The notes beneath the pieces are model-generated. The model saw nothing but the letters and a program-made list of their open reading frames with translations. It did not search any database and had not been told where the DNA came from. Of a stretch of DNA of 64,000 nucleotides, positions 1-64,000 are shown one piece after another. Numbering within the stretch: the first letter of the stretch is position 1; each line of letters begins with the position of its first letter. The stretch lies in the IMG/VR virus record IMGVR_UViG_3300048924_000100, positions 1-64,000 of that record, one strand, 5' to 3'. The position numbers were made by a program, and so were the translations under genes.

Positions 1-235
1 GAATCCTCAGGATCACGGTGGTCTTTACCATACCCTTACACCTGAACAATGGGTGCATGCTAACAGCGCACTGAACCTCTATCGGGATAGGCTGCTGAGC
101 ACCGACGTGATCAATGAAGACGAAAAGGGTGGCTACGCGCTGACCATCGCTCGTAAGAACTACGTAGAGCGAACCGGTAACCTGGTAGACCCGTTCTACA
201 AACCACCTACCCCTAACGGCTTTATCCAAGCCTAG
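1..235 (+). CDS. hypothetical protein, 5'-truncated by window edge
   Basis: Frame is open from position 2 (NPQDHGGLYHTLTPEQWVHANS...) to TAG at 233-235. Confidence 0.7.
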   Translation, partial: NPQDHGGLYHTLTPEQWVHANSALNLYRDRLLSTDVINEDEKGGYALTIARKNYVERTGNLVDPFYKPPTPNGFIQA

Positions 236-244
236 GAGCAAGTC

Positions 245-565
245 ATGCTGAAAGAGAAAACAGAAGATGACGGGAAAACCGAAGCAGAAAAGGAGCGGCA
301 AAGGGAATTAAGGGAGTGGTTGGAGACAAGAAAGCCCCAAGACCTTCTGGGTATGCTTCAGGGGCTTTTTCTTTGCGCCCAGCAAGGCACCACGGTATTG
401 ACGTCAATGCATGTTAACGCTGAGACTGGGGGACGTGAAGACTATGACTTGGAGGTCGACGATTTCCACCTCATAGCACTCGAAATGCACGACCGTTTGG
501 TTGACGCACAAGAAGAAGTCTCAGAGTTGACCTACCAAGTAATAGAGCTCACTGAACGCGATTAA
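245..565 (+). CDS. hypothetical protein
   Basis: 106-aa ORF with GGAG RBS directly after the previous stop. Confidence 0.75.
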   Translation: MLKEKTEDDGKTEAEKERQRELREWLETRKPQDLLGMLQGLFLCAQQGTTVLTSMHVNAETGGREDYDLEVDDFHLIALEMHDRLVDAQEEVSELTYQVIELTERD

Positions 566-584
566 GTTATAGCCCGTCTCAGAT

Positions 585-593
585 CTACATTAC
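585..593 (+). promoter_or_regulatory. putative phiKZ-type early promoter (CTACATTAC)
   Basis: Intergenic motif found 7 times upstream of + strand genes; resembles the phiKZ early consensus TATATTAC. Confidence 0.65.
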
Positions 594-637
594 TAACTCG
601 CAATATAACGCAATACTTTTTAAGTAAGGGAATTGGT

Positions 638-1390
638 ATGAACTTTGTAACCAAACAAGAAGCTCGTCGTGTTAACGCAATCAAGCACAACCGTCCGCGT
701 GAACTTACCCATGCAGAGAAGATCCTGCTGGCTGGTGTTGAACTGTCGAAGAAAGGCAAGTACGACATCGAGGAACTCAAGACCCTCTGCACGCTGATGC
801 TCGAAACCACCGGCGGGGAACGTCTGGCAGACAAGCTGAAAGAGGCTGTGAACGACCCTGTGGCGATGCAGTCGCTTATCGAGGTCTATCCTCAGGTTGA
901 GTTCTACGAGGCCATCAACCTCGGCGTAGACGTTCTCAACCCGTTCGAACGTCTGCACTACGAAAACTGGTCTATGTCTGCGCTCGTAGGCATGGCCAAC
1001 GTCATCTCGTTGTTCCACCAAATGCTGCCAAGTCTGCCTCAGGGCGTAGAGACGTACATCTATACCCCGTGGACCAGCCTGCACGCTCTGAGAGCCGAAT
1101 GGGAAGGCGATAAGAAGCAAACCAAGTACCTGGGCCACGCGATACCTTCGCTGCATCAGAAGGCGCTTAAGGAGCTCATGTTGGAGCCACAGTGGAAGGG
1201 TAGCACGTTCGGTACTATCATCTCTGCCGGTCTGCTGCGTAACAAGGATCTGTGGCGTCGTGCTAAGAAGACTCCACCTGTTAGTGACTTCGATCTGGCT
1301 TTTTATGAAGACCGCAAGTTTTCGACTAACGGCTACATTCTCGTAGCTACCAACAAGAAGACAGCAACGAAACTGTACTTCTGCGTCTAA
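638..1390 (+). CDS. hypothetical protein
   Basis: 250-aa ORF with phage-like codon usage, downstream of the promoter motif. Confidence 0.8.
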   Translation: MNFVTKQEARRVNAIKHNRPRELTHAEKILLAGVELSKKGKYDIEELKTLCTLMLETTGGERLADKLKEAVNDPVAMQSLIEVYPQVEFYEAINLGVDVLNPFERLHYENWSMSALVGMANVISLFHQMLPSLPQGVETYIYTPWTSLHALRAEWEGDKKQTKYLGHAIPSLHQKALKELMLEPQWKGSTFGTIISAGLLRNKDLWRRAKKTPPVSDFDLAFYEDRKFSTNGYILVATNKKTATKLYFCV

Positions 1391-1411
1391 ATAAGGATAG
1401 GAGGTTCTCCC

Positions 1412-1669
1412 ATGATGAGCGAAGCTAAAAAGAACCATATTGCTCACATCGAAGGCATTTTGAGTCGTGGAGAGCCTGCTCTCGAAGTGAAGGGTAAAGT
1501 AAACCCTGCTTGGATAACCTGGTACCGTGCTAAACGCGGGGTATCGGGTAACGTTGCACTGAACAAGGGTAAACGACTAATACAGGAAGGCCTTGAACCT
1601 AAGGTCGTACAACCTCCTAAAGAACACAGGTCGCGTAACCCTTACGGTAAACTCACGTTAATGTTTTAA
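1412..1669 (+). CDS. small basic hypothetical protein
   Basis: AGGAGG RBS; 85 aa. Confidence 0.75.
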   Translation: MMSEAKKNHIAHIEGILSRGEPALEVKGKVNPAWITWYRAKRGVSGNVALNKGKRLIQEGLEPKVVQPPKEHRSRNPYGKLTLMF

Positions 1670-1687
1670 CCCCTCTATAACCAGGAG

Positions 1688-2182
1688 ATGCACTGCATGA
1701 AAGCAATTAAGCGTATTGGGTTTGGTTTGATCACTCTTATCGTGCTGTTGTTTGTTTTCGCTCCGCTGTTTGCGACGGCTAATACAAATGTCGACAGCCC
1801 GACGTACAACGTTAACGACAAGGAAAAGAAATACGTCTGTGACGCGTTCACTCGCAACACAGTCGATGCTAAAGGTAAGCTCACCGACAATAACCCCAAG
1901 TACACGAACACTACCGTACTTGAAGATCAAGATGGGTTTACTGTAAAGGCCGGTGCTGCTTTCAAAGAAAACCTGGTGCTCAGTAATGGGTTGCTAGGTG
2001 CCGGTGGCAACATGGGGTCTGATAGTCACACTATCCTCATGAAACGCTCTGACGTTCCAGGGGCATTGTACTTCATGATTTACACCTTCGTGAACGACAA
2101 AGATCCAAAGGCCCGTACTACGTCTGATGATTCACCGATCAAAGACCTCGTTGTTCTGGGGCAGTGCCAACGTAAGCAGTAA
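1688..2182 (+). CDS. exported/periplasmic protein
   Basis: N-terminal KR followed by a hydrophobic stretch and ATA cleavage-like site; Cys near each end of the mature part; start may be 1697. Confidence 0.7.
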   Translation: MHCMKAIKRIGFGLITLIVLLFVFAPLFATANTNVDSPTYNVNDKEKKYVCDAFTRNTVDAKGKLTDNNPKYTNTTVLEDQDGFTVKAGAAFKENLVLSNGLLGAGGNMGSDSHTILMKRSDVPGALYFMIYTFVNDKDPKARTTSDDSPIKDLVVLGQCQRKQ

Positions 2183-2190
2183 CTTCCTGT

Positions 2191-2226
2191 ATAAGCCGCA
2201 GATGCCTTAGGGTGTCTGCGGCTTAT
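2191..2226 (+). terminator. hairpin terminator
   Basis: ataagccgcagatgcc-ttag-ggtgtctgcggcttat, 16-bp stem with G-U pairs. Confidence 0.75.
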
Positions 2227-2288
2227 GGTTGCTTACTTCTTTTTATTAACACTGCACCACCTATCTAATACACCGGTTTGAGGGATTA

Positions 2289-2759
2289 ATGATGTCAACA
2301 GCTGCAGCGCTGGTTATTCGCGAATTCCCAATGGAAGTCATCATGGCCGACACCATGGAGGACCTGTTGAGCCTGTTTCAACAACTTATTCGCTTTGAAG
2401 ACGCACTGGTTAACCTGGACATACACAAGGATCCTCTCGCTATGGCTCAGACCATGGACGAGATCTTGCTTATGGTTGATCGCTGTGTGTTGGCTTACAT
2501 CGACGAGGAACCTGTAGCCTTCATGATGATCGACAAAGGCGAACCTTACACGGTTGGCTCTCTGTTTGTGGCCGAGGAACACCGTAGCCAGGGTATCGGC
2601 GAAATGCTGGTCAACATGTTGCGTGAGTACCACCCGAATAACGAACTCACTGTGAACTGTCATAAAGGAAACACTCGCGCTTTGAGTTTCTACGAGCGTC
2701 TGGGCTTCGTGTTCACAGAAAGCGAATTGATCATGAAAGGTGTGCTTGCGGTAGATTGA
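2289..2759 (+). CDS. GNAT-family N-acetyltransferase
   Basis: Motif A LFVAEEHRSQGIGEML and motif B N-x2-ALSFYERLGF. Confidence 0.9.
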   Translation: MMSTAAALVIREFPMEVIMADTMEDLLSLFQQLIRFEDALVNLDIHKDPLAMAQTMDEILLMVDRCVLAYIDEEPVAFMMIDKGEPYTVGSLFVAEEHRSQGIGEMLVNMLREYHPNNELTVNCHKGNTRALSFYERLGFVFTESELIMKGVLAVD

Positions 2760-2778
2760 TTTACAGGGTTTTTCACAT

Positions 2779-2787
2779 CTACATTAT
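2779..2787 (+). promoter_or_regulatory. putative early promoter (CTACATTAT)
   Basis: Copy of the repeated intergenic motif. Confidence 0.6.
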
Positions 2788-2828
2788 TAGAGTGATTAAC
2801 ACCAACTGTTCTTAATGGGAGAACACTA

Positions 2829-4874
2829 ATGTCTTTGAAAACTTCTAACGTACCAGCAATGCCAACGCTTGCAATGTTGGGCGACAATGGCGGTGTTGTA
2901 ACGGTTAACCCTGAATGGTGTGATTGGTACGAACTCGTGTTCAACGTGCCTGCTGGTGAAGGTTACATCAAGGGCAAAGAGATCATGCACCAGATCGACG
3001 GCGCGTTCTCCGAGTTCTTCGTTCAGCGCAGCGAAGCAATGAAGAGCGCGATCCACGCAATGGTAGCCGACGACCCTAACAGTCCCGGCACCCGTTACCG
3101 TTCGATCGAAGAAGCCCGCAAGTCGTTCACCCTCATCGGCAAGCATGCGATGGACTACGACCACAAGGAAGAAGTGTTCACGTTCGACGGCTACTTCAGC
3201 GTTACGGACCTGGAAGCTATCCTCTTCATCCATCGTGCGGAAGAGCTGATCGGCAAAGCCAAGAAGCGCTTCGGTGATTTCCTCGGCACCGCTGGCAACA
3301 ACACCGAGAAACTGGACGTTAACCAGCTCATGCAGGTTATGCAACCGTCACTGGAACCAAAGGACGTAGACTCGCAGATCTTCGCTACTCCTGTAGCCGA
3401 ATCGTCAAATCGCGCGTACATGTTCCCTAAAGCTAAACCTTCAGCGTTTGCTGATCTTCCAAAGGAAGCCCATGACGGTTATGCGGATCGCGCGGTAGGT
3501 ATTACCGAGCAACGTATGTCCGCCCATCTGACTTCTCCGATGGCCGAGCAGTTCAACTCTGTTGTTGAAGCTCACGCTGCTCTGACTGAATCCGGCATAC
3601 TCAGCCAGAACCTCAGCCGGGCGGTCAATGGGTCTTTCCATATCGAAGGCTATTTCACTCCTAAAGATCTGGAAGCGATCCTGTACTTGTACCGCAACAA
3701 CGACCCAATGGTGTTCCCTAAACAGGATGCTAACGGTCTGCCTAAAGACAACAGTGCGGTTAAACCACTGTACCGTAAAAGCTTCATGGAACTCTTGGGG
3801 GTTACTGACACTTCCAGTTCCGATGAAGTTGCAGCTGCTCTCTGTACGGCGCGTATTGCGTTGACAGAGCACTACAAGAACCGCCCTAACCAGTCGATCG
3901 ATTACCTGGCCGGAGCGACGAGTACACGTAAAGTACCAACCGGTATGGAAATCGACCCAACTGCGCTGAGTCGCAACCTGGATGCTGAGACCGTTGGGCT
4001 AGGCAGGCTTTCTGGCACTCCTCGGTCGGTTTGGTGTTCTTTGAGTAGTCATCCGGCTCCGGAAGGTTTCGACCTTACCCCACCTGAAATGACTGACGGT
4101 GACGTGTTGCACCGCACTCACATTCTTAGTAACGATTGTGTGTTGCATATTGCGTATGACCGTAACGGTGATCAGGCTTTCTATCAGTGCACCAAGCAAG
4201 GTAACCTGGTTAAAGCTGCACGGGAACCGAAAGGAACTCGTGGTCGCACCTACATGACGACCGAGGAGAAGTTTGTTGATGGGATGGCAGGCCTACTGAG
4301 TGACGCTCTGGAAAATCCGGGCTCCGCTGCTAAAGCTCTTCGTCGCTCTACCGGTGATGATTTAAAGGGGAAGCTGACTGCGGAGATTGTTGGTGGCGGT
4401 CTGCGTCGTGGTGAATGGCCGGGTGAAGTTTCTGCCCGTACTGCAATCAATCGCACGACCATTGTGGGCGGAACTCGTATTCACTGCTTTGAGCCGGGTG
4501 ACGACGATTTCCCAATGCTGTCTGCGCTGCTCAAGAAGTTGGAAACCTTCGACGAGCAGTTTGTGGACCTCAAACTTGCATATATGCGGATCGCGGTAGC
4601 GGCTCCATGGGCTGAAGACGGCGTAACACGCTTCGAGAAGGGCGATGGCTTCTTTACTTTGGTGCTGGAGAAAACTACCGGAGCAGTGGTCGAGCTGTTC
4701 TCGCTTAAAGCCACCGAGTACGTAAACCAACCGGATCAGATCGTGGTGTTTGAACATGATCCTGAGACGGTCAATTACGACAGCATCAGTGCATTGTTCG
4801 AAGTGTTTAACAACATCACGCCTGAAGATGTTGCTGCCGCCAAAGAGAAGGCACTTAAGCTCCACGGCGAGTAA
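2829..4874 (+). CDS. hypothetical multidomain protein with internal duplication
   Basis: 681 aa; FTFDGYFSVTDLEAILFIHR and FHIEGYFTPKDLEAILYLYR repeats. Confidence 0.8.
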   Translation: MSLKTSNVPAMPTLAMLGDNGGVVTVNPEWCDWYELVFNVPAGEGYIKGKEIMHQIDGAFSEFFVQRSEAMKSAIHAMVADDPNSPGTRYRSIEEARKSFTLIGKHAMDYDHKEEVFTFDGYFSVTDLEAILFIHRAEELIGKAKKRFGDFLGTAGNNTEKLDVNQLMQVMQPSLEPKDVDSQIFATPVAESSNRAYMFPKAKPSAFADLPKEAHDGYADRAVGITEQRMSAHLTSPMAEQFNSVVEAHAALTESGILSQNLSRAVNGSFHIEGYFTPKDLEAILYLYRNNDPMVFPKQDANGLPKDNSAVKPLYRKSFMELLGVTDTSSSDEVAAALCTARIALTEHYKNRPNQSIDYLAGATSTRKVPTGMEIDPTALSRNLDAETVGLGRLSGTPRSVWCSLSSHPAPEGFDLTPPEMTDGDVLHRTHILSNDCVLHIAYDRNGDQAFYQCTKQGNLVKAAREPKGTRGRTYMTTEEKFVDGMAGLLSDALENPGSAAKALRRSTGDDLKGKLTAEIVGGGLRRGEWPGEVSARTAINRTTIVGGTRIHCFEPGDDDFPMLSALLKKLETFDEQFVDLKLAYMRIAVAAPWAEDGVTRFEKGDGFFTLVLEKTTGAVVELFSLKATEYVNQPDQIVVFEHDPETVNYDSISALFEVFNNITPEDVAAAKEKALKLHGE

Positions 4875-4969
4875 CCCGTTATACCCTGGGGTAGTCTAAC
4901 TACCCCTTTCACCGCTGTACCCACTTACCAGAAACCATTCGGTCTTCTGAAACTATTGGAGTAGTAAAC

Positions 4970-5533
4970 ATGGCTAGTCTTTTTCGTACCCGTGAGTTGT
5001 TGGAATCTTTCCCTAGTCGCAGTGTGACTGTGGAGAGTGCCGCAATCGTTAACAGCAAGAACGATCTGTTGATTCGTTTTGTTATCGACTTCGGCGTTAA
5101 TGGTCGTCTTGCTCGTAATACCACGATCAAGATTGATCCAACTGATCTGTTGCTTTCTACCAAGGCGCTCAAAGCTTACGAGCACACCTTGTTTGAAATC
5201 ATCGGCATGTTCGAAGACATGCTGCATTGGGTGACCAAGTCCGATGCGGCTAACACCGCTGATCTGTTGAACCCATCACCTGAGAACATCTTCAATCGGG
5301 TGCTGTGCGAAGAGAAACCGTTAATGTTCCATGCTGTGCGTTTGCGTAAGCATATGGTTTTCTCCATGTTCGGTGAGAACCTGTACGACGCAGACATCCG
5401 GGTTGATTATAACCAGGAAGCCGGCATGCGCATGTTTACCGACAAGATCCATTCCTTGGTCGACTCTATTCGTGACCACCTCAACGCAATTGAAAAATTG
5501 CCAATGAACAAACTCTTGCAGGGAGCAAAATAA
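4970..5533 (+). CDS. hypothetical protein
   Basis: 187 aa, GGAG RBS. Confidence 0.75.
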   Translation: MASLFRTRELLESFPSRSVTVESAAIVNSKNDLLIRFVIDFGVNGRLARNTTIKIDPTDLLLSTKALKAYEHTLFEIIGMFEDMLHWVTKSDAANTADLLNPSPENIFNRVLCEEKPLMFHAVRLRKHMVFSMFGENLYDADIRVDYNQEAGMRMFTDKIHSLVDSIRDHLNAIEKLPMNKLLQGAK

Positions 5534-5997
5534 TGCGTAAGGTATTTTTGGGTCTGTTGTGCGTCGTTTCGTTCCACGCCTTTGCTGGCGAGATGCTGGA
5601 ATGTGAGAGCCGTGGTTACGCTGCTTCGGCAGATGACATGGACAAGATTGATCAGCAACCTCGTCATAGCGAGTTCCTGGTTGAGAAAGATAAGGTTATC
5701 CAGGTAGCCGTTGGTCGTGCGTTCTACGCGGCGGAACCAGAAGACTTTGGCTTCGAGAAGGATGTATTGACCTTCTACAACCGTCACGCTAACCAAGTGC
5801 TGTACATCTACAAGAGTAATGGCAAGACTGAGGTGGGGGTAAGCGCCCTTAACAAAGATTCGGATGATCTTTATCTGGACAAGGACGAGTTTACGCAATG
5901 TGGTTTTAACGAAAGCCGACGCGGTGTTGCTTTGAAGACATCGTTCACCATGCACAGCCGGAGAGTAGATCCTGCTCTCCCGGTGTTCACTTTTTGA
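5533..5997 (+). CDS. exported protein with Sec signal peptide
   Basis: MRKVFLGLLCVVSFHAFA|G signal; TAATG overlap with the upstream gene. Confidence 0.75.
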   Translation: MRKVFLGLLCVVSFHAFAGEMLECESRGYAASADDMDKIDQQPRHSEFLVEKDKVIQVAVGRAFYAAEPEDFGFEKDVLTFYNRHANQVLYIYKSNGKTEVGVSALNKDSDDLYLDKDEFTQCGFNESRRGVALKTSFTMHSRRVDPALPVFTF

Positions 5998-6007
5998 GGA
6001 GATTGCA

Positions 6008-6388
6008 ATGCCACTTTATTACCAAGGTGACTTAGACAAAGACCTGGCCTCTCTGGAAGGTCTTGACTACGTCGATGCTATCAAGAGTTTGTGCCAGCAG
6101 TTTGCATACGGTGCGATCCAACAGATAGTACTCGACCGTCAGGGGTACGACGAGTTTGCTAAACGTAACCTCCCGGCAATTCTGGCGTTTGCTGATAGCG
6201 TCGGGGTCAAAGAGTTCTGCCGGGTGGTCCAGATACTGTGGGCTGAGCAAGCCAAGCTCAACAACTATCCAATGATCGGTGCATTGGACTGTTCATGTGA
6301 TGGTCCTGGTCAGGCTGAACGGGAGCTGGCTGAAATAAGGAAGAAGCGGGGGCAGGGTTCTGTCCATACCTCTAACACCTTACACTGA
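6008..6388 (+). CDS. hypothetical protein
   Basis: GAGGAG RBS, 126 aa. Confidence 0.75.
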   Translation: MPLYYQGDLDKDLASLEGLDYVDAIKSLCQQFAYGAIQQIVLDRQGYDEFAKRNLPAILAFADSVGVKEFCRVVQILWAEQAKLNNYPMIGALDCSCDGPGQAERELAEIRKKRGQGSVHTSNTLH

Positions 6389-6398
6389 GGAAAGAGCA

Positions 6399-6869
6399 AT
6401 GGGTAACGGTATTTTTCTGGGTACGTCGGTTATTAACGGGGTACCTACCCTCTTTCAGTACACAATGCAACCCAATGACCCGGTTGTTATTGTGGAACTG
6501 TACAACCCGTCCAAAGATGATCTGGTTCCTTCGGCGCCAGTGATTGATCGCGATCGGTTCAAACCGGGTACCTACGAGTCGCCACTTCGGCGGCATCTCA
6601 AGGATACCGGAGTTATCTCTGAGGGCTCAGTAGACAGCCTTGGACACGCGTACCTCAACCAAGCAATCGCTGAACAGGTTCAGAAATTGGGGCAGGAACA
6701 GTGGGCAGTAGTTCTTGCTGAGCACGGTGAACCCCTCCCGGAAAATTGGGACGTGATAGTTAAAAGCAATGTAACGATGTTTCTAGAAAGTCCGGATACA
6801 GCTCGTCGTCTTGTTGAGCGAGTATCGGAAGATGCTGTCGTAAAGATTATTGTTCCAGGCAAGGAGTAA
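6399..6869 (+). CDS. hypothetical protein
   Basis: GAGG RBS, 156 aa, operonic spacing. Confidence 0.75.
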   Translation: MGNGIFLGTSVINGVPTLFQYTMQPNDPVVIVELYNPSKDDLVPSAPVIDRDRFKPGTYESPLRRHLKDTGVISEGSVDSLGHAYLNQAIAEQVQKLGQEQWAVVLAEHGEPLPENWDVIVKSNVTMFLESPDTARRLVERVSEDAVVKIIVPGKE

Positions 6870-6872
6870 CCG

Positions 6873-7526
6873 ATGATCAGTCGGAATAAAGATTGGTTCG
6901 TCAAGTCCGGTTACTGGCGTAACGTTGCTCGTGTGTTGGAACGCATGGGCGGTACCTACGAGAACCAGATCGAAGTATCCGTGTCGCCTGTTAACTCGGA
7001 TGATCTGGGCTGGAGCACTATTGGTCAGGTGCGCATTCGTCGGCATGTGACCATTGATGCACGGGATGTGTTTTCCCACCACTTCCCGGATTATCTGGAA
7101 CGTGAGTTGGAAGAACGCTTTGGGAAAGGTATTGCTAATGCGCTTCTGCATGAAGATCTCCTAAAAGAGATCGACCCGTTCAAGCACAGGGTAATGGCCC
7201 GGCAGTGGGTATGGGGTGGTGGTATTCCCTTCGTACTCATTGCCCGGGAGCCTCACAAGTTCCCTGCGTTGATCCAGTTCTGGATTGACCACCCTGTTGA
7301 AGACAGGCAACAGGCTTTGTTCCTACCGCTCATCGAAGAACACGAAGAGCGGATGAAGCAACCTGTGTTGAACAACGTTCCTCGCGAATGGGTGGAGAGC
7401 TACTACCGCTGGATGAGCAACATGCAACCAGGCGATCCCACGACTGATGAGATCAGGCGGTTCCTGGAAAACAATCCGGTGGAGGTACTTGGGTTTCCAC
7501 CTATCGTCATTATTAAGGATGAATAA
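6873..7526 (+). CDS. hypothetical protein
   Basis: AGGAG RBS, 217 aa. Confidence 0.75.
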   Translation: MISRNKDWFVKSGYWRNVARVLERMGGTYENQIEVSVSPVNSDDLGWSTIGQVRIRRHVTIDARDVFSHHFPDYLERELEERFGKGIANALLHEDLLKEIDPFKHRVMARQWVWGGGIPFVLIAREPHKFPALIQFWIDHPVEDRQQALFLPLIEEHEERMKQPVLNNVPREWVESYYRWMSNMQPGDPTTDEIRRFLENNPVEVLGFPPIVIIKDE

Positions 7527-7530
7527 CTAA

Positions 7531-8364
7531 ATGGTCGAGGTTAACGAGCTGAACTACGCCAAAGACTTGTTAACCGCCCCCGATTTGGTGGTCTACAAGT
7601 TGCTAGGGTATCCGTCAAACGTTTTTATTCTTGAGAAGGCTTTAAAGGCCAGGTTGAAAAACGAACCTGGGTACGAAGTCTGGGTGCCCTTCCATTATTA
7701 CCGATATCTTCCCGCTAACGTCAAAGGGGACCGCGTGTTCCTGAAAACGGAGCAGGTGCTAGTTAGTAATCGGGGTAACGTAATCTCTTTGATCCGCAAC
7801 GGCCCGAGATTGGCCAGTAAATGGATTCAAGGTGGTTACTACACGTCCTCTTTTAAAGATCTGGATAAACAAGAGCGGTTCCTGATTCATAGAGCGCTAG
7901 CCTGCCTTTTTATTGCCAAACCCGATGAGTTCTTTAGGGAGTCGTATGCAAACCTTCAAGTTAACCACATTGATGGAGACAAGCTGAACATCGAGTTGAG
8001 TAATCTTGAATGGGTGACCTGCTCCGGCAATGTTGTCCACGCTCTGGAGACGGGCTTGACTGTAAAAAGGCTTGGTTTAAACCACCATGGGTCTAAGCCG
8101 GTAAAGGTCACTATCGGGCCAGGTATGTTCTATGGCCGTGAGTTTATTCTTATCGGGCAGAAAGAAATGAAAGACAATGGGTTTAACTATACTCCCGTTG
8201 GCTATTGCTGTTTGGGTAAATCTAAAACTTATCGCGGGTGCAAGTTCTCCTTTGCAACCGAAGCAGAAATTAGATATTTGTCGAGAGGGCTGCCGCCAGA
8301 AGTGATGGCAGCAATACCACCTTCCAGAAAGGAAAAGAAACGTGAATTGGCTCACTCACTCTAA
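7531..8364 (+). CDS. free-standing HNH homing endonuclease (HNH_3/NUMOD-type)
   Basis: HRALACLFI...QVNHIDGDKLNIELSNLEWVT..GNVVHA motif; VSNRGNV N-terminal motif; overlaps the next gene. Confidence 0.9.
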   Translation: MVEVNELNYAKDLLTAPDLVVYKLLGYPSNVFILEKALKARLKNEPGYEVWVPFHYYRYLPANVKGDRVFLKTEQVLVSNRGNVISLIRNGPRLASKWIQGGYYTSSFKDLDKQERFLIHRALACLFIAKPDEFFRESYANLQVNHIDGDKLNIELSNLEWVTCSGNVVHALETGLTVKRLGLNHHGSKPVKVTIGPGMFYGREFILIGQKEMKDNGFNYTPVGYCCLGKSKTYRGCKFSFATEAEIRYLSRGLPPEVMAAIPPSRKEKKRELAHSL

Positions 8365-8914
8365 AAGTAACAGAAGTGTTGGATTTATCCAAGACGGAAG
8401 TGTGTCAGAAGGTGGTTGTTGTCCGCATTTAGAAGATGGGGATACAGCTTATGGCGAGTCTTCTGAAAACGATAGCCATGGTTCAGAAGCGTATTTATAC
8501 TGCAAATCCTGCTACGATCAGTTTCTGATTGATCGTGAGTTGGAGTCCGAAGACTGCGAGGACTGCTGTATGGATGTACCCAGGAATGAGGGATCGCATT
8601 ACATCCCACATATCTGTGAAGAACTGCCACGAGAGAGCAACCGCATTTTCGTGTGCAACATCTGCAAAGAACTCCCTGCTCACCAGGATCGCCTGGCGCA
8701 GGATGAACTGGACAGGGAAGCCGAACAACGGGAGGCTGAAATGAACAACAACGATTCCCATTTGTCTCGCGAAGATGACGGTGTAGACCCCGAACTCGAC
8801 GACGACGATATTGATGTCTACGAGGACGAAGTCCACTTCGAACCACTCGAGCCCGAGGAAGGCGAAGAACCGGACGTTCGCTCTGCTGATGACGATGACG
8901 AGGAAGAAGAATAA
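8342..8914 (+). CDS. Cys/His-rich (zinc-binding) protein with acidic tail
   Basis: CPH, CKSC, CEDC, HIC and CNICxxxxxH motifs; D/E-rich C-terminus. Confidence 0.7.
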   Translation: MNWLTHSKSNRSVGFIQDGSVSEGGCCPHLEDGDTAYGESSENDSHGSEAYLYCKSCYDQFLIDRELESEDCEDCCMDVPRNEGSHYIPHICEELPRESNRIFVCNICKELPAHQDRLAQDELDREAEQREAEMNNNDSHLSREDDGVDPELDDDDIDVYEDEVHFEPLEPEEGEEPDVRSADDDDEEEE

Positions 8915-9372
8915 TGCTTCATCCAAGTAAGGTCGACGAGGTCATCGTAGATGAAGCGCGCAGCGCTCGTATTCAGGAGAAGTACAAACGCCTGGTGGAT
9001 CACGGTCTGTACGAAAACAACGACCTGCGTTCTTTCGCTAACAGTCAGTGGAACGCTATCGTTCATTTCGACGATAAGACGCTCTACGTGTTTACGTACC
9101 CGATCACCTCTACTAAACCGACCTGCTACATTAAGACCTGCTCTTGCGGTACCGTGATCTTCAAAGAGCAGATCGAATACATTGTTGAACGTCCTGTTGA
9201 TCTCGAAGACGTTCTGGACGCCATCCAACTGGCTCTGGATTTTGTCGGCGATGAACTTGCTGTACCTTTACCAACAAGGGCGTTTAACGGAGTTAGCGTG
9301 GATATCGATGGTTCCGGTGAACCCGTCCCCTTTTATCCTGGCCACACAACACAACCAAAGGAATCTGATTGA
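8914..9372 (+). CDS. hypothetical protein
   Basis: TAATG coupling; 152 aa. Confidence 0.75.
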   Translation: MLHPSKVDEVIVDEARSARIQEKYKRLVDHGLYENNDLRSFANSQWNAIVHFDDKTLYVFTYPITSTKPTCYIKTCSCGTVIFKEQIEYIVERPVDLEDVLDAIQLALDFVGDELAVPLPTRAFNGVSVDIDGSGEPVPFYPGHTTQPKESD

Positions 9373-9373
9373 A

Positions 9374-9655
9374 ATGAGCACCACGGTAAAGATCCAACAA
9401 AAACTCGGCATGGACCCGTTCAAGAAACTGAACTCCCAGCTGAAAGAAGCCGGTCTGCATCTTGTGCACAGTGATGGTAAAGATCAACCCGACCGGAAGA
9501 TCACACAAGAAAACGTGATCTGCAAGGTCAAGCAAGTGTTTAACCTCGGCAAGAAGATGGAAGTCGTCCTGGACGTAGATCGTGCGTTCAAACCTGAAGA
9601 GCTGCGTTTCCAGCAATTCGGTGATGTCTTCTATCTTGTGCGCAAAGGGGCATAA
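9374..9655 (+). CDS. hypothetical protein (MSTTVKIQQ...)
   Basis: ATG at 9374 directly after the upstream stop; the track ORF 9182 over-extends. Confidence 0.7.
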   Translation: MSTTVKIQQKLGMDPFKKLNSQLKEAGLHLVHSDGKDQPDRKITQENVICKVKQVFNLGKKMEVVLDVDRAFKPEELRFQQFGDVFYLVRKGA

Positions 9656-9745
9656 GAGCAACACCCTCTCCTTCAGGTCGGGCCAACAGGCTTGAGGGAG
9701 AGGTTTCACCCCTTTATTTTTTGTTTGCTAGTGGGAGGATTTGTA

Positions 9746-10384
9746 ATGGACAACTATAAAGACGGTGTTGTTTCGTTTGACCGTATTACAGTATTGGGGC
9801 GGGACTTTGTTACGGGTTCTTACAAGGATGACTTGGCGGTGTTCAACTACGCCTTTGATGTCAAACCGTTTGTGACCAGTAACAAAAAGAAAAAGAATGC
9901 CCCTGAGAAGTACACGTATCAGTGGGAAGGTTATTTCAACATGATGGTCAACAGTACCCGCATTCGTCTGCATCCTGTTAAGGACGACCACGGGCTGTTT
10001 GAGATGGAGAAGAAACTGGAGTTGGCGAGGGAGAAGATGGTTGCCTTCGTTAAGGAATGCAAAGAACGACGTAAGGTTAACGCGAAAGGTGACCGCTATG
10101 ACAAGCAGTGGCTCAATCGTCCTGAGACACCTTACTCCGGTTACGTGCATTCGACCATGTACAAGAACGGCAGCGGCAACCTTGCAGTAGCGGACTGTCA
10201 CAAGACGATCCACTGGTGGTTAGAAGCCTGGGAAGATGAGAAAGGCAAGACAGTTTACGACTCGACCTATGACCATACGTTGAAGTCTATTGACGACTTC
10301 GCTCGTGGGCTGGGTAAGGCTTGCAAGGCAATCCAAGAATTGCGCAAGTTCTTCTCAAGAGAGCTGGAAGCAGTCCCAAGCTAA
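9746..10384 (+). CDS. hypothetical basic protein (MDNYKDG...)
   Basis: GGGAGG RBS before ATG 9746. Confidence 0.75.
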   Translation: MDNYKDGVVSFDRITVLGRDFVTGSYKDDLAVFNYAFDVKPFVTSNKKKKNAPEKYTYQWEGYFNMMVNSTRIRLHPVKDDHGLFEMEKKLELAREKMVAFVKECKERRKVNAKGDRYDKQWLNRPETPYSGYVHSTMYKNGSGNLAVADCHKTIHWWLEAWEDEKGKTVYDSTYDHTLKSIDDFARGLGKACKAIQELRKFFSRELEAVPS

Positions 10385-10396
10385 AAGATTTAAAAC

Positions 10397-10405
10397 CTAC
10401 ATTAT
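10397..10405 (+). promoter_or_regulatory. putative early promoter upstream of chaperonin
   Basis: TTTAAAACCTACATTAT motif copy. Confidence 0.6.
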
Positions 10406-10455
10406 TACTGTGAATTACATTGTTTATATCGAAACCCAGCTATGGAGATTCACCC

Positions 10456-12153
10456 ATGTACATGCAACTCTCTAACAACGGTCATACTGACGCCACTCGT
10501 CGCAATACACAAGACATCGTCGAAGACGTAATGATGGATGTCCGCGACGCCGTTGTAGCCACCATGGGTCCAAACGGCAAACTCTCTGCTATCACCGTCG
10601 GTACTTCTGTGAAGGTAACCAAAGACGGCGTTACGGTTGCGAAGAGCCTGAAGTTTGTTAACCCGTTCGAAGAAGCGGTTAACCGCATCATTACTGAACC
10701 TGCTGTCAAAACCGACGTCGAGTGCGGTGACGGCACCACTACCACCATCCTGCTGACCTCCGAGCTGTATCGCCTGTACAGCCAGTTCCCTAACTATCGC
10801 GAACGCAAGTTCATCGACATGCTGGGTAACAAGATCATTGATCAACTCAGCCGTATGTCGATCACCGTAACCAACGACAGTCCAGAGCTGTACAATCTGG
10901 CCCTGACGTCCTCTAACGGCGACGAGGCGCTTGCTACGGTCATCACCAATATCTATCACGCTGCTGGTGATAAGTACCCTGAGATCGAGCTCAAGGAAGG
11001 CCTGGGTGGCGAGGACCAGATCGTCACTACAGACGGCCTGCTGATGAACCTGATCTACAGTAACCCATCGTTCAGCAAGAACGGTAACGGTACTGCGTCG
11101 GAGTTCACCGACTTCTACCCGATCGTTATCGACGACAACATCCGTAACGTTGATCCTCAGGTACTGGGGCCTATGCTCAAGCAACTGTTGGATCGTACTG
11201 AAGACAGCGCTGGAACGTTCCTGCTGATTGCTCGTTCTTTCGATAACGCTATCAACAGCATGATCCTGCAAATCAACAACCAGCTGAAGCGTCCAGCGTT
11301 TATCTGTGCACAGACCAACTTCGGCGGTTCCGTGGGTACCTTGCTGATGCAGGATCTCTCGGTGCAGTTGAATGCAAACATGGTCAAAGTGTTGTCTGAC
11401 ATCGTGTTCGCTGATTTGAACAAGTGCCAGGATCATCTGACCATCGGTTCGACGCGTTCTGTTTTCGTTCCGTCTATTCTGCCAACCATCGAGCGCATTG
11501 CTCGTCAGGTAGAGTCGATTGAACAGGAGCTTAACAGCTACGAACGTGGTGAGCGTTTCAGCATGCGTGCTCGTTTCAACGAGAAGCGTTTGCGTGATCT
11601 GAAGGGTGAGCTGGTTACCGTGTTTGTGGGTGGCGAAACTCAGTCTGAGATCAAGGAACGTATCGACCGTTTCGAAGACGTGTCGAAAGCAGTCAAGTCG
11701 GCGCTGGTTAACGGGATCCTGCCTGGTGTGGGGAGTGCTCTGGTAACCGCTGGTATGTTTGCTATCAGCGAACTGTCTGAGGAAGATGAAAAAGACCCAG
11801 TGTTCGCTCAGATCATTGAGGTCATGGAAGAAGTGGTATTCTCCCAGTACATCTTACTGATGGGCGACATGCTGGTACCCGTGGATATTCCTGTTACGAA
11901 AAGACTGGACGCCCTCCGTCGGGTTCGCAAGCAGATTGCTGGTAACGTAATGGATATGGATCACCCTAATCCAATTCCTGCGGTCAACCTGCGTGATAAC
12001 ACCCGAGGGTCTCCGCGTGAGCTGGGTATCTTCGACACGGCGTATGCTTCGATCACTGCATTGCGTGGTGGTATGGCGACTGCTAAAACCTTGGCCAGTC
12101 TCGATAGCATCTTGATCGGGGACAAACTGGCTGCGGTAAACGTTCAGTCTTAA
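10456..12153 (+). CDS. groEL: phage GroEL-like chaperonin (Cpn60)
   Basis: TMGPNG, VTKDGVTVAK, GDGTTTT, VGGETQSEIKERIDRFED and GILPGVG motifs; GGAG RBS before ATG 10456. Confidence 0.95.
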   Translation: MYMQLSNNGHTDATRRNTQDIVEDVMMDVRDAVVATMGPNGKLSAITVGTSVKVTKDGVTVAKSLKFVNPFEEAVNRIITEPAVKTDVECGDGTTTTILLTSELYRLYSQFPNYRERKFIDMLGNKIIDQLSRMSITVTNDSPELYNLALTSSNGDEALATVITNIYHAAGDKYPEIELKEGLGGEDQIVTTDGLLMNLIYSNPSFSKNGNGTASEFTDFYPIVIDDNIRNVDPQVLGPMLKQLLDRTEDSAGTFLLIARSFDNAINSMILQINNQLKRPAFICAQTNFGGSVGTLLMQDLSVQLNANMVKVLSDIVFADLNKCQDHLTIGSTRSVFVPSILPTIERIARQVESIEQELNSYERGERFSMRARFNEKRLRDLKGELVTVFVGGETQSEIKERIDRFEDVSKAVKSALVNGILPGVGSALVTAGMFAISELSEEDEKDPVFAQIIEVMEEVVFSQYILLMGDMLVPVDIPVTKRLDALRRVRKQIAGNVMDMDHPNPIPAVNLRDNTRGSPRELGIFDTAYASITALRGGMATAKTLASLDSILIGDKLAAVNVQS

Positions 12154-12212
12154 AGCGTAATAAATGAGGGGGAGCTTAGGCTCCCTTTTATTTTGTCTTT
12201 TGAGGAGCAATA

Positions 12213-12416
12213 ATGACACCACAAATGAGAATACTGTTTACCGGATCCAATGGACTCATCTTCTTTGGGTGGCTAATCTTTGGGATAATCATCAACGGGG
12301 AAGTACTATTAGGCAGTGTATTAGTGTTGTCGTTTTTCATCCTGGTACTTAGGACGAACTCGCAACTGGCCTTTATTGCCTCTATTGTTATCCCGGTTAT
12401 TTGTCGCCTTATCTGA
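12213..12416 (+). CDS. small membrane protein
   Basis: 67 aa, almost entirely hydrophobic, GAGGAG RBS. Confidence 0.65.
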   Translation: MTPQMRILFTGSNGLIFFGWLIFGIIINGEVLLGSVLVLSFFILVLRTNSQLAFIASIVIPVICRLI

Positions 12417-12485
12417 CCATAATGCCAGGAGATACTATGCCGGACGTCTTTACGTTAGGTTTATCTTTTCTCCAGGAGAACCACT

Positions 12486-13082
12486 ATGGCGGTTAAGACT
12501 CATATGGCGTTGTTCGTTGAACGTTTCATTAAGTTCAATAAGAGTCGCTATGCCAACGACCCAGCTTATCTTGCACTATTCGAAGGCCTGACTGAATCCG
12601 ATTTGCAGCTCGGTACTGTTAACGATCCAGGTGACGGTACCCGCAACATGATGATCGCTTCGCCCGGTCGGAACTTCCGCTGTGATCCACTGCAATCGTG
12701 GACACCGTCGGATGCTTCTAAGACCTTGGAGTTGTACACTCTGAGGAACACTACACCGCTGGCAGACATCAGCGAACTGGAAACACAGTCTGTTCCCGGT
12801 TTGTATTCTTACATGGATGGTGTCGACACTCTTGTGGGTGTTGTGATCAGCTTCAATGTCGCAGATGGCAGTGAAGCACCAGCTATTGCAGCTGTCGTTA
12901 CAGCAGGTTTGAAATACGCTATCCCGACCATCACCACTACTGATGGTGATACGTTCGTCCAACTCATCGGCTTTACCTACACCGGTAACTTGGAGTGGGT
13001 GAAAGGTGTGTCTGGGATTCGCGTGATTCCACCTACGGATTACGGCGTACTGGGCGTTGACCCAGATGCACCGATCGTTTAA
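12486..13082 (+). CDS. putative virion structural protein (paralog of 27954-28532)
   Basis: N-terminus LFVERFIKFNKSRYANDP resembles LFLDRFIAYNQDRYKDEP. Confidence 0.65.
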   Translation: MAVKTHMALFVERFIKFNKSRYANDPAYLALFEGLTESDLQLGTVNDPGDGTRNMMIASPGRNFRCDPLQSWTPSDASKTLELYTLRNTTPLADISELETQSVPGLYSYMDGVDTLVGVVISFNVADGSEAPAIAAVVTAGLKYAIPTITTTDGDTFVQLIGFTYTGNLEWVKGVSGIRVIPPTDYGVLGVDPDAPIV

Positions 13083-13106
13083 CCCATTGGGTTGAGCGGC
13101 TACAAG

Positions 13107-13150
13107 TAAAGCCTACCGTTGGGATTTTCCCGCGGTAGGCTTTATGGCTG
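13107..13150 (+). terminator. hairpin followed by TTTATGGCTG
   Basis: taaagcctaccg...cggtaggcttta inverted repeat. Confidence 0.7.
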
Positions 13151-13235
13151 ATACAGCCCAGTTAAAATTTAATATCACACTCACGACTATTATCTACACC
13201 CGATAAAAGGTCATCTGTATTAAGGAGTTTCATCC

Positions 13236-13808
13236 ATGACCGCACAACTAAAAGCTGCAATTACGGCAACGGCTGTAATGGACGAAGACGAGTACGCACT
13301 GGTGTGCCGTGCTTTGGACCCGTCATTTGTTGACCATTTCCATACCCTGGGGGTTATGAAAACCGTACTGCGTGAAATGGTGTATGGGATCGACCACCTG
13401 CGTGATCTGGTCGAGCATCCTGAATGCCCTGCCAATAAGACGCTGGTAACGGTTGACCTGGATCACTACAAACTGGAATCATTCTTCCTGTTTGAGCAAC
13501 TGTTCCGGGCCACTAACAACGAGACCTGGAAGATCAAGCTGCCCACTCCCGATGTTAAGAAATCTCTCACCGACTTCTTCGAGAGACGTTACATCGAAAC
13601 GTTCCACTTCATAATGGAGCGGTTGGGTCTTGAAGAGCTGGAGTTCATGGTGGACAAGATCAGGTTCTCGGTTGAGTTCAATGAACTGATTCCTGACAGC
13701 AAGCTGTTCATCTTCCACTTCACTAACCTGGATACAAAGGAAAGTGTAAACCTGCCGTTTGGACGTCGTCGTACACAACACTCCTTAAAGGTCAAACGAA
13801 ATGATTGA
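13236..13808 (+). CDS. hypothetical protein (paralog of 14066-14629)
   Basis: TAAGGAG RBS; blocks shared with the 14066 ORF. Confidence 0.8.
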   Translation: MTAQLKAAITATAVMDEDEYALVCRALDPSFVDHFHTLGVMKTVLREMVYGIDHLRDLVEHPECPANKTLVTVDLDHYKLESFFLFEQLFRATNNETWKIKLPTPDVKKSLTDFFERRYIETFHFIMERLGLEELEFMVDKIRFSVEFNELIPDSKLFIFHFTNLDTKESVNLPFGRRRTQHSLKVKRND

Positions 13809-13980
13809 TCCAAGAGACCTGACCGACAAAGATGATGATGACTGGATCGCTCGCATGGTTGAGGACCCTATTCGTAAACAACAACGTAAACGTCGCGACA
13901 AAACGTTTCTCCTGATCACTGGATTGTGCCTCATTGCTCTGGTAGTGGGTGCTGTGATCGGCTGGAAGTTTCCTATTTAA
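13801..13980 (+). CDS. 59-aa protein with C-terminal TM helix (not in ORF track)
   Basis: MIDPRDLTDKDDDDWIARMVEDPIRKQQRKRRDKTFLLITGLCLIALVVGAVIGWKFPI*; overlaps the upstream stop. Confidence 0.7.
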   Translation: MIDPRDLTDKDDDDWIARMVEDPIRKQQRKRRDKTFLLITGLCLIALVVGAVIGWKFPI

Positions 13981-13999
13981 GATAAGGCGCTGTTCAGAT

Positions 14000-14008
14000 C
14001 TATATTAC
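14000..14008 (+). promoter_or_regulatory. putative early promoter (CTATATTAC)
   Basis: Exact TATATTAC, intergenic. Confidence 0.7.
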
Positions 14009-14065
14009 CTAGGTGAATAACATAAGTTTCATTGGGGTCTTTCACGAAGTTAGAAGGGATAAGTT

Positions 14066-14629
14066 ATGAGTATAGCACTACTGAAGATGGAGGATTACAA
14101 TGGACTGAGATCTATTTCTACCCCTACGCTTGAAAGTAAACGTCTGGGGTATTTCAAGCGCATCTTGAACGTAGAGTTCGTGGACACCTTTCTGAAGTTC
14201 ATACCGGACGTCAGGAAGCTCCAGGAGTTTGTCTACGCGATCGACTGCTTGACAGAAATTAGCCGGAGCAGTTCATTTCCTTCTGGTCGCATGCTGCAAA
14301 GCGTCGACATCACTGAGAAGGCGGCGGTCAAGTTCAATGAGTTACGTTGGTTAACGCGTGATCAGTCTTTCTTGGGATGCCAAGTCAGTGCTGACACCGC
14401 TGAGTACATTGAAGAGTTTTTCAGTTACGAGTACCCACGCTTGTTCGGTGAGTTGTTTGATAAATCTCGCCTTCCATTCGCCACCTTCGCACTCGACGGT
14501 GTGTGGTACAACTTGACTTTCAACCGTAGCTTCAACAAACTAAGAACGCACTCTGCGATCAAGTTGATTAGCGCGGATCGAAGCAAGGAAGTGTATTTAC
14601 CTTTCCTTAGATCACGTACCGGGGTCTAA
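14066..14629 (+). CDS. hypothetical protein (paralog of 13236-13808)
   Basis: 187 aa; shared blocks. Confidence 0.75.
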   Translation: MSIALLKMEDYNGLRSISTPTLESKRLGYFKRILNVEFVDTFLKFIPDVRKLQEFVYAIDCLTEISRSSSFPSGRMLQSVDITEKAAVKFNELRWLTRDQSFLGCQVSADTAEYIEEFFSYEYPRLFGELFDKSRLPFATFALDGVWYNLTFNRSFNKLRTHSAIKLISADRSKEVYLPFLRSRTGV

Positions 14630-14634
14630 GCGCT

Positions 14635-14672
14635 TATTACCCTTACTAGCGACATTGCTAGTAAGGGTAATA
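14635..14672 (+). terminator. intrinsic terminator
   Basis: 16-bp perfect stem tattacccttactagc/gctagtaagggtaata followed by a T-rich tract. Confidence 0.8.
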
Positions 14673-14731
14673 TGTTTTCTTTTTTATACCGCTGTAACTT
14701 TGTAACGTACTACTAAAACAAGGAGTAACAC

Positions 14732-16231
14732 ATGTCATTACTAAATGCAAACGAAGCCACCTACATCAAACGGGCTCGTATGACATCTGCTTTCTTTCGC
14801 AAGATCGGGCAACCCGATGAGATGATAAACGTTATCGGCAGTTATGGGGATGCCGAGATCGCTGATACCTTTGCGCCTAAAGACGGGGCACCGGGTGAAG
14901 CGTACGTTGTTGGTAACGTGCTTTACATCTGGGATGCCGAACAGGGGTTCTGGATCTGTGGTGGTGAGATCGGGGATAAGTGGGAGCGTGTTCATCCTCA
15001 CAACATCCTCGAAGCCAATCGTCCTGGTCTCAAAGCTGACCTGCTCCATGAAGCTGAAATGAAGGCGTGGGTGCCAGCTGCTGACAGGACCGGTGTAGTC
15101 TGGTTCATCGATCATGTCTACACATGGGACGAGATGTATACGTGCTACAGGAAGGTCGGACCTATGGTAGACCTCAAGGGTAGCACTACTGACCCAGCCA
15201 AGGTAACCGACGACTTCTTGCACGAGCTCTACATGTCAGACGTACGGGCTAACTACCAGGGTACGTTTGAAGCGTGGAAGCTACAGAACCACGACATCAG
15301 TGGGTTGTTGAAAAAGGCTACTGGTACCGAGGGTCTTCCTTCTGCAATAGCACCAGTGCGCGAAACTGCTCTGACAAACGAGGAGATCCTGGCAAAGCAT
15401 TTCTCATTAGACGTCGGGGCTGGTTACGGCGGAACCTACGGGGAATGGTGCTCTCAGAATGGCGACCTCAATGCCGTTCTGCGTAGTGCGTCTGGTTACA
15501 CTGCACAGGACCCCGATCACCTGGAATACGTACGCCGTCTGGAAGAGCAACGTATGCGGATCCATCAACGGGACATATTGGCAGACGCCAAGGAACACCC
15601 ATCTCTGGATGACGTGTCTTCGTTGCTGGAAGGTGCTCTACAGAAGCTTGAGGGTGAAGAAAGTGATGCTGCTTTCAAAGCACTCGATGCCTTGAAGAAG
15701 GTAAAGGTCGATCTTCGTCGTAAGCGTCGTAACACCTGGCTGCGTTGGTTGCTCTTCTGGGCTATCGTGGGTGGTGCGGTTTACGGTCTGTATAAGTGGT
15801 TGCCCACCCAAGTGGTAAGCGGGCATTACACTGTGCCGAAGACTTGCTCCGTTCCTTTCGGCAACGGTTTGATTCAGGGTATGCGTTACTACAACTACTC
15901 TTACAAGTCGTTGTTCGGTGTTCACTTTACTCTGGAAAGCACTGTACGGGAAGAGACCGACGTTACCAAGAACGGTCAGGAGTTCACTATCTTTGGCTTG
16001 TCTCCTCGCAATGAGGCTGCAACCGAAGAAGAGATGGCACTGGCAGACAAGGCATTGAAGGCTGCCGAAGTGGAAGTGGAAGGTGCGCCTAAACCACCTA
16101 AAGGCAAATGGTGGCGTATAAACGTGTGGTCTAGTGACAAAGGTACTCAGTGGATGAAGCCAGCCGAGTTGTATCTGTTCGCCTCTGAGAAGTACACAAC
16201 CATGGTCGCTTATAAGGACTTCTGTAAATGA
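14732..16231 (+). CDS. single-pass membrane protein with tail-fibre-like N-terminal repeats
   Basis: RRKRR followed by TM WLRWLLFWAIVGGAVYGLYKWL; N-terminal motifs match repeats in the 23696-27943 fibre. Confidence 0.75.
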   Translation: MSLLNANEATYIKRARMTSAFFRKIGQPDEMINVIGSYGDAEIADTFAPKDGAPGEAYVVGNVLYIWDAEQGFWICGGEIGDKWERVHPHNILEANRPGLKADLLHEAEMKAWVPAADRTGVVWFIDHVYTWDEMYTCYRKVGPMVDLKGSTTDPAKVTDDFLHELYMSDVRANYQGTFEAWKLQNHDISGLLKKATGTEGLPSAIAPVRETALTNEEILAKHFSLDVGAGYGGTYGEWCSQNGDLNAVLRSASGYTAQDPDHLEYVRRLEEQRMRIHQRDILADAKEHPSLDDVSSLLEGALQKLEGEESDAAFKALDALKKVKVDLRRKRRNTWLRWLLFWAIVGGAVYGLYKWLPTQVVSGHYTVPKTCSVPFGNGLIQGMRYYNYSYKSLFGVHFTLESTVREETDVTKNGQEFTIFGLSPRNEAATEEEMALADKALKAAEVEVEGAPKPPKGKWWRINVWSSDKGTQWMKPAELYLFASEKYTTMVAYKDFCK

Positions 16232-16857
16232 AAAGTATCAAACATGTAAACGTGGGAACCGTGGGTCACATTGACCACGGTCGTGTGTTGCAGTACAGAG
16301 GACCGCGAGGGTACAAGCCAAATATGGCTGACATCTCGTGGAGTACACCGCACATAAAGGTTTACCACAATCCGTTCACACCGGAGTTCATCAACTGCTT
16401 CAACGGGTTGCTGTATGTAGCTGGTCGTGTTGTTCATGACATGGACATCTACGCAGAGGTAGAGACCCCTTCCGGGAGGGGTGCTCTTATCGACGGCCTT
16501 ACCATTCTCGACTACCCGGGTATCATCCACGACGAACCTCCACAGTTCATGAGGGGGAGCAAAGGTGGTATTCACGGCATCGGTAACCTCACCAGTAAGT
16601 CGTCCTTGCTATTGGATGAATTTATCGCGCAATCCGAGATCGGGTACCTCTCGAACCAAACAAAGTTAATTCGTCGAGAGGGTAACAAACAGCTACTCGT
16701 GGCTGACCGTAAGTCGATCATTCCTTCGCGGCGTGCAATCCAGTGGGCAATTGAAATGCGTAACTGGAAGGACAAGGATCTGTTCAAGCTGTTGGGTATG
16801 AAGCAATTCACTCCTGAGCAGTTGGCTGCACTGAGATGGGAACGTAAGGATGGCTAA
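16228..16857 (+). CDS. hypothetical protein with EF-Tu-like N-terminal peptide
   Basis: KHVNVGTVGHIDHGR; ATGA overlap with the upstream gene. Confidence 0.75.
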   Translation: MKSIKHVNVGTVGHIDHGRVLQYRGPRGYKPNMADISWSTPHIKVYHNPFTPEFINCFNGLLYVAGRVVHDMDIYAEVETPSGRGALIDGLTILDYPGIIHDEPPQFMRGSKGGIHGIGNLTSKSSLLLDEFIAQSEIGYLSNQTKLIRREGNKQLLVADRKSIIPSRRAIQWAIEMRNWKDKDLFKLLGMKQFTPEQLAALRWERKDG

Positions 16858-17041
16858 AGATTTAAAGCAAGAGATGGAACACAACATCGCCCTTTACAGG
16901 GAGTTTGGTCCTAAGCCTGGTGACTCCTTTGCGGTGTTAGCGGGTATAGGCACTGTTGTAATGCAATCCAAGACCTTGCCTTCTGGCTTGATCATTGAAC
17001 CTTTTGAAAACATGGAGAAAGAAAATGGGCGATCGTCCTAA
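16850..17041 (+). CDS. small hypothetical protein
   Basis: 63 aa, overlapping operonic arrangement. Confidence 0.55.
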   Translation: MAKDLKQEMEHNIALYREFGPKPGDSFAVLAGIGTVVMQSKTLPSGLIIEPFENMEKENGRSS

Positions 17042-17612
17042 CCCTAACAAGGGTCGCAGCATGGTTCCAGTTAACCACAAGCTGAAGTACACCGAAGAAG
17101 ACATGGTTAAGGCCATGGAGTTTGCCAAGCGTAATGCTCGCGGTAACCTGATGAAAGAACTCGGTCTTACCGAACTCAACTCCGGTATCGGTAGCACTCC
17201 GTCGTCTAACTGGTTTGCCAAGGGTGAGCAGGACGACTTCCCTGAGCTGGTTAATCAGGACCGTGCAAGTCTGTGTTTGGGCAAGCTGTCTGATGATGAG
17301 ATGGCGACTCTGGTCTTCATGCAGGGTGACGTTGATAAAGAAACCGACATGCGCCTGTCGATTGCCGCCATGCAGTCCGGTCAGCAGTACTACTCGAAGA
17401 TCGCCGCAGTAACGGGTGGTAAGGAACGCATCCGCTGGTTGTCGCGTCACCTGGAACTGTCTCTGCAACGTCAACGGACCCAACGTACCGCTATCTGGAA
17501 CTACATCATCGATACGTACGGTGAGTGTGGTGGCGAGGCTTCGATTCTTGAGGCCTGTGAGAAGTTGGGATTGTCTAAGGAATACGCCATGGCTCGTATG
17601 CACATCGCGTAA
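17025..17612 (+). CDS. hypothetical protein (MGDRPNPN...)
   Basis: GGAG RBS before ATG 17025; strong codon bias. Confidence 0.75.
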   Translation: MGDRPNPNKGRSMVPVNHKLKYTEEDMVKAMEFAKRNARGNLMKELGLTELNSGIGSTPSSNWFAKGEQDDFPELVNQDRASLCLGKLSDDEMATLVFMQGDVDKETDMRLSIAAMQSGQQYYSKIAAVTGGKERIRWLSRHLELSLQRQRTQRTAIWNYIIDTYGECGGEASILEACEKLGLSKEYAMARMHIA

Positions 17613-17625
17613 AACTGTAGGAGGA

Positions 17626-18156
17626 ATGATGGAACAAGTACCCAAGTCGGTAAAGAGTCGTTTGCTAGGACAGCTCCCACTTTACCACATTAGCTTTAAC
17701 GGCGCTCTGGAGGGTCTGTGGACGCCTGGGGAACAAGCAGGCTTCGATGTACCGGGTGAAGCTGAAGACAGCTCCTGGGCGTATCCTGAAGCGCCTATGA
17801 CAGCTATTTCAGTTGGCCCAACCGTGGAAGATTGTTTCCGTGGTGTTTTCCCTAATGTGGCTCATTTCTTTGAGAAGGATAAACTCCCCCACATTAACTT
17901 CTACGTTTATAGCCCGATGTTTGTGGGTGTTGAACGGGTAGTGCTTCCCAAGACGTTGACGGAAGACGGCTGGGTGTGGGATGCGCATGTGACGCATGAG
18001 TATCGGATTCTCGATCCAGTGCACATGAAGGTCGTGGGTGAGATTCAGGTGATGAACACTAACAGTTCGCCTCTCTTGAAAACTAACCCCTACAACAATT
18101 TGCACAACCCCAGGGAAAGTGTAGGGCCTGCGTCTATTCGCTGCAAGTGGGTGTAA
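17626..18156 (+). CDS. hypothetical protein, possible ADP-ribosyltransferase-like fold
   Basis: AGGAGG RBS; LYHIS...ISVGPTVEDC...FYVY...DAHVTHEY layout. Confidence 0.5.
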   Translation: MMEQVPKSVKSRLLGQLPLYHISFNGALEGLWTPGEQAGFDVPGEAEDSSWAYPEAPMTAISVGPTVEDCFRGVFPNVAHFFEKDKLPHINFYVYSPMFVGVERVVLPKTLTEDGWVWDAHVTHEYRILDPVHMKVVGEIQVMNTNSSPLLKTNPYNNLHNPRESVGPASIRCKWV

Positions 18157-18158
18157 AT

Positions 18159-18461
18159 ATGAACGGTCATGATTTTGTTCCACCCATCCTCGACAAGATT
18201 ACCAAGGCATTGGATGAAGCGTATCGCCTGGGTGGGACGAACAACTACAAGCTGCATCTGCAACAGACGCAAGAGGTTCTTTTCTCGCTGGCGCCTGAAC
18301 TGATCGCTCTGGTAGAGACCAAGCACGTTCTGGAGAACGTTGTTGCTCCTAACGAACCAGTCGTGCCTGGTGCTGAGCCAATGAAGCTGGTGTCGTTGGC
18401 TATTCAGATTTCGAACATCCGTAAAAGGAGGGTTACCCCTGATGAAAGAGAACAAGGATAA
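18159..18461 (+). CDS. hypothetical protein
   Basis: ATG just after the upstream stop. Confidence 0.7.
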   Translation: MNGHDFVPPILDKITKALDEAYRLGGTNNYKLHLQQTQEVLFSLAPELIALVETKHVLENVVAPNEPVVPGAEPMKLVSLAIQISNIRKRRVTPDEREQG

Positions 18462-18469
18462 ACACCAGG

Positions 18470-19057
18470 ATGATAACTAAAGGACTCAGCTTTACCGACA
18501 ACTTCCCATTGGCTGATGTTGGAGAGGCGCAATTCAGAGTTAACCGCAACACAGGTGAAATCGTTACAGCCAATACACACTGGCGGTTGCGACAAGAGAC
18601 CGTGCTTATTCGCCACGGTCTTCGTGAACCTATCCGGTTCTACGGTGTAACACAAACTGCTCACGGTAATCTGATTGCCATGAGTGATGGGCATCAAACG
18701 CGTTATTACTGGATCAATTCAACTGGTCGTCGTGATACGTATTTGATACAGGGCTCTTCGTTTACATTTGAAGAAGCCTGGGAACACTTGTTCGAAGCAC
18801 TGGTCTTGGATGGTCGTGCTACATCCATTGCCTTGTACAGTCGCATCAGTTTCCTCTTCATTTGGTATTTCAGTCAGATCAAGCCTAAACCGGCATACCT
18901 GGCTACAGAAGGTTCATGGAGAGGTGTTAAGAAAGAAGTCTTGTTCGAATGGCTACCTGACATCGGACAAAGAGCAGTACAGGTAACTATCGCTGGTTAT
19001 AAACCCGTTGCAGTACCCCTGGCGGATCACCCGCTTGTAGGCTTGCTGCGCAAATAA
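18470..19057 (+). CDS. hypothetical protein
   Basis: 195-aa operonic ORF. Confidence 0.7.
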   Translation: MITKGLSFTDNFPLADVGEAQFRVNRNTGEIVTANTHWRLRQETVLIRHGLREPIRFYGVTQTAHGNLIAMSDGHQTRYYWINSTGRRDTYLIQGSSFTFEEAWEHLFEALVLDGRATSIALYSRISFLFIWYFSQIKPKPAYLATEGSWRGVKKEVLFEWLPDIGQRAVQVTIAGYKPVAVPLADHPLVGLLRK

Positions 19058-19074
19058 GTTAAGAGGCAAATGAA

Positions 19075-19539
19075 ATGACAAACGCACAACGTAAACCAGT
19101 ATTGAGCATCACCAACATCAACGGCAACGGTCAACAACTTCAGGTGACCTCTTACGAGCACCAGACCACTTACATTGTGTCCGGCGGTGATCTCAAGCTG
19201 TATGGCGGTACCATGTACCTGATTCAAAAGCCTTCTCACAGTTACGAGGAGGCTGTGGAGATGTTGTTCAAGCACCTCGTAATGGACGATCGTGAACACG
19301 CGATCAACTACTACAACCTGGTAAGTAGCTTCTTCATCGGGCACTTCGGCAATGCAGACCGCGACAATTTCAAAGCAACACTGACCAGCCGTTGGCACAA
19401 ACTGTTCCTGCACGTAGAACTGGAACGTCGTCCTGGTCTGGATGCATCGCTGATGTTCTTCCACGTCCACGAGAAAGAGATGTTGGTTTCTCTGGAGTCT
19501 CACCCGATCGTTTACATCTTGGCCAATGAAAAGCAATAA
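19075..19539 (+). CDS. hypothetical protein
   Basis: 154-aa operonic ORF. Confidence 0.75.
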   Translation: MTNAQRKPVLSITNINGNGQQLQVTSYEHQTTYIVSGGDLKLYGGTMYLIQKPSHSYEEAVEMLFKHLVMDDREHAINYYNLVSSFFIGHFGNADRDNFKATLTSRWHKLFLHVELERRPGLDASLMFFHVHEKEMLVSLESHPIVYILANEKQ

Positions 19540-19552
19540 GGGGGGATACAAC

Positions 19553-19777
19553 ATGCCAGTAGTTAAGCAGAGTCTTGAAGAGCGTCTGGAAAGGCTGGTT
19601 GAGCGTTGTAATTACGATCGCACACCTATCACGTTGTTCTTCGATCCTACCGACGGACAGTGGCATGGTGCTCTGGACGACCTTACCGGGCATATCGCGG
19701 GTAGCCTGGTAGCTGAAGAACACTCCGGTGACTTCGATGATGTACTGGAAGCACTGGAAGCAGAGCTAGAACTCTAA
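19553..19777 (+). CDS. small acidic hypothetical protein
   Basis: G-rich RBS before ATG 19553; acidic C-terminus. Confidence 0.7.
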   Translation: MPVVKQSLEERLERLVERCNYDRTPITLFFDPTDGQWHGALDDLTGHIAGSLVAEEHSGDFDDVLEALEAELEL

Positions 19778-19782
19778 GTAGC

Positions 19783-19822
19783 TATAACTACCCTCACCCC
19801 GCAAAGGGTGAGGGTAGTTATA
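19783..19822. terminator. bidirectional terminator between convergent genes
   Basis: 17-bp perfect stem, loop CGCAAA (reverse complement TTTGCG). Confidence 0.85.
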
Positions 19823-19844
19823 TACCTGTTTCTTTTTTGCTTTA

Positions 19845-21080
19845 TTACGACACCAATTCCAACACCGGTCTCCAGCCGTAGCCAGGATAAGGTGTATCAT
19901 CGGGTTCATACCACACACCTGCAAATCCAGGATAGCCCCGCAGCAAAGTACCACCGCTTGTACTGGCCTCCTGACAGATGATCAACTCACCGCTACTGGT
20001 TCCGCCTAACCACCCCATATCGGTTGGGCTGTTGCTTGCCCATGCTTCGCCTTGATACTCGGTAGTAACTCGGAGGAAATAGTTATCGTAGTCCCCGCCG
20101 CGTGTACCTGTAGGGTTGTTACCATCGCCACCCGTCATTAGCCTTACTTTGTAGGTATGGCCCCCGAAGGTGATAGTCGTACCACCGTAGATCAAATTAA
20201 GTGCGTTAAGCTGTGACCAAGATAGCGCGTTATGGGTGATCAGCTTAGGCATGTAGAACGTCTTGCCAGCATCAACGAACTTCAGCCAAGGCGTGTTGTC
20301 ATTGATAAGCGTAGCCGTTGTCAACCCTACAGCCGCCGCTAAGGCAGAACCAGTAATGAAGTTACTCGCCAGTACCTCACCCCTATAAGGGGTAGGAGGA
20401 ATGGTAGACTTCTTCACAAGGATAGGTCTCCAGCTATACCACAGCTGAGGACTGTTAGGGTCGACATACCACATGCCAGTTACTTGCGCATAGGGAGTCC
20501 CACCACCAGAGTCACTACCACGGGTAATGTGACCCGCCGAGCAAATAGTCCCCACACCTAATTCAGTGGAACCATCAAACGTAGCTACGCCCAGCATAGG
20601 ACCGGTGTAGTCTCCCCAGTACTCAGCATTAGGTGGGAAACCAGCGCGGTCCAAGCTGTCATACACGTTATACATGTAGCGGTTCCATTCGCCGCCGGAG
20701 TTTGCTGCACCGATCCCACCGGTAGCACTTATAGCACCGGTCATCAGCCGAACAATATAAATCTCACCGCCGATGGTAGTTTCTGCACCCCCACTAGATA
20801 ACCCGAGAGCGTTAAGGTCTTCCCAGCAGACGTTGTATCTGAGCGGTTTCTTGGCAATGTACAACTCCAGGCCATTGTCTTCGATGAAGTGCAACCAACC
20901 GGATTCAGAGTTAAACGCAATACCAGCGGTCAACCCCATTTTTGCAGCAAGCACATCACCGTAAACAAAATCAGATGAATGGGCCACCCCTTTAAAGGGC
21001 GTACTTGGTGGGAATGGGAGATCGCTATCGTCCCCACCACCGACCTGTGCATTTAAGACGCTTAGTAACGATTCAAGCAT
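19845..21080 (-). CDS. virion (tail-associated) structural protein, two tandem homologous domains
   Basis: WLxF...YIAKKP...VRLMTG...WRPxL domain occurs twice; located in the tail-fibre module; paralog of 22358-23629. Confidence 0.7.
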   Translation of the reverse strand: MLESLLSVLNAQVGGGDDSDLPFPPSTPFKGVAHSSDFVYGDVLAAKMGLTAGIAFNSESGWLHFIEDNGLELYIAKKPLRYNVCWEDLNALGLSSGGAETTIGGEIYIVRLMTGAISATGGIGAANSGGEWNRYMYNVYDSLDRAGFPPNAEYWGDYTGPMLGVATFDGSTELGVGTICSAGHITRGSDSGGGTPYAQVTGMWYVDPNSPQLWYSWRPILVKKSTIPPTPYRGEVLASNFITGSALAAAVGLTTATLINDNTPWLKFVDAGKTFYMPKLITHNALSWSQLNALNLIYGGTTITFGGHTYKVRLMTGGDGNNPTGTRGGDYDNYFLRVTTEYQGEAWASNSPTDMGWLGGTSSGELIICQEASTSGGTLLRGYPGFAGVWYEPDDTPYPGYGWRPVLELVS

Positions 21081-21148
21081 GGTGTTACTCCTACTAACAC
21101 GGTCTCCCTGTTATAAAAGAAAGCCTCCCCGAAGGGAGGTCACTGTCA

Positions 21149-21613
21149 CTAAGCTGCGAAGCTACGCATTGGCGTCTTCGGAGTGGTTGGATTGGTAGCG
21201 ATCCGGTAGAGGTTAACGCCTGTCATGATGACCATGCGTTTCCACCGGGTTACTTCCAACACTTCCATGGACTCCTTCAGGATGCGGTCGATCTCTTTAC
21301 GGTCAACAGCAACGTCCGTAGGAACGCCGTTAATGACCTGGGTGATCTTGTACGTCTGACACAGCTTGTCATGCAGGGTGCATGCTTGACTGTATTCCCC
21401 CATCGGTGGAAGCAACCACCACAGCAGGCGAGGAATAGTGGCACCGTCGGTTTTAAAACCCGTTTCCACATCAACGTACTTGTCCGATCCTTCAACCCCG
21501 ATGTAATAGCGGAACCCAGGTATAGTGTCCCAGATATCCTTGCCGTAATACGTACTGGCAGGTTTGTCATACTGAAGCTGTTCGACTGCGCTGAACCGTG
21601 TAAACGTACTCAT
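21149..21613 (-). CDS. DUF1353-family protein
   Basis: GFKTDGATIPR..WWL.PP.G.Y..A..LHD and DRIL.E.M signature. Confidence 0.85.
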   Translation of the reverse strand: MSTFTRFSAVEQLQYDKPASTYYGKDIWDTIPGFRYYIGVEGSDKYVDVETGFKTDGATIPRLLWWLLPPMGEYSQACTLHDKLCQTYKITQVINGVPTDVAVDRKEIDRILKESMEVLEVTRWKRMVIMTGVNLYRIATNPTTPKTPMRSFAA

Positions 21614-21667
21614 CGTTCAAACTCCTGCAAGCTGGGAATCCTCCCCCTTTCGAGGGAGGTAAGTGGA

Positions 21668-22321
21668 TTACAAGGTGAAGAACTCAGCAGGAGGTGCTGG
21701 TAGCTCTTCCATGGTAGTTGCTTTAGCGATATCGTCCTTGTACTTCCAGGCCGTCTTGTAACCTACCAGCACTTGGACAAAGGTCTTATCGGCCAACGCC
21801 ACCATTTGTGCAGCGTTCAGATCGACCGAAACGTTTTCCCAGACACGGAATTCGAAGGCCATATCTTGACCAGCAGCGACCAGCTCTTTTGCGATGGTAC
21901 GCAAGTCAGAGATGTTACCGCGGTCAGTTGTTCTAACCTGAACGTGGTAAATGGTATTCTCGTCGAACTGATAAGGGAACCCTTTGGTAAAGGCATTCAG
22001 CTGCAGGGTAGCCGCCTGTGCCGTCAGGAGGGCTTTCTTTTCAGCCAACTTGCTGGAGGCTTCACCCGGATCAAACGAGCGCACAGTCCAGGTCTGGTGC
22101 CACACACCGTCGATCAGTTCTGGACGGCCTTCGAGAACCACATCACCCGCAGGCTTTGAAGTCGGCTGTACAACTTCGATACCGAAGCTGACCAGTAACT
22201 CCGAGTCCACTGTAGCACCGAACAGGGTGTTAGGGGCGTAAAGGGGCATGTCAGTAAGGAACAGGGGGTAAGTGCCAGATCCAACATCGATCAGGCGGGT
22301 CAAACGCGTAACCGTCGTCAT
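21668..22321 (-). CDS. tail fibre assembly/chaperone-like protein (DUF4376-like)
   Basis: EGRPELIDGVWHQTWTV; C-terminal ENVSVDLNAAQMVAL...KDDIAKATTMEEL; close to the fibre gene. Confidence 0.65.
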   Translation of the reverse strand: MTTVTRLTRLIDVGSGTYPLFLTDMPLYAPNTLFGATVDSELLVSFGIEVVQPTSKPAGDVVLEGRPELIDGVWHQTWTVRSFDPGEASSKLAEKKALLTAQAATLQLNAFTKGFPYQFDENTIYHVQVRTTDRGNISDLRTIAKELVAAGQDMAFEFRVWENVSVDLNAAQMVALADKTFVQVLVGYKTAWKYKDDIAKATTMEELPAPPAEFFTL

Positions 22322-22357
22322 GATAATTCCTTGTAAACAAAATCAATTGAAAGTGGA

Positions 22358-23629
22358 TTAGCCAACCAGTTCTAGTACTGGCTTCCAACCATAGCCGGCG
22401 TGAGTAGTGTTAGGGATCTGATACCAGATACCATCGAAGCCAGGGTAACCCCGAGTAGCCCAACCGCCGTAAGGAGTGTAAATCTCTTGGAGGATAGACA
22501 ACTCACCCGAACCAGCACCGCCACCCCAACCCAGGTCAGTTCCGGGGTCGTAAGCACCCCAAGCGTCACCAATAGGGGTGTACAGGTTAGTCACCCTCAT
22601 CAGGTAGTTACTGTACTCACCACCAGCCGCGTCACCAGGGTCAGCGTTGAGACCTGTCATCAGTCGAACCTTATACGTCAGCCCACCGATAACAATTGTC
22701 TTCGATCCATAAACCGCACCCACTGCGTCTAACTGCTCATGGGTAATGTTAACCATCAGCGTTTTCTTGGCGATGTAGAACGTCTTACCAGCATCAACGA
22801 ACTTCAGCCAGGTAGAGTCGTCGTTCAGCACAGTCCCATCGACCAACCCAATCGCAGCTGCCAGATCGGTAGCTGTAATGAGAGTAGCTTCCCCTTTAAA
22901 CGGTGTAACTGGGATCGGTGCAGTGGTGCCTTTCTCATACAGCATAGGACGCCAGCCGACGAAGTCCGCCATGTCGGGTGGGTTGGTATACCAGACACCC
23001 ATGATGTTGGGCGGTGAAGTGCCAGGGTACTGAACACCACGCAACGCGTGCCCACCACCTTGCCCGCCAGAGATTGGGTTCTTCACGTGACTCATAGCCC
23101 CCAAAGTGGTGAGCTTATCTTCAGACCCTAGTGGAATCCCCAGCATGTGGCTATCGTAATGACCCCATACTTCTTTACTCGCTGGGAGTTCGTCTACCCG
23201 TTCTCCGTCATACACGTTGTACATGTAGCGGTTCCACTGACCCCCGGCGTTGACAGGGTTTTCAGGGTTGAGGAAGTTAGCCGCCATCCCTGTCATGAAA
23301 TCAACGATGAACGTTTTACCTAACAGGTTGATTTCTTTACCCGTTTGTGCCGTATCGACAGCACTCCACGGCAGCGCGTAGCGTATAGGCTTCTTAGCGA
23401 TGTAGATGTTGTAACCATTATCCTCAACGAAGTGTAACCAACCCGATTCGTTGTTGACCGGGATACCGTCGGTCAGCCCTATTTGAGCTGCCAGGTTTGT
23501 ACCGGTGATAAAGTCTTTAGACCGTACCACACCCTTAAACGGGGTACCTGCCGGAAAGGGCAGGTCATGATCGTCCTCTTCCCCCGCATCAGACCCTTTA
23601 AACAGAAGTGCTTCGATCATAGTACCCAT
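22358..23629 (-). CDS. virion (tail-associated) structural protein, paralog of 19845-21080
   Basis: Same two-domain architecture, e.g. RGYPGF.G.WY and GYGW[RK]PVLELV. Confidence 0.7.
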   Translation of the reverse strand: MGTMIEALLFKGSDAGEEDDHDLPFPAGTPFKGVVRSKDFITGTNLAAQIGLTDGIPVNNESGWLHFVEDNGYNIYIAKKPIRYALPWSAVDTAQTGKEINLLGKTFIVDFMTGMAANFLNPENPVNAGGQWNRYMYNVYDGERVDELPASKEVWGHYDSHMLGIPLGSEDKLTTLGAMSHVKNPISGGQGGGHALRGVQYPGTSPPNIMGVWYTNPPDMADFVGWRPMLYEKGTTAPIPVTPFKGEATLITATDLAAAIGLVDGTVLNDDSTWLKFVDAGKTFYIAKKTLMVNITHEQLDAVGAVYGSKTIVIGGLTYKVRLMTGLNADPGDAAGGEYSNYLMRVTNLYTPIGDAWGAYDPGTDLGWGGGAGSGELSILQEIYTPYGGWATRGYPGFDGIWYQIPNTTHAGYGWKPVLELVG

Positions 23630-23695
23630 CCAAACACATAAGTGAGAGCTAACTGCACAGAAGCCCCCAAGATGGAGGCTCCCATGTATTAGCAG

Positions 23696-26600
23696 TTAAG
23701 GAACCACAGCACCAGGCGAACCGACCCACTCGACACCATCCCAGGTGAAGGTTAATTGTGTACGACTACCCGTCAGCGGAGGTGGACTACCACCGTGCCA
23801 GGCCAGAACAGTAGCGCCAGTTGCAGCGAAGGTGATCACACCAGCAGCACCGGTGATCTTGAACACCACCACCAACCCACGGGCACTAGCTCCTTTCGGA
23901 CCATCGGCCAGCGTAATGGTTTTGGCCGTTGCAGCGGAGTTATCCACTCTAACGAACTCAGCAGTAGCAGGGTCAACCGTTGCAGTTGCACTGATGTTGC
24001 TGATTGCCAAGTCATAACGATCGAACGATACCCAGGCAAGACCTTTACGAAGGTACTGCTTACCGTCGTTTGGTGCGTCGGTAAGCCGTGCGTTGATCTG
24101 ACCTTGCGCTTTACCGAACGCCGCGAGGATCGTGTCGGCTGCTGCAATAGCAGCGTTAGACCCAACGGCATACCCAGTCAGTGTATTCGTCCGAACCCGA
24201 GCTGCTGTAAAGTAAAGGTTAGTGGATCCTTCCACAACAGCGTCAGTAGTACCCGGAGAAGCCGTCAGTGCAACGTACACGCTACCGGTCCAGCGGAACT
24301 GACCGTTGGTTGCGAGGGAGATGTAAATCTTCCCTGTTTCACCAACTCCAGGGAAAGCCGCTTGGTTAGCAAACTCCAGCACGTCGTCGACATAACTCGG
24401 CAACTGACCAGCAGGAATCTTACCCGCTACCAGTGTCGCAACGGTGACGCCGAGATCCGCGGTAGCCACACCACCAAGGCTAGCCAGAGTAGGAGCAGCG
24501 TAGACGCTCCACGTATGGTCACCCTTACGCAGGTAGAGGTTGGAGTCCACCGGGGTATCAGCAAACCCAGGCACGAAGGCGTTGATCTGCGCCTGCACCT
24601 TACCGAACGCTGTGATCACCGTGTCAGTGCCCAAAACAGCACTGCTAGCGGCAAGGCTCAACCCGGTTAGAGGTGACGAACGAACACGAGCAGCCGAGAA
24701 GTAGAGATTGGTAGTACCCTCTACAACTGCATCCGATGTACCAGGCGAAGCTACCAGTGCGACGTAAACAGTACCCGACCAGCGATACTGAGTGTTGGTG
24801 TCCATGGCGATATAGATCTTGCCAGTTTCACCAGTGCCAGGGAACGCCGCTTGGTTAGCGAATTCCAAGACATCGTCTACGTAGCTAGGAAGCTGACCTG
24901 CTGGAACAACCCCACCAACAAGCGTTGCAACCGTAACGCCCAATGCCGAAGTCGGCACACCGCCCAGAGAGGCCAGCGTAGGAGCGTTATACGTTGCCCA
25001 GGAACCAATAGGCTGGCCATTGGCGCGCACACGCATGTACGGAGCACCGTCAGCCGGAGGTTCAGCGATCTGGGTCGGGAATACCAACTCAATCCACTCA
25101 CCCTCGTTGGTGGAAGAACCGGACTTCAGGGAACGGACGTACAGCTTGCCGTTAACCATGTTCGGTGCTTCGTCAACTGGCAGGACGATCCAGTCATTAC
25201 CCAGACGTACCGCTTTACCGAAGGACAGCAGAGGCGAGTTAACATCACCCGCTACCAGCCGACCCCAATACACCCAACCATCCACAGTCGAGTTGTAGTA
25301 GACCTTGAAGGTATCCGATACAGCCCAGTCACCAGGGTTACCAGTGAAGCCCAACGGCGGCGCATCAACGCCAGCAGGCAGCGTGATCCAGGACGAACCC
25401 TTATCACCCTTGTCGCCTTTCTTGCCGATACCGATTGGACCTGGGACACCTTGCACACCCTGAGGACCGCGAACCAGACCGATGTCGATCCACTTGCCGC
25501 CTTCAGCAGTAGTCCAGATAGCCAGGTTGTTACCAACCAGATAGCCATCACCCAGGTTACCCGTCGGATGAGCGGTAGCCAGGTCAGCCAGAGTGTTGTA
25601 TGCACCCAAGATCTGGATGGACGTACCTGGATCACCTTTCTCGCCGTCTTTACCAGTAGGACCCTCAGGACCGATGATATCGAATGGACCTTCCCACAGA
25701 CCGTCGACCATTACGTACAACAGCTTACTGCTTTCGATGAAGTAACCGTCACCGTCTACAGCGCCCTGATCAGGACGAGGCAGGTACTGAACAGCTGGAG
25801 TCGTACCACGTAGGTTTACACCGTGACCTTGAGCACCACGGTCGCCCTTAGCACCAACTGGACCGCCGTCATACCAGATGCCGCCATGCGCCAACTGAAT
25901 ATGGTTATTCAAGTCGATGTAGGCTTTACCGGAGTTGCTTGCGGCATCAGGGATGGTTTGATCACCAGGGGTCAGAACCTTGATGATGTCGATGGATGTA
26001 CCGTTGGCACCATCAGCACCCGGGAGACCGTCATTACCCTTGAACGAACCCAGCACAATCCAGTTACCGCCAACAAAGGCGTACAGGGTGTTGGTATCAC
26101 GAGCCGAGTAGACGTCCTGTTCAGCAGGCGTGGCAGGCAGTGCGGTGTAAGTAGCTACCGAGCCTTTAACGATGATGTTGGTACCGTTAGTACCGTTAGC
26201 CCCTTGCAGCGAAGCCAGGAACTCGTTGGCTTCACCGGTAAAGCCCGCGTCCAACCAAACTTGGTAAGCCGACTTGCCTTCGAAGCGACCGATGTCATGC
26301 CATGTGCCGTCATTGTAGACCCACAGGTGACCTGTATCAGCTGTCACGTAACCGTCTTGCTCAACTACACCTTGGATGTTCCCCAGGGAGTTTTGGTTGG
26401 TGACAGTACCCTTGACGTTCAGGTTCTGACCACGGTCGCCTTTAGGACCAGGAACAACCGACTTCAGTGATTCCAACCAGGCTTGCAGATCACCACCGAA
26501 ACCATCCGCAACAGCCAGCTCATAAGCCGACAGACCACCAGCGGAGCCGAGGTCAACGTACTGTGCTTGAGTGGTTACCCAAACGTACAGGTGACTACCA

Positions 26601-27943
26601 ACGTACCAGGCTTCAGTAGCAGTACCCGGAGTAGGCAGCGCACCAACAGTGGCCTTGGAACCCATAACTTCGAATGGAGCACGGGCAGGGCCTTCGTCAC
26701 CCTGAGGACCGGGTTCAACCGATACCAGCGACGCAACGAACTGTGCTTCAGTACCCGCGTTGCCCAGAGACAACCACGATTGATAAGCGGACTTACCAAC
26801 CAGGCCAGCCAGGAACTCGCTCTGAGAACCCGTGTGACCAGCATCCAGCCACACTTGATACGAAGACTTACCTTCCGGACCTTCCAGACCGATAGACACC
26901 CACACCGGATCAGGTATAGGGCTGCCTTCAGGCAGCGTGGTGCCGTTGAAGCCAGGAACCAGCAACCAGATGTCAAGACGCCAGATATAAGCATCACCTA
27001 CAGCCGAAGCATTAACGTCAGGCAGTGCGCGGTTGTCAGGCCAGGTACCCAGCAGGGTAATGCCACGAGGACCCAACAGCGAACCAGACCCGATCCATTC
27101 AGTCAGGTTCCATACCCACAACTGACCTTCACAGAAGTAGCCGGAGCCGTCTGGCAGGTTAGTCGTGTCGATGGCGTCGAGTTCAGTCAGGTTTTCCAGG
27201 GTACCCAGAATCTTAACCGTACTGGCTTCGCCTGGTGCACCTTTCAGGTAAGCGAGGAAGGCTGCCTGGTTACCGGTATGACCTTCGTCAAGCCAGACGT
27301 CATAGGCAGAGTCGCCTTTCATGGCACCGACGAATTCTGCTTCAGTGCCACTGTGGCCTTGATCCAGCCAAGACTGGTAAGCACTCTTGCCAACCAGTTT
27401 ACCCAGCCACTCAGCTTCAGTACCGGTTTCACCGAGATCTACAGCGGACTGGTATGCCGATTTACCCGCATCACCTTTAAGGCCGATGTTGACCCAACCA
27501 TCTGGCTGAGGGATCAACAACCACACGTCACCTTTCCAAGTGTACGCATCGCCTACTTTCTTAGAAGCAGGAGCTGGTAGCGGAGTTGCATCAGGCCACT
27601 TGCCCAGTACATTGATGCCGCGTGGACCCAGCAAGGAGCCGGAACCAATCCACTCGGCGAGGTTCCAAACCCAGAGTTGGCCTTCGGTGAAATACGCCGA
27701 ACCAACGTCGAGGTTGGTAGTATCGAGTGCATCCAGCTCGGCTTTGGTGTTCAGGTTACCGAGGACGTTAACGCCCCCAGCGATCAGTGCTTCGATCTGA
27801 GCCTTCAGGTAAGCGGTACGCGCCGCCAGCGCCACAGCTTGGAGGTTGGAGTTAGCGGATTCATCGCCGCCTACAACGTCTGTCCCCCGTGCCATAAGTG
27901 GGACGCTGGGAAACGCATCCGGTTTTTCAATGATATCAGTCAT
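23696..27943 (-). CDS. long tail fibre protein with collagen-like G-X-Y segments
   Basis: N-terminal DVVGG..ANSNLQA..LAARTAYLK fibre-attachment motif; GKSAYQxW repeats; G-X-Y triplets; duplicated PAGQLPSYVDDVLEF module. Confidence 0.9.
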   Translation of the reverse strand: MTDIIEKPDAFPSVPLMARGTDVVGGDESANSNLQAVALAARTAYLKAQIEALIAGGVNVLGNLNTKAELDALDTTNLDVGSAYFTEGQLWVWNLAEWIGSGSLLGPRGINVLGKWPDATPLPAPASKKVGDAYTWKGDVWLLIPQPDGWVNIGLKGDAGKSAYQSAVDLGETGTEAEWLGKLVGKSAYQSWLDQGHSGTEAEFVGAMKGDSAYDVWLDEGHTGNQAAFLAYLKGAPGEASTVKILGTLENLTELDAIDTTNLPDGSGYFCEGQLWVWNLTEWIGSGSLLGPRGITLLGTWPDNRALPDVNASAVGDAYIWRLDIWLLVPGFNGTTLPEGSPIPDPVWVSIGLEGPEGKSSYQVWLDAGHTGSQSEFLAGLVGKSAYQSWLSLGNAGTEAQFVASLVSVEPGPQGDEGPARAPFEVMGSKATVGALPTPGTATEAWYVGSHLYVWVTTQAQYVDLGSAGGLSAYELAVADGFGGDLQAWLESLKSVVPGPKGDRGQNLNVKGTVTNQNSLGNIQGVVEQDGYVTADTGHLWVYNDGTWHDIGRFEGKSAYQVWLDAGFTGEANEFLASLQGANGTNGTNIIVKGSVATYTALPATPAEQDVYSARDTNTLYAFVGGNWIVLGSFKGNDGLPGADGANGTSIDIIKVLTPGDQTIPDAASNSGKAYIDLNNHIQLAHGGIWYDGGPVGAKGDRGAQGHGVNLRGTTPAVQYLPRPDQGAVDGDGYFIESSKLLYVMVDGLWEGPFDIIGPEGPTGKDGEKGDPGTSIQILGAYNTLADLATAHPTGNLGDGYLVGNNLAIWTTAEGGKWIDIGLVRGPQGVQGVPGPIGIGKKGDKGDKGSSWITLPAGVDAPPLGFTGNPGDWAVSDTFKVYYNSTVDGWVYWGRLVAGDVNSPLLSFGKAVRLGNDWIVLPVDEAPNMVNGKLYVRSLKSGSSTNEGEWIELVFPTQIAEPPADGAPYMRVRANGQPIGSWATYNAPTLASLGGVPTSALGVTVATLVGGVVPAGQLPSYVDDVLEFANQAAFPGTGETGKIYIAMDTNTQYRWSGTVYVALVASPGTSDAVVEGTTNLYFSAARVRSSPLTGLSLAASSAVLGTDTVITAFGKVQAQINAFVPGFADTPVDSNLYLRKGDHTWSVYAAPTLASLGGVATADLGVTVATLVAGKIPAGQLPSYVDDVLEFANQAAFPGVGETGKIYISLATNGQFRWTGSVYVALTASPGTTDAVVEGSTNLYFTAARVRTNTLTGYAVGSNAAIAAADTILAAFGKAQGQINARLTDAPNDGKQYLRKGLAWVSFDRYDLAISNISATATVDPATAEFVRVDNSAATAKTITLADGPKGASARGLVVVFKITGAAGVITFAATGATVLAWHGGSPPPLTGSRTQLTFTWDGVEWVGSPGAVVP

Positions 27944-27953
27944 GGCTCAACCT

Positions 27954-28532
27954 TTAATAAGTAATAGTGCCGTCGTATTTGTACGTACCGTCGTATTTAG
28001 GCGGACCGATTACGTTGGCCTCTACAACAGTCAACGTGCCCACAACGGTGTGTGAATCGATGGACACGGTAGTGACACCCGCATCAATGGTGATTTCTGC
28101 ATCGAGCAAGTCGTACAGACAGCTAGCCTTAACGAGAGCCTTTACAGCCGCCTTCGTCTTTTGGCCATTGCTTACTAACACTGCTCCAGTACTGCTACCG
28201 CTCCCTCCTGACAAGAGGTAAATGCCCTGCGTGCTCTTTGCTTTTAACTCAACCAGGTCGAGTGGATCAGGTTCGACGAGTGTTGCGACTTCATTGATAA
28301 CGTAGTCCGCAGGGGTGTAATGTTGATCGAACCCGATGAACTGGTCAGGAGCGTCTACATCCACCAAATAACTGGTGGTGCCGGCGTTTACCGACTTGCG
28401 GAAATTCGCAAAGAAAATGGTGCTAAGCGTCAGGGCTCCAAGCACGGTTACAAAGTCAGGTTCATCCTTATATCGATCCTGGTTATAAGCAATGAACCTG
28501 TCCAAAAACAGTTGTTCGTTTGGAAAGGCCAT
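27954..28532 (-). CDS. putative tail/baseplate structural protein
   Basis: First gene of the fibre operon; C-terminal YDGTYKYDGT motif. Confidence 0.65.
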   Translation of the reverse strand: MAFPNEQLFLDRFIAYNQDRYKDEPDFVTVLGALTLSTIFFANFRKSVNAGTTSYLVDVDAPDQFIGFDQHYTPADYVINEVATLVEPDPLDLVELKAKSTQGIYLLSGGSGSSTGAVLVSNGQKTKAAVKALVKASCLYDLLDAEITIDAGVTTVSIDSHTVVGTLTVVEANVIGPPKYDGTYKYDGTITY

Positions 28533-28565
28533 ATTAAGTTCCGCGGTGGCGTCAGGGGTGGTAGA

Positions 28566-28575
28566 TCATAAAATT
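28566..28575 (-). promoter_or_regulatory. putative late promoter (AATTTTATGA, TATG core)
   Basis: Identical 10-mer at 43131-43140; both lie upstream of - strand virion genes; phiKZ late promoters use TATG. Confidence 0.45.
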
Positions 28576-28622
28576 GATAAATAAAATAAGCAGTGAAAAT
28601 TAATTTATAATAAAACTCAGAC

Positions 28623-28631
28623 CTACATTAT
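28623..28631 (+). promoter_or_regulatory. putative early promoter
   Basis: CTACATTAT after an AT-rich tract. Confidence 0.65.
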
Positions 28632-28674
28632 TTACTCGTAACCCGCATTATTGTATTTGTATTGAGGGGGGTTT

Positions 28675-28785
28675 ATGCGTAAGAGACGCACCAACAAACT
28701 AGCAGTAGCTATTCTTTTGATTCAGATACTCGGACCTTTCGGTGCCATCGGGATAGCATACTTCCTGGCACCATTTATTAAATAA
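28675..28785 (+). CDS. 36-aa membrane peptide (not in ORF track)
   Basis: MRKRRTNKLAVAILLIQILGPFGAIGIAYFLAPFIK*; GAGGGG RBS. Confidence 0.6.
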   Translation: MRKRRTNKLAVAILLIQILGPFGAIGIAYFLAPFIK

Positions 28786-28806
28786 CAAATTGTTAAGGAT
28801 TTTGTA

Positions 28807-29763
28807 ATGAAAATTGTAAACCTACAGAAGTTTCTCAAGATGCCTGCTGGTACCCTGTTCGCGACTTATATTCCGCACAGCTATGAGTTCGGACCGCTGA
28901 CTATCAAAGACGACACTTGGAAAGAAGGGCCTAACAACTTCTTTTTCCAGGAGTTGTTAGAGGTCAGTAACGACGGTCGTGAAATGATCAAGATCCTGGA
29001 CGTGGCTGTCGGTGGCCTCACGTCGTTTAACCTCGACCTGAGTGAACCTGGTCGTATAGGGCCATGGGATGAGGATACACTGTTTGCGGTGTACGAACCT
29101 GCTGACGCTAAACAGTTGATCACCCGCTTGCTGAAAGCCTTTGGCGAAAGTGGGCTGATGGACCGAGCGCTAGTAGAAAAGATAGATCAGGTCATTACAC
29201 CTACTCGTTTGGAAGAAGCACCGTCGGTAGTAGGTATGGTTAACCCGAGCCACAAAGCCGCCTACGCAGCATTGGCCGGTTTGAACGTTGGTCCTTCTCC
29301 CGGTACTGAAGCACTGGTAGTTAGCGCCAACGCAGAAACTGCTAATCGTCGTTGTGTACACGTCATCCGCCCTGACAAGAACGGGGTTGAGGTCAACTAC
29401 GGTCGGTTGGCGGTAGGTCATGTGGAGGGCATTCCTTTTGTTGCTCAGGTAGAAAGCCTGATCACCATGGGTATCCCTTGCATCTACGTCGAGCGTATTC
29501 CGAAGTTCGTCCAAGACATTACGTTGGTTGTTAAGTGGATCGACAACGGAACTGAATGTGAAGCCACGTTCTACGCCTTGGAGAAGGAAGACCTCGCTCC
29601 ATTGGGCTTGGCTTTGTCCAAGAACGATTGTGCGGTAATGGCTACTTACATGGGTTGCTTCTTGCAGGTGTGGGCTAACGGTAAAGCTGCCAGTGAACGC
29701 AAGACGATCGACCACTTCGTTCACCGCATGTCACCAGAAGAAATCGAAGCTTCTAAGTTCTAG
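28807..29763 (+). CDS. hypothetical two-domain protein
   Basis: 318 aa, TAAGGA RBS. Confidence 0.8.
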   Translation: MKIVNLQKFLKMPAGTLFATYIPHSYEFGPLTIKDDTWKEGPNNFFFQELLEVSNDGREMIKILDVAVGGLTSFNLDLSEPGRIGPWDEDTLFAVYEPADAKQLITRLLKAFGESGLMDRALVEKIDQVITPTRLEEAPSVVGMVNPSHKAAYAALAGLNVGPSPGTEALVVSANAETANRRCVHVIRPDKNGVEVNYGRLAVGHVEGIPFVAQVESLITMGIPCIYVERIPKFVQDITLVVKWIDNGTECEATFYALEKEDLAPLGLALSKNDCAVMATYMGCFLQVWANGKAASERKTIDHFVHRMSPEEIEASKF

Positions 29764-29774
29764 GGGGAACTACG

Positions 29775-30023
29775 ATGGGTGATGTCTTTCTAGGTATTGC
29801 CACCATCAACGGTGCAACTTTTATTGCTGATCAAGATTTGTTGATTGGTATGCGGTTGCACTTCCGCCCTTACAAGGGCCATCACGAATACAAGCGTTTC
29901 GAGAAACAGACGATCTATGCGTTAACTCGGGGTTGTGAGAAAGTGCTGGTGGCTTATTTCAAACACATTAATAGAGACGTGCGGGTGATGTTGGAATATA
30001 CGGCTCGCAAGAAAGTCTACTAG
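29775..30023 (+). CDS. hypothetical protein
   Basis: 82-aa operonic ORF. Confidence 0.65.
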   Translation: MGDVFLGIATINGATFIADQDLLIGMRLHFRPYKGHHEYKRFEKQTIYALTRGCEKVLVAYFKHINRDVRVMLEYTARKKVY

Positions 30024-30031
30024 GAGGTCAT

Positions 30032-30319
30032 GTGGCAGAAGTAGTTTCACTTAGTGACTTCCGCTTAAAGAAAGCAATGGCTTGTCTTTCAAAAACATAT
30101 TCCGACAGCCCTGATATCTTCAAGAAGTATGTGGAGACGATGGACACCTATTGGTTCCGTAAGGAGCTGATGTCGTTGGATGCACGGATTGAGCGGTTGG
30201 ATAAGCTTATCCAGGCTAGGTCGGGTTATATTGACTTTGCTCTATTGAAAGAGAAGCAAGAGGTTGTTCTGTACCGACACAACCTAATCCAGGACTACGA
30301 TAAAAGAAGAGGTCAGTAA
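30032..30319 (+). CDS. small protein, N-terminal AEVVSLSDFRLKK
   Basis: AGGAGG RBS, GTG start. Confidence 0.7.
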   Translation: MAEVVSLSDFRLKKAMACLSKTYSDSPDIFKKYVETMDTYWFRKELMSLDARIERLDKLIQARSGYIDFALLKEKQEVVLYRHNLIQDYDKRRGQ

Positions 30320-30612
30320 TGGGCGAAGTCGTATACATCAAAGACTGGAAGAGTAAGCGTTTCGACTATGTCGACGCAGCCAGTAACGACATGGTAAATG
30401 AAGTCAAGAATCTGATGTCCCGGGCGTATGTACTTAACAAGAACATGCCGCAACTCCCCACCGTAACTGCTCGTGAAAAGGCGGTTCTTGATGCGCTGGA
30501 CTACACCATGAAAGCGCATGCCCTTGCAAAGAAGCACGGTATCGCAATTACTAATCATCCTAACGGTACTTACTCCGTAGGTCTTTACACCAATCAACCA
30601 CAGGAGCAGTGA
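30319..30612 (+). CDS. small protein, N-terminal GEVVYIKDWKSKR
   Basis: TAATG coupling. Confidence 0.7.
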   Translation: MGEVVYIKDWKSKRFDYVDAASNDMVNEVKNLMSRAYVLNKNMPQLPTVTAREKAVLDALDYTMKAHALAKKHGIAITNHPNGTYSVGLYTNQPQEQ

Positions 30613-30875
30613 CGATGGACGACTTCTTTAACGATATCGCTATGACCACGAACACCCTCGAACCAGAAGTCGCTGAGAAGGTCAACGAGGTTTTGCATGT
30701 ACGCGGTAATCTCGAGACCGCCTTCGTCGAAACTCTCATGTCGTTGGTCAACAGCAGCGCCGGGATTGAAATGCCCGAGGAACAACGTGCGCAGCTGGAC
30801 AGGGTGTTCGTGATGGCGCGTGACGACCTCGAGAAGTTGCGAGTGATGCTCTTTCAGAAAAAGGAAGGTGAGTAG
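30609..30875 (+). CDS. hypothetical protein
   Basis: GTGA overlap, AGGAG RBS. Confidence 0.7.
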   Translation: MTMDDFFNDIAMTTNTLEPEVAEKVNEVLHVRGNLETAFVETLMSLVNSSAGIEMPEEQRAQLDRVFVMARDDLEKLRVMLFQKKEGE

Positions 30876-31087
30876 TGGAAAACGATGAAGAAGTAAAACC
30901 TCCTATGATTTTCAAGGCCTCTTGCAGTTGGGAAGCATTCCTGCTGGCCATGATCTTCCTGGTAATGTGGGTCGTCGGGTGGGTACTCGCCAAAGGGTTC
31001 ATCAGCACGTTCTTCGCTGTGATCTTCTTCCCTTGGGGTTGGTACCTGATTGCTGAGAAAATCATGCTTGCCTACGGGTGGGTGTAA
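30875..31087 (+). CDS. small membrane protein
   Basis: Two hydrophobic segments, e.g. FFAVIFFPWGWYL. Confidence 0.7.
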   Translation: MENDEEVKPPMIFKASCSWEAFLLAMIFLVMWVVGWVLAKGFISTFFAVIFFPWGWYLIAEKIMLAYGWV

Positions 31088-31092
31088 GTACC

Positions 31093-31119
31093 CCTACCTC
31101 CCCTTTACGGGGAGGTAGG
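31093..31119 (+). terminator. hairpin terminator
   Basis: cctacctcccc-tttac-ggggaggtagg. Confidence 0.7.
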
Positions 31120-31147
31120 AATATTTAAGATACATTTTCTTTGAGGC

Positions 31148-31156
31148 CTATATTAC
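31148..31156 (+). promoter_or_regulatory. putative early promoter (CTATATTAC)
   Basis: Exact TATATTAC, intergenic. Confidence 0.7.
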
Positions 31157-31202
31157 TAGTGTGATTAAGATCATTCGATCTTTCATACTCCGGAGTAATA
31201 CC

Positions 31203-31628
31203 ATGAGAAAGAGTTACGATCACATTCCAGTTCTGATCCGTAAATGTGAAGACGGTTTTGAGCTCAACTATGGCCGTCAGGTGGTAGGGGAGTTGGAGGG
31301 CATTAAGTTCTGTTCCGAAGCTTGGTACATGGACTTGTTGCAGCTCGAGTACACCGAGGTGGAGGAAGTACCAGCGTTCCTGCTGGACTTCGTTGTGGAT
31401 GTCGAGATCGGTCATGACCGTAAGGCCTTTCATCCTCTCTCGAAGGATGACCTGCGCCCTCTGGCCATTGCGTTCTCCAAGCTTAACGGTGGACGCTGGA
31501 CAGGTGTGCGTCACAAGGTCCGTTGGTTGGAGACCTACCGCAACGGTCACGTGGAGAATGCTCATCAGACTATTGATGAGTTCTACCTCGAGATGACTCC
31601 AGAGCAGATCGAACACTCCAAGTTCTGA
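31203..31628 (+). CDS. hypothetical protein
   Basis: GGAG RBS before ATG 31203. Confidence 0.7.
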   Translation: MRKSYDHIPVLIRKCEDGFELNYGRQVVGELEGIKFCSEAWYMDLLQLEYTEVEEVPAFLLDFVVDVEIGHDRKAFHPLSKDDLRPLAIAFSKLNGGRWTGVRHKVRWLETYRNGHVENAHQTIDEFYLEMTPEQIEHSKF

Positions 31629-31674
31629 TCTGCTTTACCACTCCCCCAATTTCACTTTGTAAAAAGGTTCTATT

Positions 31675-32037
31675 ATGAGCACTGAATTTAACTCCCCAAG
31701 CCGTCGTCGTGTTGTAGCTACCATGCACCGTGCTAAGTCCAAAGACGTGATCATGGCTAGACACTATAGCTACTTCGACACGGCGCTTCCTCGGATGTTG
31801 CAGCTGGCGATTTCGTATTGCAATGAAGGCGACTTCATTGAGTTCGTCAGTACAGAGTTTGGGCACCAGTTGGGTGTCTTGCACATTCGTAAGGGTGGGC
31901 GTTTCGAGATTGAAATGAGTTCGCTGGTTAAGGCTAGCCCTAGCCTGCTGAAGCTCATGAACGAAGATGCCGGGTGGAGTAACAACCTGGTAAACGCAGC
32001 TTTAAAGAAAGCCGGCAGTACAAACGTCATTCATTAA
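31675..32037 (+). CDS. hypothetical protein
   Basis: 120 aa. Confidence 0.75.
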   Translation: MSTEFNSPSRRRVVATMHRAKSKDVIMARHYSYFDTALPRMLQLAISYCNEGDFIEFVSTEFGHQLGVLHIRKGGRFEIEMSSLVKASPSLLKLMNEDAGWSNNLVNAALKKAGSTNVIH

Positions 32038-32048
32038 GGAGTAACACA

Positions 32049-32270
32049 ATGGAATTTGAATCCATGTTGGCACAGCTTAAGAAACTGGAACAAAAGTCTG
32101 ATGCGGCATGGGAGCAACTCCATGCGCTGTTTGCTCAGGCTCATAATGCATTTGATGATAACGAAGAATTCGATCGCATTCACGAGGAGATCGAAGTCAA
32201 GCAGGGTGAGATTGATGCGCTCGCCAAAGAAGAAGAGTCGATCCTGGCTCAAATGGAACAAGCCGCCTAA
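32049..32270 (+). CDS. small acidic coiled-coil protein
   Basis: TAAGGAG RBS; about 19 of 73 residues are D/E. Confidence 0.75.
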   Translation: MEFESMLAQLKKLEQKSDAAWEQLHALFAQAHNAFDDNEEFDRIHEEIEVKQGEIDALAKEEESILAQMEQAA

Positions 32271-32283
32271 AAGGAGTAAGATC

Positions 32284-32550
32284 ATGGGACAAGTCGTTCA
32301 GATGTTCGCACCGAAGGCTACCACCTATGTCCGTAGCCAAAAAGCTATTGACCTGGATAATAAGCTTAAGCTCTATCATCGCATTGAGGGGCTGGAACAC
32401 GTGAAGAGCGTGTTTATTTCGCTGGTGCGGACTCTGGAAGATCCCCGGGATGCTTTCACCGCACGGCAGATGGCAGCAGAAACTCAACGTGACATCGATA
32501 AAGCCGTGGCAGAATTTACAGGTCTGTACGGTGCGCTCGATAACTGGTAA
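32284..32550 (+). CDS. small protein (MGQVVQMF...)
   Basis: AAGGAG RBS before ATG 32284. Confidence 0.7.
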   Translation: MGQVVQMFAPKATTYVRSQKAIDLDNKLKLYHRIEGLEHVKSVFISLVRTLEDPRDAFTARQMAAETQRDIDKAVAEFTGLYGALDNW

Positions 32551-32557
32551 GCAGCTA

Positions 32558-32591
32558 TACCCTACCTAACCCATTTGGGTTAGGTAGGGTA
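32558..32591. terminator. bidirectional terminator
   Basis: 15-bp stem taccctacctaaccc/gggttaggtagggta between convergent genes. Confidence 0.8.
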
Positions 32592-32615
32592 GCCTGTCCA
32601 TCCTTTTATTTTTTG

Positions 32616-33614
32616 TTATGCGGCAGCTGTTGTTACGCAGCAGGCTTCGATGCCCTTAGCCATTTGGCTAATGCATTCACGCGTTTGCTCTGCCAGCTTG
32701 ATGATCACCATGATACTTGCCATTACACGCTTAAGTTCGGTGATCTCTTCGATCAGTTCCTTTTTGCTGTACTGGCTACTGCTCAGACCGTTGATCTTTG
32801 CTTGAGTATCTTTGATAGCATGCTCATGCTCGTTCTTCATTGCTCGGATAGTTTCCAGACTGTTGTCTGTAGCTTCGAGACAGCGGTGTGACCAGCTGAT
32901 CCATGCCTTGGTTTCAGCCAAGCCTTTGCGTGGCTCCTTCATCCCTGTGAAGCCGTTCAAGAACGTCTGGATAGCATGACCCAGTACCTTACGATCGCCG
33001 CTACCCTTGGCGTACTCTTCCTTGCGCGCAGTCAGCTCCTCGTAAAGAGCCTTGAACTTCTTGGCACACTCGTTCAACTTGGGCTTGTCAAGCAACTCAG
33101 CTTCGAAGACTTCCTTGATGAGTGGGGCAGCTGCCTGCTTAGCCTTGGCCGGTTCGGCCTGCTTGAGCTCTTCAACCTTCTTCGTGAGTTCCTTCTTTTT
33201 AGGAGAGGCTTCAGAAAGTGTTGCGACCTTCTTCTCAACCTTGGCAACAACTGCCTTGACGTTCTCCTCGGTCACCTTTGGAGCTTCAACTTCCTTAACA
33301 GCTGCTTCAGTCTCCTTGACGACTTCTTTAGCCGCGGTCGAATCTTCCTTGTTCGTTTTGCCAAAGAAGAAGTCCCAGATGGAGGTGAACATCTTCTTGA
33401 TGTATTCCCACATCTTGGCGATGCCATCACCGAGGTCGCTGAGGAGGCCTTCAGTGCCCGTTACAGACGAGCGGGTGATATCGTTGGCGTCGAGTACACC
33501 AATGATGTAACGCTGCGCATACGTGAGGTCAAGGCTCTCAGAGCCATTCAGCGAATCCAGCAGGCCGTCCATGACGGTTTCAACGTGGCTTACTTCCGGT
33601 AATGTATCGAACAT
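32616..33614 (-). CDS. internal head protein (phiKZ head/inner-body family-like)
   Basis: Acidic propeptide, VTGTE|G cleavage-like site, then amphipathic helix IAKMWEYIKKMFTSIWDFF. Confidence 0.7.
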   Translation of the reverse strand: MFDTLPEVSHVETVMDGLLDSLNGSESLDLTYAQRYIIGVLDANDITRSSVTGTEGLLSDLGDGIAKMWEYIKKMFTSIWDFFFGKTNKEDSTAAKEVVKETEAAVKEVEAPKVTEENVKAVVAKVEKKVATLSEASPKKKELTKKVEELKQAEPAKAKQAAAPLIKEVFEAELLDKPKLNECAKKFKALYEELTARKEEYAKGSGDRKVLGHAIQTFLNGFTGMKEPRKGLAETKAWISWSHRCLEATDNSLETIRAMKNEHEHAIKDTQAKINGLSSSQYSKKELIEEITELKRVMASIMVIIKLAEQTRECISQMAKGIEACCVTTAAA

Positions 33615-33633
33615 GATCAAACTTCCTAGAGGG

Positions 33634-36477
33634 TTAGAAAAGGGTTAGTGCGCTGTTGGTCATCTTGAGCGGACGGCCATTCAATTCTTCGCTGATATCC
33701 AGGGTCTCTTCACCAGTTACGTTAGCAAACGCCACGTGACCTTCCATGCGCCCCATCAAAGCATCCACCTGTTCTTTACTCCAGGCCAAGATGTCCAAGC
33801 TGCGAGTGGTGATGTTGAGTTTATCCCCAGTGTCCATGTCCAGCATCCGGAAGAAGCATTGAGCTGCATCTTGTCCGGTACGCCAGATCCTGCCTTTCAC
33901 TTGCCGCAACTCGTGTTCCCTGAATGGGGAATCCAACCCGATGATCTGGTTAGCCATCAACAACGGATAACCTTCCTTCAGACTGTTGTACACGGCCACC
34001 AAAGGATTGGTACGCTGGTCCTCACCAAACTTCTTGATGGTGGGTTCCCGGTCGCTGCTGTTCTCGCCATACACCGATACAGGCTTGTAACCCTGAGCGG
34101 TCAAGTAATCAACCGAGAGTTTCAAGGCTTCAACGTAAGAGGTAAAGATAACAGTCTTCTTCTCTACGTCGTCAATGTACTTAGGCAACTCAGCGTGAGC
34201 GATTAGATCCTTAATGGCATTGATACGTGCACGACCCAAAACGTTGCCCAGGGCTTCACCACGGATCTTCAGAGCCAGGTACTTAACCGCTGATTTCACG
34301 TTACGGAACTCAGCCAGCTCAGGACCCCGGATACCACGTTCGATATCCTCCTCTACAGACTTGCAGAAGGCACTGTCAGCTGCATCCGTGAAGTTGTTGT
34401 ACCCTTGGGTGCGGAACCGATTAACGACCGCCTTGTAGCGCTGTAGCTCGGCCAACTCTTTTGGGTGCTTCAGGACCGTGTGCTCATAGCGTTGAACCAC
34501 ATCGTTATAGAACACGATGAATTCTGCCATGTGTGCATTGTAGAAACGAACTCGCTCCACAATGTAGGTCTGCATCTCCAAACGAATAGCGTCCAAGGTG
34601 TACTTCTCCCCGTTAGGGATTTTAACCTTGATGATCTCGAACGGAGGAGGATCACCCATACCAGCCAGTTCAGGGATAGAGAACTTGCCACGACCGATAC
34701 GATTCGCCAGCAACGCGATAAGCGCAGGACGGTTACGACCATAGCTCGCCATGAAGAACTCTCTAGCGGGCTTGTCGAAGTGTTTATCGATAAGGCAGGT
34801 GATAGGGTAGATCTCACTCCCAAGTGCCTTCAGCGGCGTCCCAGACATCGGTAGCGCATCCTGGAACAACCCGTCATCCGCCAACTCAACCAATCGACGC
34901 GTTTGCTTAGACTTCATGTCGTTAAAGTTGTGAGACTCATCGACGATCAGACTAAACTGTTGCTTGTTGCGTTTCATGGCTTCATTAAACCATTTGCGCA
35001 AGTGGTCGTAGTTGTTACCCTGGAGGAACTCGTAGTGCACGATGTAGTAGTCGTAGTCATCGGTCAACAAACGACCGGATGTAGACGTCCATACGCGTGG
35101 CATCTCATGGAAGTGCTTGCGCATGTTACCGAGCCAGACTTCTTCCACGATGTTCAGAGGGCAGAGGATGATGCACTTGTTATCACTGACCAACGTTGAC
35201 CACATTAACGAGGTCACGGTGTTGTGTGTCACGATCCAGTTATCAACAATGTACAAACAGTCTTCACTGTCAATACTGATGCAGGCGGTTTCGATCTGCG
35301 GTTGTTGTTCGATAGCCACCAACTTGAGTTTGAGGTTCTCGTATTGATGTAGATCAACAATCTCACCTAACGGAACGCCTACCAGGCTGTCCACTAACCC
35401 GACCATGTCACGGTGTTTAAAGGTCACCTTGAACGAAGTGCCGAAGAGTTCCTGAGAAGCCACCCCTCCAAGACTCCACATGAGCTTCTGGAAGTTGGTA
35501 GCACCGTAGACGTTGTCCACAACCACCGATACGCCAGCCTCTGACAGATGACACCCTGACTGCTCGATCATGAGCTTAGCGATCTGGTGTCTTTCCCCGT
35601 AGGAGAGTTCTGTCACTGGGTCAGCCATATGTATACCAGCAGTCAGCAGACCGGTAGCAATCGTGAGCAAATCCAGATGAGAAGATGAGGTGTCTTCATT
35701 CACGTTACCCACCAGTGGGATGTGGTAACTGAACTGGTCGAAGTGATTGATGATGTCCCTGGTTGTAGTGACGTAGGTCTGGGCGACGATGTTACCTTGT
35801 TCGTCAACACCGGCCTCGGCCACTTCCCACAGATGTAGCGGGTGTGATTCAGCAGTACGGCCATCCTCAAAGGTAAACCGGAAACTCTCGGTAACACCTT
35901 GGGGGAAGTAACCCGTGATGTTGGCAACGTTCCCCTTGGGTCCTATCACCTGGTCACCTATCTTAAGGTCACCAAGGCGCTTCCAGCCACCCGGTACTTT
36001 AACCTGGGTGTTCAGGGGCATTGCTTTACCGCTACCTACTGCCGCATCGAGCAACAATCCTTTAAGGTGGTAGCTGGGCTTAATGATGGGGTACTGTTCC
36101 AGGAACTCACGTTGTTTGGGGAACGGTGCTACCTTGAACCGCTCCAGTCGTTTGAAATCAAACTGTTTGCCGATGGGGTTAACAGTGTCCTTAATCCAGG
36201 TTTCTGTTTCAAGCAGGTGCTTTAATTCAGCCAGCTCTCTACGACGACTACGGAGGTTACGAACCTTCAGCAACTCTCCCAGAACCAGATGCAGTTCTAC
36301 CAAGAAGAAGTTATGGACCTTGATGGTATCCCAGGTTTCCCTGCGGATCTGCCATTTGGTAATAAGGGAGCTGCTGTAGAACTTCTCAATGTCTCGTGCC
36401 AGTGCGCCGTATGAAACCCCTGTGATGTGAACGTATACCCCAGTTTGCTTTACAGCAACTGAAAATAAGTTGAACAT
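33634..36477 (-). CDS. SNF2/SF2 helicase containing an intein
   Basis: Walker A AAVGSGK|T split by the intein; DESH; motif III SGTP; QVKGRIWRTGQ motif VI. Confidence 0.9.
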   Translation of the reverse strand: MFNLFSVAVKQTGVYVHITGVSYGALARDIEKFYSSSLITKWQIRRETWDTIKVHNFFLVELHLVLGELLKVRNLRSRRRELAELKHLLETETWIKDTVNPIGKQFDFKRLERFKVAPFPKQREFLEQYPIIKPSYHLKGLLLDAAVGSGKAMPLNTQVKVPGGWKRLGDLKIGDQVIGPKGNVANITGYFPQGVTESFRFTFEDGRTAESHPLHLWEVAEAGVDEQGNIVAQTYVTTTRDIINHFDQFSYHIPLVGNVNEDTSSSHLDLLTIATGLLTAGIHMADPVTELSYGERHQIAKLMIEQSGCHLSEAGVSVVVDNVYGATNFQKLMWSLGGVASQELFGTSFKVTFKHRDMVGLVDSLVGVPLGEIVDLHQYENLKLKLVAIEQQPQIETACISIDSEDCLYIVDNWIVTHNTVTSLMWSTLVSDNKCIILCPLNIVEEVWLGNMRKHFHEMPRVWTSTSGRLLTDDYDYYIVHYEFLQGNNYDHLRKWFNEAMKRNKQQFSLIVDESHNFNDMKSKQTRRLVELADDGLFQDALPMSGTPLKALGSEIYPITCLIDKHFDKPAREFFMASYGRNRPALIALLANRIGRGKFSIPELAGMGDPPPFEIIKVKIPNGEKYTLDAIRLEMQTYIVERVRFYNAHMAEFIVFYNDVVQRYEHTVLKHPKELAELQRYKAVVNRFRTQGYNNFTDAADSAFCKSVEEDIERGIRGPELAEFRNVKSAVKYLALKIRGEALGNVLGRARINAIKDLIAHAELPKYIDDVEKKTVIFTSYVEALKLSVDYLTAQGYKPVSVYGENSSDREPTIKKFGEDQRTNPLVAVYNSLKEGYPLLMANQIIGLDSPFREHELRQVKGRIWRTGQDAAQCFFRMLDMDTGDKLNITTRSLDILAWSKEQVDALMGRMEGHVAFANVTGEETLDISEELNGRPLKMTNSALTLF
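35221..36024 (-). mobile_element. class 3 intein (268 aa, Ala1, ends HN|T) with degenerate LAGLIDADG remnant
   Basis: Block A AMPLNTQV...GDLKIGDQV; block B HLW; block F TACISID; block G VTHN followed by Thr. Confidence 0.9.
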
Positions 36478-36516
36478 TGAACTGCCTCCAGTGGCAATAC
36501 TTTAAAAAGAGGGAAA

Positions 36517-37947
36517 GTGATGAGCGAAGAAAATAAAGGCGTCGAGGTGGAAACCCATACACCTGAAAGCTCCATGGAGCTGCTGAAAGAAATGACTACG
36601 CCAAAAGAAGGCATCGGCAAGCACCTTATGTCCCCGGAAGAAGCAGCCCAGCACGTCCGTGATCCTAGCCAACCCGAAGCAATTAGCTGGGCGGTTCATG
36701 TGAACGACGATGGCCGGGCTGTCGGTGCAACTGTTACCGAACAGTACGCTAACCTCAACACGGTAGACATCCCAAAACTGTGGGGTCACTCCCTGCCGCT
36801 GATCTTCCCACTGCACCGCGCCCAGCCTTCGGATCCAATTCCTGATTGGGCCCAGGCGATGATCATCTTCTACAAAGCCATCCACGGGCAAGACGTTGAC
36901 GTCAGCAACCTGCACATTTATTGCTATCGCGGTCTGGATGGCGAAGAAGAAATTAACTGGTTCCGTTTCCAGATCGGCGAGGTGTCGCACACCTACGCGG
37001 TGCGTTTCAAAGATGTTGATCTGTTCAGGGACAAGATGTTCGAAGAGAACCCACTGGAGTGGACCTACCAGCGTCGTCCTTCTGCCCGCGGTCTGAACAT
37101 GAATGTAACCCAGGCGCCTATAGAGTTGCCACTGAGCTTCTTCCCATTGGAGTTCAGTAAAGGTCCGCTGGATGACCTGTTCGACGGTGATTTCACCCAA
37201 GCGCACGACATCGTTGAACGTCTGAATGAAGACCTCCTCGACCGTCTGTCTGAGCTCAACCGTATCGCCATGAAACTGGCTGATCTGATCGTTCAGAAAG
37301 ACCACGACCTGTACCTGAGCTTCAAAGGTGTTAACGGTCTCAAGCAGATGAACGTGGCACTGGATCGTGTCTATCCAAAGCTGCCTGAATCCGGTGAGAT
37401 CGTTCTGGGTGACGAACCTATCAACATCTTCGAATGGTCCGGCTACAGCAAGGTCGTTCAAGTCAACATCAAGCGTATCAGCCACGGCACTCGCCAGATC
37501 AACCGCATGTTCGACAAGTATCGTGCGTTGATCAATCCACATCCAGCTATCCAGGAGATCTTTGATACCAACCTCAAAGAACAACTGATGGCGTCCAGTC
37601 ACTTCCTTAACCGTGTCTATGGCTTCTCCGCTGCTTACGGCGTGAAGTACATGGAAGAAGTGGCCAACGAAGTGATCGGCAAGCTGAACGCACATGGCGG
37701 CGCTATCGGCCTGGATCTAAACGAGTGGGTCGTTTACGAGTACCACGAAGAAGGTCGTCCGACTCCGATTGAAACCGAAGAGCTGGACTTCAAGAAGCAG
37801 ATCCTCAACAGCTACACGCAGAGCTTCGTAGACGCCCTCTACGGTTACCTGCTCGACGTGCAGAACCCGTACATCAAACCGTACACCTACCGTGAAGTAG
37901 TGGCCGGCGATGACGGTATCGAAGTAGGCACCATCCGTCAGGTATAA
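36517..37947 (+). CDS. conserved hypothetical protein
   Basis: 476 aa, strong codon bias, divergent from the helicase. Confidence 0.8.
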   Translation: MMSEENKGVEVETHTPESSMELLKEMTTPKEGIGKHLMSPEEAAQHVRDPSQPEAISWAVHVNDDGRAVGATVTEQYANLNTVDIPKLWGHSLPLIFPLHRAQPSDPIPDWAQAMIIFYKAIHGQDVDVSNLHIYCYRGLDGEEEINWFRFQIGEVSHTYAVRFKDVDLFRDKMFEENPLEWTYQRRPSARGLNMNVTQAPIELPLSFFPLEFSKGPLDDLFDGDFTQAHDIVERLNEDLLDRLSELNRIAMKLADLIVQKDHDLYLSFKGVNGLKQMNVALDRVYPKLPESGEIVLGDEPINIFEWSGYSKVVQVNIKRISHGTRQINRMFDKYRALINPHPAIQEIFDTNLKEQLMASSHFLNRVYGFSAAYGVKYMEEVANEVIGKLNAHGGAIGLDLNEWVVYEYHEEGRPTPIETEELDFKKQILNSYTQSFVDALYGYLLDVQNPYIKPYTYREVVAGDDGIEVGTIRQV

Positions 37948-37959
37948 AAACCACGACTA

Positions 37960-37991
37960 CCTCTAACAGCCCTTTGCGGGGCTGTTAGAGG
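37960..37991. terminator. bidirectional terminator
   Basis: 13-bp stem, loop TTTGCG, followed by TTATGGCTG. Confidence 0.8.
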
Positions 37992-38004
37992 CGTTATGGC
38001 TGCA

Positions 38005-38766
38005 TCAGGGTACTGGTATTGGAGGAAGGCCTGCTGTTACCAATGCCGCGTTAGCTTCAACGAGGGCTGCTTGGGTTGCAGTAAGACTGTCCTGTGCTTC
38101 GGTAAGATCGGCCTGAGCCAGCAACAACGCATCCTTGGTGGTGATCAACTGCCCTTCCAATTTTGCGATGTACGTATCCTTGTTGGCAAGCGAAGCGGTC
38201 AGAGTCTTTACTTTCGCTACATCGTTGCTAGCGTCAGTGATCAAACCCTTGCGAGTATTCTCATACGCGTCAGCTTGGGATTGGCTTACGTACCCTACGG
38301 TTGGAATGGTTCCCAGTCGTACAGTAGAAGTAACCCCCAGCGTAGCGGTGATGTACTGCTTGGTGTGATCCAGAACCTGTTGCATCGCCAACGCCATCGA
38401 CGGCGGTACAGGACCCAGATCAGCGATCATGCACATGCGCTCGTACGACACACCGTCTACCAACGGGAACGAAGTCAGGTAGGTGGTCGGTACGTAAACA
38501 GGAAGCCCGTTACGGTCCAGCAAAGCACAGATGATCGCACCAGAATCTTTGGCGCGCTTAAGCACTGTTGGGAAGTCTTCAGCAGTGACCCCCACCGGTG
38601 CAAACACCAAACTGTAGAGATCCAGCTTAGCCCCTTCCATCTCGTGGATGGTCCGGGTAGCTTCTACCGTGTAATAGGTAGACTGGTTTACAATCTGGTC
38701 AAATGGAGCAGCTGCTTCGAAGCGACCCGCCGCATTCATCGACGGAATCATGTTTTGGTCAGCCAT
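38005..38766 (-). CDS. putative virion protein with C-terminal coiled coil
   Basis: 253 aa; heptad-like C-terminus. Confidence 0.65.
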   Translation of the reverse strand: MADQNMIPSMNAAGRFEAAAPFDQIVNQSTYYTVEATRTIHEMEGAKLDLYSLVFAPVGVTAEDFPTVLKRAKDSGAIICALLDRNGLPVYVPTTYLTSFPLVDGVSYERMCMIADLGPVPPSMALAMQQVLDHTKQYITATLGVTSTVRLGTIPTVGYVSQSQADAYENTRKGLITDASNDVAKVKTLTASLANKDTYIAKLEGQLITTKDALLLAQADLTEAQDSLTATQAALVEANAALVTAGLPPIPVP

Positions 38767-38768
38767 GG

Positions 38769-40112
38769 TTATTCACTCACTACACCGTCATGCAACATTT
38801 GATACTTCGTCAGCACCAGGATCTTGACCTTCCCGATACGACGGGCGACGTAGGTTTGACCGAACCGCTCCACACGGGTGATACCTTGAGGTGGCAGACT
38901 GATCGGAGTTACCGTTTCAGCAGCAGCCAGCAGGTTCTCCATCTGGAAGATGAATTCCATCGTGGTGTCACTCATCAGACCGAAGTCCGAATCTTCCGAC
39001 GAAATCAGCGAGTAGTCAGGGAACAATGCAGTGATCTTTTCCATGCCTACACGGTTGTTCAGCTTAGCCACGAAGGCACAGTTGAGCGACTTATAAAGGA
39101 ACGGAACTTCCTGCATCGATTTTATGACGTGGTCCGTCGTCATGTTCGGAGTCAAGTAGCGATCCACCAACGCCATCATCGTTTCACGATCGGTAATTGG
39201 TGAGTATTGCTTGGCGCCGTTGGTTTTGTTCAGCAGACCATACCGGTCGAAGTTCGGGATAACATAGAACTCGAGCGGGTTGAACAGATCCGGGATCTTC
39301 TCTTCCCAGCGTGGGCGAGGAAAGGCGGAATTAGCGAGGATCTCTTGTTGCAGTTGGTCGAACAGTTGGTCTTCGGCGTCTTTGCCGTTACCCCACCAGA
39401 TGTAGGTCCAGCTACCGACGTTGAAGCTCGGGGTGTTAATGAGGTCCATGATCTGGAATTCAAGAACATCACGGTCGGTGTAGGGCCAAGCGCTTTGGTT
39501 GTTCAGCGTCTTCAGGCGATCTTCGATCACCTTCGGCGTTTCCAAATCCAAGCGAGCTGCGATCTGTTGGAAGTTAGCTTCCATCAGGAAGTCCATCTCT
39601 GCCAACGGCAGTGGATGTACTGCGGTGAACTTAACGCGCGGGAACTGATCCTGGAAGTACGCGTCGGCAAACCACAGGTAGAACTCTTGCTCTTCGCCGG
39701 CAACAAGGTGGTTACCGTGTACGAAACTCGGCAGCCAGATGATGTTGTCGGTTACCATTTCACCGATATCAGTAATCTCGATATCGTTAGAGAAGTTGGC
39801 TTGCAACAGCAACAGCATGTTTGGGCGGCTACTGGTGATGTTACCCAGTTTGGCTTGGGCATAAAGCCAGTCACCCATTTCGATTTGCCGTGTGGCAATC
39901 GCAACTGGCATCTTAACTTCAACGTCATCCGTCGTCGTCAGGAAGTTAACCAGTTCAGTAACAGAAGCACCGTCTGTTTTAGTAAAGGACCCAGGGTCAC
40001 GTTGGTAACTTCTGGATTTATTGGAAAGCTCTCCCAAAGGGGCAGCATTTTCTGGATTGTTGTTATAAAGTGGTGATATACTACCGAAAGACAAATACCT
40101 TGTAACGCTCAT
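38769..40112 (-). CDS. putative virion structural protein
   Basis: About 447 aa; GAGG RBS before ATG 40112; core-region position. Confidence 0.65.
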   Translation of the reverse strand: MSVTRYLSFGSISPLYNNNPENAAPLGELSNKSRSYQRDPGSFTKTDGASVTELVNFLTTTDDVEVKMPVAIATRQIEMGDWLYAQAKLGNITSSRPNMLLLLQANFSNDIEITDIGEMVTDNIIWLPSFVHGNHLVAGEEQEFYLWFADAYFQDQFPRVKFTAVHPLPLAEMDFLMEANFQQIAARLDLETPKVIEDRLKTLNNQSAWPYTDRDVLEFQIMDLINTPSFNVGSWTYIWWGNGKDAEDQLFDQLQQEILANSAFPRPRWEEKIPDLFNPLEFYVIPNFDRYGLLNKTNGAKQYSPITDRETMMALVDRYLTPNMTTDHVIKSMQEVPFLYKSLNCAFVAKLNNRVGMEKITALFPDYSLISSEDSDFGLMSDTTMEFIFQMENLLAAAETVTPISLPPQGITRVERFGQTYVARRIGKVKILVLTKYQMLHDGVVSE

Positions 40113-40142
40113 AACTCTCACCTCTTCAGTAAGGATGGTCCC

Positions 40143-40595
40143 ATGTTAGCGGTCTTTAGAGAGCTAACCAACAGATCTATAGAATTTGTCCTCTCGTTGA
40201 CAAAGGGTGAAACGCTTGAAGAGCAATTGACATCAGCTTTGAAGACTTCGATCTTCCTAGTGACTGTCCTCATGTTTACAGCCACCAGCCTTGCGATTGC
40301 GAACTGGAACATGCGAACGGAACTCTCGGATGTAGAGGTCGGTATTTCTAAAGTAAACCTTTTGTTCGACGGGGACAACGGTGGGCCTATTAAAGGGTTC
40401 ATCAGGATCAATGACATGTTGGCGGGGCAGAACATCGCCCTAAAGCAAGAGAACATCCTGTTTCTCAGGACTAACGCCCGTCTGTTTGAACAGAATCACT
40501 GGTTGCGTTTGCAACTGCTCCAGACTCTGGACGAGAACGAACTCCTGCGTAGAAACAACAAAATGCTGGTTGATAAAGTCCTTCGTAACAGGTGA
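40143..40595 (+). CDS. membrane protein with coiled coil
   Basis: TM segment SIFLVTVLMFTATSLAIA. Confidence 0.7.
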   Translation: MLAVFRELTNRSIEFVLSLTKGETLEEQLTSALKTSIFLVTVLMFTATSLAIANWNMRTELSDVEVGISKVNLLFDGDNGGPIKGFIRINDMLAGQNIALKQENILFLRTNARLFEQNHWLRLQLLQTLDENELLRRNNKMLVDKVLRNR

Positions 40596-40653
40596 AATGA
40601 TTCTTCACCCTGGCACCCATTAATGTGTAACTACACCTCTTAGGGGCGCCACA

Positions 40654-42171
40654 ATGGACGAAATTATTCCAACGATAAACATGGTCGTTTATCTCATTGC
40701 AAATGCCTTAGAACCCAAGGAAGGACGTCGTAAGCAACATTACTACTTGGGCGGGCATGGTTATACCTACGATGTCAAAGAAGAGGGCAAGAAGAAACTT
40801 GCCAAGGACGTAGCCACCTCCACGGGCTATTACACCGGTAACAAACAAAAGCCAAACACTGTTGTGGTGGTGCAAGACATCGTGAGTCTGACTGTACCGA
40901 ACGGGCACAGTTTGATCGACAGCTTGATGAAAGGATTCTTGGAGGTTCTTAAAGTAGCTAATGAGCGTAAGCAGAAGAACTTGTGGATCATTACTCCCCA
41001 CAAGGAACTCGAGCTCATCAGCAAGCTGCAAGAGCCCGCATGGAAAGTTATAACGGGTCAGGAAGTGAAGGTGGGTAAGCACATCCTGACGCCTGAAGAA
41101 GTTAAGACTGGCCTTGCGATCTATGAACAGCTGGAAATCCTGAAGGCCGATAAAGAGCGTAAACTGTTCTTTGACCTCGCAGGTTCCGCTGAAGGTGGTC
41201 TGGGTAACCGACTAGCACACAAACAAATGGAGATCGCTGAGATCGCCAGCGTCTGGGGTCACGAGGAGAAGCCGGATGTTTCGGTGATGTCTCGTAAGGA
41301 CTATGAGAACCCGGAGTCGGATTTTAACAAGATGGTCGACGCCACTCGGTGGTACTTCGAAACAGGTAATCGTTCGAAGTTTTACGACTTGCTGCATGGG
41401 TACCGGGTCTACAATTTTGGTAAAGTGGAGCCCGACAAAAACTACTACGGAAAAATCACCCCTGACGTCACGTATTCGAAGTTGTACAGCTTGGAACCAA
41501 TTACCCTGTTGGACAAGATGTATGAGTTTACCGCTAAAAAGATTGCGAACCCAGATGGGTACCTTTCTGCGGGAACGCTCAACAACCTCACGGGTAAAGA
41601 CGTTGCGCGTATGTTGGACGGGATTCCTGCTGTTAAGGAAAACAACAACCTGGTATCACCTGTTACTAAAGGCAACGGTAAACCGGTCCTGATCGAACTG
41701 ATCTCGCCTGTATTGATGTCGTATCGTATTCGTGAGTTCTTGGACACCATGGACATTGTGCTGGAGTCGTTCCTTAAAAAGGATGACAACAATGTCTTCG
41801 GAGCAACCAAGTTCTATGACATCACGGATCAGATCTTCGTTAAGGAAGCCAATACCAAAGGTGTTGTCAAGTTGAAGTTGCATCCCGAGTTTAACCAACT
41901 CAAGACGGCATTTAAGATACCGGTAGAGCACCGCAATGCGGTTAAGCCCGTACCGATCATGTTGTCGATTGGTTATGACATCCCGACGCGTAACTCGTTT
42001 AACTCGGTTGAAGACCCCGATGTGGAAGTATGGGTGGCTGTTGACTCCCGTAACGAGCAAGGCATGCGTTACTGCACACTGGTGAAGACTAAAGACTTCA
42101 TTTATGTACAGACTGCGGCTGGGGCTAATCTTCGCGTGTTGTCAGAAGCGGAACTGGGTAGAAAGTCATAA
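40654..42171 (+). CDS. RNase H-like protein (phiKZ gp155-like), apparently degenerate
   Basis: GGHGYTY and GLGNRLAH blocks; position next to the head protein and UvsX as in phiKZ-like phages. Confidence 0.55.
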   Translation: MDEIIPTINMVVYLIANALEPKEGRRKQHYYLGGHGYTYDVKEEGKKKLAKDVATSTGYYTGNKQKPNTVVVVQDIVSLTVPNGHSLIDSLMKGFLEVLKVANERKQKNLWIITPHKELELISKLQEPAWKVITGQEVKVGKHILTPEEVKTGLAIYEQLEILKADKERKLFFDLAGSAEGGLGNRLAHKQMEIAEIASVWGHEEKPDVSVMSRKDYENPESDFNKMVDATRWYFETGNRSKFYDLLHGYRVYNFGKVEPDKNYYGKITPDVTYSKLYSLEPITLLDKMYEFTAKKIANPDGYLSAGTLNNLTGKDVARMLDGIPAVKENNNLVSPVTKGNGKPVLIELISPVLMSYRIREFLDTMDIVLESFLKKDDNNVFGATKFYDITDQIFVKEANTKGVVKLKLHPEFNQLKTAFKIPVEHRNAVKPVPIMLSIGYDIPTRNSFNSVEDPDVEVWVAVDSRNEQGMRYCTLVKTKDFIYVQTAAGANLRVLSEAELGRKS

Positions 42172-42179
42172 GCACCTTA

Positions 42180-42214
42180 CTAACTACAGGAGCCTTACGG
42201 GCTCCTGTAGTTAG
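42180..42214. terminator. bidirectional terminator
   Basis: 15-bp stem, loop TTACG, followed by TTTATGGCTG. Confidence 0.8.
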
Positions 42215-42229
42215 GTTTATGGCTGCTTC

Positions 42230-43051
42230 TTACTTCAGGTTGGACAAGGTCTTAACTTGTTCGTTAAAGACCGCTGTGAGGTCGTTCAGGAGCACCAGGA
42301 CTGCACCAGACAGGTTGGTCAACGCAACGAACTTGTTGACGATGGTTTCGATGTCGTCGATACCCTGTTCACTGATCACCAGTTCGTTCGACTGGATCTT
42401 GTGCGTCAGCAGTTGACCCAGCTCGTAGACGTTGCTCAGTTCTTTGGCCAACAGTTCAATGTCACGCGCACCCAGGGTCTGGACGGTGTCATTGAAGGTG
42501 TCAACGCAAGCAAAGAACTCGTCGAAGTTGAAGTACACTTGACCGAGGTTGAACTTCAGTTTGCGGGCACCGTTAGGCAGTTGACGAACGAAGTTTTCGG
42601 TCTTGCTCAGAGCGTTGTCGAAGTCGCGGATGCTCCAGTTGAAGCTGCGATCGATACGCCCTGTACGAATGACTTGCTTCAGCCAATCATATAGTCTCGA
42701 TGCTTCTGTTTTCAAACTGCACACGATGTAGATGCCGTCGGTAACAGCTTTGGTGTGAGCCATCATGTTGCCCATGCCAGCAGCGAAGCCTTCTGGGGTC
42801 AGGATCTCAACACCGGTGTTCTTGACGTACATCACCTTGTTGGCACTGATGTTGTGTTGCGCAGCCGTGGCATCGACCTTATGAATCGACTTGCTCAGCA
42901 GCGCCATGCGGCTATCGATAGAGGAAGTGAACTCTTTAAAGAACAACTTAAAGTTCTCACCAATGCTCAGGGCTTCGAAGCCTTGGACAGTAAATGGTTC
43001 TGGATTTTGGACCAGCGCCAGGTAGTTCGGGATATCGGTAGATTGTTCCAT
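42230..43051 (-). CDS. head protein (phiKZ gp153-like)
   Basis: N-terminal VQGFE|A cleavage-like site; divergent from UvsX. Confidence 0.6.
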   Translation of the reverse strand: MEQSTDIPNYLALVQNPEPFTVQGFEALSIGENFKLFFKEFTSSIDSRMALLSKSIHKVDATAAQHNISANKVMYVKNTGVEILTPEGFAAGMGNMMAHTKAVTDGIYIVCSLKTEASRLYDWLKQVIRTGRIDRSFNWSIRDFDNALSKTENFVRQLPNGARKLKFNLGQVYFNFDEFFACVDTFNDTVQTLGARDIELLAKELSNVYELGQLLTHKIQSNELVISEQGIDDIETIVNKFVALTNLSGAVLVLLNDLTAVFNEQVKTLSNLK

Positions 43052-43155
43052 TACTGACCTCTGTATTGCTATAGTTTGGGGGAGGGCAGCTTGCCCAGTA
43101 ATAATCGGGCAGATTGGCCCTGGATTGAATTCATAAAATTATCAGGAAGGTAACA

Positions 43156-44658
43156 ATGTCAAGTCTGACAAGTGGGTTTTCTTTTGTTGACGCGATCAAA
43201 TCCTCGGATTCGCTGATTCCAGCATATAACGTATCGCCGATCAACGACATGGTCAACGGTGAACACGTCATCGGTCCAGGCGGTGTGACTTACCTTAACG
43301 GCGGTGCATGCCGTAACAACGCAGTGTGTGGCGGTAACAACACACAGAAGACTGGTGAAGCCGTACTGCAAATCGTGCGCATGCTGTTCCGTATTCCAAC
43401 ATCGATCTCCTTTATCATGGACATCGAAGCCACTTTGTCGATCAAACGTATGGCTGACATGTACGACCGGGAATGTGGGATTCCGGGCTACTTCATGGAA
43501 CACGTTCTCAACAAACGTCTGTTCTACTTCAACCGTAACGACCACAAGGCTAACCCATTCGGTCGCCATGATCCTAAAGCTGAGATCTCTGGCGTTGACG
43601 GTACTTGGGTACACAACTTCTTCAAAGACCTGAACGTTAAGGTTAAAGAAGACATCAAGGCCAAGAAAGACATTTACATCACTACGCCGTATATCGGTAA
43701 CGATGGCTTGCCAATCAAGCTGATCACTCCGATCATTACCTTTGTGGACTCGATCTCCGAGATGCACTTCCACAAGGTATCGGCACACTTCCAAGACGGT
43801 GACGTCGACGAAGGCGGCGAGAAGCGTACCCGCGACATGGCTATCGGCAACATGAAGCGTATCGTCTATGAAGACGCTGACGTGCTCGGTGGCGAAGTCG
43901 GTTGCGTACAGTTCTGGACCGCTCAGGTTGTTGAGACTATCAACATGTCTGGCCGTCCTCAGGAAAAGGAATCCGTCTTCATCCGTCCTGGGAAGAAACT
44001 CAAGGGGCCTAAGTCTCTGATGCGTATCCCACAAGTAGGCTGGGAGATCATCAAAGGTTCCGCACTCAAGAGCGGCCAGGAATGGCTGTACCCTAACCCT
44101 TTCGGACGTGACATTGTTCTCGATGCAGATGCCAAAGAAAACCCTGATCTTCTATTTTACCCATTCACTGCTTATCGTAACAAGAGTGGTTCTAGTGGTG
44201 GCAGTTTCTTCTTTATTGGTTCCCAAAGTCTAGGGATTCAAGAAGGTTTGACCATGTATCATGCTATGAAAACCAATGGCATGTTCGGTCTGGAAGGCTC
44301 GGCAATCAGTCACGTCTGTGTCCTGTATCCGGAATGTAAACTGGGTCGTACCACCGTCTGGGAGAAAACCCTGACCGATGCAAAGCTGGAACGTGCGTTG
44401 ACCATCTGCTACCAGATGCTGCACATGCAGTCCTTCTGGCTCGATACACCGAAGCGTTATCGCCTCACCCCGCAAGAACTTTACACCAAGATCAAGGAGC
44501 AGGGGTACAGCTGGGACGACATTCTGGAAAACACCGTGTACTACTGGCACACGAACCCAGAGATCAAGAAACACACCGTCTCAACTATGGAGCTGTTGAA
44601 GATCGCCATCGGCGAGCGTAAGCCATATTGGCTAGAAAAAGAAGTCGCTAAGAAATAA
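43156..44658 (+). CDS. uvsX: UvsX/RecA-like recombinase
   Basis: YLNGG, Walker A-like GGNNTQKT, MDIEAT, Walker B FVDSISE, RNKSGSSG, SQSLG. Confidence 0.8.
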   Translation: MSSLTSGFSFVDAIKSSDSLIPAYNVSPINDMVNGEHVIGPGGVTYLNGGACRNNAVCGGNNTQKTGEAVLQIVRMLFRIPTSISFIMDIEATLSIKRMADMYDRECGIPGYFMEHVLNKRLFYFNRNDHKANPFGRHDPKAEISGVDGTWVHNFFKDLNVKVKEDIKAKKDIYITTPYIGNDGLPIKLITPIITFVDSISEMHFHKVSAHFQDGDVDEGGEKRTRDMAIGNMKRIVYEDADVLGGEVGCVQFWTAQVVETINMSGRPQEKESVFIRPGKKLKGPKSLMRIPQVGWEIIKGSALKSGQEWLYPNPFGRDIVLDADAKENPDLLFYPFTAYRNKSGSSGGSFFFIGSQSLGIQEGLTMYHAMKTNGMFGLEGSAISHVCVLYPECKLGRTTVWEKTLTDAKLERALTICYQMLHMQSFWLDTPKRYRLTPQELYTKIKEQGYSWDDILENTVYYWHTNPEIKKHTVSTMELLKIAIGERKPYWLEKEVAKK

Positions 44659-44713
44659 GCGGCTATATGTATAGGGGACTCAATCCATCGAGTCCCTATT
44701 CACTTTTAGGGGA

Positions 44714-45097
44714 ATGCAAACAATGGACAGTACTGAACAATGTGGAAATGTCGTGTTGGTAGTAGCTGACAGTAACTTTATCAATCTCTGTGTAGACCCT
44801 TTTGCTTACATGGCCAGCTTGAAAGCTAAGCTGGCTGAACGCTCGGACCAAGGCGTTACCATGTACACTGTTTCTGGTAAGTACGGGCTGGGCAACGTTG
44901 ACAACACCATCGGGGTGATTCCAGTCGACGACAAGAACAAGACCGTGTTTGGTCAAACGTTGGAAAACGTAACCATGTTGTTCGACCAACTGGTGACCAT
45001 CACTATCGCTACGAACGATCCCTTCCTCTCGATGGCGTGTGAGGTTGTGACCAACGCCAACAAGCCTTACACCAAGTACGGTTATCAGAGGAAGTAA
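44714..45097 (+). CDS. hypothetical protein
   Basis: 127 aa, operonic with the RNAP subunit. Confidence 0.7.
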   Translation: MQTMDSTEQCGNVVLVVADSNFINLCVDPFAYMASLKAKLAERSDQGVTMYTVSGKYGLGNVDNTIGVIPVDDKNKTVFGQTLENVTMLFDQLVTITIATNDPFLSMACEVVTNANKPYTKYGYQRK

Positions 45098-45099
45098 TC

Positions 45100-45780
45100 A
45101 TGGCAAAGAACCGTAAAGGTTTTGAAGACTTTATCCTGACCTTTATGGGTAAGGTCACTAAGGGTGGAGGCAACCGGATTATTTACGAACGGTTGTTCAA
45201 AGCCATGAATGACAAACAGTTTGAAGAGTTCATGGTCAAACTGGAAGAAATCGAAGTGCTGGCCATCTGGGGCAGTAACAACGACCCGAACGAAATGATC
45301 GATTGGGAGAATCTCAAGAAGCTGGCCAAGGAGTATAACGTCTCCCTGGAACAGCGTCTGGTGATCTACGATGAGGAGACGGGCATCAAGTCGATGACAC
45401 CGTACACCGCGATCGTGGGTACCGATGTATTGCGTAAGCAACGTCAGATGTGGGTAAAAAAGTTCTCCGCTGCCAAAGACGATACAAAAATCGACGACCT
45501 CACTGGGCAGGTCATGGGTGACAGCCGTTCGACCGGTATTAGCCAACCTGAGATTACTGTTCTTCGTAACCTCGGCCTGACTACCATGGCCAACGAACTG
45601 TATAACGTCAAGGGTGGTGATCAGCAGGCCCTGCGTGCGTACAAGAACGACATCCTCACCACGGGTAAGACCAACACCAACTCCAGCTTGGAGCGAGGCG
45701 ATATTGCCAAGGTGTTGAAGACCGCGTATTACTTGCTGCGCGCTCGTGGTATCGACAACAACATGAACTCCCGTAACTAA
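45100..45780 (+). CDS. virion RNA polymerase beta subunit, C-terminal fragment (phiKZ gp149-like)
   Basis: IDDLTGQVMGDSRSTGISQPE...ELYNVKGGD resembles the RpoB C-terminal TQQP.GG..GEME / E.LT.KSDD region. Confidence 0.75.
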   Translation: MAKNRKGFEDFILTFMGKVTKGGGNRIIYERLFKAMNDKQFEEFMVKLEEIEVLAIWGSNNDPNEMIDWENLKKLAKEYNVSLEQRLVIYDEETGIKSMTPYTAIVGTDVLRKQRQMWVKKFSAAKDDTKIDDLTGQVMGDSRSTGISQPEITVLRNLGLTTMANELYNVKGGDQQALRAYKNDILTTGKTNTNSSLERGDIAKVLKTAYYLLRARGIDNNMNSRN

Positions 45781-45788
45781 GGTGTACC

Positions 45789-46220
45789 ATGGAAGACATG
45801 AATGATCTGTTGCACCTTAAAGTGGTGATCAACAACGCCCTGATCGATCTCCAGGGAGAAGACCGTCCTGACTTCAAGCTTCCGTTGGCAGGCATCTTCC
45901 TGGTGCCGCTGGTGCGCTTTGGTGACGGCTACGACACCTTCAACCGTGGGATCACTGCTACCGGTGCCGCTTATGACGCCTGGATCAACTTCCAGATGCA
46001 GGTGCTGACCGACCTGGGTACTAACCGCGAAAAGCTCATCGACGATTTCGAGAAGCTGCTGAGTGGCGTTATTAATGGTACCCCAGGTGGTGAAATCGTC
46101 AAGAACCATGAAGACCGAAAGGCTCTGTCTTACCTCGTGTTGCTGGCTACTCGCGTCTACGGTGATGCCATGCGTCTGGAGGCTCCTGATAAGGATGCTG
46201 ACAAAGGCGGTGCCCAATGA
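45789..46220 (+). CDS. hypothetical protein
   Basis: TAAGG RBS, 143 aa. Confidence 0.75.
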   Translation: MEDMNDLLHLKVVINNALIDLQGEDRPDFKLPLAGIFLVPLVRFGDGYDTFNRGITATGAAYDAWINFQMQVLTDLGTNREKLIDDFEKLLSGVINGTPGGEIVKNHEDRKALSYLVLLATRVYGDAMRLEAPDKDADKGGAQ

Positions 46221-46957
46221 TGAACAAGGTGTTGGAAATCTACACGGAGATTGATTGCATCTATGATCCTCGTCGTGGACTACTCAGTCTGTTGATGACA
46301 CCTGACATCGAGGACGACGCTGAACGTGTTAAGCAGGGTAATGCACTCTGGGACCTGCACGTGGCCGATAACTACAAGGCACGTGAACTCGACTACTTCA
46401 GTTACCCGTTCTTCAACATTGATCGGGAAAAGTATGAAGCAGCCTGGAAGAAGCGTTCCGTCAGCTCGTGGCTCATGTACTACCCGTCTAACTTCTACAA
46501 CGAGTTCATCCGCACCGTGGTGCAGCTGGAGCAGTTGGACGAGAAGCCAGTAGCGATCAAGACAGTTAACCTGAACGTTAACCTCTACCCTTATGAGTTC
46601 GACCAGGCAATGATCGATGAGTTTGTCCTTCATTGTCAGGGAGCGTTCAAGGGGCTGGTTAAGGTCAAGACGTTCAGCAGTAATCCTGCGAAGATGGACG
46701 CTGGGTACTACAAGCAATTCCGTTACGTATTCAAATACGATTCGCTGGTCGGTGAAGACTCCAGACTGCTGATTGAGTCCTTGAGCAAACACCCGATCCC
46801 GAATACGGCGTTCGTGGTGCCTGACATTCTGGCTAAGAAACTCGATTCCTTTACCGGTAGTGTTTCTGACCTGATCTTCAGCATCAGTATGGCCCTGGGT
46901 ACTGCCATTACCCTGGTTCCCATCAAACACAAGTTCTTCGATTACGCAGAAGCATAA
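46217..46957 (+). CDS. conserved hypothetical protein (HAD-like N-terminus, degenerate)
   Basis: IYTEIDCIYDPRRG; ATGA overlap. Confidence 0.65.
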   Translation: MMNKVLEIYTEIDCIYDPRRGLLSLLMTPDIEDDAERVKQGNALWDLHVADNYKARELDYFSYPFFNIDREKYEAAWKKRSVSSWLMYYPSNFYNEFIRTVVQLEQLDEKPVAIKTVNLNVNLYPYEFDQAMIDEFVLHCQGAFKGLVKVKTFSSNPAKMDAGYYKQFRYVFKYDSLVGEDSRLLIESLSKHPIPNTAFVVPDILAKKLDSFTGSVSDLIFSISMALGTAITLVPIKHKFFDYAEA

Positions 46958-46968
46958 ACAACCTGTCA

Positions 46969-46997
46969 CTAGAGTGGAGGCACTGCCTCCACTCTAG
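46969..46997. terminator. bidirectional terminator
   Basis: ctagagtggaggc-act-gcctccactctag. Confidence 0.75.
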
Positions 46998-47016
46998 CTT
47001 TATGCATGGGTTATTT

Positions 47017-47559
47017 TTAAACAGCGTTACCATCTATATCGACCAATTGCATGCCCTGGACAAGTTCACCCGGTTTGATTGGGGCGATGTCGGCGGTTGG
47101 GTCCAACAGGGACTTGGTAGGGTCCAACAGATACCCTGACATGTCGAACACTGGCAACGAGATAACACCGCTGCTGATGGTCTTCATGGCTTCGAGCATT
47201 TCGTTAAAGGCGAGTACGTTGGTTTCACCTTCTTTCTTCTTGGCTTTTTCCTTACGGTTATCCCGTACGGTTTTTTCCATGTGGCCGATCAGCGAGCTGA
47301 CACCTTCCAGAAGAGACGCACTGGTAGGCTTGGCCAGGTATTGCTGCATCGCGTAGTTCAGGAGCAAGGCACGGTTCTGTTGGATAGCGTCTACCAGTTT
47401 ATTCTGGTCTTCGTCTTCCAGGTCCAAGACCAAAGCCTTGCGCAGGGAGTTCATGGCTTCAGCGACTTCATCATCCTCGGTCCGGTGCTTCTTATCGAGG
47501 TCCGAGAGTTTGTCTGCAAATGGGGAAAGCTCTTTTACTGGCTGTTCTGTAGTGTCCAT
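47017..47559 (-). CDS. hypothetical helical protein
   Basis: 180 aa. Confidence 0.75.
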   Translation of the reverse strand: MDTTEQPVKELSPFADKLSDLDKKHRTEDDEVAEAMNSLRKALVLDLEDEDQNKLVDAIQQNRALLLNYAMQQYLAKPTSASLLEGVSSLIGHMEKTVRDNRKEKAKKKEGETNVLAFNEMLEAMKTISSGVISLPVFDMSGYLLDPTKSLLDPTADIAPIKPGELVQGMQLVDIDGNAV

Positions 47560-47571
47560 AATTTTTTAAAC

Positions 47572-47580
47572 CTATATTAC
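47572..47580 (+). promoter_or_regulatory. putative early promoter (TTTTAAACCTATATTAC)
   Basis: Exact TATATTAC, intergenic. Confidence 0.7.
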
Positions 47581-47611
47581 TAGGGTAGATAACAGTAAGG
47601 AGCATGGTTTC

Positions 47612-48238
47612 ATGATACTCACTAAACGGTCTGTGCTCCAGCTATTGAGCAAGTTCCCTATTGTAGGGAAATGGGCACAACTGGAACACTGCAAGCAGTT
47701 GTTGCAACAATTGGATGAGGTGCAGAGAGGATACGGCTCCGCAAAGGTCCGTTTTATTGACTCTGTCACACTTCTATACGATGCGTTGCTGGAAGCCTGT
47801 GCGTTCGAGTTACAGGACGACTTTGTGTGGTTCTATACCCTAGAGTTAAATGTTTACACACGCACCTCTGGGGATGCTCACAGGCTGTTAGGAGCGCTGA
47901 TGCGCGGGGAACTTGTAAAGGTGGAAGATTGCTTCCGCAGTTACGATGTGGGTAGGAAGGTACCTTTCATGGACTGGTACAGTAGTGGTCATACAACAGC
48001 ACTCTTCTTTACGTATGGGGTTAATCTGATTAAGGTGTATTGCGAGCAACATGCTGAGCAACTCACACCCGATCAGGTTAAGACGAAGAAGCGTGTTTAC
48101 AATCCACCACTCGACGCATTCTTAGTAAGCAAGCACTTCAAAATGTTAACTGAAGACTTAATATCGCTTGCTCGCTTAATGGTGCGTTCACAGCAAAGGG
48201 TGCTCAATGGAGAAGCCAAAGAAACACTTAAGGGCTAA
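47612..48238 (+). CDS. hypothetical protein
   Basis: 208 aa, after the promoter motif. Confidence 0.7.
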   Translation: MILTKRSVLQLLSKFPIVGKWAQLEHCKQLLQQLDEVQRGYGSAKVRFIDSVTLLYDALLEACAFELQDDFVWFYTLELNVYTRTSGDAHRLLGALMRGELVKVEDCFRSYDVGRKVPFMDWYSSGHTTALFFTYGVNLIKVYCEQHAEQLTPDQVKTKKRVYNPPLDAFLVSKHFKMLTEDLISLARLMVRSQQRVLNGEAKETLKG

Positions 48239-48650
48239 TCAGCTGGACAGTATCTCCCACAAGTATGTCGATGACGATCAGCTACAGGACACACCTGCAC
48301 GGTTGTACCGTAAGCTGTTGCACAAAATGGACATGAACCCACGTAAGTGGATCAGTTACTTGCGGGACTATCTGGACTGGCGGGTGACTACCGCTGATCC
48401 TGATAAGGCAAAAGAGGAGCGAACCACGCGTACCGGCAATATCAAGGACACGTACTTTCAGAAGCCTGGCTTAACGTTTAGCAAGTTTCTGGAAGGGCTT
48501 TCAATTTTAAGGATGGCCAAGGTAGAGATTATCTTCAGGATAACTGACACCGAAGGCAAGGTATATGAAGTATCGGAGATCCAGCGAATCGTGGGTAAAG
48601 ACCGCGCTCAGCTACCTCCGGTACGTGATGACGAACCTGAAAGTTCTTGA
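48207..48650 (+). CDS. hypothetical protein
   Basis: 147 aa; LTFSKFLEGLSIL motif. Confidence 0.75.
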   Translation: MEKPKKHLRANQLDSISHKYVDDDQLQDTPARLYRKLLHKMDMNPRKWISYLRDYLDWRVTTADPDKAKEERTTRTGNIKDTYFQKPGLTFSKFLEGLSILRMAKVEIIFRITDTEGKVYEVSEIQRIVGKDRAQLPPVRDDEPESS

Positions 48651-48722
48651 CCGGTACGGTATAGGTGGGGGTCATTCCCCACCTCAACCTCCTTTATTTT
48701 TTTGTTTGATGGAGACATTCTC

Positions 48723-49829
48723 ATGGATTTATTCAGCGGACTGGATCTCAATCCATCTGTTACCGCGTTCCAGAGCAACACCAACACCGCAATGAAGTCG
48801 GTTAAAGACTCTTCGTTGACACCGGCTGACGTTACTACAGCTAACCAGAAGCAGGGTGTGGCACTCAAGACCAGTCGTGATACCGGCGTCATGGGTACTA
48901 TCACCGAGTACCGCTCCACCGCTGTAGAACAACTCAACGGTATTATTGGTTCGTTGTCGGGCGGGTTCCTAAACCTCAAGGACCTTACCAAGAGTATCAA
49001 GATGGGTCCTGATGGGGTAACCTTCAGTGACAACGCGATTATCGCTGCGGTAACAGGTGCGGCAGGCTACAAGGTCAGTGGCGGTCAAAGTGGTGCAGCT
49101 CGGGCATTGTCAGCTTCTTTGGCTAACGAGTTCAAGAAGATCACTGGTCTGAACATCAGCAGCATCCTGACTACCCAGGGTACTGACTTCCGAGTTAACG
49201 GCAACTGGCGTGGACAACTGGGTAAACAAACCCTGAACATGCTCGGTAAGGCAGCAGGCTTCGATGACTTGCTGGACACCAGTGTTAAGGGGGCGTTCTA
49301 CAACAGCGTACTGAAGAATGCCTCTATCTTCGGTATGTCGGACAGCTACCGCAAGATCTGGGATTCTTATCCGAAAGGGTTTGAGCTGATCAAGCGAGAC
49401 GCTGCATTGGAAGCGATGGAAAACGTCATTACCAATGGCGATATCGAATCCATGGATGCCATGCTTAAACTGTTCGACACACAGACCAAGAACGTGTTGT
49501 TGGGCAAATACCCACGGTTCGTTGCGACGCTGTTCAGTAACTTCAAGTTTGACAAGACCGCTATCCCGGAACAATACCCCGCTATCCGTGATAAGTTGTT
49601 GGCGATCCTGGTAGACTTGATTGGGCCTAACTGGTACCTGAAGCAGACCTACTTTGGCCCAGTGTTGGACATGGGGTTGATGAACGCTGCGAGTAAGGAC
49701 CTGATCACCTTGCTACAGACTGTAGACGAACTGGTTCCATTGCTCTGTACAGCTGGTCTGTTCCATGACGGTTCTGCGCTGCAACAACTCCGGGGACAGT
49801 TTCCTGGTGCAGCTAAGTACGCTTTCTAA
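48723..49829 (+). CDS. putative virion structural protein
   Basis: GGAGA RBS before ATG 48723; core structural region. Confidence 0.65.
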   Translation: MDLFSGLDLNPSVTAFQSNTNTAMKSVKDSSLTPADVTTANQKQGVALKTSRDTGVMGTITEYRSTAVEQLNGIIGSLSGGFLNLKDLTKSIKMGPDGVTFSDNAIIAAVTGAAGYKVSGGQSGAARALSASLANEFKKITGLNISSILTTQGTDFRVNGNWRGQLGKQTLNMLGKAAGFDDLLDTSVKGAFYNSVLKNASIFGMSDSYRKIWDSYPKGFELIKRDAALEAMENVITNGDIESMDAMLKLFDTQTKNVLLGKYPRFVATLFSNFKFDKTAIPEQYPAIRDKLLAILVDLIGPNWYLKQTYFGPVLDMGLMNAASKDLITLLQTVDELVPLLCTAGLFHDGSALQQLRGQFPGAAKYAF

Positions 49830-49835
49830 ACAACG

Positions 49836-49877
49836 CTATAACCCCTCCTACCCTTTGCGGGGTAGGAGGGGTTATAG
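49836..49877. terminator. bidirectional terminator
   Basis: 18-bp perfect stem, loop TTTGCG. Confidence 0.85.
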
Positions 49878-49892
49878 TTACTACCGAGTTTT

Positions 49893-52070
49893 TTATCGTG
49901 AAATAGGACGGGAAAAGATACGTGCCAGGTCACCCACGATCGAATCACTCACCTTGGCTGCAATGTTGTCAGCCCGGATGCTTTGCTTCATGTCGAGGGT
50001 AATACCTGTCAGGTTACGGTTGAGGCGGGCGTACTTCATTACGGTGTCAAGGTAATCGATACCGGTCAGACGAGACAGGTAGTTGTTGTACGCGGTGTCA
50101 TCGTTAAACAGACGGTTGGCGATCTGCGATGGGTTGGTCGCATCCAACAGACTGATGGAGCGGTCTACCGGAACAGTGATCAACGGCTCAAGGTCAACAA
50201 TGGTGAAGTCAATCTTGATGTTCAATGGACGACGGTCGATAGTCCAACCGCCATCACCCGAACCGATGGTAAAGCTCAGACTCTCCATCATGCCGGTACG
50301 AATGATCGAACGGGACTTACAGAAAGCCTTCAACATGAACGGCGAGGTGTAGGTAGAACCACCCGCAGTGTTAGGGGCCACCATCGGCAGGAACAGTGCC
50401 AGCAATACCCAGATCTTCATGATCTGCTCATACGGGTGAGCGTAGTTGCAGTGGGACGAGATCGAGTAGCTTTCCTTGTGCAGGTTAGTCGTCGAACCAT
50501 CCCAGTGATCAGCGATCTTCACATAACTGTTGTTAACCAGCGCCAGCGGGATGTTACCGATTACCGTACCAGACAGCGCGCCGATCGCACCTTCTTTAAG
50601 GGTGTTTACAACGGAGTCAATGATACCGATACCCGTTGCACCACCAGCCACGTCAAAACGGAAGTCGTTCGAAGCCTTAACTACCGAGTTGAACTTCTCC
50701 GCCATAGGGGACGGGGAGTGACTGTTGGAGAAGCTGTCTGTTACGGGACCCACGCCACCATCTACCCGGAAGGTGATTGCATCAAGACCACCGGAAAACG
50801 CTGTCTGTACCAAGTCGGCTACGTCGCCTGCCCAGGTACGGTCGTTCGGGTTGTCTTCATACGAGATGGTTTGGCCGCTTGCAATGGCCGCATTACCGCC
50901 GGTCTGCGAAGAGGCTGGTTGTGGACGAGTGGACGGCTGGTTAGGGTTAGGGCTCAACGCAGGACCAGGAGCACCTGCACTGGAGTTCTCCATCTGCGCA
51001 CCGGGGTTACCGTCGGTACCCAATTGACCAGTACCGCCAGCACTTAGACTGTCACCCTGTTCTTTAAAGCCGTTGTTGACGTTGGCGTAGGCGGTCTCGT
51101 TGGCATAGGCACTGTCCTGCTCAACGAACTTGCCTTCATCGTCACCACGGTACTTACCAACCGAACCGAACTCCTTCTCGATGAACTGTTGAGTGGGATC
51201 GCCTGCCCACACGGTATCGTCGAAGGTAACCTCTTCCATCAACTGCTGAGCACGGGTGAACTTCTCTTCAGGCGTTGTCAGTGCCTCGTTATCCATCTTC
51301 GCCAGTTTATTCAACATGACCCGATGTTTACGAGTACCCTTCATGATCAACCGCATTAAGTCGATCGTGCCGTCGGAGTTGATAACGTCGGGCATTAACA
51401 GACTCATGTCTGCTACGGCCTTGCTGTTATCGTAATCAGGCTTACGGCCATACAGGCTGTCGGTTTGTTCCTGGTTACGCTTAGGCAGCACTGGGTCGAT
51501 GTAACCCAGCTTAACCATGAGGTCGTTGAGGATACCCGTGGCCGCCATGGTGTACGCGCCCATCGCAGGCTTACAGGTCCAGAAGTTGTTCTTCGGAGAA
51601 TCAGTCAGGAACGACAGGAACTGGATACCGATACTGATCAACTGCATAGGCCAGAAGGCAATAGCCGTAGCAGCCTGACCCATGTAGAACGCCAATCCTG
51701 GAGCACGACCTTTGTTAGCAATGATCGCAGCAGAAGGACTGAACATGTTGGTAATGAAACTCAGCAGACCCGCAAACTGAGGAACACTCGGTGTCAGGGT
51801 TAGCAAGGTAACGTTGTTCTCGTATACCTCTTTGTACATGCTCCCCATGCCACCATCAGACGAATTCAGGAATCGACTGTAGCGAGGGTCAGTAGCCGGG
51901 CTGGATTGCGGAATAGGGTTAACGTAGCGGTTATCACCAGTTGCGCTGCTAAACACGTTGAAGTAACGATCCCAGTCCATTTGTTGCAACAGGTCGCTGG
52001 GTTGAACACCACGTGTAAGCAAACGAAACGACTTGGTGATAATGTCGCGATCTCGAACACTTACGGTCAT
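49893..52070 (-). CDS. virion tail/baseplate structural protein (phiKZ gp182-like)
   Basis: GMGSMY, W.GS...SYS, G..ESLSFT.GSG..GWT motifs; directly downstream of the tail lysin. Confidence 0.7.
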   Translation of the reverse strand: MTVSVRDRDIITKSFRLLTRGVQPSDLLQQMDWDRYFNVFSSATGDNRYVNPIPQSSPATDPRYSRFLNSSDGGMGSMYKEVYENNVTLLTLTPSVPQFAGLLSFITNMFSPSAAIIANKGRAPGLAFYMGQAATAIAFWPMQLISIGIQFLSFLTDSPKNNFWTCKPAMGAYTMAATGILNDLMVKLGYIDPVLPKRNQEQTDSLYGRKPDYDNSKAVADMSLLMPDVINSDGTIDLMRLIMKGTRKHRVMLNKLAKMDNEALTTPEEKFTRAQQLMEEVTFDDTVWAGDPTQQFIEKEFGSVGKYRGDDEGKFVEQDSAYANETAYANVNNGFKEQGDSLSAGGTGQLGTDGNPGAQMENSSAGAPGPALSPNPNQPSTRPQPASSQTGGNAAIASGQTISYEDNPNDRTWAGDVADLVQTAFSGGLDAITFRVDGGVGPVTDSFSNSHSPSPMAEKFNSVVKASNDFRFDVAGGATGIGIIDSVVNTLKEGAIGALSGTVIGNIPLALVNNSYVKIADHWDGSTTNLHKESYSISSHCNYAHPYEQIMKIWVLLALFLPMVAPNTAGGSTYTSPFMLKAFCKSRSIIRTGMMESLSFTIGSGDGGWTIDRRPLNIKIDFTIVDLEPLITVPVDRSISLLDATNPSQIANRLFNDDTAYNNYLSRLTGIDYLDTVMKYARLNRNLTGITLDMKQSIRADNIAAKVSDSIVGDLARIFSRPISR

Positions 52071-52134
52071 TGATAAATACTCGGTTTGTGAAAAGAAAAA
52101 AGAAGAGGTGGGAGTTACCCCACCTCCTGTAACA

Positions 52135-55100
52135 TCAGATGTTTACGCTGTTAGGCGCAGGCTCTGAGTTCTTAGACATCTTCTCCAAGAAGCCATGGAT
52201 ACCAGCCAGCAATGCGTTGGTGTCTTGTTGCTTACTGACACCTTCCGCTGTAGTGGTGGTAAGTTTCTCCATCAAGCCGTTCGGATCAGCAGGTTTCTCC
52301 TCAGCGGAGAGTTGCTGACGCGGTACCGGCTTGTACCCTTCGGGCGCGAGCTGACCATTCGGCTGCGGAACAGCACCAGGACCAGCAACAGGACCAGCAG
52401 GGTTAGCAGTTGAACCACCTCGTTGACCAGGCAATGGCAGGGAGGTATAAGGCCCAGGAATTGCTCCTGCACCTGCTCCCGGCGCAACACCACCCTCTCC
52501 ACCAGCAGGGTCGTTGTTTCGCATTGCCGGAGTTGGCATGGTCGAAGTATCTGGCGGAGTCGATGGCATTTGACCTGGATCGTACTGCTGATCTTTAGCC
52601 GTTACCATTCCACCCGCTGTTGTGTCTTGACCTGCTGACTGACCTGCACCTGAAGCTTGTGCAAACTTGTCTGCCGCTTCCTGGGACTTGAAGCCTACGT
52701 GCACATGACCACCAGTAGCACCAGCCGAAGCCTTAGCGTACTCGTTAATCAACAGGAAGTCAGACGGACCCAAGTTAGCGGTCTGCAGAATCCCTGCTAC
52801 AATCCCCATGGCCTGACTAGCGCCACTTGGACCGTTGGTCAAGGTAAAGTCCAACGCCAGTCCTTTAGCGTGCTTGGACTGAGGTTTTGCACGTTGATGG
52901 TACGCATCATTCAGCGCCGAGAAGTAACGGAAGTTAGGAACCTGGCTCTGGATCAGTTGAGCAAGACGAGTAATACCAGGGTGAGCGTTACCGCCCGCAA
53001 TGGCCTCTCCTGACTTAAGACGCAAGCCACTCGAGTTAATACCTGTACCGCCGCCTACCAGAGAACCACCTTCACCACCGCCATTCGTTGGAGCACCGCT
53101 GTAGTCACCACCGCCGCCGCCAGGAGCCATCAGGCTTGGAGGAGTCCCGTAGGAACCACCACCGCTTGCAGCACCCTGTGCGTTACGAGAGCCACCACCA
53201 GGAGCCACACCAATCGCCGGAGTATTACCCCCACCAATGGTTGGGCCGCCGCCGTACATCCCACCAGCACCTTGAGTAGGTGCAGCGTTAGTACCTTGGG
53301 CACTCGCATCATCCGCCTTCAGCTGACCACCTTGTAATTGCTTCAGGTAGTCAGTGTAGAGCTGGAAGCGCTTAGGCATACCCGGCAATTCATTACCACC
53401 ATTCAAGCCAGTGGCAGAACGACCGAAGTTACCGTCTTGGGTGATGCTTTGCAACAGCTTGCTGTTTTTGTAGAAGTTAACCGCAATAGCCGCCATGACG
53501 TTTGGATCGTTAGACGCCAGCTCCGGATTATTCACCAGGTCAATACCCAGCTGTTGTCCGATGCGTGCGTACTGTGCCCGACCCGTCAGTTGTACCAAGC
53601 CACGACCACGATACTTCCACCCATCCCCTGGTGCGATGTTACCCAGTGACTGACCTTTACCACCACCGTAAACAGTGTTAGCAATAGCCACAGGACCTGC
53701 CGCAATAAGCGCACGCGCCTGTGCCAGACTAGTGACCTCACGGAAGGTCTTCATCAGGTTTTCAGGGGAGGTGTAGTTCATGTTTTCTACGGTACGACCA
53801 AAACCACCGGTCTCGTAGTTGGTGAGCGCCAGCATCTCAGCGATTGCACGTGGGTCGGTAAACCCTTGTTTCATCATCTCGCGCATGATCAGCTGTTCTG
53901 CCAACGTCTTCGGTACTTTAACCCCGTTATCCTTCCCGTCGGCTGATTGCACCCCACTGAGGTCCAGGTGACTGGTATCGCTGTCGCCTGTCAGAGGAGC
54001 ATAACCGTAGGAGTTTCCAGGAGTCTGATACACACCGCCCAGGCCGTAGGTGTTGCCCGTGCCAGAACCAGTGCTAGTCCCCGTACCAAACTGTCCACCC
54101 AGACCAATGTCGCGACTATTTCTAGCCTGGCTTGCGTCTTGGACGTTTGCCTGTTTCGACGTAAAGTCACCGCCCGTCTTGTGAGGGGAGATTTCAGTGG
54201 CCCAAGCTTGAGCGTTGGTCTTGCCCGCTTCTTTCTCTGGATCCTTCAACTTAGCCGTTGTACTGGCTTCACCAAGAGTTGTCAGCATCCGATCAACCCG
54301 ATCTGGCTTATCTGGTGATACCGCGTCTTTAAACGGTGCAGCCCTGACGACCCAAATCGGAACCAGCAACGACTTACTGACTTCTACCTTGGTCTCTACC
54401 AGCCCCTTGGCGATTTCATATCGAGCTGTTACCGACAGAGTTCTCCACACCACCCCAGGGTTACCGCGGCGGTAGTTCTGCATCAGGTTGAAGTAGTTGA
54501 TGAGGACTGGCATGAAACGGTCTTTAAACCACTTGCACCAGTTATCTGCATCACCAGAGTCGACACGGAACGAGTCCTTGAACAGACCGAAGATGTCACC
54601 CACCTGACCTTTAAACTGAGCACCCCCTTCAGCAACAACCATCAGGGATTCGCAGTAGCGTTCCAGTTTCAGAACCGCTTCCACACGCCAGGTCAAGTCT
54701 TGATCGTTACCGTAGCACGCCAAACGAATGCCAGTGAGCATATCCACAGGACGATTGTCTGGCAGCAGGTCTTTGATGAACACCGCAGAGGCTACCGGGG
54801 AGACTTTGTACGAGTTGTTCAGCTGAGCCAACTGGCTGTTCACTTCGTTCAACCGGTTCTCGGCTCTCTGTACCGACTGCATCTTGTCAGAGCTGTCAAA
54901 GAAACCGCGAGGGGCATTAACCTGCGCTTGCAGGGTCGCCTGTTCCTTCTTCAGAGAGTCAACGCTTTGAGGCATTTGAACTGCGGCATTATCATCAACC
55001 CCATCGGTCTTGCGATCGATGTACTTCTTCAGTTCTTCCAGCAAGTTGTTGCAACGGACGACTGTAGCCTTCTCACCCAGAATCGGGGTATCCGGATCGA

Positions 55101-58100
55101 TCTTAGCCACAATCGAATACGGGAACGGCATTACCGACCCAAGGGTCTGGTGTACCTGTTTGGCTACTTTGTATACGTCCTGGGTCTTGGCGTCGTCGTA
55201 GTCCTTTAACGACTTCATCTTGACCACATCGAGGCAGGCCATGTAAGTCAGGTACACCGGCTTGAAGCGACCGTTGAACCAGCTGAACACGCTACCCAAT
55301 TGTTGCTTGCTGTTGCGGTCAGTGATGAACGACTGGAGGATCTCTTGAAGAGGAGCATCCTTGGACAACGACGCACGACCGTTACCGATCACAACGAAGT
55401 CCTTCAGTTTATCCTCGATCTGCAAGATCTTCTCGGCAAGGTCGCTATCGGAATCAGACACACCGTACTGAGTCATCCGGAGTTCGAACTGTTTCCCCGA
55501 ACCACGAGTCACATAACGATAGATCCCGTAACCGACCGCACCAACTGCCAGGGCACCCAAGACATATGGGTTAAACAGCAGAGGAGCAATCGCACCCCAA
55601 GCACCTGCCAGCAGCGGAGCAGCAGCAGCGGTCATCGCGCCCACACCAATGTCAATACCGACCATGGACGCAGCACCGGCTGCCAACTGGTAAGCACCGA
55701 CTACGTTAGCTGCTGTCTCAACCGTGTCACCCACTTTCTCTAGCGCACCGCCTTCGTCGATAAACCCTGTGTCAACCAGGGCATCAACACCCATGCCTAC
55801 GGCCATGCCAGCGCCGAGCTTGAGACCGCCCTTCAGCATGCGACCCTTCGGAGCTTTACGACCCGCCAGCTGCTTAGCACGCTCACCCTTGGTGCGTTTC
55901 TTCCCACGCATGTGATCCAGGGCATCAGTACCTGCACCTGTAACACTGCCATGGCGCATAAAGCTGATCATGCCTTTCGCAATCGCCCCAATCCCTGTGG
56001 CAATAAACGGCAAGGTCTTCATACCGACCTTGGCAAAGCTACCCAACATCTTGAAGCTGTTCAACCAGGAGCCAGTGAAGAACTTGGTCAAGCCGAAGAT
56101 ACCGCCAGCGATAGCGCCGAGACCGTCTTTCAACAGACCGAAGATACCCTGACCTTTCTCTTTGGACTTCTTATCGCCCCCACCAAAGAACCCCATGCCC
56201 TGAGACATCTTGATCAGAGCATCCTGAGCATCCTCAGACTTCTTCTCCTTAGCCTTTTCCAACTTGTCGGCACGGGAGTTCAGACGATTATTCTCATTAG
56301 GTTGTTCACCCAGGTGTTCTCGCAGACGTTGGTTGATCCCTTCCTTGAGGTCACCCATGAACCCGCCCACTTTAGGTGTGCCGTCTTCCGCTTCACGACG
56401 TTCCAATTCCTCTGGACTCACTAAGCCCTGTTGAGCAGCAGAGGTCTTGTAAGCCGAGCTTTTAAGCTTGACCTTCAACTTCGGAGGCTTAACATCCGTG
56501 ATAGGCATGTTAACGTGTTCTTCGGATTCAGGTGTGTACGGCGAAGAAGGCATCTCCTCAGCGTAGTTCCAGTGTCTCATCAACAAGTGGTAGATACGGT
56601 CGACCGCGTTAACGATCGGGCTGTAGTCGGCCTTGAGGGCCTTCATGGTGGCATCCTTAGCCTTAACCATGCCCGGGATTGCTTTAGCCTTCGCCTTGTT
56701 GAACAGGTCCAGGGTCAGCGCACCGAACTTCTTGCCCGCATCACCCAACTTGTTGATGCTCATGCCCATCGAGGTTTTCAGACCACGGTCGTAGTCCTCT
56801 TGGGTAACGATGATCTCGCCGTCCTTGTCAAACACTGGACCGTCGATCTCATGCCAACCTGTCAGCTCAACAGCTTCACCACCCTCACCACGTTTCCAGT
56901 ACTCGCCCTTACCAAACCGTTTGCCCACCAAGACCGGAGAAGATTCACCCTCTCTGTAAACGTCCATCTGGTGAAAGCGATTAACGATACGGTCTTTCAA
57001 GCCAGCAGCACGACCGAATGGATCGACCCACTTAAAGGCTTTAATGGCGAAGTCACGGATCTTGTTCAGACCACTGAGCAGGACTTCCTTGTTCTCTTTG
57101 GTGAAGAGTTTAGCCGCAAGACGCCGTGCACCAATAATGGTGTCAGTGGACATGTCCTTAACGCTACCGCTGATCTGCTTCCACGACGTGATGAGGAATC
57201 CTTTCGTCGCATCGTAGTAGTTGCGGTTGGCCAACTTGTTCGCTTCCAGAATCGGAACATCCGAACCTTCTTCGTACAAGTCTTCCGTGTCCAGCGCTTC
57301 ACGGGCCTTAGTCATGCTGTGGAACTTGCTGTAGGCCAGTGCTACCGCAGCGCCACCACCCAGCAATGCAGCCGCTTTAGGGTCGTGGAATGCATAGGTC
57401 GCCAAACCACCCAGAAGACCACCCAGTACCAGCGGTTGGTTATCCAGCAGCTTATCCACGCCTTTGTTGAACATGCCTTTCAGGTTGGTAGATTTCAGAC
57501 GGTCAATGATCGACCGCTTGCCGGCTGCCACGTCACGTTCTGTTTCGGAAGAACCGCTAATCCCACCACCACCTTTACCGCCAGGCTGGTTGTTGAGGAT
57601 TCGGGTCAGGAGGTCATTACGCTCACCACCCATCTCCACCAGACGCTTAACCTGTTCGTTGAGGGTGTCCATACCGGCATTCAACGGAGTCAGATCCAGC
57701 AGTTGCCCTAACGGGTGACCAGGCCCGAAACTAGCAATGCTGTTCTTCAAATCACCCATACTTGCCAGGGATTCAGTCAGCTTGTCCATTCCTTGAACTT
57801 TAATACCGTCTGCGTGCTCCTGATCGGGGATTACAGACGTTCTACCACCAAACTGCGGCACGTTGTAAGGCATGCCACCAAAGCTGCCTGAGCGCGTCGG
57901 TAGAGGGGCACGATCGGGGATAGGTTCACGAGTCTTCCGGCTAGGGTCAGCAATGAACTTCGCCAGGTGATCCCAGAGCATCTCCATGTTGATGTCATCA
58001 CGGCCATACTCATCCGTGGTCACCAGACCGGCTTCCTTCAGCGCATCGTAACTACCGGTGCCTTTCAGGATATCCAGTTGGTTGGTAATGTCAGGAACAA

Positions 58101-60117
58101 CACCACCGAGACTTTTAACAGCGTCAGCAACACCCACCACATTCTTACGGGCCTTTTCAGTCGGCAGGTACGTCGCCTTCTTAATACGGTCCGCATCGCT
58201 ACCTTGTTCGAACTCATTGATGTGGTTATCAGTGATGTCGAAAGCCGCCTTCATGGCACGACGGATCTCAGCAGCAATCTTCGGAGAGACCCCTGCGTGT
58301 TGATCCAGCTTCATGAAGTTCCACGGCGTGAACGCTTCTTCCTTATCGGCGCCCTGAATCAGCTGCATCGACAAGGCACGTTTAGCCTCAGGACTGAGCG
58401 AACCCATACCCATTTGGTCAATCGTGTCAGTAACGTTGTTAGACGCGGTTGCAGCAGCACTGAAGTTGTTACGGTTCAGTACTTGGGTGACAGCGTTGTT
58501 AACCTTCTGGTCGTGCGAGATGAACTTAGCCTTCACGTAGTCATACGACGCAGGCTTGAGCTTATCGTCGCCAGTACGCACCTTTTCCAACGACAGGTGA
58601 ATCTGGCTCAGCCACTGCGGAATGATTTCGTTCAGGGTGCGGTCACTACGACGGCTCCACTGAGTTTGTTCAAAGCTGTCTGCCAAGGTGCGGTTGGTCA
58701 GCGAGTACCGGCTGCCACTGTTAGACCAGGAGTTCTCGTACAGAGTCCCCAAGCCTTTGTTGGCTGCTTTCTTAAGCCCATGGAGAACTTGCCATTCCAT
58801 CTTCGGAATAGGCTTCTCGTTAGGACCCAACGAATCCAGATACTCGTCGTAGTCTTCATGAGCGTTTACGTCCATGCCACCACTGTAGTGGCGTTGCATG
58901 GCGTTGACCAAGCCCGGTGCGTTACCCGTGGCATAAGTCGCAACGTTACCCAGATCCTCCATTCGCTTGTAAGCATCTTCCGCCCACTTCGCAAACTTCG
59001 GATAGTTCTTCTTGAACTTGGCCAGGTACTCACGTGCCTTACCAGACTTCATGAGGCGCGGTAGGTTACTGATGAACAGACCAGCAGCAGCGTTACCCGC
59101 GATGTCACCGAGATTGAGGTTCATACCCTCTGTCATCTCGGAAGCCATGCGCAGAGAGCTTACAACTTCGCCCACGCCCTGAATACTACTGCCCCTGGCA
59201 TCCTTACCGAACTTGTCGTTAATGAACTCACCGATACCGCCGAACTTGCTCTTGACGGTACTGAAGAACTGCGAGCGGATTTCTTTACGGATTGCCTGGC
59301 TGTGAGAGGTCTTCTCGTAGTCCGACATCCTCGAGAATTCACTGATGCTCTTCAGCTCGTTGATAACCCGATGCTGAGCAGCTTCCTGGAACTTGTAGTA
59401 CTTGGCGTTCGTCAGGTACATCCGGGTCATGACGTTCAGCTGCATGGCATCGCTACGAGCTTTCACTCGACGCTGATGATCCAACAACTGTTCCATGAGC
59501 TGGTTGTTACGTGCCAGCGAACGGTTAAGGGTGTTGATACCCCCAATGGTCCGACCGCCAACTTCAGACATCATGTCCATGGTACGGTCAGCGATGGTTT
59601 CCATCGTCGAACGTTCTAGCAGGGAATTAGCTTCACCTGCCTCCATGACCATTCTGATCTCGTCTTCGTTGACGCCTTCCATCTGAGGAGTCTTGTCACC
59701 ACCCCCCTCATAGTCGACCTTTTCCCAGTCCGAAAAGTCATGATCACTGAACTTCATCAGTTGATCGGAGATTTTATTAGGACCCCCTTTACCCAGTTTG
59801 GATCCAGCCCTTTTTGCAAGGTACTGAAGATCCTGCACCGTCTGGTAACTATCCCCCTTAACTTCCTCCATTACCTCCTTACGGCGGCGGTTAAGATCAG
59901 CGACGTTACTGAAGGCCCCGAGCCAAGTATTGGGCAAAGCCATTTTGAGGGTGTTGACCCTGGCGTCTGTGTCACCAATGGTCTTGCCGACGACCCCCGA
60001 TAGGAAGCCTGTAGCAAAGCTTCTGATAAAACCTGCTTTGGGTTTATCAAAATCGTCGTCAAAGTCTAGATCGCCACCGAAGGGATCATCGTCCCACGAA
60101 TCAAAATCATCGGCCAT
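52135..60117 (-). CDS. large tail-associated lysin / tape-measure-like protein (phiKZ gp181-like) with GH19 and M15-like peptidase domains
   Basis: 2660 aa; ETGGF..ENMNY, GDGWKYRGRGLVQLTG (GH19); SKHAKGLALDF...GGHVHVGF (Zn peptidase M15-like). Confidence 0.85.
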   Translation of the reverse strand: MADDFDSWDDDPFGGDLDFDDDFDKPKAGFIRSFATGFLSGVVGKTIGDTDARVNTLKMALPNTWLGAFSNVADLNRRRKEVMEEVKGDSYQTVQDLQYLAKRAGSKLGKGGPNKISDQLMKFSDHDFSDWEKVDYEGGGDKTPQMEGVNEDEIRMVMEAGEANSLLERSTMETIADRTMDMMSEVGGRTIGGINTLNRSLARNNQLMEQLLDHQRRVKARSDAMQLNVMTRMYLTNAKYYKFQEAAQHRVINELKSISEFSRMSDYEKTSHSQAIRKEIRSQFFSTVKSKFGGIGEFINDKFGKDARGSSIQGVGEVVSSLRMASEMTEGMNLNLGDIAGNAAAGLFISNLPRLMKSGKAREYLAKFKKNYPKFAKWAEDAYKRMEDLGNVATYATGNAPGLVNAMQRHYSGGMDVNAHEDYDEYLDSLGPNEKPIPKMEWQVLHGLKKAANKGLGTLYENSWSNSGSRYSLTNRTLADSFEQTQWSRRSDRTLNEIIPQWLSQIHLSLEKVRTGDDKLKPASYDYVKAKFISHDQKVNNAVTQVLNRNNFSAAATASNNVTDTIDQMGMGSLSPEAKRALSMQLIQGADKEEAFTPWNFMKLDQHAGVSPKIAAEIRRAMKAAFDITDNHINEFEQGSDADRIKKATYLPTEKARKNVVGVADAVKSLGGVVPDITNQLDILKGTGSYDALKEAGLVTTDEYGRDDINMEMLWDHLAKFIADPSRKTREPIPDRAPLPTRSGSFGGMPYNVPQFGGRTSVIPDQEHADGIKVQGMDKLTESLASMGDLKNSIASFGPGHPLGQLLDLTPLNAGMDTLNEQVKRLVEMGGERNDLLTRILNNQPGGKGGGGISGSSETERDVAAGKRSIIDRLKSTNLKGMFNKGVDKLLDNQPLVLGGLLGGLATYAFHDPKAAALLGGGAAVALAYSKFHSMTKAREALDTEDLYEEGSDVPILEANKLANRNYYDATKGFLITSWKQISGSVKDMSTDTIIGARRLAAKLFTKENKEVLLSGLNKIRDFAIKAFKWVDPFGRAAGLKDRIVNRFHQMDVYREGESSPVLVGKRFGKGEYWKRGEGGEAVELTGWHEIDGPVFDKDGEIIVTQEDYDRGLKTSMGMSINKLGDAGKKFGALTLDLFNKAKAKAIPGMVKAKDATMKALKADYSPIVNAVDRIYHLLMRHWNYAEEMPSSPYTPESEEHVNMPITDVKPPKLKVKLKSSAYKTSAAQQGLVSPEELERREAEDGTPKVGGFMGDLKEGINQRLREHLGEQPNENNRLNSRADKLEKAKEKKSEDAQDALIKMSQGMGFFGGGDKKSKEKGQGIFGLLKDGLGAIAGGIFGLTKFFTGSWLNSFKMLGSFAKVGMKTLPFIATGIGAIAKGMISFMRHGSVTGAGTDALDHMRGKKRTKGERAKQLAGRKAPKGRMLKGGLKLGAGMAVGMGVDALVDTGFIDEGGALEKVGDTVETAANVVGAYQLAAGAASMVGIDIGVGAMTAAAAPLLAGAWGAIAPLLFNPYVLGALAVGAVGYGIYRYVTRGSGKQFELRMTQYGVSDSDSDLAEKILQIEDKLKDFVVIGNGRASLSKDAPLQEILQSFITDRNSKQQLGSVFSWFNGRFKPVYLTYMACLDVVKMKSLKDYDDAKTQDVYKVAKQVHQTLGSVMPFPYSIVAKIDPDTPILGEKATVVRCNNLLEELKKYIDRKTDGVDDNAAVQMPQSVDSLKKEQATLQAQVNAPRGFFDSSDKMQSVQRAENRLNEVNSQLAQLNNSYKVSPVASAVFIKDLLPDNRPVDMLTGIRLACYGNDQDLTWRVEAVLKLERYCESLMVVAEGGAQFKGQVGDIFGLFKDSFRVDSGDADNWCKWFKDRFMPVLINYFNLMQNYRRGNPGVVWRTLSVTARYEIAKGLVETKVEVSKSLLVPIWVVRAAPFKDAVSPDKPDRVDRMLTTLGEASTTAKLKDPEKEAGKTNAQAWATEISPHKTGGDFTSKQANVQDASQARNSRDIGLGGQFGTGTSTGSGTGNTYGLGGVYQTPGNSYGYAPLTGDSDTSHLDLSGVQSADGKDNGVKVPKTLAEQLIMREMMKQGFTDPRAIAEMLALTNYETGGFGRTVENMNYTSPENLMKTFREVTSLAQARALIAAGPVAIANTVYGGGKGQSLGNIAPGDGWKYRGRGLVQLTGRAQYARIGQQLGIDLVNNPELASNDPNVMAAIAVNFYKNSKLLQSITQDGNFGRSATGLNGGNELPGMPKRFQLYTDYLKQLQGGQLKADDASAQGTNAAPTQGAGGMYGGGPTIGGGNTPAIGVAPGGGSRNAQGAASGGGSYGTPPSLMAPGGGGGDYSGAPTNGGGEGGSLVGGGTGINSSGLRLKSGEAIAGGNAHPGITRLAQLIQSQVPNFRYFSALNDAYHQRAKPQSKHAKGLALDFTLTNGPSGASQAMGIVAGILQTANLGPSDFLLINEYAKASAGATGGHVHVGFKSQEAADKFAQASGAGQSAGQDTTAGGMVTAKDQQYDPGQMPSTPPDTSTMPTPAMRNNDPAGGEGGVAPGAGAGAIPGPYTSLPLPGQRGGSTANPAGPVAGPGAVPQPNGQLAPEGYKPVPRQQLSAEEKPADPNGLMEKLTTTTAEGVSKQQDTNALLAGIHGFLEKMSKNSEPAPNSVNI

Positions 60118-60144
60118 CTTTAACTCCTAAGGGATAATTTTTAA

Positions 60145-61761
60145 ATGAAACCCACAAACCTAACGTTGCTGGACTTTAACAAAATCGGACCGCCTGTGTT
60201 TAAGCCGGTAACGTCCACTGACGCGTTTGAAGGCATGACCCAAAACCTCAATGATGAGGGTCTGTATTCGCTGGAAATCTTTGGCAAGCTGGGTAGCAAA
60301 GAGCGCGACGAAACCGAAGCGTACATTGACACCAAATTAGAAATTTTCAACCCAACTTACTTTAAAGCGATGATTCAAACAAAGTCGCTTTACCTCGGAA
60401 TTCTCAAAGGCACGGAATATGCAGTCTGGGACCCACAGGCCAAAGATTTCATAAAATCCAACCTGCTGGAAGGCGAGACAGGTTTCAGTTTCTTTGCGAG
60501 TCATTTCAAGGAACTGACCCCTGGGTTAACCGAGAGTTACAAGCGTAAACAAAAGGTTGAGTTGGTTAACCGTTTCAAGCCAATTGCCTTGGCCGCTAAG
60601 GTCCTTGTTCCGCCGGCTGGTTTGCGAGACATCGAGTTCCAACCCGACGGTACGGTAGTAGAGCCAGAGATTACCGACTTCTACCGCAAGCTGTTGTTCC
60701 GCACTCGTGTGGTGTCGCTCGGTAGTAAAGAGGATGGGGATAACCCGCTGTACGATACTGTGCGCTGGGGTCTTCAAAGTTCCTACAACGACATCGACCA
60801 ATACATCTTTGATCTCATGGATGGCAAGTCGGGTCTGTTTCAACGTCGGGTCTCTACGCGTGGCGTGGTATCCGGCACACGTAACGTTATTACCGCACGT
60901 AAGGTCTCCAGAGAGCATTTGCACAGAGGGAACGGGGTAAGCCCCAACTCGGTGGACATGGGTCTCTATCAGGCGCTGCTGAACTTCCAGTACGTCTGCA
61001 TTCACGCTTTGCTCACCAAGTACCTGGGCACCATCTTCAGCCCGGGATCCCAAAACGTCAAATTGGTCAATACCAAGACACTGGAGTATGAATATGTTGA
61101 GGTCTCAGCAGCCGTTGTCGAAAAGTGGTCAACCGCAACAGGTATCTCCAAACTCTTCAACGGTTTCGGAAATGCTCGCCTCAGATCAAAACCCATCATC
61201 CTTTCTGGGCACTATCTGGCGCTGGTGTACGACGACGGTAGCGATGTTTGTGTCCTGAGTGACATCAACGACCTGCCTGCCGGTAAAGACCGTAAGCTGG
61301 TAACGCCGATCACTTACATGCAACTCTATTACCTCTCCTGCCACAAGGTTATTGGCGACCAGGTCTCTCAGCAGACTCGTTACCCAGTAATCGGTATCGG
61401 TTCGATCTTCCCTGCCAAGGTTAACCTCTTGAGTATTGAAGGCGCCAAGCCGCGTACCATTCGTGACACTGAGTGGGAAGTGCTGGAAGAGTGCATGCGT
61501 TATCCGCACAACCTGGAGAAGCCGGACTACTTCGACGCCATGTCGGTGGACCCTTCTCGTGAAGCGGGTTTGGACTCTGACCACGACGGTGACATGCTCA
61601 ACAGTAACAGCGTCTGTGCCGAAGACAGTAAGGCTCAAGTGAACGACCTTTTCGGCAAACGCGAATACTACATCAGTGGCAGCGGTCGGTTCCTCTACGA
61701 CCCTGTGAACGAACCCATCTTGTTTATGCTTAAAGCCGCCACAAGCGGTATGGAGGAATAA
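60145..61761 (+). CDS. virion RNA polymerase beta' subunit (phiKZ gp180-like)
   Basis: EGLYSLEIFG, VPPAGLRD, GKSG..Q...S.R...GTRNVIT, RYP, catalytic DSDHDGD. Confidence 0.9.
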   Translation: MKPTNLTLLDFNKIGPPVFKPVTSTDAFEGMTQNLNDEGLYSLEIFGKLGSKERDETEAYIDTKLEIFNPTYFKAMIQTKSLYLGILKGTEYAVWDPQAKDFIKSNLLEGETGFSFFASHFKELTPGLTESYKRKQKVELVNRFKPIALAAKVLVPPAGLRDIEFQPDGTVVEPEITDFYRKLLFRTRVVSLGSKEDGDNPLYDTVRWGLQSSYNDIDQYIFDLMDGKSGLFQRRVSTRGVVSGTRNVITARKVSREHLHRGNGVSPNSVDMGLYQALLNFQYVCIHALLTKYLGTIFSPGSQNVKLVNTKTLEYEYVEVSAAVVEKWSTATGISKLFNGFGNARLRSKPIILSGHYLALVYDDGSDVCVLSDINDLPAGKDRKLVTPITYMQLYYLSCHKVIGDQVSQQTRYPVIGIGSIFPAKVNLLSIEGAKPRTIRDTEWEVLEECMRYPHNLEKPDYFDAMSVDPSREAGLDSDHDGDMLNSNSVCAEDSKAQVNDLFGKREYYISGSGRFLYDPVNEPILFMLKAATSGMEE

Positions 61762-61765
61762 AGGT

Positions 61766-64000
61766 ATGAATCTCCCACCGGCGATTACACTCAGTCCCCT
61801 GGACGCCGTAACCGGGGACGAGGCGCTGTATCCACAGTTTTACCGCGCCTTTGTACAGCGTAAGCGTCAAGAGTTGATCGCCCCTGTCTTTATCGGGATT
61901 GGCGAGATTATCTTGCCACGTGCCTCGCTCGTCCACTTCTTTCCTAACAACCCACAAGAGATTGGTCCGTCTATCTCTGAAGCCTTTATCAGCAACTACC
62001 CCGATGAGGTCTTTGTTGAGTTCCCGGCTAAATACACCCCGGTGATTGGTAGCGGTCGTGCTGTGGCGATCAATGCTCGTCAAGTCATCCAGGGTTATCG
62101 TGGGTCGCACTACAAGTACAACTGGACCAAAGACATTGGCACTGTCTACAACAAGGAGAAGGTACTGGTCGTTAAGAGCTACGGTCTTGCCGATATGCTC
62201 TGGCATCCACGTGCTTCCTTGTTCATCAACTTCGAGCGGTATTACAACCACTTCAACCTGTTGATGGAAGGTGCCAACGAGGAAGCGGTTAAGGGGCGAC
62301 GCAAGCAGTTCTTCCGTATTGACCTGCCGTTGCACCTGCCATCCTTTTCCGACCTGATGATCGATTATGATCACTACGTCGAAAGTTTCCGTGATGGGTT
62401 GCCGCTGCCTAGCAACAAGACTGTACGGACCACCAAGCAGGAGAGTTCTTACTGGTTGATGGACTGGATGGCATTCTTGTTCGGTGACTATCAATACAGC
62501 CTGCTTAACAAACTGTCCGATAAGGCGATCGAAGATTTCCACCTGATCTTCGTGTTTAACAGCCGCGCGCTCGTTATCCACCTGGGTACACTGAAAGGGT
62601 GGCTGGATGCAGAACTCGATAAGAACGTAGCTATCAAGGAAGAGAAGCTGCCAAAGAGTGATCGAGAAAAACACGGTAAGCGCCTTAACGCGTCTAAGCG
62701 TGTCTACCTAGCACTGCTTAACCTTACACGTGGTGGTGTCACGGAAGAGGAAGTGGTTAAAGAGGAAGAGTCTAATGAACGAGAAGGAGAAAAAGCCGAG
62801 AAGGCTGAGCGTCTGGCTGCAGAAGAGAAGGGAGCTTCGAAAGGGCAAGGCAAAGCATCCGGTGGATCCGGAGAAGGAACGCTTCCTCGCAAAAATGACG
62901 GTGGGCGAACTGCTAGTCATCCTGACCCTCTCCGTGATGCTTTCGGTGGCAGTCAAGAAGCTGACGACGGAGTTCCTGAAGGGACACGACAAGAGGGAGA
63001 CGGAACAGATCTTGCGAGCACTGAAGAGTGGACATCACACGTAGACGACCGACTGCTCGAACAAGAGAAGGTTGTCGCCGAAACGTCCGTCAAGAAAGAT
63101 CCGTTTCCCAAGTTTGAAAGCGGTATCGCTGCTGCTCTGGAAGAGCGTGCTCGTGAAGGCAGCCTGACAGTTGCTGAACAGCAGTTCTTCATGCGCAAGG
63201 GTACTCAGGTTTATCACATCGAAATGGAAAACGGTCAGAGTCTGGCTGAATACATGGAGATCAAGCCTGAGTCCCTGAAAGAGCTTACGAGCGACGCTAA
63301 GATCGAGGGTAACTTCCCCACGATCCTGGATCAATCGATGCTCCAGAGCCGCGCCAAGGTCTTGAAGCAGGGGTACGTGGATAAGTTCTTGCTCAAAGAC
63401 ATGGCACAGATGGCAGTGGCGATTCAGAACGCTGGTTTCGCCCTTAACGACTACAAGCATGAGGTTGTTGAAGGCGTTGAAGGTGCTTACGACGTCATCA
63501 CCATTCAGGTTCACCCGGTTGATGGCGAACAGTCGACTCACCCGATCCGTTTCCCACGGGTCAGTAACGACGATGCTTCCTTTACCGTCGATGGTGTGAA
63601 GTCTCACCTGCAACTGCAACGCATGGAGTTACCGATTCGCAAGATCGATTCGGGCACCGTGCTGTTGACCAGTCACTATGACCGCCAGTTGATGGTGACT
63701 CGTAGCAAGAAGGTGGTTGATGACTTGGGCGTGTGGCTGAAGAAGCAGATCCTGCTCCGTGCTATGGCTAATAAGGACATTACGCTGAGTCGTGGTAACG
63801 GTCGTAACCGTGACTACACAGGTCCGCGTATCTACACCATCCTGGCCAGTCGCTTTCAGTGGATCAATGTGGGCGGCTACATGCTGGACTTCCGCATCGA
63901 GAAGCTGTTGGAAGATCACCCTGAGTTCAAGAAGTTCACCAAGCCGGATATGTTCCTGGTGGGCGTCAAGGACAAGAAGCCAATCACGATCGACAGCTAC
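61766..64000 (+). CDS. virion RNA polymerase beta subunit, N-terminal fragment (phiKZ gp178-like), 3'-truncated
   Basis: Appears open from ATG 61766 to the window end (start and end segments translated in the same frame); FTVDGVKSHLQLQRMELPIRKI...LTSHY resembles the RpoB block. Confidence 0.85.
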   Translation, partial: MNLPPAITLSPLDAVTGDEALYPQFYRAFVQRKRQELIAPVFIGIGEIILPRASLVHFFPNNPQEIGPSISEAFISNYPDEVFVEFPAKYTPVIGSGRAVAINARQVIQGYRGSHYKYNWTKDIGTVYNKEKVLVVKSYGLADMLWHPRASLFINFERYYNHFNLLMEGANEEAVKGRRKQFFRIDLPLHLPSFSDLMIDYDHYVESFRDGLPLPSNKTVRTTKQESSYWLMDWMAFLFGDYQYSLLNKLSDKAIEDFHLIFVFNSRALVIHLGTLKGWLDAELDKNVAIKEEKLPKSDREKHGKRLNASKRVYLALLNLTRGGVTEEEVVKEEESNEREGEKAEKAERLAAEEKGASKGQGKASGGSGEGTLPRKNDGGRTASHPDPLRDAFGGSQEADDGVPEGTRQEGDGTDLASTEEWTSHVDDRLLEQEKVVAETSVKKDPFPKFESGIAAALEERAREGSLTVAEQQFFMRKGTQVYHIEMENGQSLAEYMEIKPESLKELTSDAKIEGNFPTILDQSMLQSRAKVLKQGYVDKFLLKDMAQMAVAIQNAGFALNDYKHEVVEGVEGAYDVITIQVHPVDGEQSTHPIRFPRVSNDDASFTVDGVKSHLQLQRMELPIRKIDSGTVLLTSHYDRQLMVTRSKKVVDDLGVWLKKQILLRAMANKDITLSRGNGRNRDYTGPRIYTILASRFQWINVGGYMLDFRIEKLLEDHPEFKKFTKPDMFLVGVKDKKPITIDSY

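Follow-up and report, generated by a model that had tools for sequence, protein, structure and literature searches.

EF-Tu is, to our knowledge, required by every phage, and both abortive-infection toxins and interbacterial toxins are known to target it. In phage T4 the ADP-ribosyltransferases (ARTs) Alt, ModA and ModB act on host proteins, Alt being packaged in the head, and ModB is reported to modify EF-Tu (Depping et al. 2005). More generally, many jumbo phages encode ARTs, which are often packaged in the virion (PMC9503650). TreTu, an ART toxin of a Salmonella Rhs/T6SS system, is a small enzyme of ART fold that acts on an Asp in the EF-Tu P-loop GHVDHG, and it ADP-ribosylates EF-Tu specifically at this residue, Asp21 (PMC9825190); its partner TriTu is a lid-type immunity protein and not a substrate mimic. 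A peptide from the same part of EF-Tu is also found in small jumbo-phage proteins of Machinavirus and Erskinevirus annotated as 'putative elongation factor Tu' (ChrisDB gp215, pSal-SNUABM-04 gp195; phrog_12626), which carry KHVNVGTIGHVDH without the Lys-Thr of the P-loop. For gene order, the described counterpart of the locus reported here is the ORF146-ORF152 region of Pseudomonas phage EL, in which a chaperonin gene is followed by two or three small genes, then by ORF149 and a further conserved gene, ORF150.

We analysed the first 64,000 nucleotides of IMG/VR virus record IMGVR_UViG_3300048924_000100 (the window), which derive from a chaperonin-encoding, EL-like jumbo phage. Positions 14732-18156 are the front part of a unit of nine genes, A to I (14732-19777), bracketed by two strong hairpin terminators; all features given with coordinates below lie on the plus strand. 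The upstream Rho-independent terminator (14635-14672) closes the preceding unit with a 17-bp hairpin stem and a T-run (folding energy -26.9 kcal/mol, z = -7.8), and alignment of related phages shows that a hairpin is kept at this position though the stem sequences differ. Between this terminator and the ribosome-binding site of gene A (AAGGAG) lies the motif GCTGTAACTTTGTAA (14691-14705), which is conserved in 7 of 8 related loci and which we regard as the putative promoter of the unit. No second exact copy of the motif is present within the window, which speaks against a promoter consensus repeated along the sequence, and no promoter family could be defined from it. The end terminator (19783-19822; 17-bp hairpin and T-run, -30.7 kcal/mol, z = -6.2) stands where the unit meets a convergent structural block on the minus strand, encoding two phrog_1062 virion proteins and a 1414-aa tail fibre.

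The genes of the unit are tightly packed. A and B overlap by 4 nt (ATGA), B and C by 8 nt and C and D by 17 nt, D and E are separated by 13 nt, and beyond E the genes F, G, H and I follow with gaps or overlaps of at most 17 nt. The five genes that the initial annotation had placed at 14732, 16228, 16850, 17025 and 17626, overlapping or abutting downstream of a terminator, are real and sit behind both that terminator and a conserved upstream motif, but the unit does not end at 18156 as had been proposed, since four further genes precede the next strong terminator. No near relative emerged when the region was compared by megablast with 50,697 phage records. The region shares its synteny with EL: ORF149 is a homologue of A and aligns with it at 31% identity over a C-terminal module, and ORF150 is a homologue of G. 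Unlike the locus described here, the EL region has no homologues of B, C, D or E, and ORF149 is without fibre-like N-terminal repeats.

Gene B (16228-16857) encodes a 209-aa scaffold protein that carries, close to its N-terminus, the EF-Tu-like peptide KHVNVGTVGHIDHGR (residues 5-19, nt 16240-16284), with a core at N8-D16 (nt 16249-16275) in which the position of D16 corresponds to EF-Tu Asp21. Alignment of the B family with Salmonella EF-Tu by hhalign extended over 15 columns only (EF-Tu residues 11-25), at 73% identity and E = 1e-7 for this single comparison. Matches of B in the PDB and NCBIfam were likewise restricted to the motif residues, the NCBIfam EF-Tu models, which have cut-offs of about 450-520 bits, giving scores of 15-16 bits over residues 3-19, and the first 19 residues match phrog_12626. 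Pfam, including GTP_EFTU, gave no hit, and homology to the G2-G5 elements was not found. On these comparisons B is not an EF-Tu homologue, but a protein carrying a 9-15-residue motif that represents strand beta-1 and the first half of the P-loop. The description of B as an EF-Tu mimic in the initial annotation holds to the extent that an EF-Tu-identical peptide is present and strongly selected; the borrowed EF-Tu module that it implied amounts to 15 residues. We also considered whether the whole of B could represent a G domain in degenerate form, with 'DYPG' as G3 and 'NKQL' as G4, and rejected this because these segments are not conserved and the hhalign match covers 15 columns only.

The B family is small, with 22 aligned members, all on long contigs of about 215-232 kb. 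Residues N8, V9, G10, T11, G13, H14 and D16 are invariant in all 22, so that the core NVGTxGHxD is maintained despite an overall column identity of 39%; the peptide is under strong selection. The codon usage of the motif differs from what we take to be that of tuf (E. coli tufA), which places its conservation at the level of the protein. The peptide does not form a canonical G1 P-loop, GxxxxGK[ST]: B reads GHIDHGRV, and the Lys-Thr is replaced in every one of the 22 family members. AF2 modelled B with low confidence (pLDDT 52, falling below 50 in the motif region), too poorly for use in a fold search.

Across IMG/VR, 47 ORFs other than EF-Tu contain the exact motif, against about 0.05 expected by chance. 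Among divergent B-like proteins encoded between A and E the motif sits at residue 7, 20, 36, 47, 75, 117, 140, 181 or 227, counted in the stop-to-stop frame; the residue after the motif Asp varies (H, W or F), and one such protein has a degenerate copy, NVGTQLNVD, in which the offset of the Asp is retained. In an independent arrangement, on a 184-kb contig, a 188-aa protein has the motif at its very C-terminus, and the end of this protein overlaps the start of an E homologue. The loop is mostly followed by a basic residue, as GR, SR or, in PaBG, GK. In Machinavirus-type jumbo phages of Erwinia and Salmonella, the motif is present as KHVNVGTIGHVDHSR at residues 33-48 of a 109-aa protein whose remaining sequence is unrelated to B, three genes upstream of a macrodomain gene; the neighbours of the motif gene in Machinavirus and Erskinevirus encode a GNAT acetyltransferase and a macrodomain protein, and not an E homologue.

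Gene E (17626-18156) encodes 176 aa from its ATG, and the earlier proposal of an ART-like product is supported at the level of predicted fold. Its AF2 model has a pLDDT of 88 and shows a divergent ADP-ribosyltransferase-like fold, for which at least 44 of the best 50 matches in a VIA fold search of 48,161 chains belong to the ART superfamily, with Z up to 5.3, in the range (Z below 8) where a match can mirror a mere common arrangement. These matches include TreX, pertussis S1, Arr, ParT, DarT, diphtheria toxin and TreTu (Z 3.8). Foldseek also ranked ARTs at the top, weakly (E of at least 0.1), and a sequence search of the PDB with E produced a chance-level hit only, with no significant match to any solved ART. 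The modelled structure thus has the ART core fold, at weak scores.

H21 (17686-17688), Y95 (17908-17910) and E125 (17998-18000) are invariant in E homologues spanning 27-67% identity, and in the AF2 model and alignment they fall on the expected strands in the expected order. This order, His on strand 1, Tyr on strand 3 and Glu before strand 5, is shared with the diphtheria-toxin/PARP (H-Y-E) ARTs, Arr and DarT, and the sequence 'HEYRIL' of E resembles what we take to be the Glu-Tyr-Ile/Val signature of the H-Y-E clade. We infer that the three residues are a candidate site of H-Y-E type and that E may be an active ADP-ribosyltransferase. The T4 enzymes Alt, ModA and ModB differ in belonging to the R-S-E (Alt/VIP2) family; E has no hit to this family in Pfam or PHROG, and its invariant strand-1 residue is His, not Arg. 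The resemblance to TreTu is of another kind: B contains the loop that TreTu modifies, with its Asp invariant, and E is a small protein of ART-like predicted fold, but E is without sequence similarity to TreTu, and its invariant His, Tyr and Glu contrast with the unorthodox R-based site of the toxin. E matches phrog_10766. Its homologue in phage phiR1-37, g082, is annotated as a phage structural protein, as is the neighbouring g081, and a tape-measure/tail-fibre gene adjoins.

Gene A (14732-16231) encodes 499 aa and is divided into two dissimilar parts. The N-terminal portion of about 278 aa is hypervariable among relatives and contains tail-fibre-type repeats, one of which matches the window's own 1414-aa fibre protein in BLASTP (E = 1e-4), besides several weaker matches and a 'GYxGTxxEW' element common to both proteins; A also has a weak match to phrog_13666 (E = 0.03). 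The C-terminal portion of about 220 aa is conserved and comprises a coiled region, a basic cluster (RRKRRN), a hydrophobic helix at residues ~335-357 (nt 15734-15802; hydropathy maximum 1.27) and a domain in which C372 and C498 are invariant. We regard A as a probable single-pass membrane protein. In relative L005, residues 279-499 are the sole part conserved (91%). A PDB search with the A-family profile gave no match. The initial annotation had read A as a fibre mimic, and the resemblance to tail fibres is real, if weak; however, it is confined to the hypervariable part, which relatives do not conserve. The number of repeats varies among homologues, falling to none in EL, and no conserved fibre architecture was found.

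The remaining genes are accessory or of variable occurrence. C (16850-17041) encodes a small protein of 63 aa and was detected by tblastn in 5 of 7 relatives (46-73% identity), and D (17025-17612; 195 aa from ATG) in 4 of the 7; D matches phrog_36034 (function unknown) at E = 2e-7, its homologues from protein searches are all hypothetical, and it found no match in a PDB sequence search. F (18159-18461; 100 aa from ATG) is poorly conserved, with tblastn detecting it in none of the 7 relatives; L005 has an 88-aa ORF at the position of F that looks similar by eye. G (18470-19057; 195 aa) is conserved and is a paralogue of H (19075-19539; 154 aa; 31% identity), and relatives retain the last gene, I (19526-19777; 83 aa), at 31-45% identity. 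For A, C, D, F, G, H and I, no informative family was returned by Pfam, PHROGs, NCBIfam or PADLOC, and none of the nine proteins matched the PADLOC models of known anti-phage defence families. The idea of a counter-defence or host-takeover cassette found no backing in Pfam, NCBIfam or PADLOC, which yielded no family except through the 16-residue EF-Tu motif hits of B.

What recurs across relatives is a core of A, B and E, with C and D optional. In all 11 IMG/VR loci that have both A and E, a B-like gene lies between them; the A/B overlap is present in every relative examined (six with gene tables, and L005), and in most relatives E sits 0-1.2 kb downstream of B. Co-conservation of the cassette is borne out for these three genes, but it does not extend to a fixed set of five. 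A 224-kb contig (L015/L040) carries A-B-C-D, with no E found on the contig. Agricanvirus, phiR1-37 and FBKp24 have an E homologue with no motif gene within 6 kb, none of the neighbours of the E homologues in RAY, FBKp24 and phiR1-37 is a homologue of A or B, and Machinavirus and PaBG have a motif protein with no E homologue nearby. A candidate second B-E adjacency in Erwinia phage Stratton (Erskinevirus) was discarded, as the 209-aa protein with a weakly E-like fold lies outside the neighbourhood of the motif gene. The loci in which A, B and E co-occur are syntenic relatives, so their association may reflect inherited gene order rather than function.

Our leading reading, which we put forward tentatively, takes B to be a decoy of the P-loop, or a pseudo-substrate, with a link to ADP-ribosylation. 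B would be a poorly structured scaffold that displays NVGTxGHxD, including the Asp equivalent to EF-Tu Asp21, to an enzyme recognising the EF-Tu P-loop, and this enzyme could be either E or a TreTu-like ART of the host. The ATGA overlap suggests translational coupling of A and B; E would be an effector that uses NAD+ and may be packaged in the virion, as the annotation of its phiR1-37 homologue suggests; and the unit as a whole would tamper with host translation elongation, or shield it. Such a scheme presupposes activity and a target for E, contact of B with E or with a host protein, and suitable timing of expression. In EF-Tu itself NVGT is a buried strand, which would be odd for a surface decoy. 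An extended version, in which phages repeatedly use unrelated small scaffolds to present the EF-Tu beta-1/P-loop peptide as a decoy or pseudo-substrate for P-loop-modifying enzymes, for instance TreTu-type ADP-ribosyltransferases, coupled here to an undescribed H-Y-E-type ART family acting on the same site, seems to us unlikely.

The motif, with its Gly-rich loop and its His and Asp, could instead be structural or ligand-binding and no mimic, B being a loop protein derived from a translational GTPase, either a relic or a minimal binder of phosphate or metal, with E an independent effector and their neighbourhood inherited synteny. The basic residue that mostly stands where the P-loop Lys would be, the helix placed directly after the loop by the low-confidence AF2 model, as in beta-1/P-loop/alpha-1, the many phage ORFs that resemble captured EF-Tu N-terminal fragments of 25-60 aa, and the occurrence of B and E each without the other are all consistent with such an origin. 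However, the B family is missing the Walker A Lys-Thr and has no G3 or G4 motif, its alignment to EF-Tu ends at 15 columns, and in otherwise different scaffolds the motif lies at the N-terminus, in the middle or at the C-terminus, which fits a portable peptide better than the core of a fold; we therefore hold a relic loop to be doubtful. Capture of tuf sequence also enters into a more deflationary account, to which we give little credence, in which there is no functional system, the genes being unrelated small early or middle genes of a jumbo-phage accessory region and the EF-Tu peptide a by-product of an ancient capture of a tuf 5' fragment. Fragments of tuf do occur in viral contigs as host flank (some ORFs share 98-99% identity with Salmonella EF-Tu), the presence of C, D and F varies among relatives, and family annotation is limited to the short EF-Tu hits of B. 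Against this, strict invariance of the 9-residue core contrasts with the remainder of B, which has diverged beyond recognition, its codons are unlike those of tuf, and the A-B overlap has been retained throughout.

It is similarly improbable, in our view, that the products of the unit are accessory proteins of the virion or of its assembly, expressed together with the structural block, with A a fibre-related structural or membrane-insertion protein, E a non-catalytic, ART-like structural protein and B, C and D assembly factors. The convergence of the unit on that block, the repeats common to A and the 1414-aa fibre, and the structural annotation of g082 and g081 in phiR1-37 near a tape-measure/tail-fibre gene would be expected under such an arrangement, but the fibre-like part of A is the part that is not conserved, and the invariance of the His, Tyr and Glu of E in distant phages argues for a retained active site.

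Should B-type proteins turn out to act as P-loop decoys, they would represent the first phage substrate-peptide mimics of a translation factor, and they would point to host enzymes, yet to be found, that attack the EF-Tu P-loop during infection. Independently of the decoy interpretation, E defines an uncharacterised family of predicted ART fold; proteins related to it by sequence or by structure occur in jumbo phages of Erwinia, Klebsiella, Yersinia, Salmonella and Pseudomonas.

The 214-kb contig IMGVR_UViG_3300048924_000100 comes from a metagenomic jumbo phage, and its window encodes a GroEL-type chaperonin (10420-12153; phrog_5725, E = 8e-117; the listed ORF begins with TTG), a hallmark of EL/OBP-like phages, together with a 1414-aa tail-fibre protein, a helicase and a UvsX-like recombinase. 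The genes flanking the chaperonin are ordered as in ORF146-152 of Pseudomonas phage EL, and we therefore assign the phage to the EL-like group; a megablast search of 50,697 phage records returned no close relative of the region at the DNA level. The plus-strand block upstream of the unit considered here includes genes for a GNAT acetyltransferase (PF00583; 2289-2759) and an HNH endonuclease domain protein (PF13392; 7531-8364).

The initial annotation had proposed a coupled five-gene cassette of mimics and decoys serving counter-defence or host take-over. Its five plus-strand ORFs were found again on rechecking, namely A (14732-16231, 499 aa), B (16228-16857, 209 aa), C (16850-17041, 63 aa), D (17025-17612, 195 aa) and E (17626-18156, 176 aa), as were their junctions, which are overlaps of 4 nt (ATGA, A/B), 8 nt (B/C) and 17 nt (C/D) and a gap of 13 nt (D/E). 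A starts 7 nt past an AAGGAG Shine-Dalgarno sequence. The terminator placed upstream at 14635-14672 also held, being a 17-bp hairpin followed by a T-run (-26.9 kcal/mol, z = -7.8), and a hairpin is retained at this position in relatives with differing stem sequences. Between the terminator and the ribosome-binding site of A lies a 15-nt motif, conserved in seven of eight loci and present as a single copy in the window, which may be the promoter of the unit. The right-hand limit drawn at 18156, however, was arbitrary: F (18159-18461), G (18470-19057), H (19075-19539) and I (19526-19777) follow on the same strand with spacings of at most 17 nt, and only at 19783-19822 does another strong terminator hairpin occur (-30.7 kcal/mol, z = -6.2). 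Thus, the unit comprises nine genes rather than five. At this hairpin it meets a convergent structural block on the minus strand (19845-28532), which encodes two paralogous phrog_1062 virion proteins, a DUF1353 protein, a DUF4376 protein and the 1414-aa tail fibre.

Comparison by tblastn with phage EL and with seven related loci that encode a chaperonin (identity 48-77%) gave an uneven pattern of conservation. The C-terminal ~220 aa of A are present throughout, at 31% identity even in EL; the N-terminal part varies in length and repeat number and is missing from EL. B always directly follows A in the relatives, with an identical 4-nt overlap. C was found in five of the seven relatives, D in four, E in six (shifted by ~3 kb in one locus), F in none, G and H in all and I in six; of the last three genes, phage EL has G only. 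Thus, the five genes do not form a fixed cassette. A wider IMG/VR scan placed E homologues at 19 loci, and a B-like ORF lies between A and E in all 11 loci that have both E and an A-family gene. Since C and D are patchy and the B-like ORF is constant in this setting, we take the core to be A-B-(variable genes)-E, with C and D (phrog_36034, a family with no assigned function) as real, conserved but optional genes. Within 6 kb, both A and the EF-Tu-like motif of B are absent from eight more distant E loci (Erwinia RAY, Yersinia phiR1-37, Klebsiella FBKp24 and others), and a 224-kb relative (L015/L040) has A-B-C-D with no E found on the contig.

Gene A had been read as a fibre mimic. BLASTP aligned its residues 26-86 with a single repeat of the tail-fibre protein encoded in the window (41% over 51 aa, E = 1e-4) and gave several weaker matches, and the two proteins have a G[YE]xGTxxEW element in common; the fibre-like modules are therefore real, but they fall in the hypervariable part of the protein and the mimic reading is unsupported. 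The tail fibre itself contains many internal repeats, and A holds a single repeat of that type. The conserved part of A consists of a helical stretch, the sequence RRKRRN, a 22-residue helix of moderate hydrophobicity (Kyte-Doolittle maximum 1.27; higher in EL and in the 184-kb contig L069) and a ~140-aa domain in which Cys372 and Cys498 are invariant and which carries a KGxWWRxN motif. The positive-inside rule applied to this arrangement suggests a single-pass membrane protein, N-in and C-out, possibly with a periplasmic disulfide. The 3' module of A (15589-16243) is 88% identical in DNA and 91% in protein to positions 4813-5467 of the related locus L005, whereas its flanks are only 64-72% identical and the chaperonin 55%, a difference that suggests recent exchange or recombination of the module between lineages.

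EF-Tu mimicry by B was better borne out than expected, but only as a peptide motif. Solved structures, NCBIfam and hhalign profile comparison all align only residues 5-19 (KHVNVGTVGHIDHGR) with EF-Tu residues 11-25, which form strand beta-1 and the P-loop; the rest of B is unaligned, and Arg-Val stands at the position of the Walker Lys-Thr, which argues that B is not a GTPase homologue. An AF2 model of B gave no confident structure (pLDDT 52). B belongs to a small family (7 cluster representatives among 1.84 billion; 22 members in a larger collection), and the long contigs that carry it are all about 215-232 kb. Mean column identity is 39%, with N8, V9, G10, T11, G13, H14 and D16 invariant, and the motif is almost certainly under selection. 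Residues 1-32 are conserved in homologues, which supports the start at 16228; the public gene call P0016 (177 aa) begins at Met33, dropping 16228-16323 and with it the motif.

In divergent B-like proteins encoded beside E the scaffold is unrecognisable and the position of the motif ranges between residues 7 and 227 of the reading frame, yet NVGTxGHxD is kept, with variants GHIDW, GHIDF, GHRDH and GHCDF; one degenerate copy beside E, NVGTQLNVD, has an unchanged Asp offset. In L069, a 188-aa protein (178-744, minus strand) has the motif as its C-terminal end (...YVNVGTIGHIDHGR); the final codons of its gene run into the start of an E-family gene (1-191, minus strand), and 3.3 kb upstream there is an A-family gene. 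Retention of the motif across unrelated scaffolds is more consistent with a portable peptide under selection than with a fold core.

The same peptide recurs in unrelated jumbo-phage proteins. One is a protein of 267 aa in Pseudomonas phage PaBG; others are 109-aa Machinavirus/Erskinevirus proteins (phrog_12626) labelled 'putative elongation factor Tu' or 'putative GTPase'. In the Machinavirus-type loci (ChrisDB, pSal-SNUABM-04, Stratton) a GNAT acetyltransferase gene lies directly 5' of the motif gene, and a macrodomain gene three to four genes 3' is followed by an endolysin gene; this arrangement was seen in ChrisDB gp214-gp218 (L016 4366-6589) and in L018 and L128, and the ChrisDB macrodomain matches Pfam Macro at E = 9e-4, under the curated cut-off. 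The GNAT genes are labelled 'ribosomal-protein-alanine acetyltransferase' (ChrisDB, Stratton) or 'putative acetyltransferase' (pSal-SNUABM-04). A codon-degenerate scan of IMG/VR for NVGT[IVM]GH[IVM]DH retrieved 89 ORFs (loci L020-L108), against ~0.05 chance matches expected from the pattern's degeneracy and a rough collection size of ~1e11 bases. They comprise 33 full-length EF-Tu-like ORFs, some on contigs of 370-620 kb, 9 partial EF-Tu ORFs (60 aa or more aligned) and 47 with less than 60 aa aligned to EF-Tu, of which 39 are complete (35-267 aa) and belong to many unrelated families with variable motif position. Some of the short matches are clearly 5' fragments of tuf, captured or from host flanks (98-99% identity to Salmonella EF-Tu), and the census thus demonstrates recurrence of the motif rather than any single explanation for it.

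The ART-like (ADP-ribosyltransferase-like) call for E also held better than expected, although at the level of predicted fold. E matches phrog_10766 (no assigned function; E = 8e-35), and homologues occur in Erwinia Agricanvirus phages, Klebsiella FBKp24, Centimanus and Eowyn, Salmonella SA002, Yersinia phiR1-37 and others. In phiR1-37 the homologue is g082, which carries the label 'phage structural protein' and adjoins another structural gene and a tape-measure/tail-fibre gene. An AF2 model from 15 sequences (pLDDT 88, pTM 0.84) had no Foldseek match in the PDB below E = 0.1, the top matches being pertussis toxin S1, Arr, cholera toxin A1 and RES toxins. In a structural search independent of Foldseek, covering 48,161 chains, Z did not exceed 5.3, but at least 44 of its top 50 chains belong to the ART superfamily (TreX, pertussis S1, Tpt1, Arr, scabin, ParT, DarT, diphtheria toxin, TreTu, PARPs and others). 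This signal is weak but coherent, and E probably has an ART fold. H21 on strand 1, Y95 on strand 3 and E125 immediately ahead of strand 5 stay invariant in the family down to 27% identity, in the same His-Tyr-Glu order as in H-Y-E ARTs as judged from sequence order and predicted strands; E55, C70, N77, D119 and H121 are likewise invariant. A BFVD search found the fold in many uncharacterised jumbo-phage proteins, including ~230-aa proteins of Ea35-70, Eowyn and Noxifer (E = 1e-4 to 1e-3) and a 785-aa protein labelled acetyltransferase, which from its size is possibly multidomain. RAY gp70 (233 aa), encoded immediately 5' of gp71, the E homologue, may be an E-fold paralogue.

One way to connect B and E is through ADP-ribosylation. 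The Salmonella Rhs toxin TreTu specifically ADP-ribosylates Asp21 in the EF-Tu P-loop (PMC9825190), the position of B's invariant Asp16, and ARTs are frequent in jumbo phages and often packaged in the virion (PMC9503650). On these precedents and on gene linkage, our leading hypothesis is that B would act as a P-loop pseudo-substrate or decoy tied to ADP-ribosylation, with E as the candidate enzyme or a co-acting effector. The occurrence of B without E and of E without B is real evidence against an obligate pair, and the linked B-E loci are relatives and so not independent observations; we accordingly regard the combined mechanism as tentative and rather unlikely. Of the original interpretation, the EF-Tu peptide motif and the ART-like predicted fold stand, while none of our analyses supported the five-gene cassette, the fibre mimic or a counter-defence role. 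New, uncharacterised protein families are encoded here, and their reading as a system is offered as a testable hypothesis.

The window also contains two pairs of tandem paralogues. One lies 5' of A (13236-13808 and 14066-14629; 190 and 187 aa), with ~25% identity detected via relatives. The second is G and H, which are paralogues with 31% identity and belong to the same family as EL ORF150; in one relative (L010) there are three or four G/H copies.

Follow-up and report, generated by a model that had tools for sequence, protein, structure and literature searches.

An EF-Tu-like peptide cassette in a 209-residue protein of a large phage recurs in sequence-unrelated phage reading frames and may serve as a binding module

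The sequence discussed here resembles part of bacterial EF-Tu, which shares with it the pattern HVNVGTxGHxDHG[KR] and whose NVGT...GH.D signature is specific to bacterial EF-Tu. Residues 12–17 of EF-Tu form a central, buried strand. Published structural work shows that G18, H19 and H22 are held by helix C, and that EF-Ts alters the P-loop indirectly (PMC4286738). TreTu, the one toxin known to act on this loop, ADP-ribosylates D21, a residue that is exposed and lies in the pocket of the 23S rRNA sarcin–ricin loop; the toxin requires the GTP form of EF-Tu, helix D and switch I, and it does not modify a D21E variant (PMC9825190). Among other factors directed at EF-Tu, the promiscuous type IV Thoeris caspase cleaves at R45/R59 and Avs7 binds domains II/III. 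Lit cleaves EF-Tu at G59/I60.

A second point of comparison is offered by designed short β-(P-loop)-α polypeptides from the Tawfik laboratory, which are said to model ancestral P-loop proteins. They reportedly comprise a strand, a Gly-rich loop and basic segments, bind phosphate ligands or nucleic acids without a full NTPase fold, and depend on an intact GxxxxGK[ST] and helix α1, whereas most of the phage cassettes described below lack the K/[ST] and some leave no room for α1. In phages, the same cassette, with the same Lys to Arg replacement, occurs in 109-aa Machinavirus proteins (phrog_12626, annotated 'putative elongation factor Tu / GTPase'), which include Erwinia phage ChrisDB gp215 and Salmonella phage pSal-SNUABM-04 gp195, from large enterobacterial phages. 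Host-derived mimicry motifs are familiar from viruses of eukaryotes; to our knowledge they have seldom been documented in phages, and our literature search found no paper on a phage EF-Tu cassette.

The gene studied here lies in a 64,000-nt window, the whole stretch of DNA that was analysed, belonging to a phage of ~214 kb from a root metagenome that is a distant relative of Pseudomonas phage EL and Erwinia phage RisingSun (Table 1). Its 209-aa product begins MKSIKHVNVGTVGHIDHGR. The start codon (ATG, 16228–16230) overlaps the TGA (16229–16231) of a 499-aa ORF on its upstream side, an arrangement that the earlier note had pointed out and that both the translation and the sequence bear out. The ATGA overlap, which is also called at the homologous loci L001, L002, L004, L005, L006 and L008, likely couples translation of the two genes. 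The 45 nt 5' of the start are almost unchanged among homologs, although this conservation alone is no proof of the start because the stretch also codes for the conserved C-terminus of the 499-aa protein.

Table 1 Features of the locus (positions in the window; aa, amino acids; AF2, AlphaFold2).
Feature	Position	Strand	Basis	Remark
Upstream coupled gene, 499-aa protein	14732..16231	+	ORF list; alignment	
AAGGA, Shine-Dalgarno-like	16214..16218	+	sequence	9 nt 5' of ATG
209-aa protein gene	16228..16857	+	ORF list, homologs	stop codon within range
ATGA start/stop overlap with preceding gene	16228..16231	+	sequence	
EF-Tu-like cassette, residues 6-19	16243..16284	+	BLASTP, hhalign, PDB profile search, NCBIfam	HVNVGTVGHIDHGR
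Invariant core NVGTVGHID, residues 8-16	16249..16275	+	alignment, codon table	
Second family motif, residues 19-29	16282..16314	+	alignments	R-[VM]-L-Q-Y-T-G-x-R-x-Y
Internal ATG, Met33 (MADISW)	16324..16326	+	database gene call	start of the database call, 177-aa product
Conserved central block, residues 49-75	16372..16452	+	alignment; AF2	
Variable indel-rich middle, residues ~80-157	16465..16698	+	alignment	includes non-conserved DYPG
C-terminal helical region, residues ~158-209	16699..16854	+	alignment; AF2	

The database entry for the window's own protein (P0001, recovered at 85% coverage) starts instead at Met33, which has a GAGG ~12 nt 5' of its ATG, and if that call were right the peptide would never be translated. 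We consider this very improbable. The amino acids encoded by the 32 codons before Met33 are conserved, and synonymous positions vary freely; other homologs are called from MKSIKHV, with L007 and L009 called from farther upstream; and in some homologs the cassette is internal, preceded by 16–75 additional residues. Because homologs keep the peptide, its amino acids fixed while synonymous sites are saturated, we place the translation start at ATG 16228 and not at Met33, so that the database record carries a wrong gene start and should read 209 aa where 177 aa are called.

In a BLASTP alignment with E. coli TufA (translated from NC_000913.3), residues 6–19 pair with EF-Tu 12–25 (11/14 identities, 14/14 positives, pairwise E 6e-6), a segment that covers strand β1 and a degenerate P-loop in which Lys is replaced by Arg and the next Thr by Val. 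When HVNVGTVGHIDHG is set against HVNVGTIGHVDHG, 11 of 13 positions are identical, the same count that the earlier note gave over HVNVGTxGHxDHG, and the β1 and P-loop signature of bacterial EF-Tu is present. A family profile searched against all PDB sequences returned ~57 top matches, every one an EF-Tu, restricted to profile positions 3–20(35) with E values from 5e-4 to 0.03. In NCBIfam only four EF-Tu models respond, over residues 3–19, and their scores of 15–16 bits against cut-offs of 449–522 place the protein outside the whole-domain model (TIGR00485). Profile–profile comparison by hhalign with an alignment of 22 EF-Tu sequences matches columns 1–19 to EF-Tu 7–25 (probability 95.9%, E 5.9e-9) and shows no homology beyond column 19. 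BLASTP and hhalign thus agree with the earlier proposal that the peptide derives from EF-Tu and that the match ends at the P-loop.

These alignments identify the first 19 residues as homologous to bacterial EF-Tu 7–25 (β1 and the first half of the P-loop), and the rest of the protein as not homologous to it. The match goes beyond chance: 19 homologs share the peptide unchanged, and it reappears in many phage ORFs that are not related to one another. In a protein of 209 aa, compared with 394 aa for EF-Tu, only these 19 residues correspond, with Lys24 replaced by Arg and Thr25 by Val or Met, and the window protein is without switch I/II, a conserved DxxG, NKxD and domains II/III. We also considered whether GRVV, DYPG and NPFxPE...GGRV might descend from EF-Tu G2, G3 and the beginning of domain II, and rejected this because hhalign aligns columns 1–19 only and the family does not conserve DYPG.

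The 209-aa protein is not a GTPase, since it retains neither the Walker Lys nor the Thr and its family conserves none of the remaining G motifs. In place of GxxxxGK[ST] it has G13-HIDH-G18-R19-V20, with R19 invariant and residue 20 either V or M; NKxD (G4) is absent, and no G3 or G4 motif is conserved in the family alignment. The earlier note had reached the same verdict while stating that no DxxG or NKxD in EF-Tu context follows. A DxxG, D95-Y-P-G98, is in fact present, but the verdict holds, as DYPG is shared by the window protein with just one homolog and is not conserved in the family. Pfam GTP_EFTU (PF00009) responds in 7 of the 19 members with E 0.12 at best, under its cut-off of 26.5 bits.

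Homologs of the protein (14 + 4) were found, all on large phage contigs (105–232 kb). The family is 25–60% identical elsewhere, and the cassette is its best-conserved block: N8, V9, G10, T11, G13, H14 and D16 are invariant in 19/19 aligned sequences, and residues 8–16 hold 7 of the 17 invariant columns in that alignment. Across 13 homologous genes, residues 8–19 are invariant or nearly so with 2–4 synonymous codons per residue, and since the amino acids are fixed while the codons vary, selection acts on the peptide rather than on the DNA. The earlier note had named homologs that lack the peptide or do not conserve it as a refutation; the homologs keep it, with synonymous sites saturated. Within this family, purifying selection is strongest on the cassette.

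The second family motif follows the cassette in the window protein and precedes it in distant members (P0019, P0021, P0022; L022–L025). The central block has the pattern PF.PE.I....GL.YV.GRV.HD..IY, with P52, E53, G60, V64, G66 and R67 invariant, and AlphaFold2 models it as short strands (55–58, 61–64 and 67–71; pLDDT 57–67). Confidence falls below 50 over residues 79–128, and helices are predicted at 143–164, 168–178, 182–188 and 196–205 (pLDDT 60–79), with D160, R161, P166 and I171 invariant in the C-terminal region. A helix-turn-helix is no more than weakly hinted at in this region, as Pfam HTH_37 gives E 0.09–0.12 in 3 of 19 members, under its cut-off, structural matches in the ESM Atlas reach TM ≤0.37 (noise level), and Foldseek against the PDB finds none. 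Searches of Pfam, PHROGs, NCBIfam and PADLOC return nothing outside the cassette, and the whole gene and protein find no match in INPHARED phages by megablast or tblastn. The AlphaFold2 model from 19 sequences has a mean pLDDT of 51, with residues 1–33 below 50; a model of the Machinavirus family also has a pLDDT of 51, and the cassette is below 50 in both modelled families. Such values weakly fit a segment that folds on a partner, and they may just reflect the shallow alignments of 14–19 sequences.

A tblastn search with the 32-aa N-terminus finds the cassette in small ORFs of isolated phages, namely Machinavirus, PaBG, Shewanella 1/4, Vibrio henriette and Va2, as well as in Pseudomonas phages Jeremy, Dolphis and Cygsa01. 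It recurs as V-NVGT[IV]GH[IVM]D-[H/W/Y/F]-G-[K/R] on viral contigs, many of them >100 kb. A degenerate DNA pattern for NVGT[IV]GH[IV]D occurs in at least 98 places in IMG/VR, and 31 of the 80 retrieved fall inside full tuf genes. Among the matches listed, 54 ORFs other than full tuf genes, a set that includes the window protein and four isolated-phage proteins, form 33 clusters when the motif is masked and BLAST is applied at E 1e-3, a clustering that may split distant relatives and in which a few clusters consist of genuine tuf pieces. By this count the cassette is present in ~30 sequence-unrelated phage ORF families among the matches listed. A complete scan with a control, the EF-Tu G3 motif HVDCPGHAD, gave 28 matches, 28/28 of them in genuine tuf genes. 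With the cassette spread in this way and the control motif not, the idea put forward in the earlier note that the peptide is functional gains support in general terms. Some of the matches on short contigs may stem from prophage/host junctions and not from phage genes.

The context of the cassette differs among its carriers. It is N-terminal, internal or at the extreme C-terminus, as in L081, which ends ...VNVGTIGHIDHGR. Flanking positions that were not fixed by the search pattern stay EF-Tu-like, with V at −1 (21/32), H or an aromatic residue at +1 (30/32), G at +2 (25/32) and K/R at +3 (17/32), and the flanks are basic and acid-poor (K+R 16.5% vs D+E 3.9%). In the Machinavirus family alignment NVGTIG is invariant, and several members have D replaced by E and GH by GQ or GA. 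In the PaBG family the invariant segment is HPNVGTVGHID, which follows an indel-rich linker and gives way to variable sequence downstream, and one member is without the second P-loop Gly and the Lys. The cassette is thus an invariant island in all three families aligned (window, Machinavirus and PaBG), and it shows these properties of a viral short linear mimicry motif: it is short, turns up in proteins that are not related, is not tied to one position in them and stands out as a conserved island. Jeremy, L028, L051 and L090 keep helix α1 and GK[ST], and are possibly recent tuf fragments or mini P-loop units.

When the window family is aligned by hhalign with a Machinavirus member, 78 columns match (probability 96.7%) with the score dominated by the cassette, and hmmscan with phrog_12626 (109 positions) places window residues 1–19 on profile positions 30–48 only (E 3.8e-4). 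The Machinavirus cassette is internal (residues 33–48) and followed by an α1-like segment, the remainder of the protein is not recognisably related to the window protein, and the gene neighbourhood, with a GNAT acetyltransferase and a macrodomain, differs from that of the window. A reading of the Machinavirus C-terminus as EF-Tu β4-α3-β5 was rejected because its AlphaFold2 model is poor and without such a fold. The other carriers, namely PaBG gp294, Va2 'EF-Tu' (195 aa), the Jeremy/Dolphis protein (92 aa), Cygsa01 'tuf' (148 aa), Shewanella phage 1/4 S14_184, henriette VPDG_00052 and ~25 IMG/VR families (matches listed), resemble the window protein in their identical 9–13-residue cassette, basic flanks and small, accessory-type ORFs. 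They differ in having no sequence relation to it once the motif is masked, in the position of the cassette, in the GK[ST] and α1 present in some, and in the fusion of others to a terminase, a SEC-C motif or DUF7220. Several of these small phage ORFs bear the misleading labels 'elongation factor Tu' or 'GTPase', for which 'EF-Tu-like peptide only' should be understood.

As the cassette is the strictest-kept part of the family and recurs in ~30 unrelated proteins (matches listed), it probably has a function in its own right. We prefer, at a probability of about 0.45, to read it as a portable strand-loop that was exapted from EF-Tu and serves autonomously as a binding (mimicry) module. Such a module would present the EF-Tu-specific side chains N, T, H and D (D16 corresponding to EF-Tu D21) to whatever normally contacts this segment of EF-Tu, and the remainder of each carrier, which in the window protein means a small block of strands and the C-terminal helices, would supply a differing activity or address. 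A negatively charged ligand, such as the ribosomal GTPase centre or other RNA or phosphate, is the most likely candidate, because the flanks are Lys/Arg-rich and acid-poor and EF-Tu D21 sits in the sarcin–ricin-loop pocket; the main alternative is an enzyme that targets the EF-Tu P-loop. The residues that the TreTu and sarcin–ricin-loop interactions concern are invariant in the phage cassette (H14 = H19, D16 = D21), a comparison by sequence of the phage protein with contacts described for folded, GTP-bound EF-Tu (PMC9825190). As EF-Tu 12–17 is buried and not displayed in the folded protein, mimicry would be limited to the loop (H, D) or to a non-native or nascent state.

A 9–13-residue piece of the most abundant bacterial protein is here under strict selection, and it is distributed among ~30 unrelated phage ORF families (matches listed). 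Should its ligand prove to be the ribosome or an EF-Tu-acting factor, the cassette would offer a handle on the interplay of large phages with host translation and defence, and a sequence tag for finding such proteins. It is also conceivable, if doubtful, that the cassette is an 'EF-Tu tag' on unrelated proteins, mainly of jumbo phages, that docks at the sarcin–ricin loop/GTPase centre or intercepts enzymes attacking the P-loop. Such a tag would represent a general and undescribed phage route for addressing proteins to the translation machinery, or for shielding that machinery, with the window protein as one member bearing a helical effector domain.

The binding-module reading has to be weighed against the idea, which we think rather unlikely, that the cassette is the core strand and phosphate loop of a degenerate mini G-domain, a reduced EF-Tu-derived fold that would bind nucleotide, polyphosphate or nucleic acid without hydrolysis, possibly as an oligomer. 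The preserved strand–loop order and Gly spacing (G13-x4-G18, then Arg) speak for such a fold, as do a low-confidence AlphaFold2 helix at 17–24 directly after the loop, the α1-like segment of the Machinavirus 109-aa proteins (where NCBIfam EF-Tu models match residues 26–61), the retention of GK[ST] plus α1 in several carriers, and the basic, acid-poor flanks and Lys/Arg-rich tails of many. Yet the Walker Lys and Thr are gone here and in most carriers, the divergent PaBG-family member keeps HPNVGTVGHID even though its second Gly and Lys are missing, and L081 and L054 end at the cassette, so that they have no space for α1. In addition, profile–profile comparison reveals no further EF-Tu homology, the AlphaFold2 model shows no α/β fold and the Foldseek search is empty.

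Published EF-Tu structural work makes it unlikely that the peptide by itself is a decoy or competitor for an EF-Tu-acting factor, as the earlier note had proposed, whether EF-Ts or a TreTu-like ADP-ribosyltransferase acting on Asp21, and we regard this option as quite improbable. In its favour, TreTu modifies precisely the corresponding Asp (D21 = D16) (PMC9825190), D16 is invariant in the window family, and the Machinavirus carrier gene lies three genes away from a macrodomain gene. However, TreTu depends on the GTP form of EF-Tu and on contacts with helix D and switch I, and the phage protein can offer none of these. Several Machinavirus members carry D to E and GH to GQ/GA changes, and D21E is not modified by TreTu (PMC9825190); EF-Ts, for its part, remodels the P-loop indirectly by breaking its helix C anchor (PMC4286738). 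The window's genome lacks a macrodomain, for which reason a link to macrodomains as seen in Machinavirus was dropped. The Vibrio phage Va2 carrier retains the switch-I stretch EEKERGIT, whose EF-Tu counterpart contains the sites at which Lit and the caspase cleave. The targets of Lit, type IV Thoeris and Avs7 lie outside the cassette-equivalent part of EF-Tu, and as none of the three touches residues 12–23 we rejected them as cassette-related.

A functionless origin, be it by chance or as a neutral remnant of the 5' end of a captured tuf gene, is hardly credible. Fresh-looking tuf fragments are found, such as henriette (59 aa) and a 72–77-aa family keeping EF-Tu 1–40, and the L105 terminase bears EF-Tu 6–43 at its N-terminus. 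The homologs of the window protein, at 25–60% identity, are not recent copies; their cassette amino acids are invariant while synonymous sites are saturated, and the cassette is the best-conserved block in three independent families. The 37-bit pattern, moreover, would give an estimated ~1–2 chance matches in IMG/VR against the at least 98 found, and the control motif HVDCPGHAD has not spread.

Gene conversion with host tuf was rejected because the homologs differ from one another at synonymous sites. Several of their codons (GTA, GGG, ACG) are seldom used in strongly expressed genes, to which tuf belongs. Capture along with tRNA genes was likewise set aside, as the genome has no tRNA genes. 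The 499-aa neighbour has one predicted membrane helix (~residues 336–356); its N-terminal half is hypervariable, its C-terminal ~210 aa are nearly invariant, and it has no match in Pfam, PHROG or NCBIfam. It was rejected as a partner because by the positive-inside rule its conserved C-terminal domain would lie across the membrane. The sequencing runs that contain the region are DNA metagenomes only. Synteny is conserved around the locus, with the family gene lying downstream of a phage GroEL.

The protein encoded by the 209-aa ORF, here called the window protein, carries at residues 6–19 a peptide matching strand β1 and the P-loop of EF-Tu, which we have termed the cassette. In a pairwise BLASTP comparison with EF-Tu translated from E. 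coli tufA (NC_000913.3), these residues align to EF-Tu 12–25 with 11 of 14 positions identical and 14 of 14 positive (E 6e-6). A profile of the family (the window protein and its homologs) searched against all PDB sequences returned EF-Tu in every one of its ~57 top matches, restricted to profile positions 3–20(35), and only four NCBIfam models, all of EF-Tu, match the window protein (residues 3–19, 15–16 bits). These searches bear out the EF-Tu-like N-terminal peptide described in the earlier note and indicate that the resemblance is specific to bacterial EF-Tu. A profile–profile comparison with a 22-sequence EF-Tu alignment paired columns 1–19 with EF-Tu 7–25 (probability 95.9%, E 5.9e-9) and found no EF-Tu homology beyond column 19; because the match is limited to these columns, remnants of G2, G3 or domain II downstream of the cassette were ruled out. 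The cassette is best described as derived from EF-Tu 7–25, or as indistinguishable from it.

The Walker Lys is replaced by Arg, invariant in the family, and the next Thr by Val or Met; the cassette has ceased to be a working Walker A motif. The earlier note had held that the protein lacks GTPase motifs and is not a GTPase. Its conclusion stands, as does the absence of NKxD, which occurs nowhere in the 19-sequence alignment; a DxxG is present as DYPG at residues 95–98, though it is not conserved in the family. The window protein is neither a GTPase nor a member of the EF-Tu family and simply carries 19 EF-Tu residues.

The ATG of this ORF shares an ATGA with the stop of the preceding 499-aa ORF, and AAGGA lies 9 nt 5' of the ATG at 16228. 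The database version of the protein has 177 aa and starts at Met33 (MADISW; window 16324–16326). The homologs, 14 close and 4 distant, come exclusively from metagenomic contigs (the longest 105–232 kb) and are 25–64% identical to the window protein in the 19-sequence alignment. Seven of its 17 invariant columns (N8, V9, G10, T11, G13, H14 and D16) lie in the cassette, so the peptide is conserved in homologs, as the earlier note had asked to be checked. When the DNA of 12 homologs was compared, the amino acids at residues 8–19 were fixed or nearly fixed, yet each was encoded by 2–4 synonymous codons, and V9, T11 and G13 were each seen with all four. This pattern demonstrates selection on the peptide rather than on an RNA or DNA element or the 4-nt overlap with the preceding gene, and the real start is therefore the ATG at 16228, in agreement with the first reading. 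The codon data exclude both a true start at Met33 and a neutral relic; with the 32 codons 5' of Met33 conserved, the database call is too short. The cassette is thus translated, and is by this alignment the most constrained stretch of the family. Some homologs carry the peptide after a 16–75-residue extension, so the very N-terminus is not required for it.

In some family members, distant ones among them, the motif order is swapped, with RxLQYTGRxxY ahead of the cassette, not behind it, and an N-terminal extension of 35–75 residues (the L009 ORF, the cassette ORFs of loci L022/L023, and proteins P0019, P0021 and P0022); partial duplication is a possible origin. The AlphaFold2 model of the window protein is poor (pLDDT 51; residues 1–33 <50), a Foldseek search with it gave no match, and hints of an HTH were sub-threshold only.

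Features of the window, the window protein and other cassette carriers
Feature	Position	Strand	Length (aa)	Remark
GroEL-like chaperonin	10420-12153	+		Pfam Cpn60_TCP1, E 6e-24
Membrane-protein gene	14732-16231	+	499	ATGA-coupled to 209-aa gene; one predicted membrane helix
Window protein ORF	16228-16857	+	209	N-terminus reads MKSIKHVNVGTVGHIDHGRVLQ
Adjacent ORF	18470-19057	+	195	
Adjacent ORF	19075-19539	+	154	
Very long ORF	23696-27943	-	1415	no Pfam match
ORF	33634-36477	-	947	SNF2-related and helicase C-terminal domains
Very long ORF	52135-60117	-	2660	
Second family motif	after cassette			R[VM]LQYTGxRxY (alignment)
Conserved block	residues 49-75			invariant P52, E53, G60, V64, G66, R67
Middle region				variable, rich in indels
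C-terminal region				helical; invariant D160, R161, P166, I171
Family member	L009:1376-2131			swapped motif order
SEC-C zinc motif + cassette	L095:6241-6462	-	74	
Terminase large subunit	L105:3546-5219	-	558	cassette at N-terminus
DUF7220 + cassette	L028:539-1285	+	249	
Machinavirus neighbourhood	L011:3366-5589			109-aa cassette gene adjoining GNAT gene
Machinavirus neighbourhood	L012:3362-5898			109-aa cassette gene adjoining GNAT gene
Pseudomonas phage PaBG	cassette at residues 186-199		267	tblastn
Vibrio phage Va2	L015:1480-2067		195	tblastn; cassette + switch-I stretch EEKERGIT
Pseudomonas phages Jeremy, Dolphis			92	tblastn
Pseudomonas phage Cygsa01			148	tblastn
Shewanella phage 1/4			123	tblastn
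Vibrio phage henriette			59	tblastn

The cassette also occurs in isolated phages. The phrog_12626 model, which matches the window protein at residues 1–19 only, pointed to a set of Machinavirus proteins, 109 aa long and from phages infecting Erwinia and Salmonella, that databases label 'putative elongation factor Tu' or 'GTPase'; the model also matches in all 14 control cellular genomes, where the hits are presumably EF-Tu/EF-1A genes. In this family NVGTIG is invariant, while GH is sometimes GQ or GA and D sometimes E. The Machinavirus gene adjoins a GNAT ('ribosomal-protein-alanine acetyltransferase') gene and lies three genes from a macrodomain gene; no macrodomain was found in the window's genome. 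A tblastn search with the first 32 residues of the window protein added small, otherwise unrelated ORFs of phages beyond Machinavirus. In the PaBG family HPNVGTVGHID forms an invariant island, with an indel-rich linker on one side and a variable stretch downstream, and in one member the Lys of the P-loop and its second Gly are gone. The Va2 'elongation factor Tu' reads GHVDHGRTT and ends in a Lys/Arg-rich tail; its EEKERGIT is equivalent to the EF-Tu switch-I stretch in which the defence proteins Lit and caspase have their cleavage sites.

A degenerate DNA pattern encoding NVGT[IV]GH[IV]D has at least 98 matches in IMG/VR, where its 37 bits of information lead us to estimate one or two chance matches in a collection of that size. 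Among the matches listed, full tuf genes hold 31 of the 80 fetched places, more than half of the carriers are on contigs >100 kb, and the 54 ORFs outside full tuf genes (IMG/VR ORFs, the window protein and four isolated-phage proteins) fall into 33 clusters once the motif is masked, a few being tuf genes broken at contig ends. The place of the cassette varies: some carriers have it at the N-terminus, some internally and some (L081, L054) as their final residues. The cassette recurs whatever the protein context. It is joined to domains as different as those in the table, of which the terminase ORF may be a prophage/tuf junction. A family of 72–77-aa ORFs on 24–48 kb IMG/VR contigs (L032, L037, L067, L088, L061/L071; one possibly starting further upstream, at 115 aa) retains EF-Tu 1–40 (KEKFERTKPxVNVGTIGHVDHGK...) before a conserved tail, SYPxERFNKRAVYSRGK. 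As a control, a complete scan for the EF-Tu G3 motif HVDCPGHAD gave only 28 matches, all 28 in genuine tuf genes, and therefore it is the cassette segment, not EF-Tu fragments generally, that has spread among phage ORFs. Across 32 unrelated representatives, positions left free by the search are still EF-Tu-like: V at −1 (21/32), H at +1 (21/32; W/Y/F in 9/32), G at +2 (25/32) and K or R at +3 (17/32). The flanks contain 16.5% Lys/Arg and 3.9% Asp/Glu, against 13.3% and 11.5% in the entire ORFs.

We propose that the cassette could be a portable module working alone, most simply through binding. EF-Tu D21 faces outward and, on the ribosome, occupies a 23S rRNA pocket; it is the target of the ADP-ribosyltransferase toxin TreTu (PMC9825190); G18, H19 and H22 are anchored internally to helix C, and EF-Ts affects the P-loop indirectly (PMC4286738). 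Given this literature and the basic flanks, our preferred guess for a ligand is RNA or phosphate, for example the ribosomal GTPase centre, with a P-loop-directed enzyme coming second. A simple decoy role, which the earlier note had raised for EF-Ts and EF-Tu-targeting defence toxins, is unlikely with respect to EF-Ts, Lit, the type IV Thoeris caspase and Avs7, since all four contact other parts of EF-Tu. The main rival to a binding module, a minimal P-loop unit that does not hydrolyse, is weakened by carriers without the second Gly, the Lys or space for helix α1. No paper describing EF-Tu fragments in phage proteins turned up in our literature search, and the 'EF-Tu' annotations that some such ORFs carry are misleading; we regard the feature as real, unusual and testable, and as a form of viral mimicry or of exaptation of a host fragment.

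The phage genome (a 214,198-bp virus record, 51% G+C, from a root metagenome) has no tRNA genes. Its GroEL-like protein shares 42% identity with the one from Pseudomonas phage EL and 40% with the Erwinia phage RisingSun counterpart, which places the phage near EL-like and RisingSun-like jumbo phages. Relatives retain the order GroEL, several small genes, membrane-protein gene and 209-aa gene. The 499-aa protein has no family match; large indels separate relatives over its hypervariable N-terminal half, and its last ~210 residues are almost invariant. The adjacent ORFs between 18470 and 19539 look paralogous by eye (YLIQGSSFTFEEAWEHLFEAL vs YLIQKPSHSYEEAVEMLFKHL), and relatives have a comparable gene pair (195 and ~150 aa) in this place.
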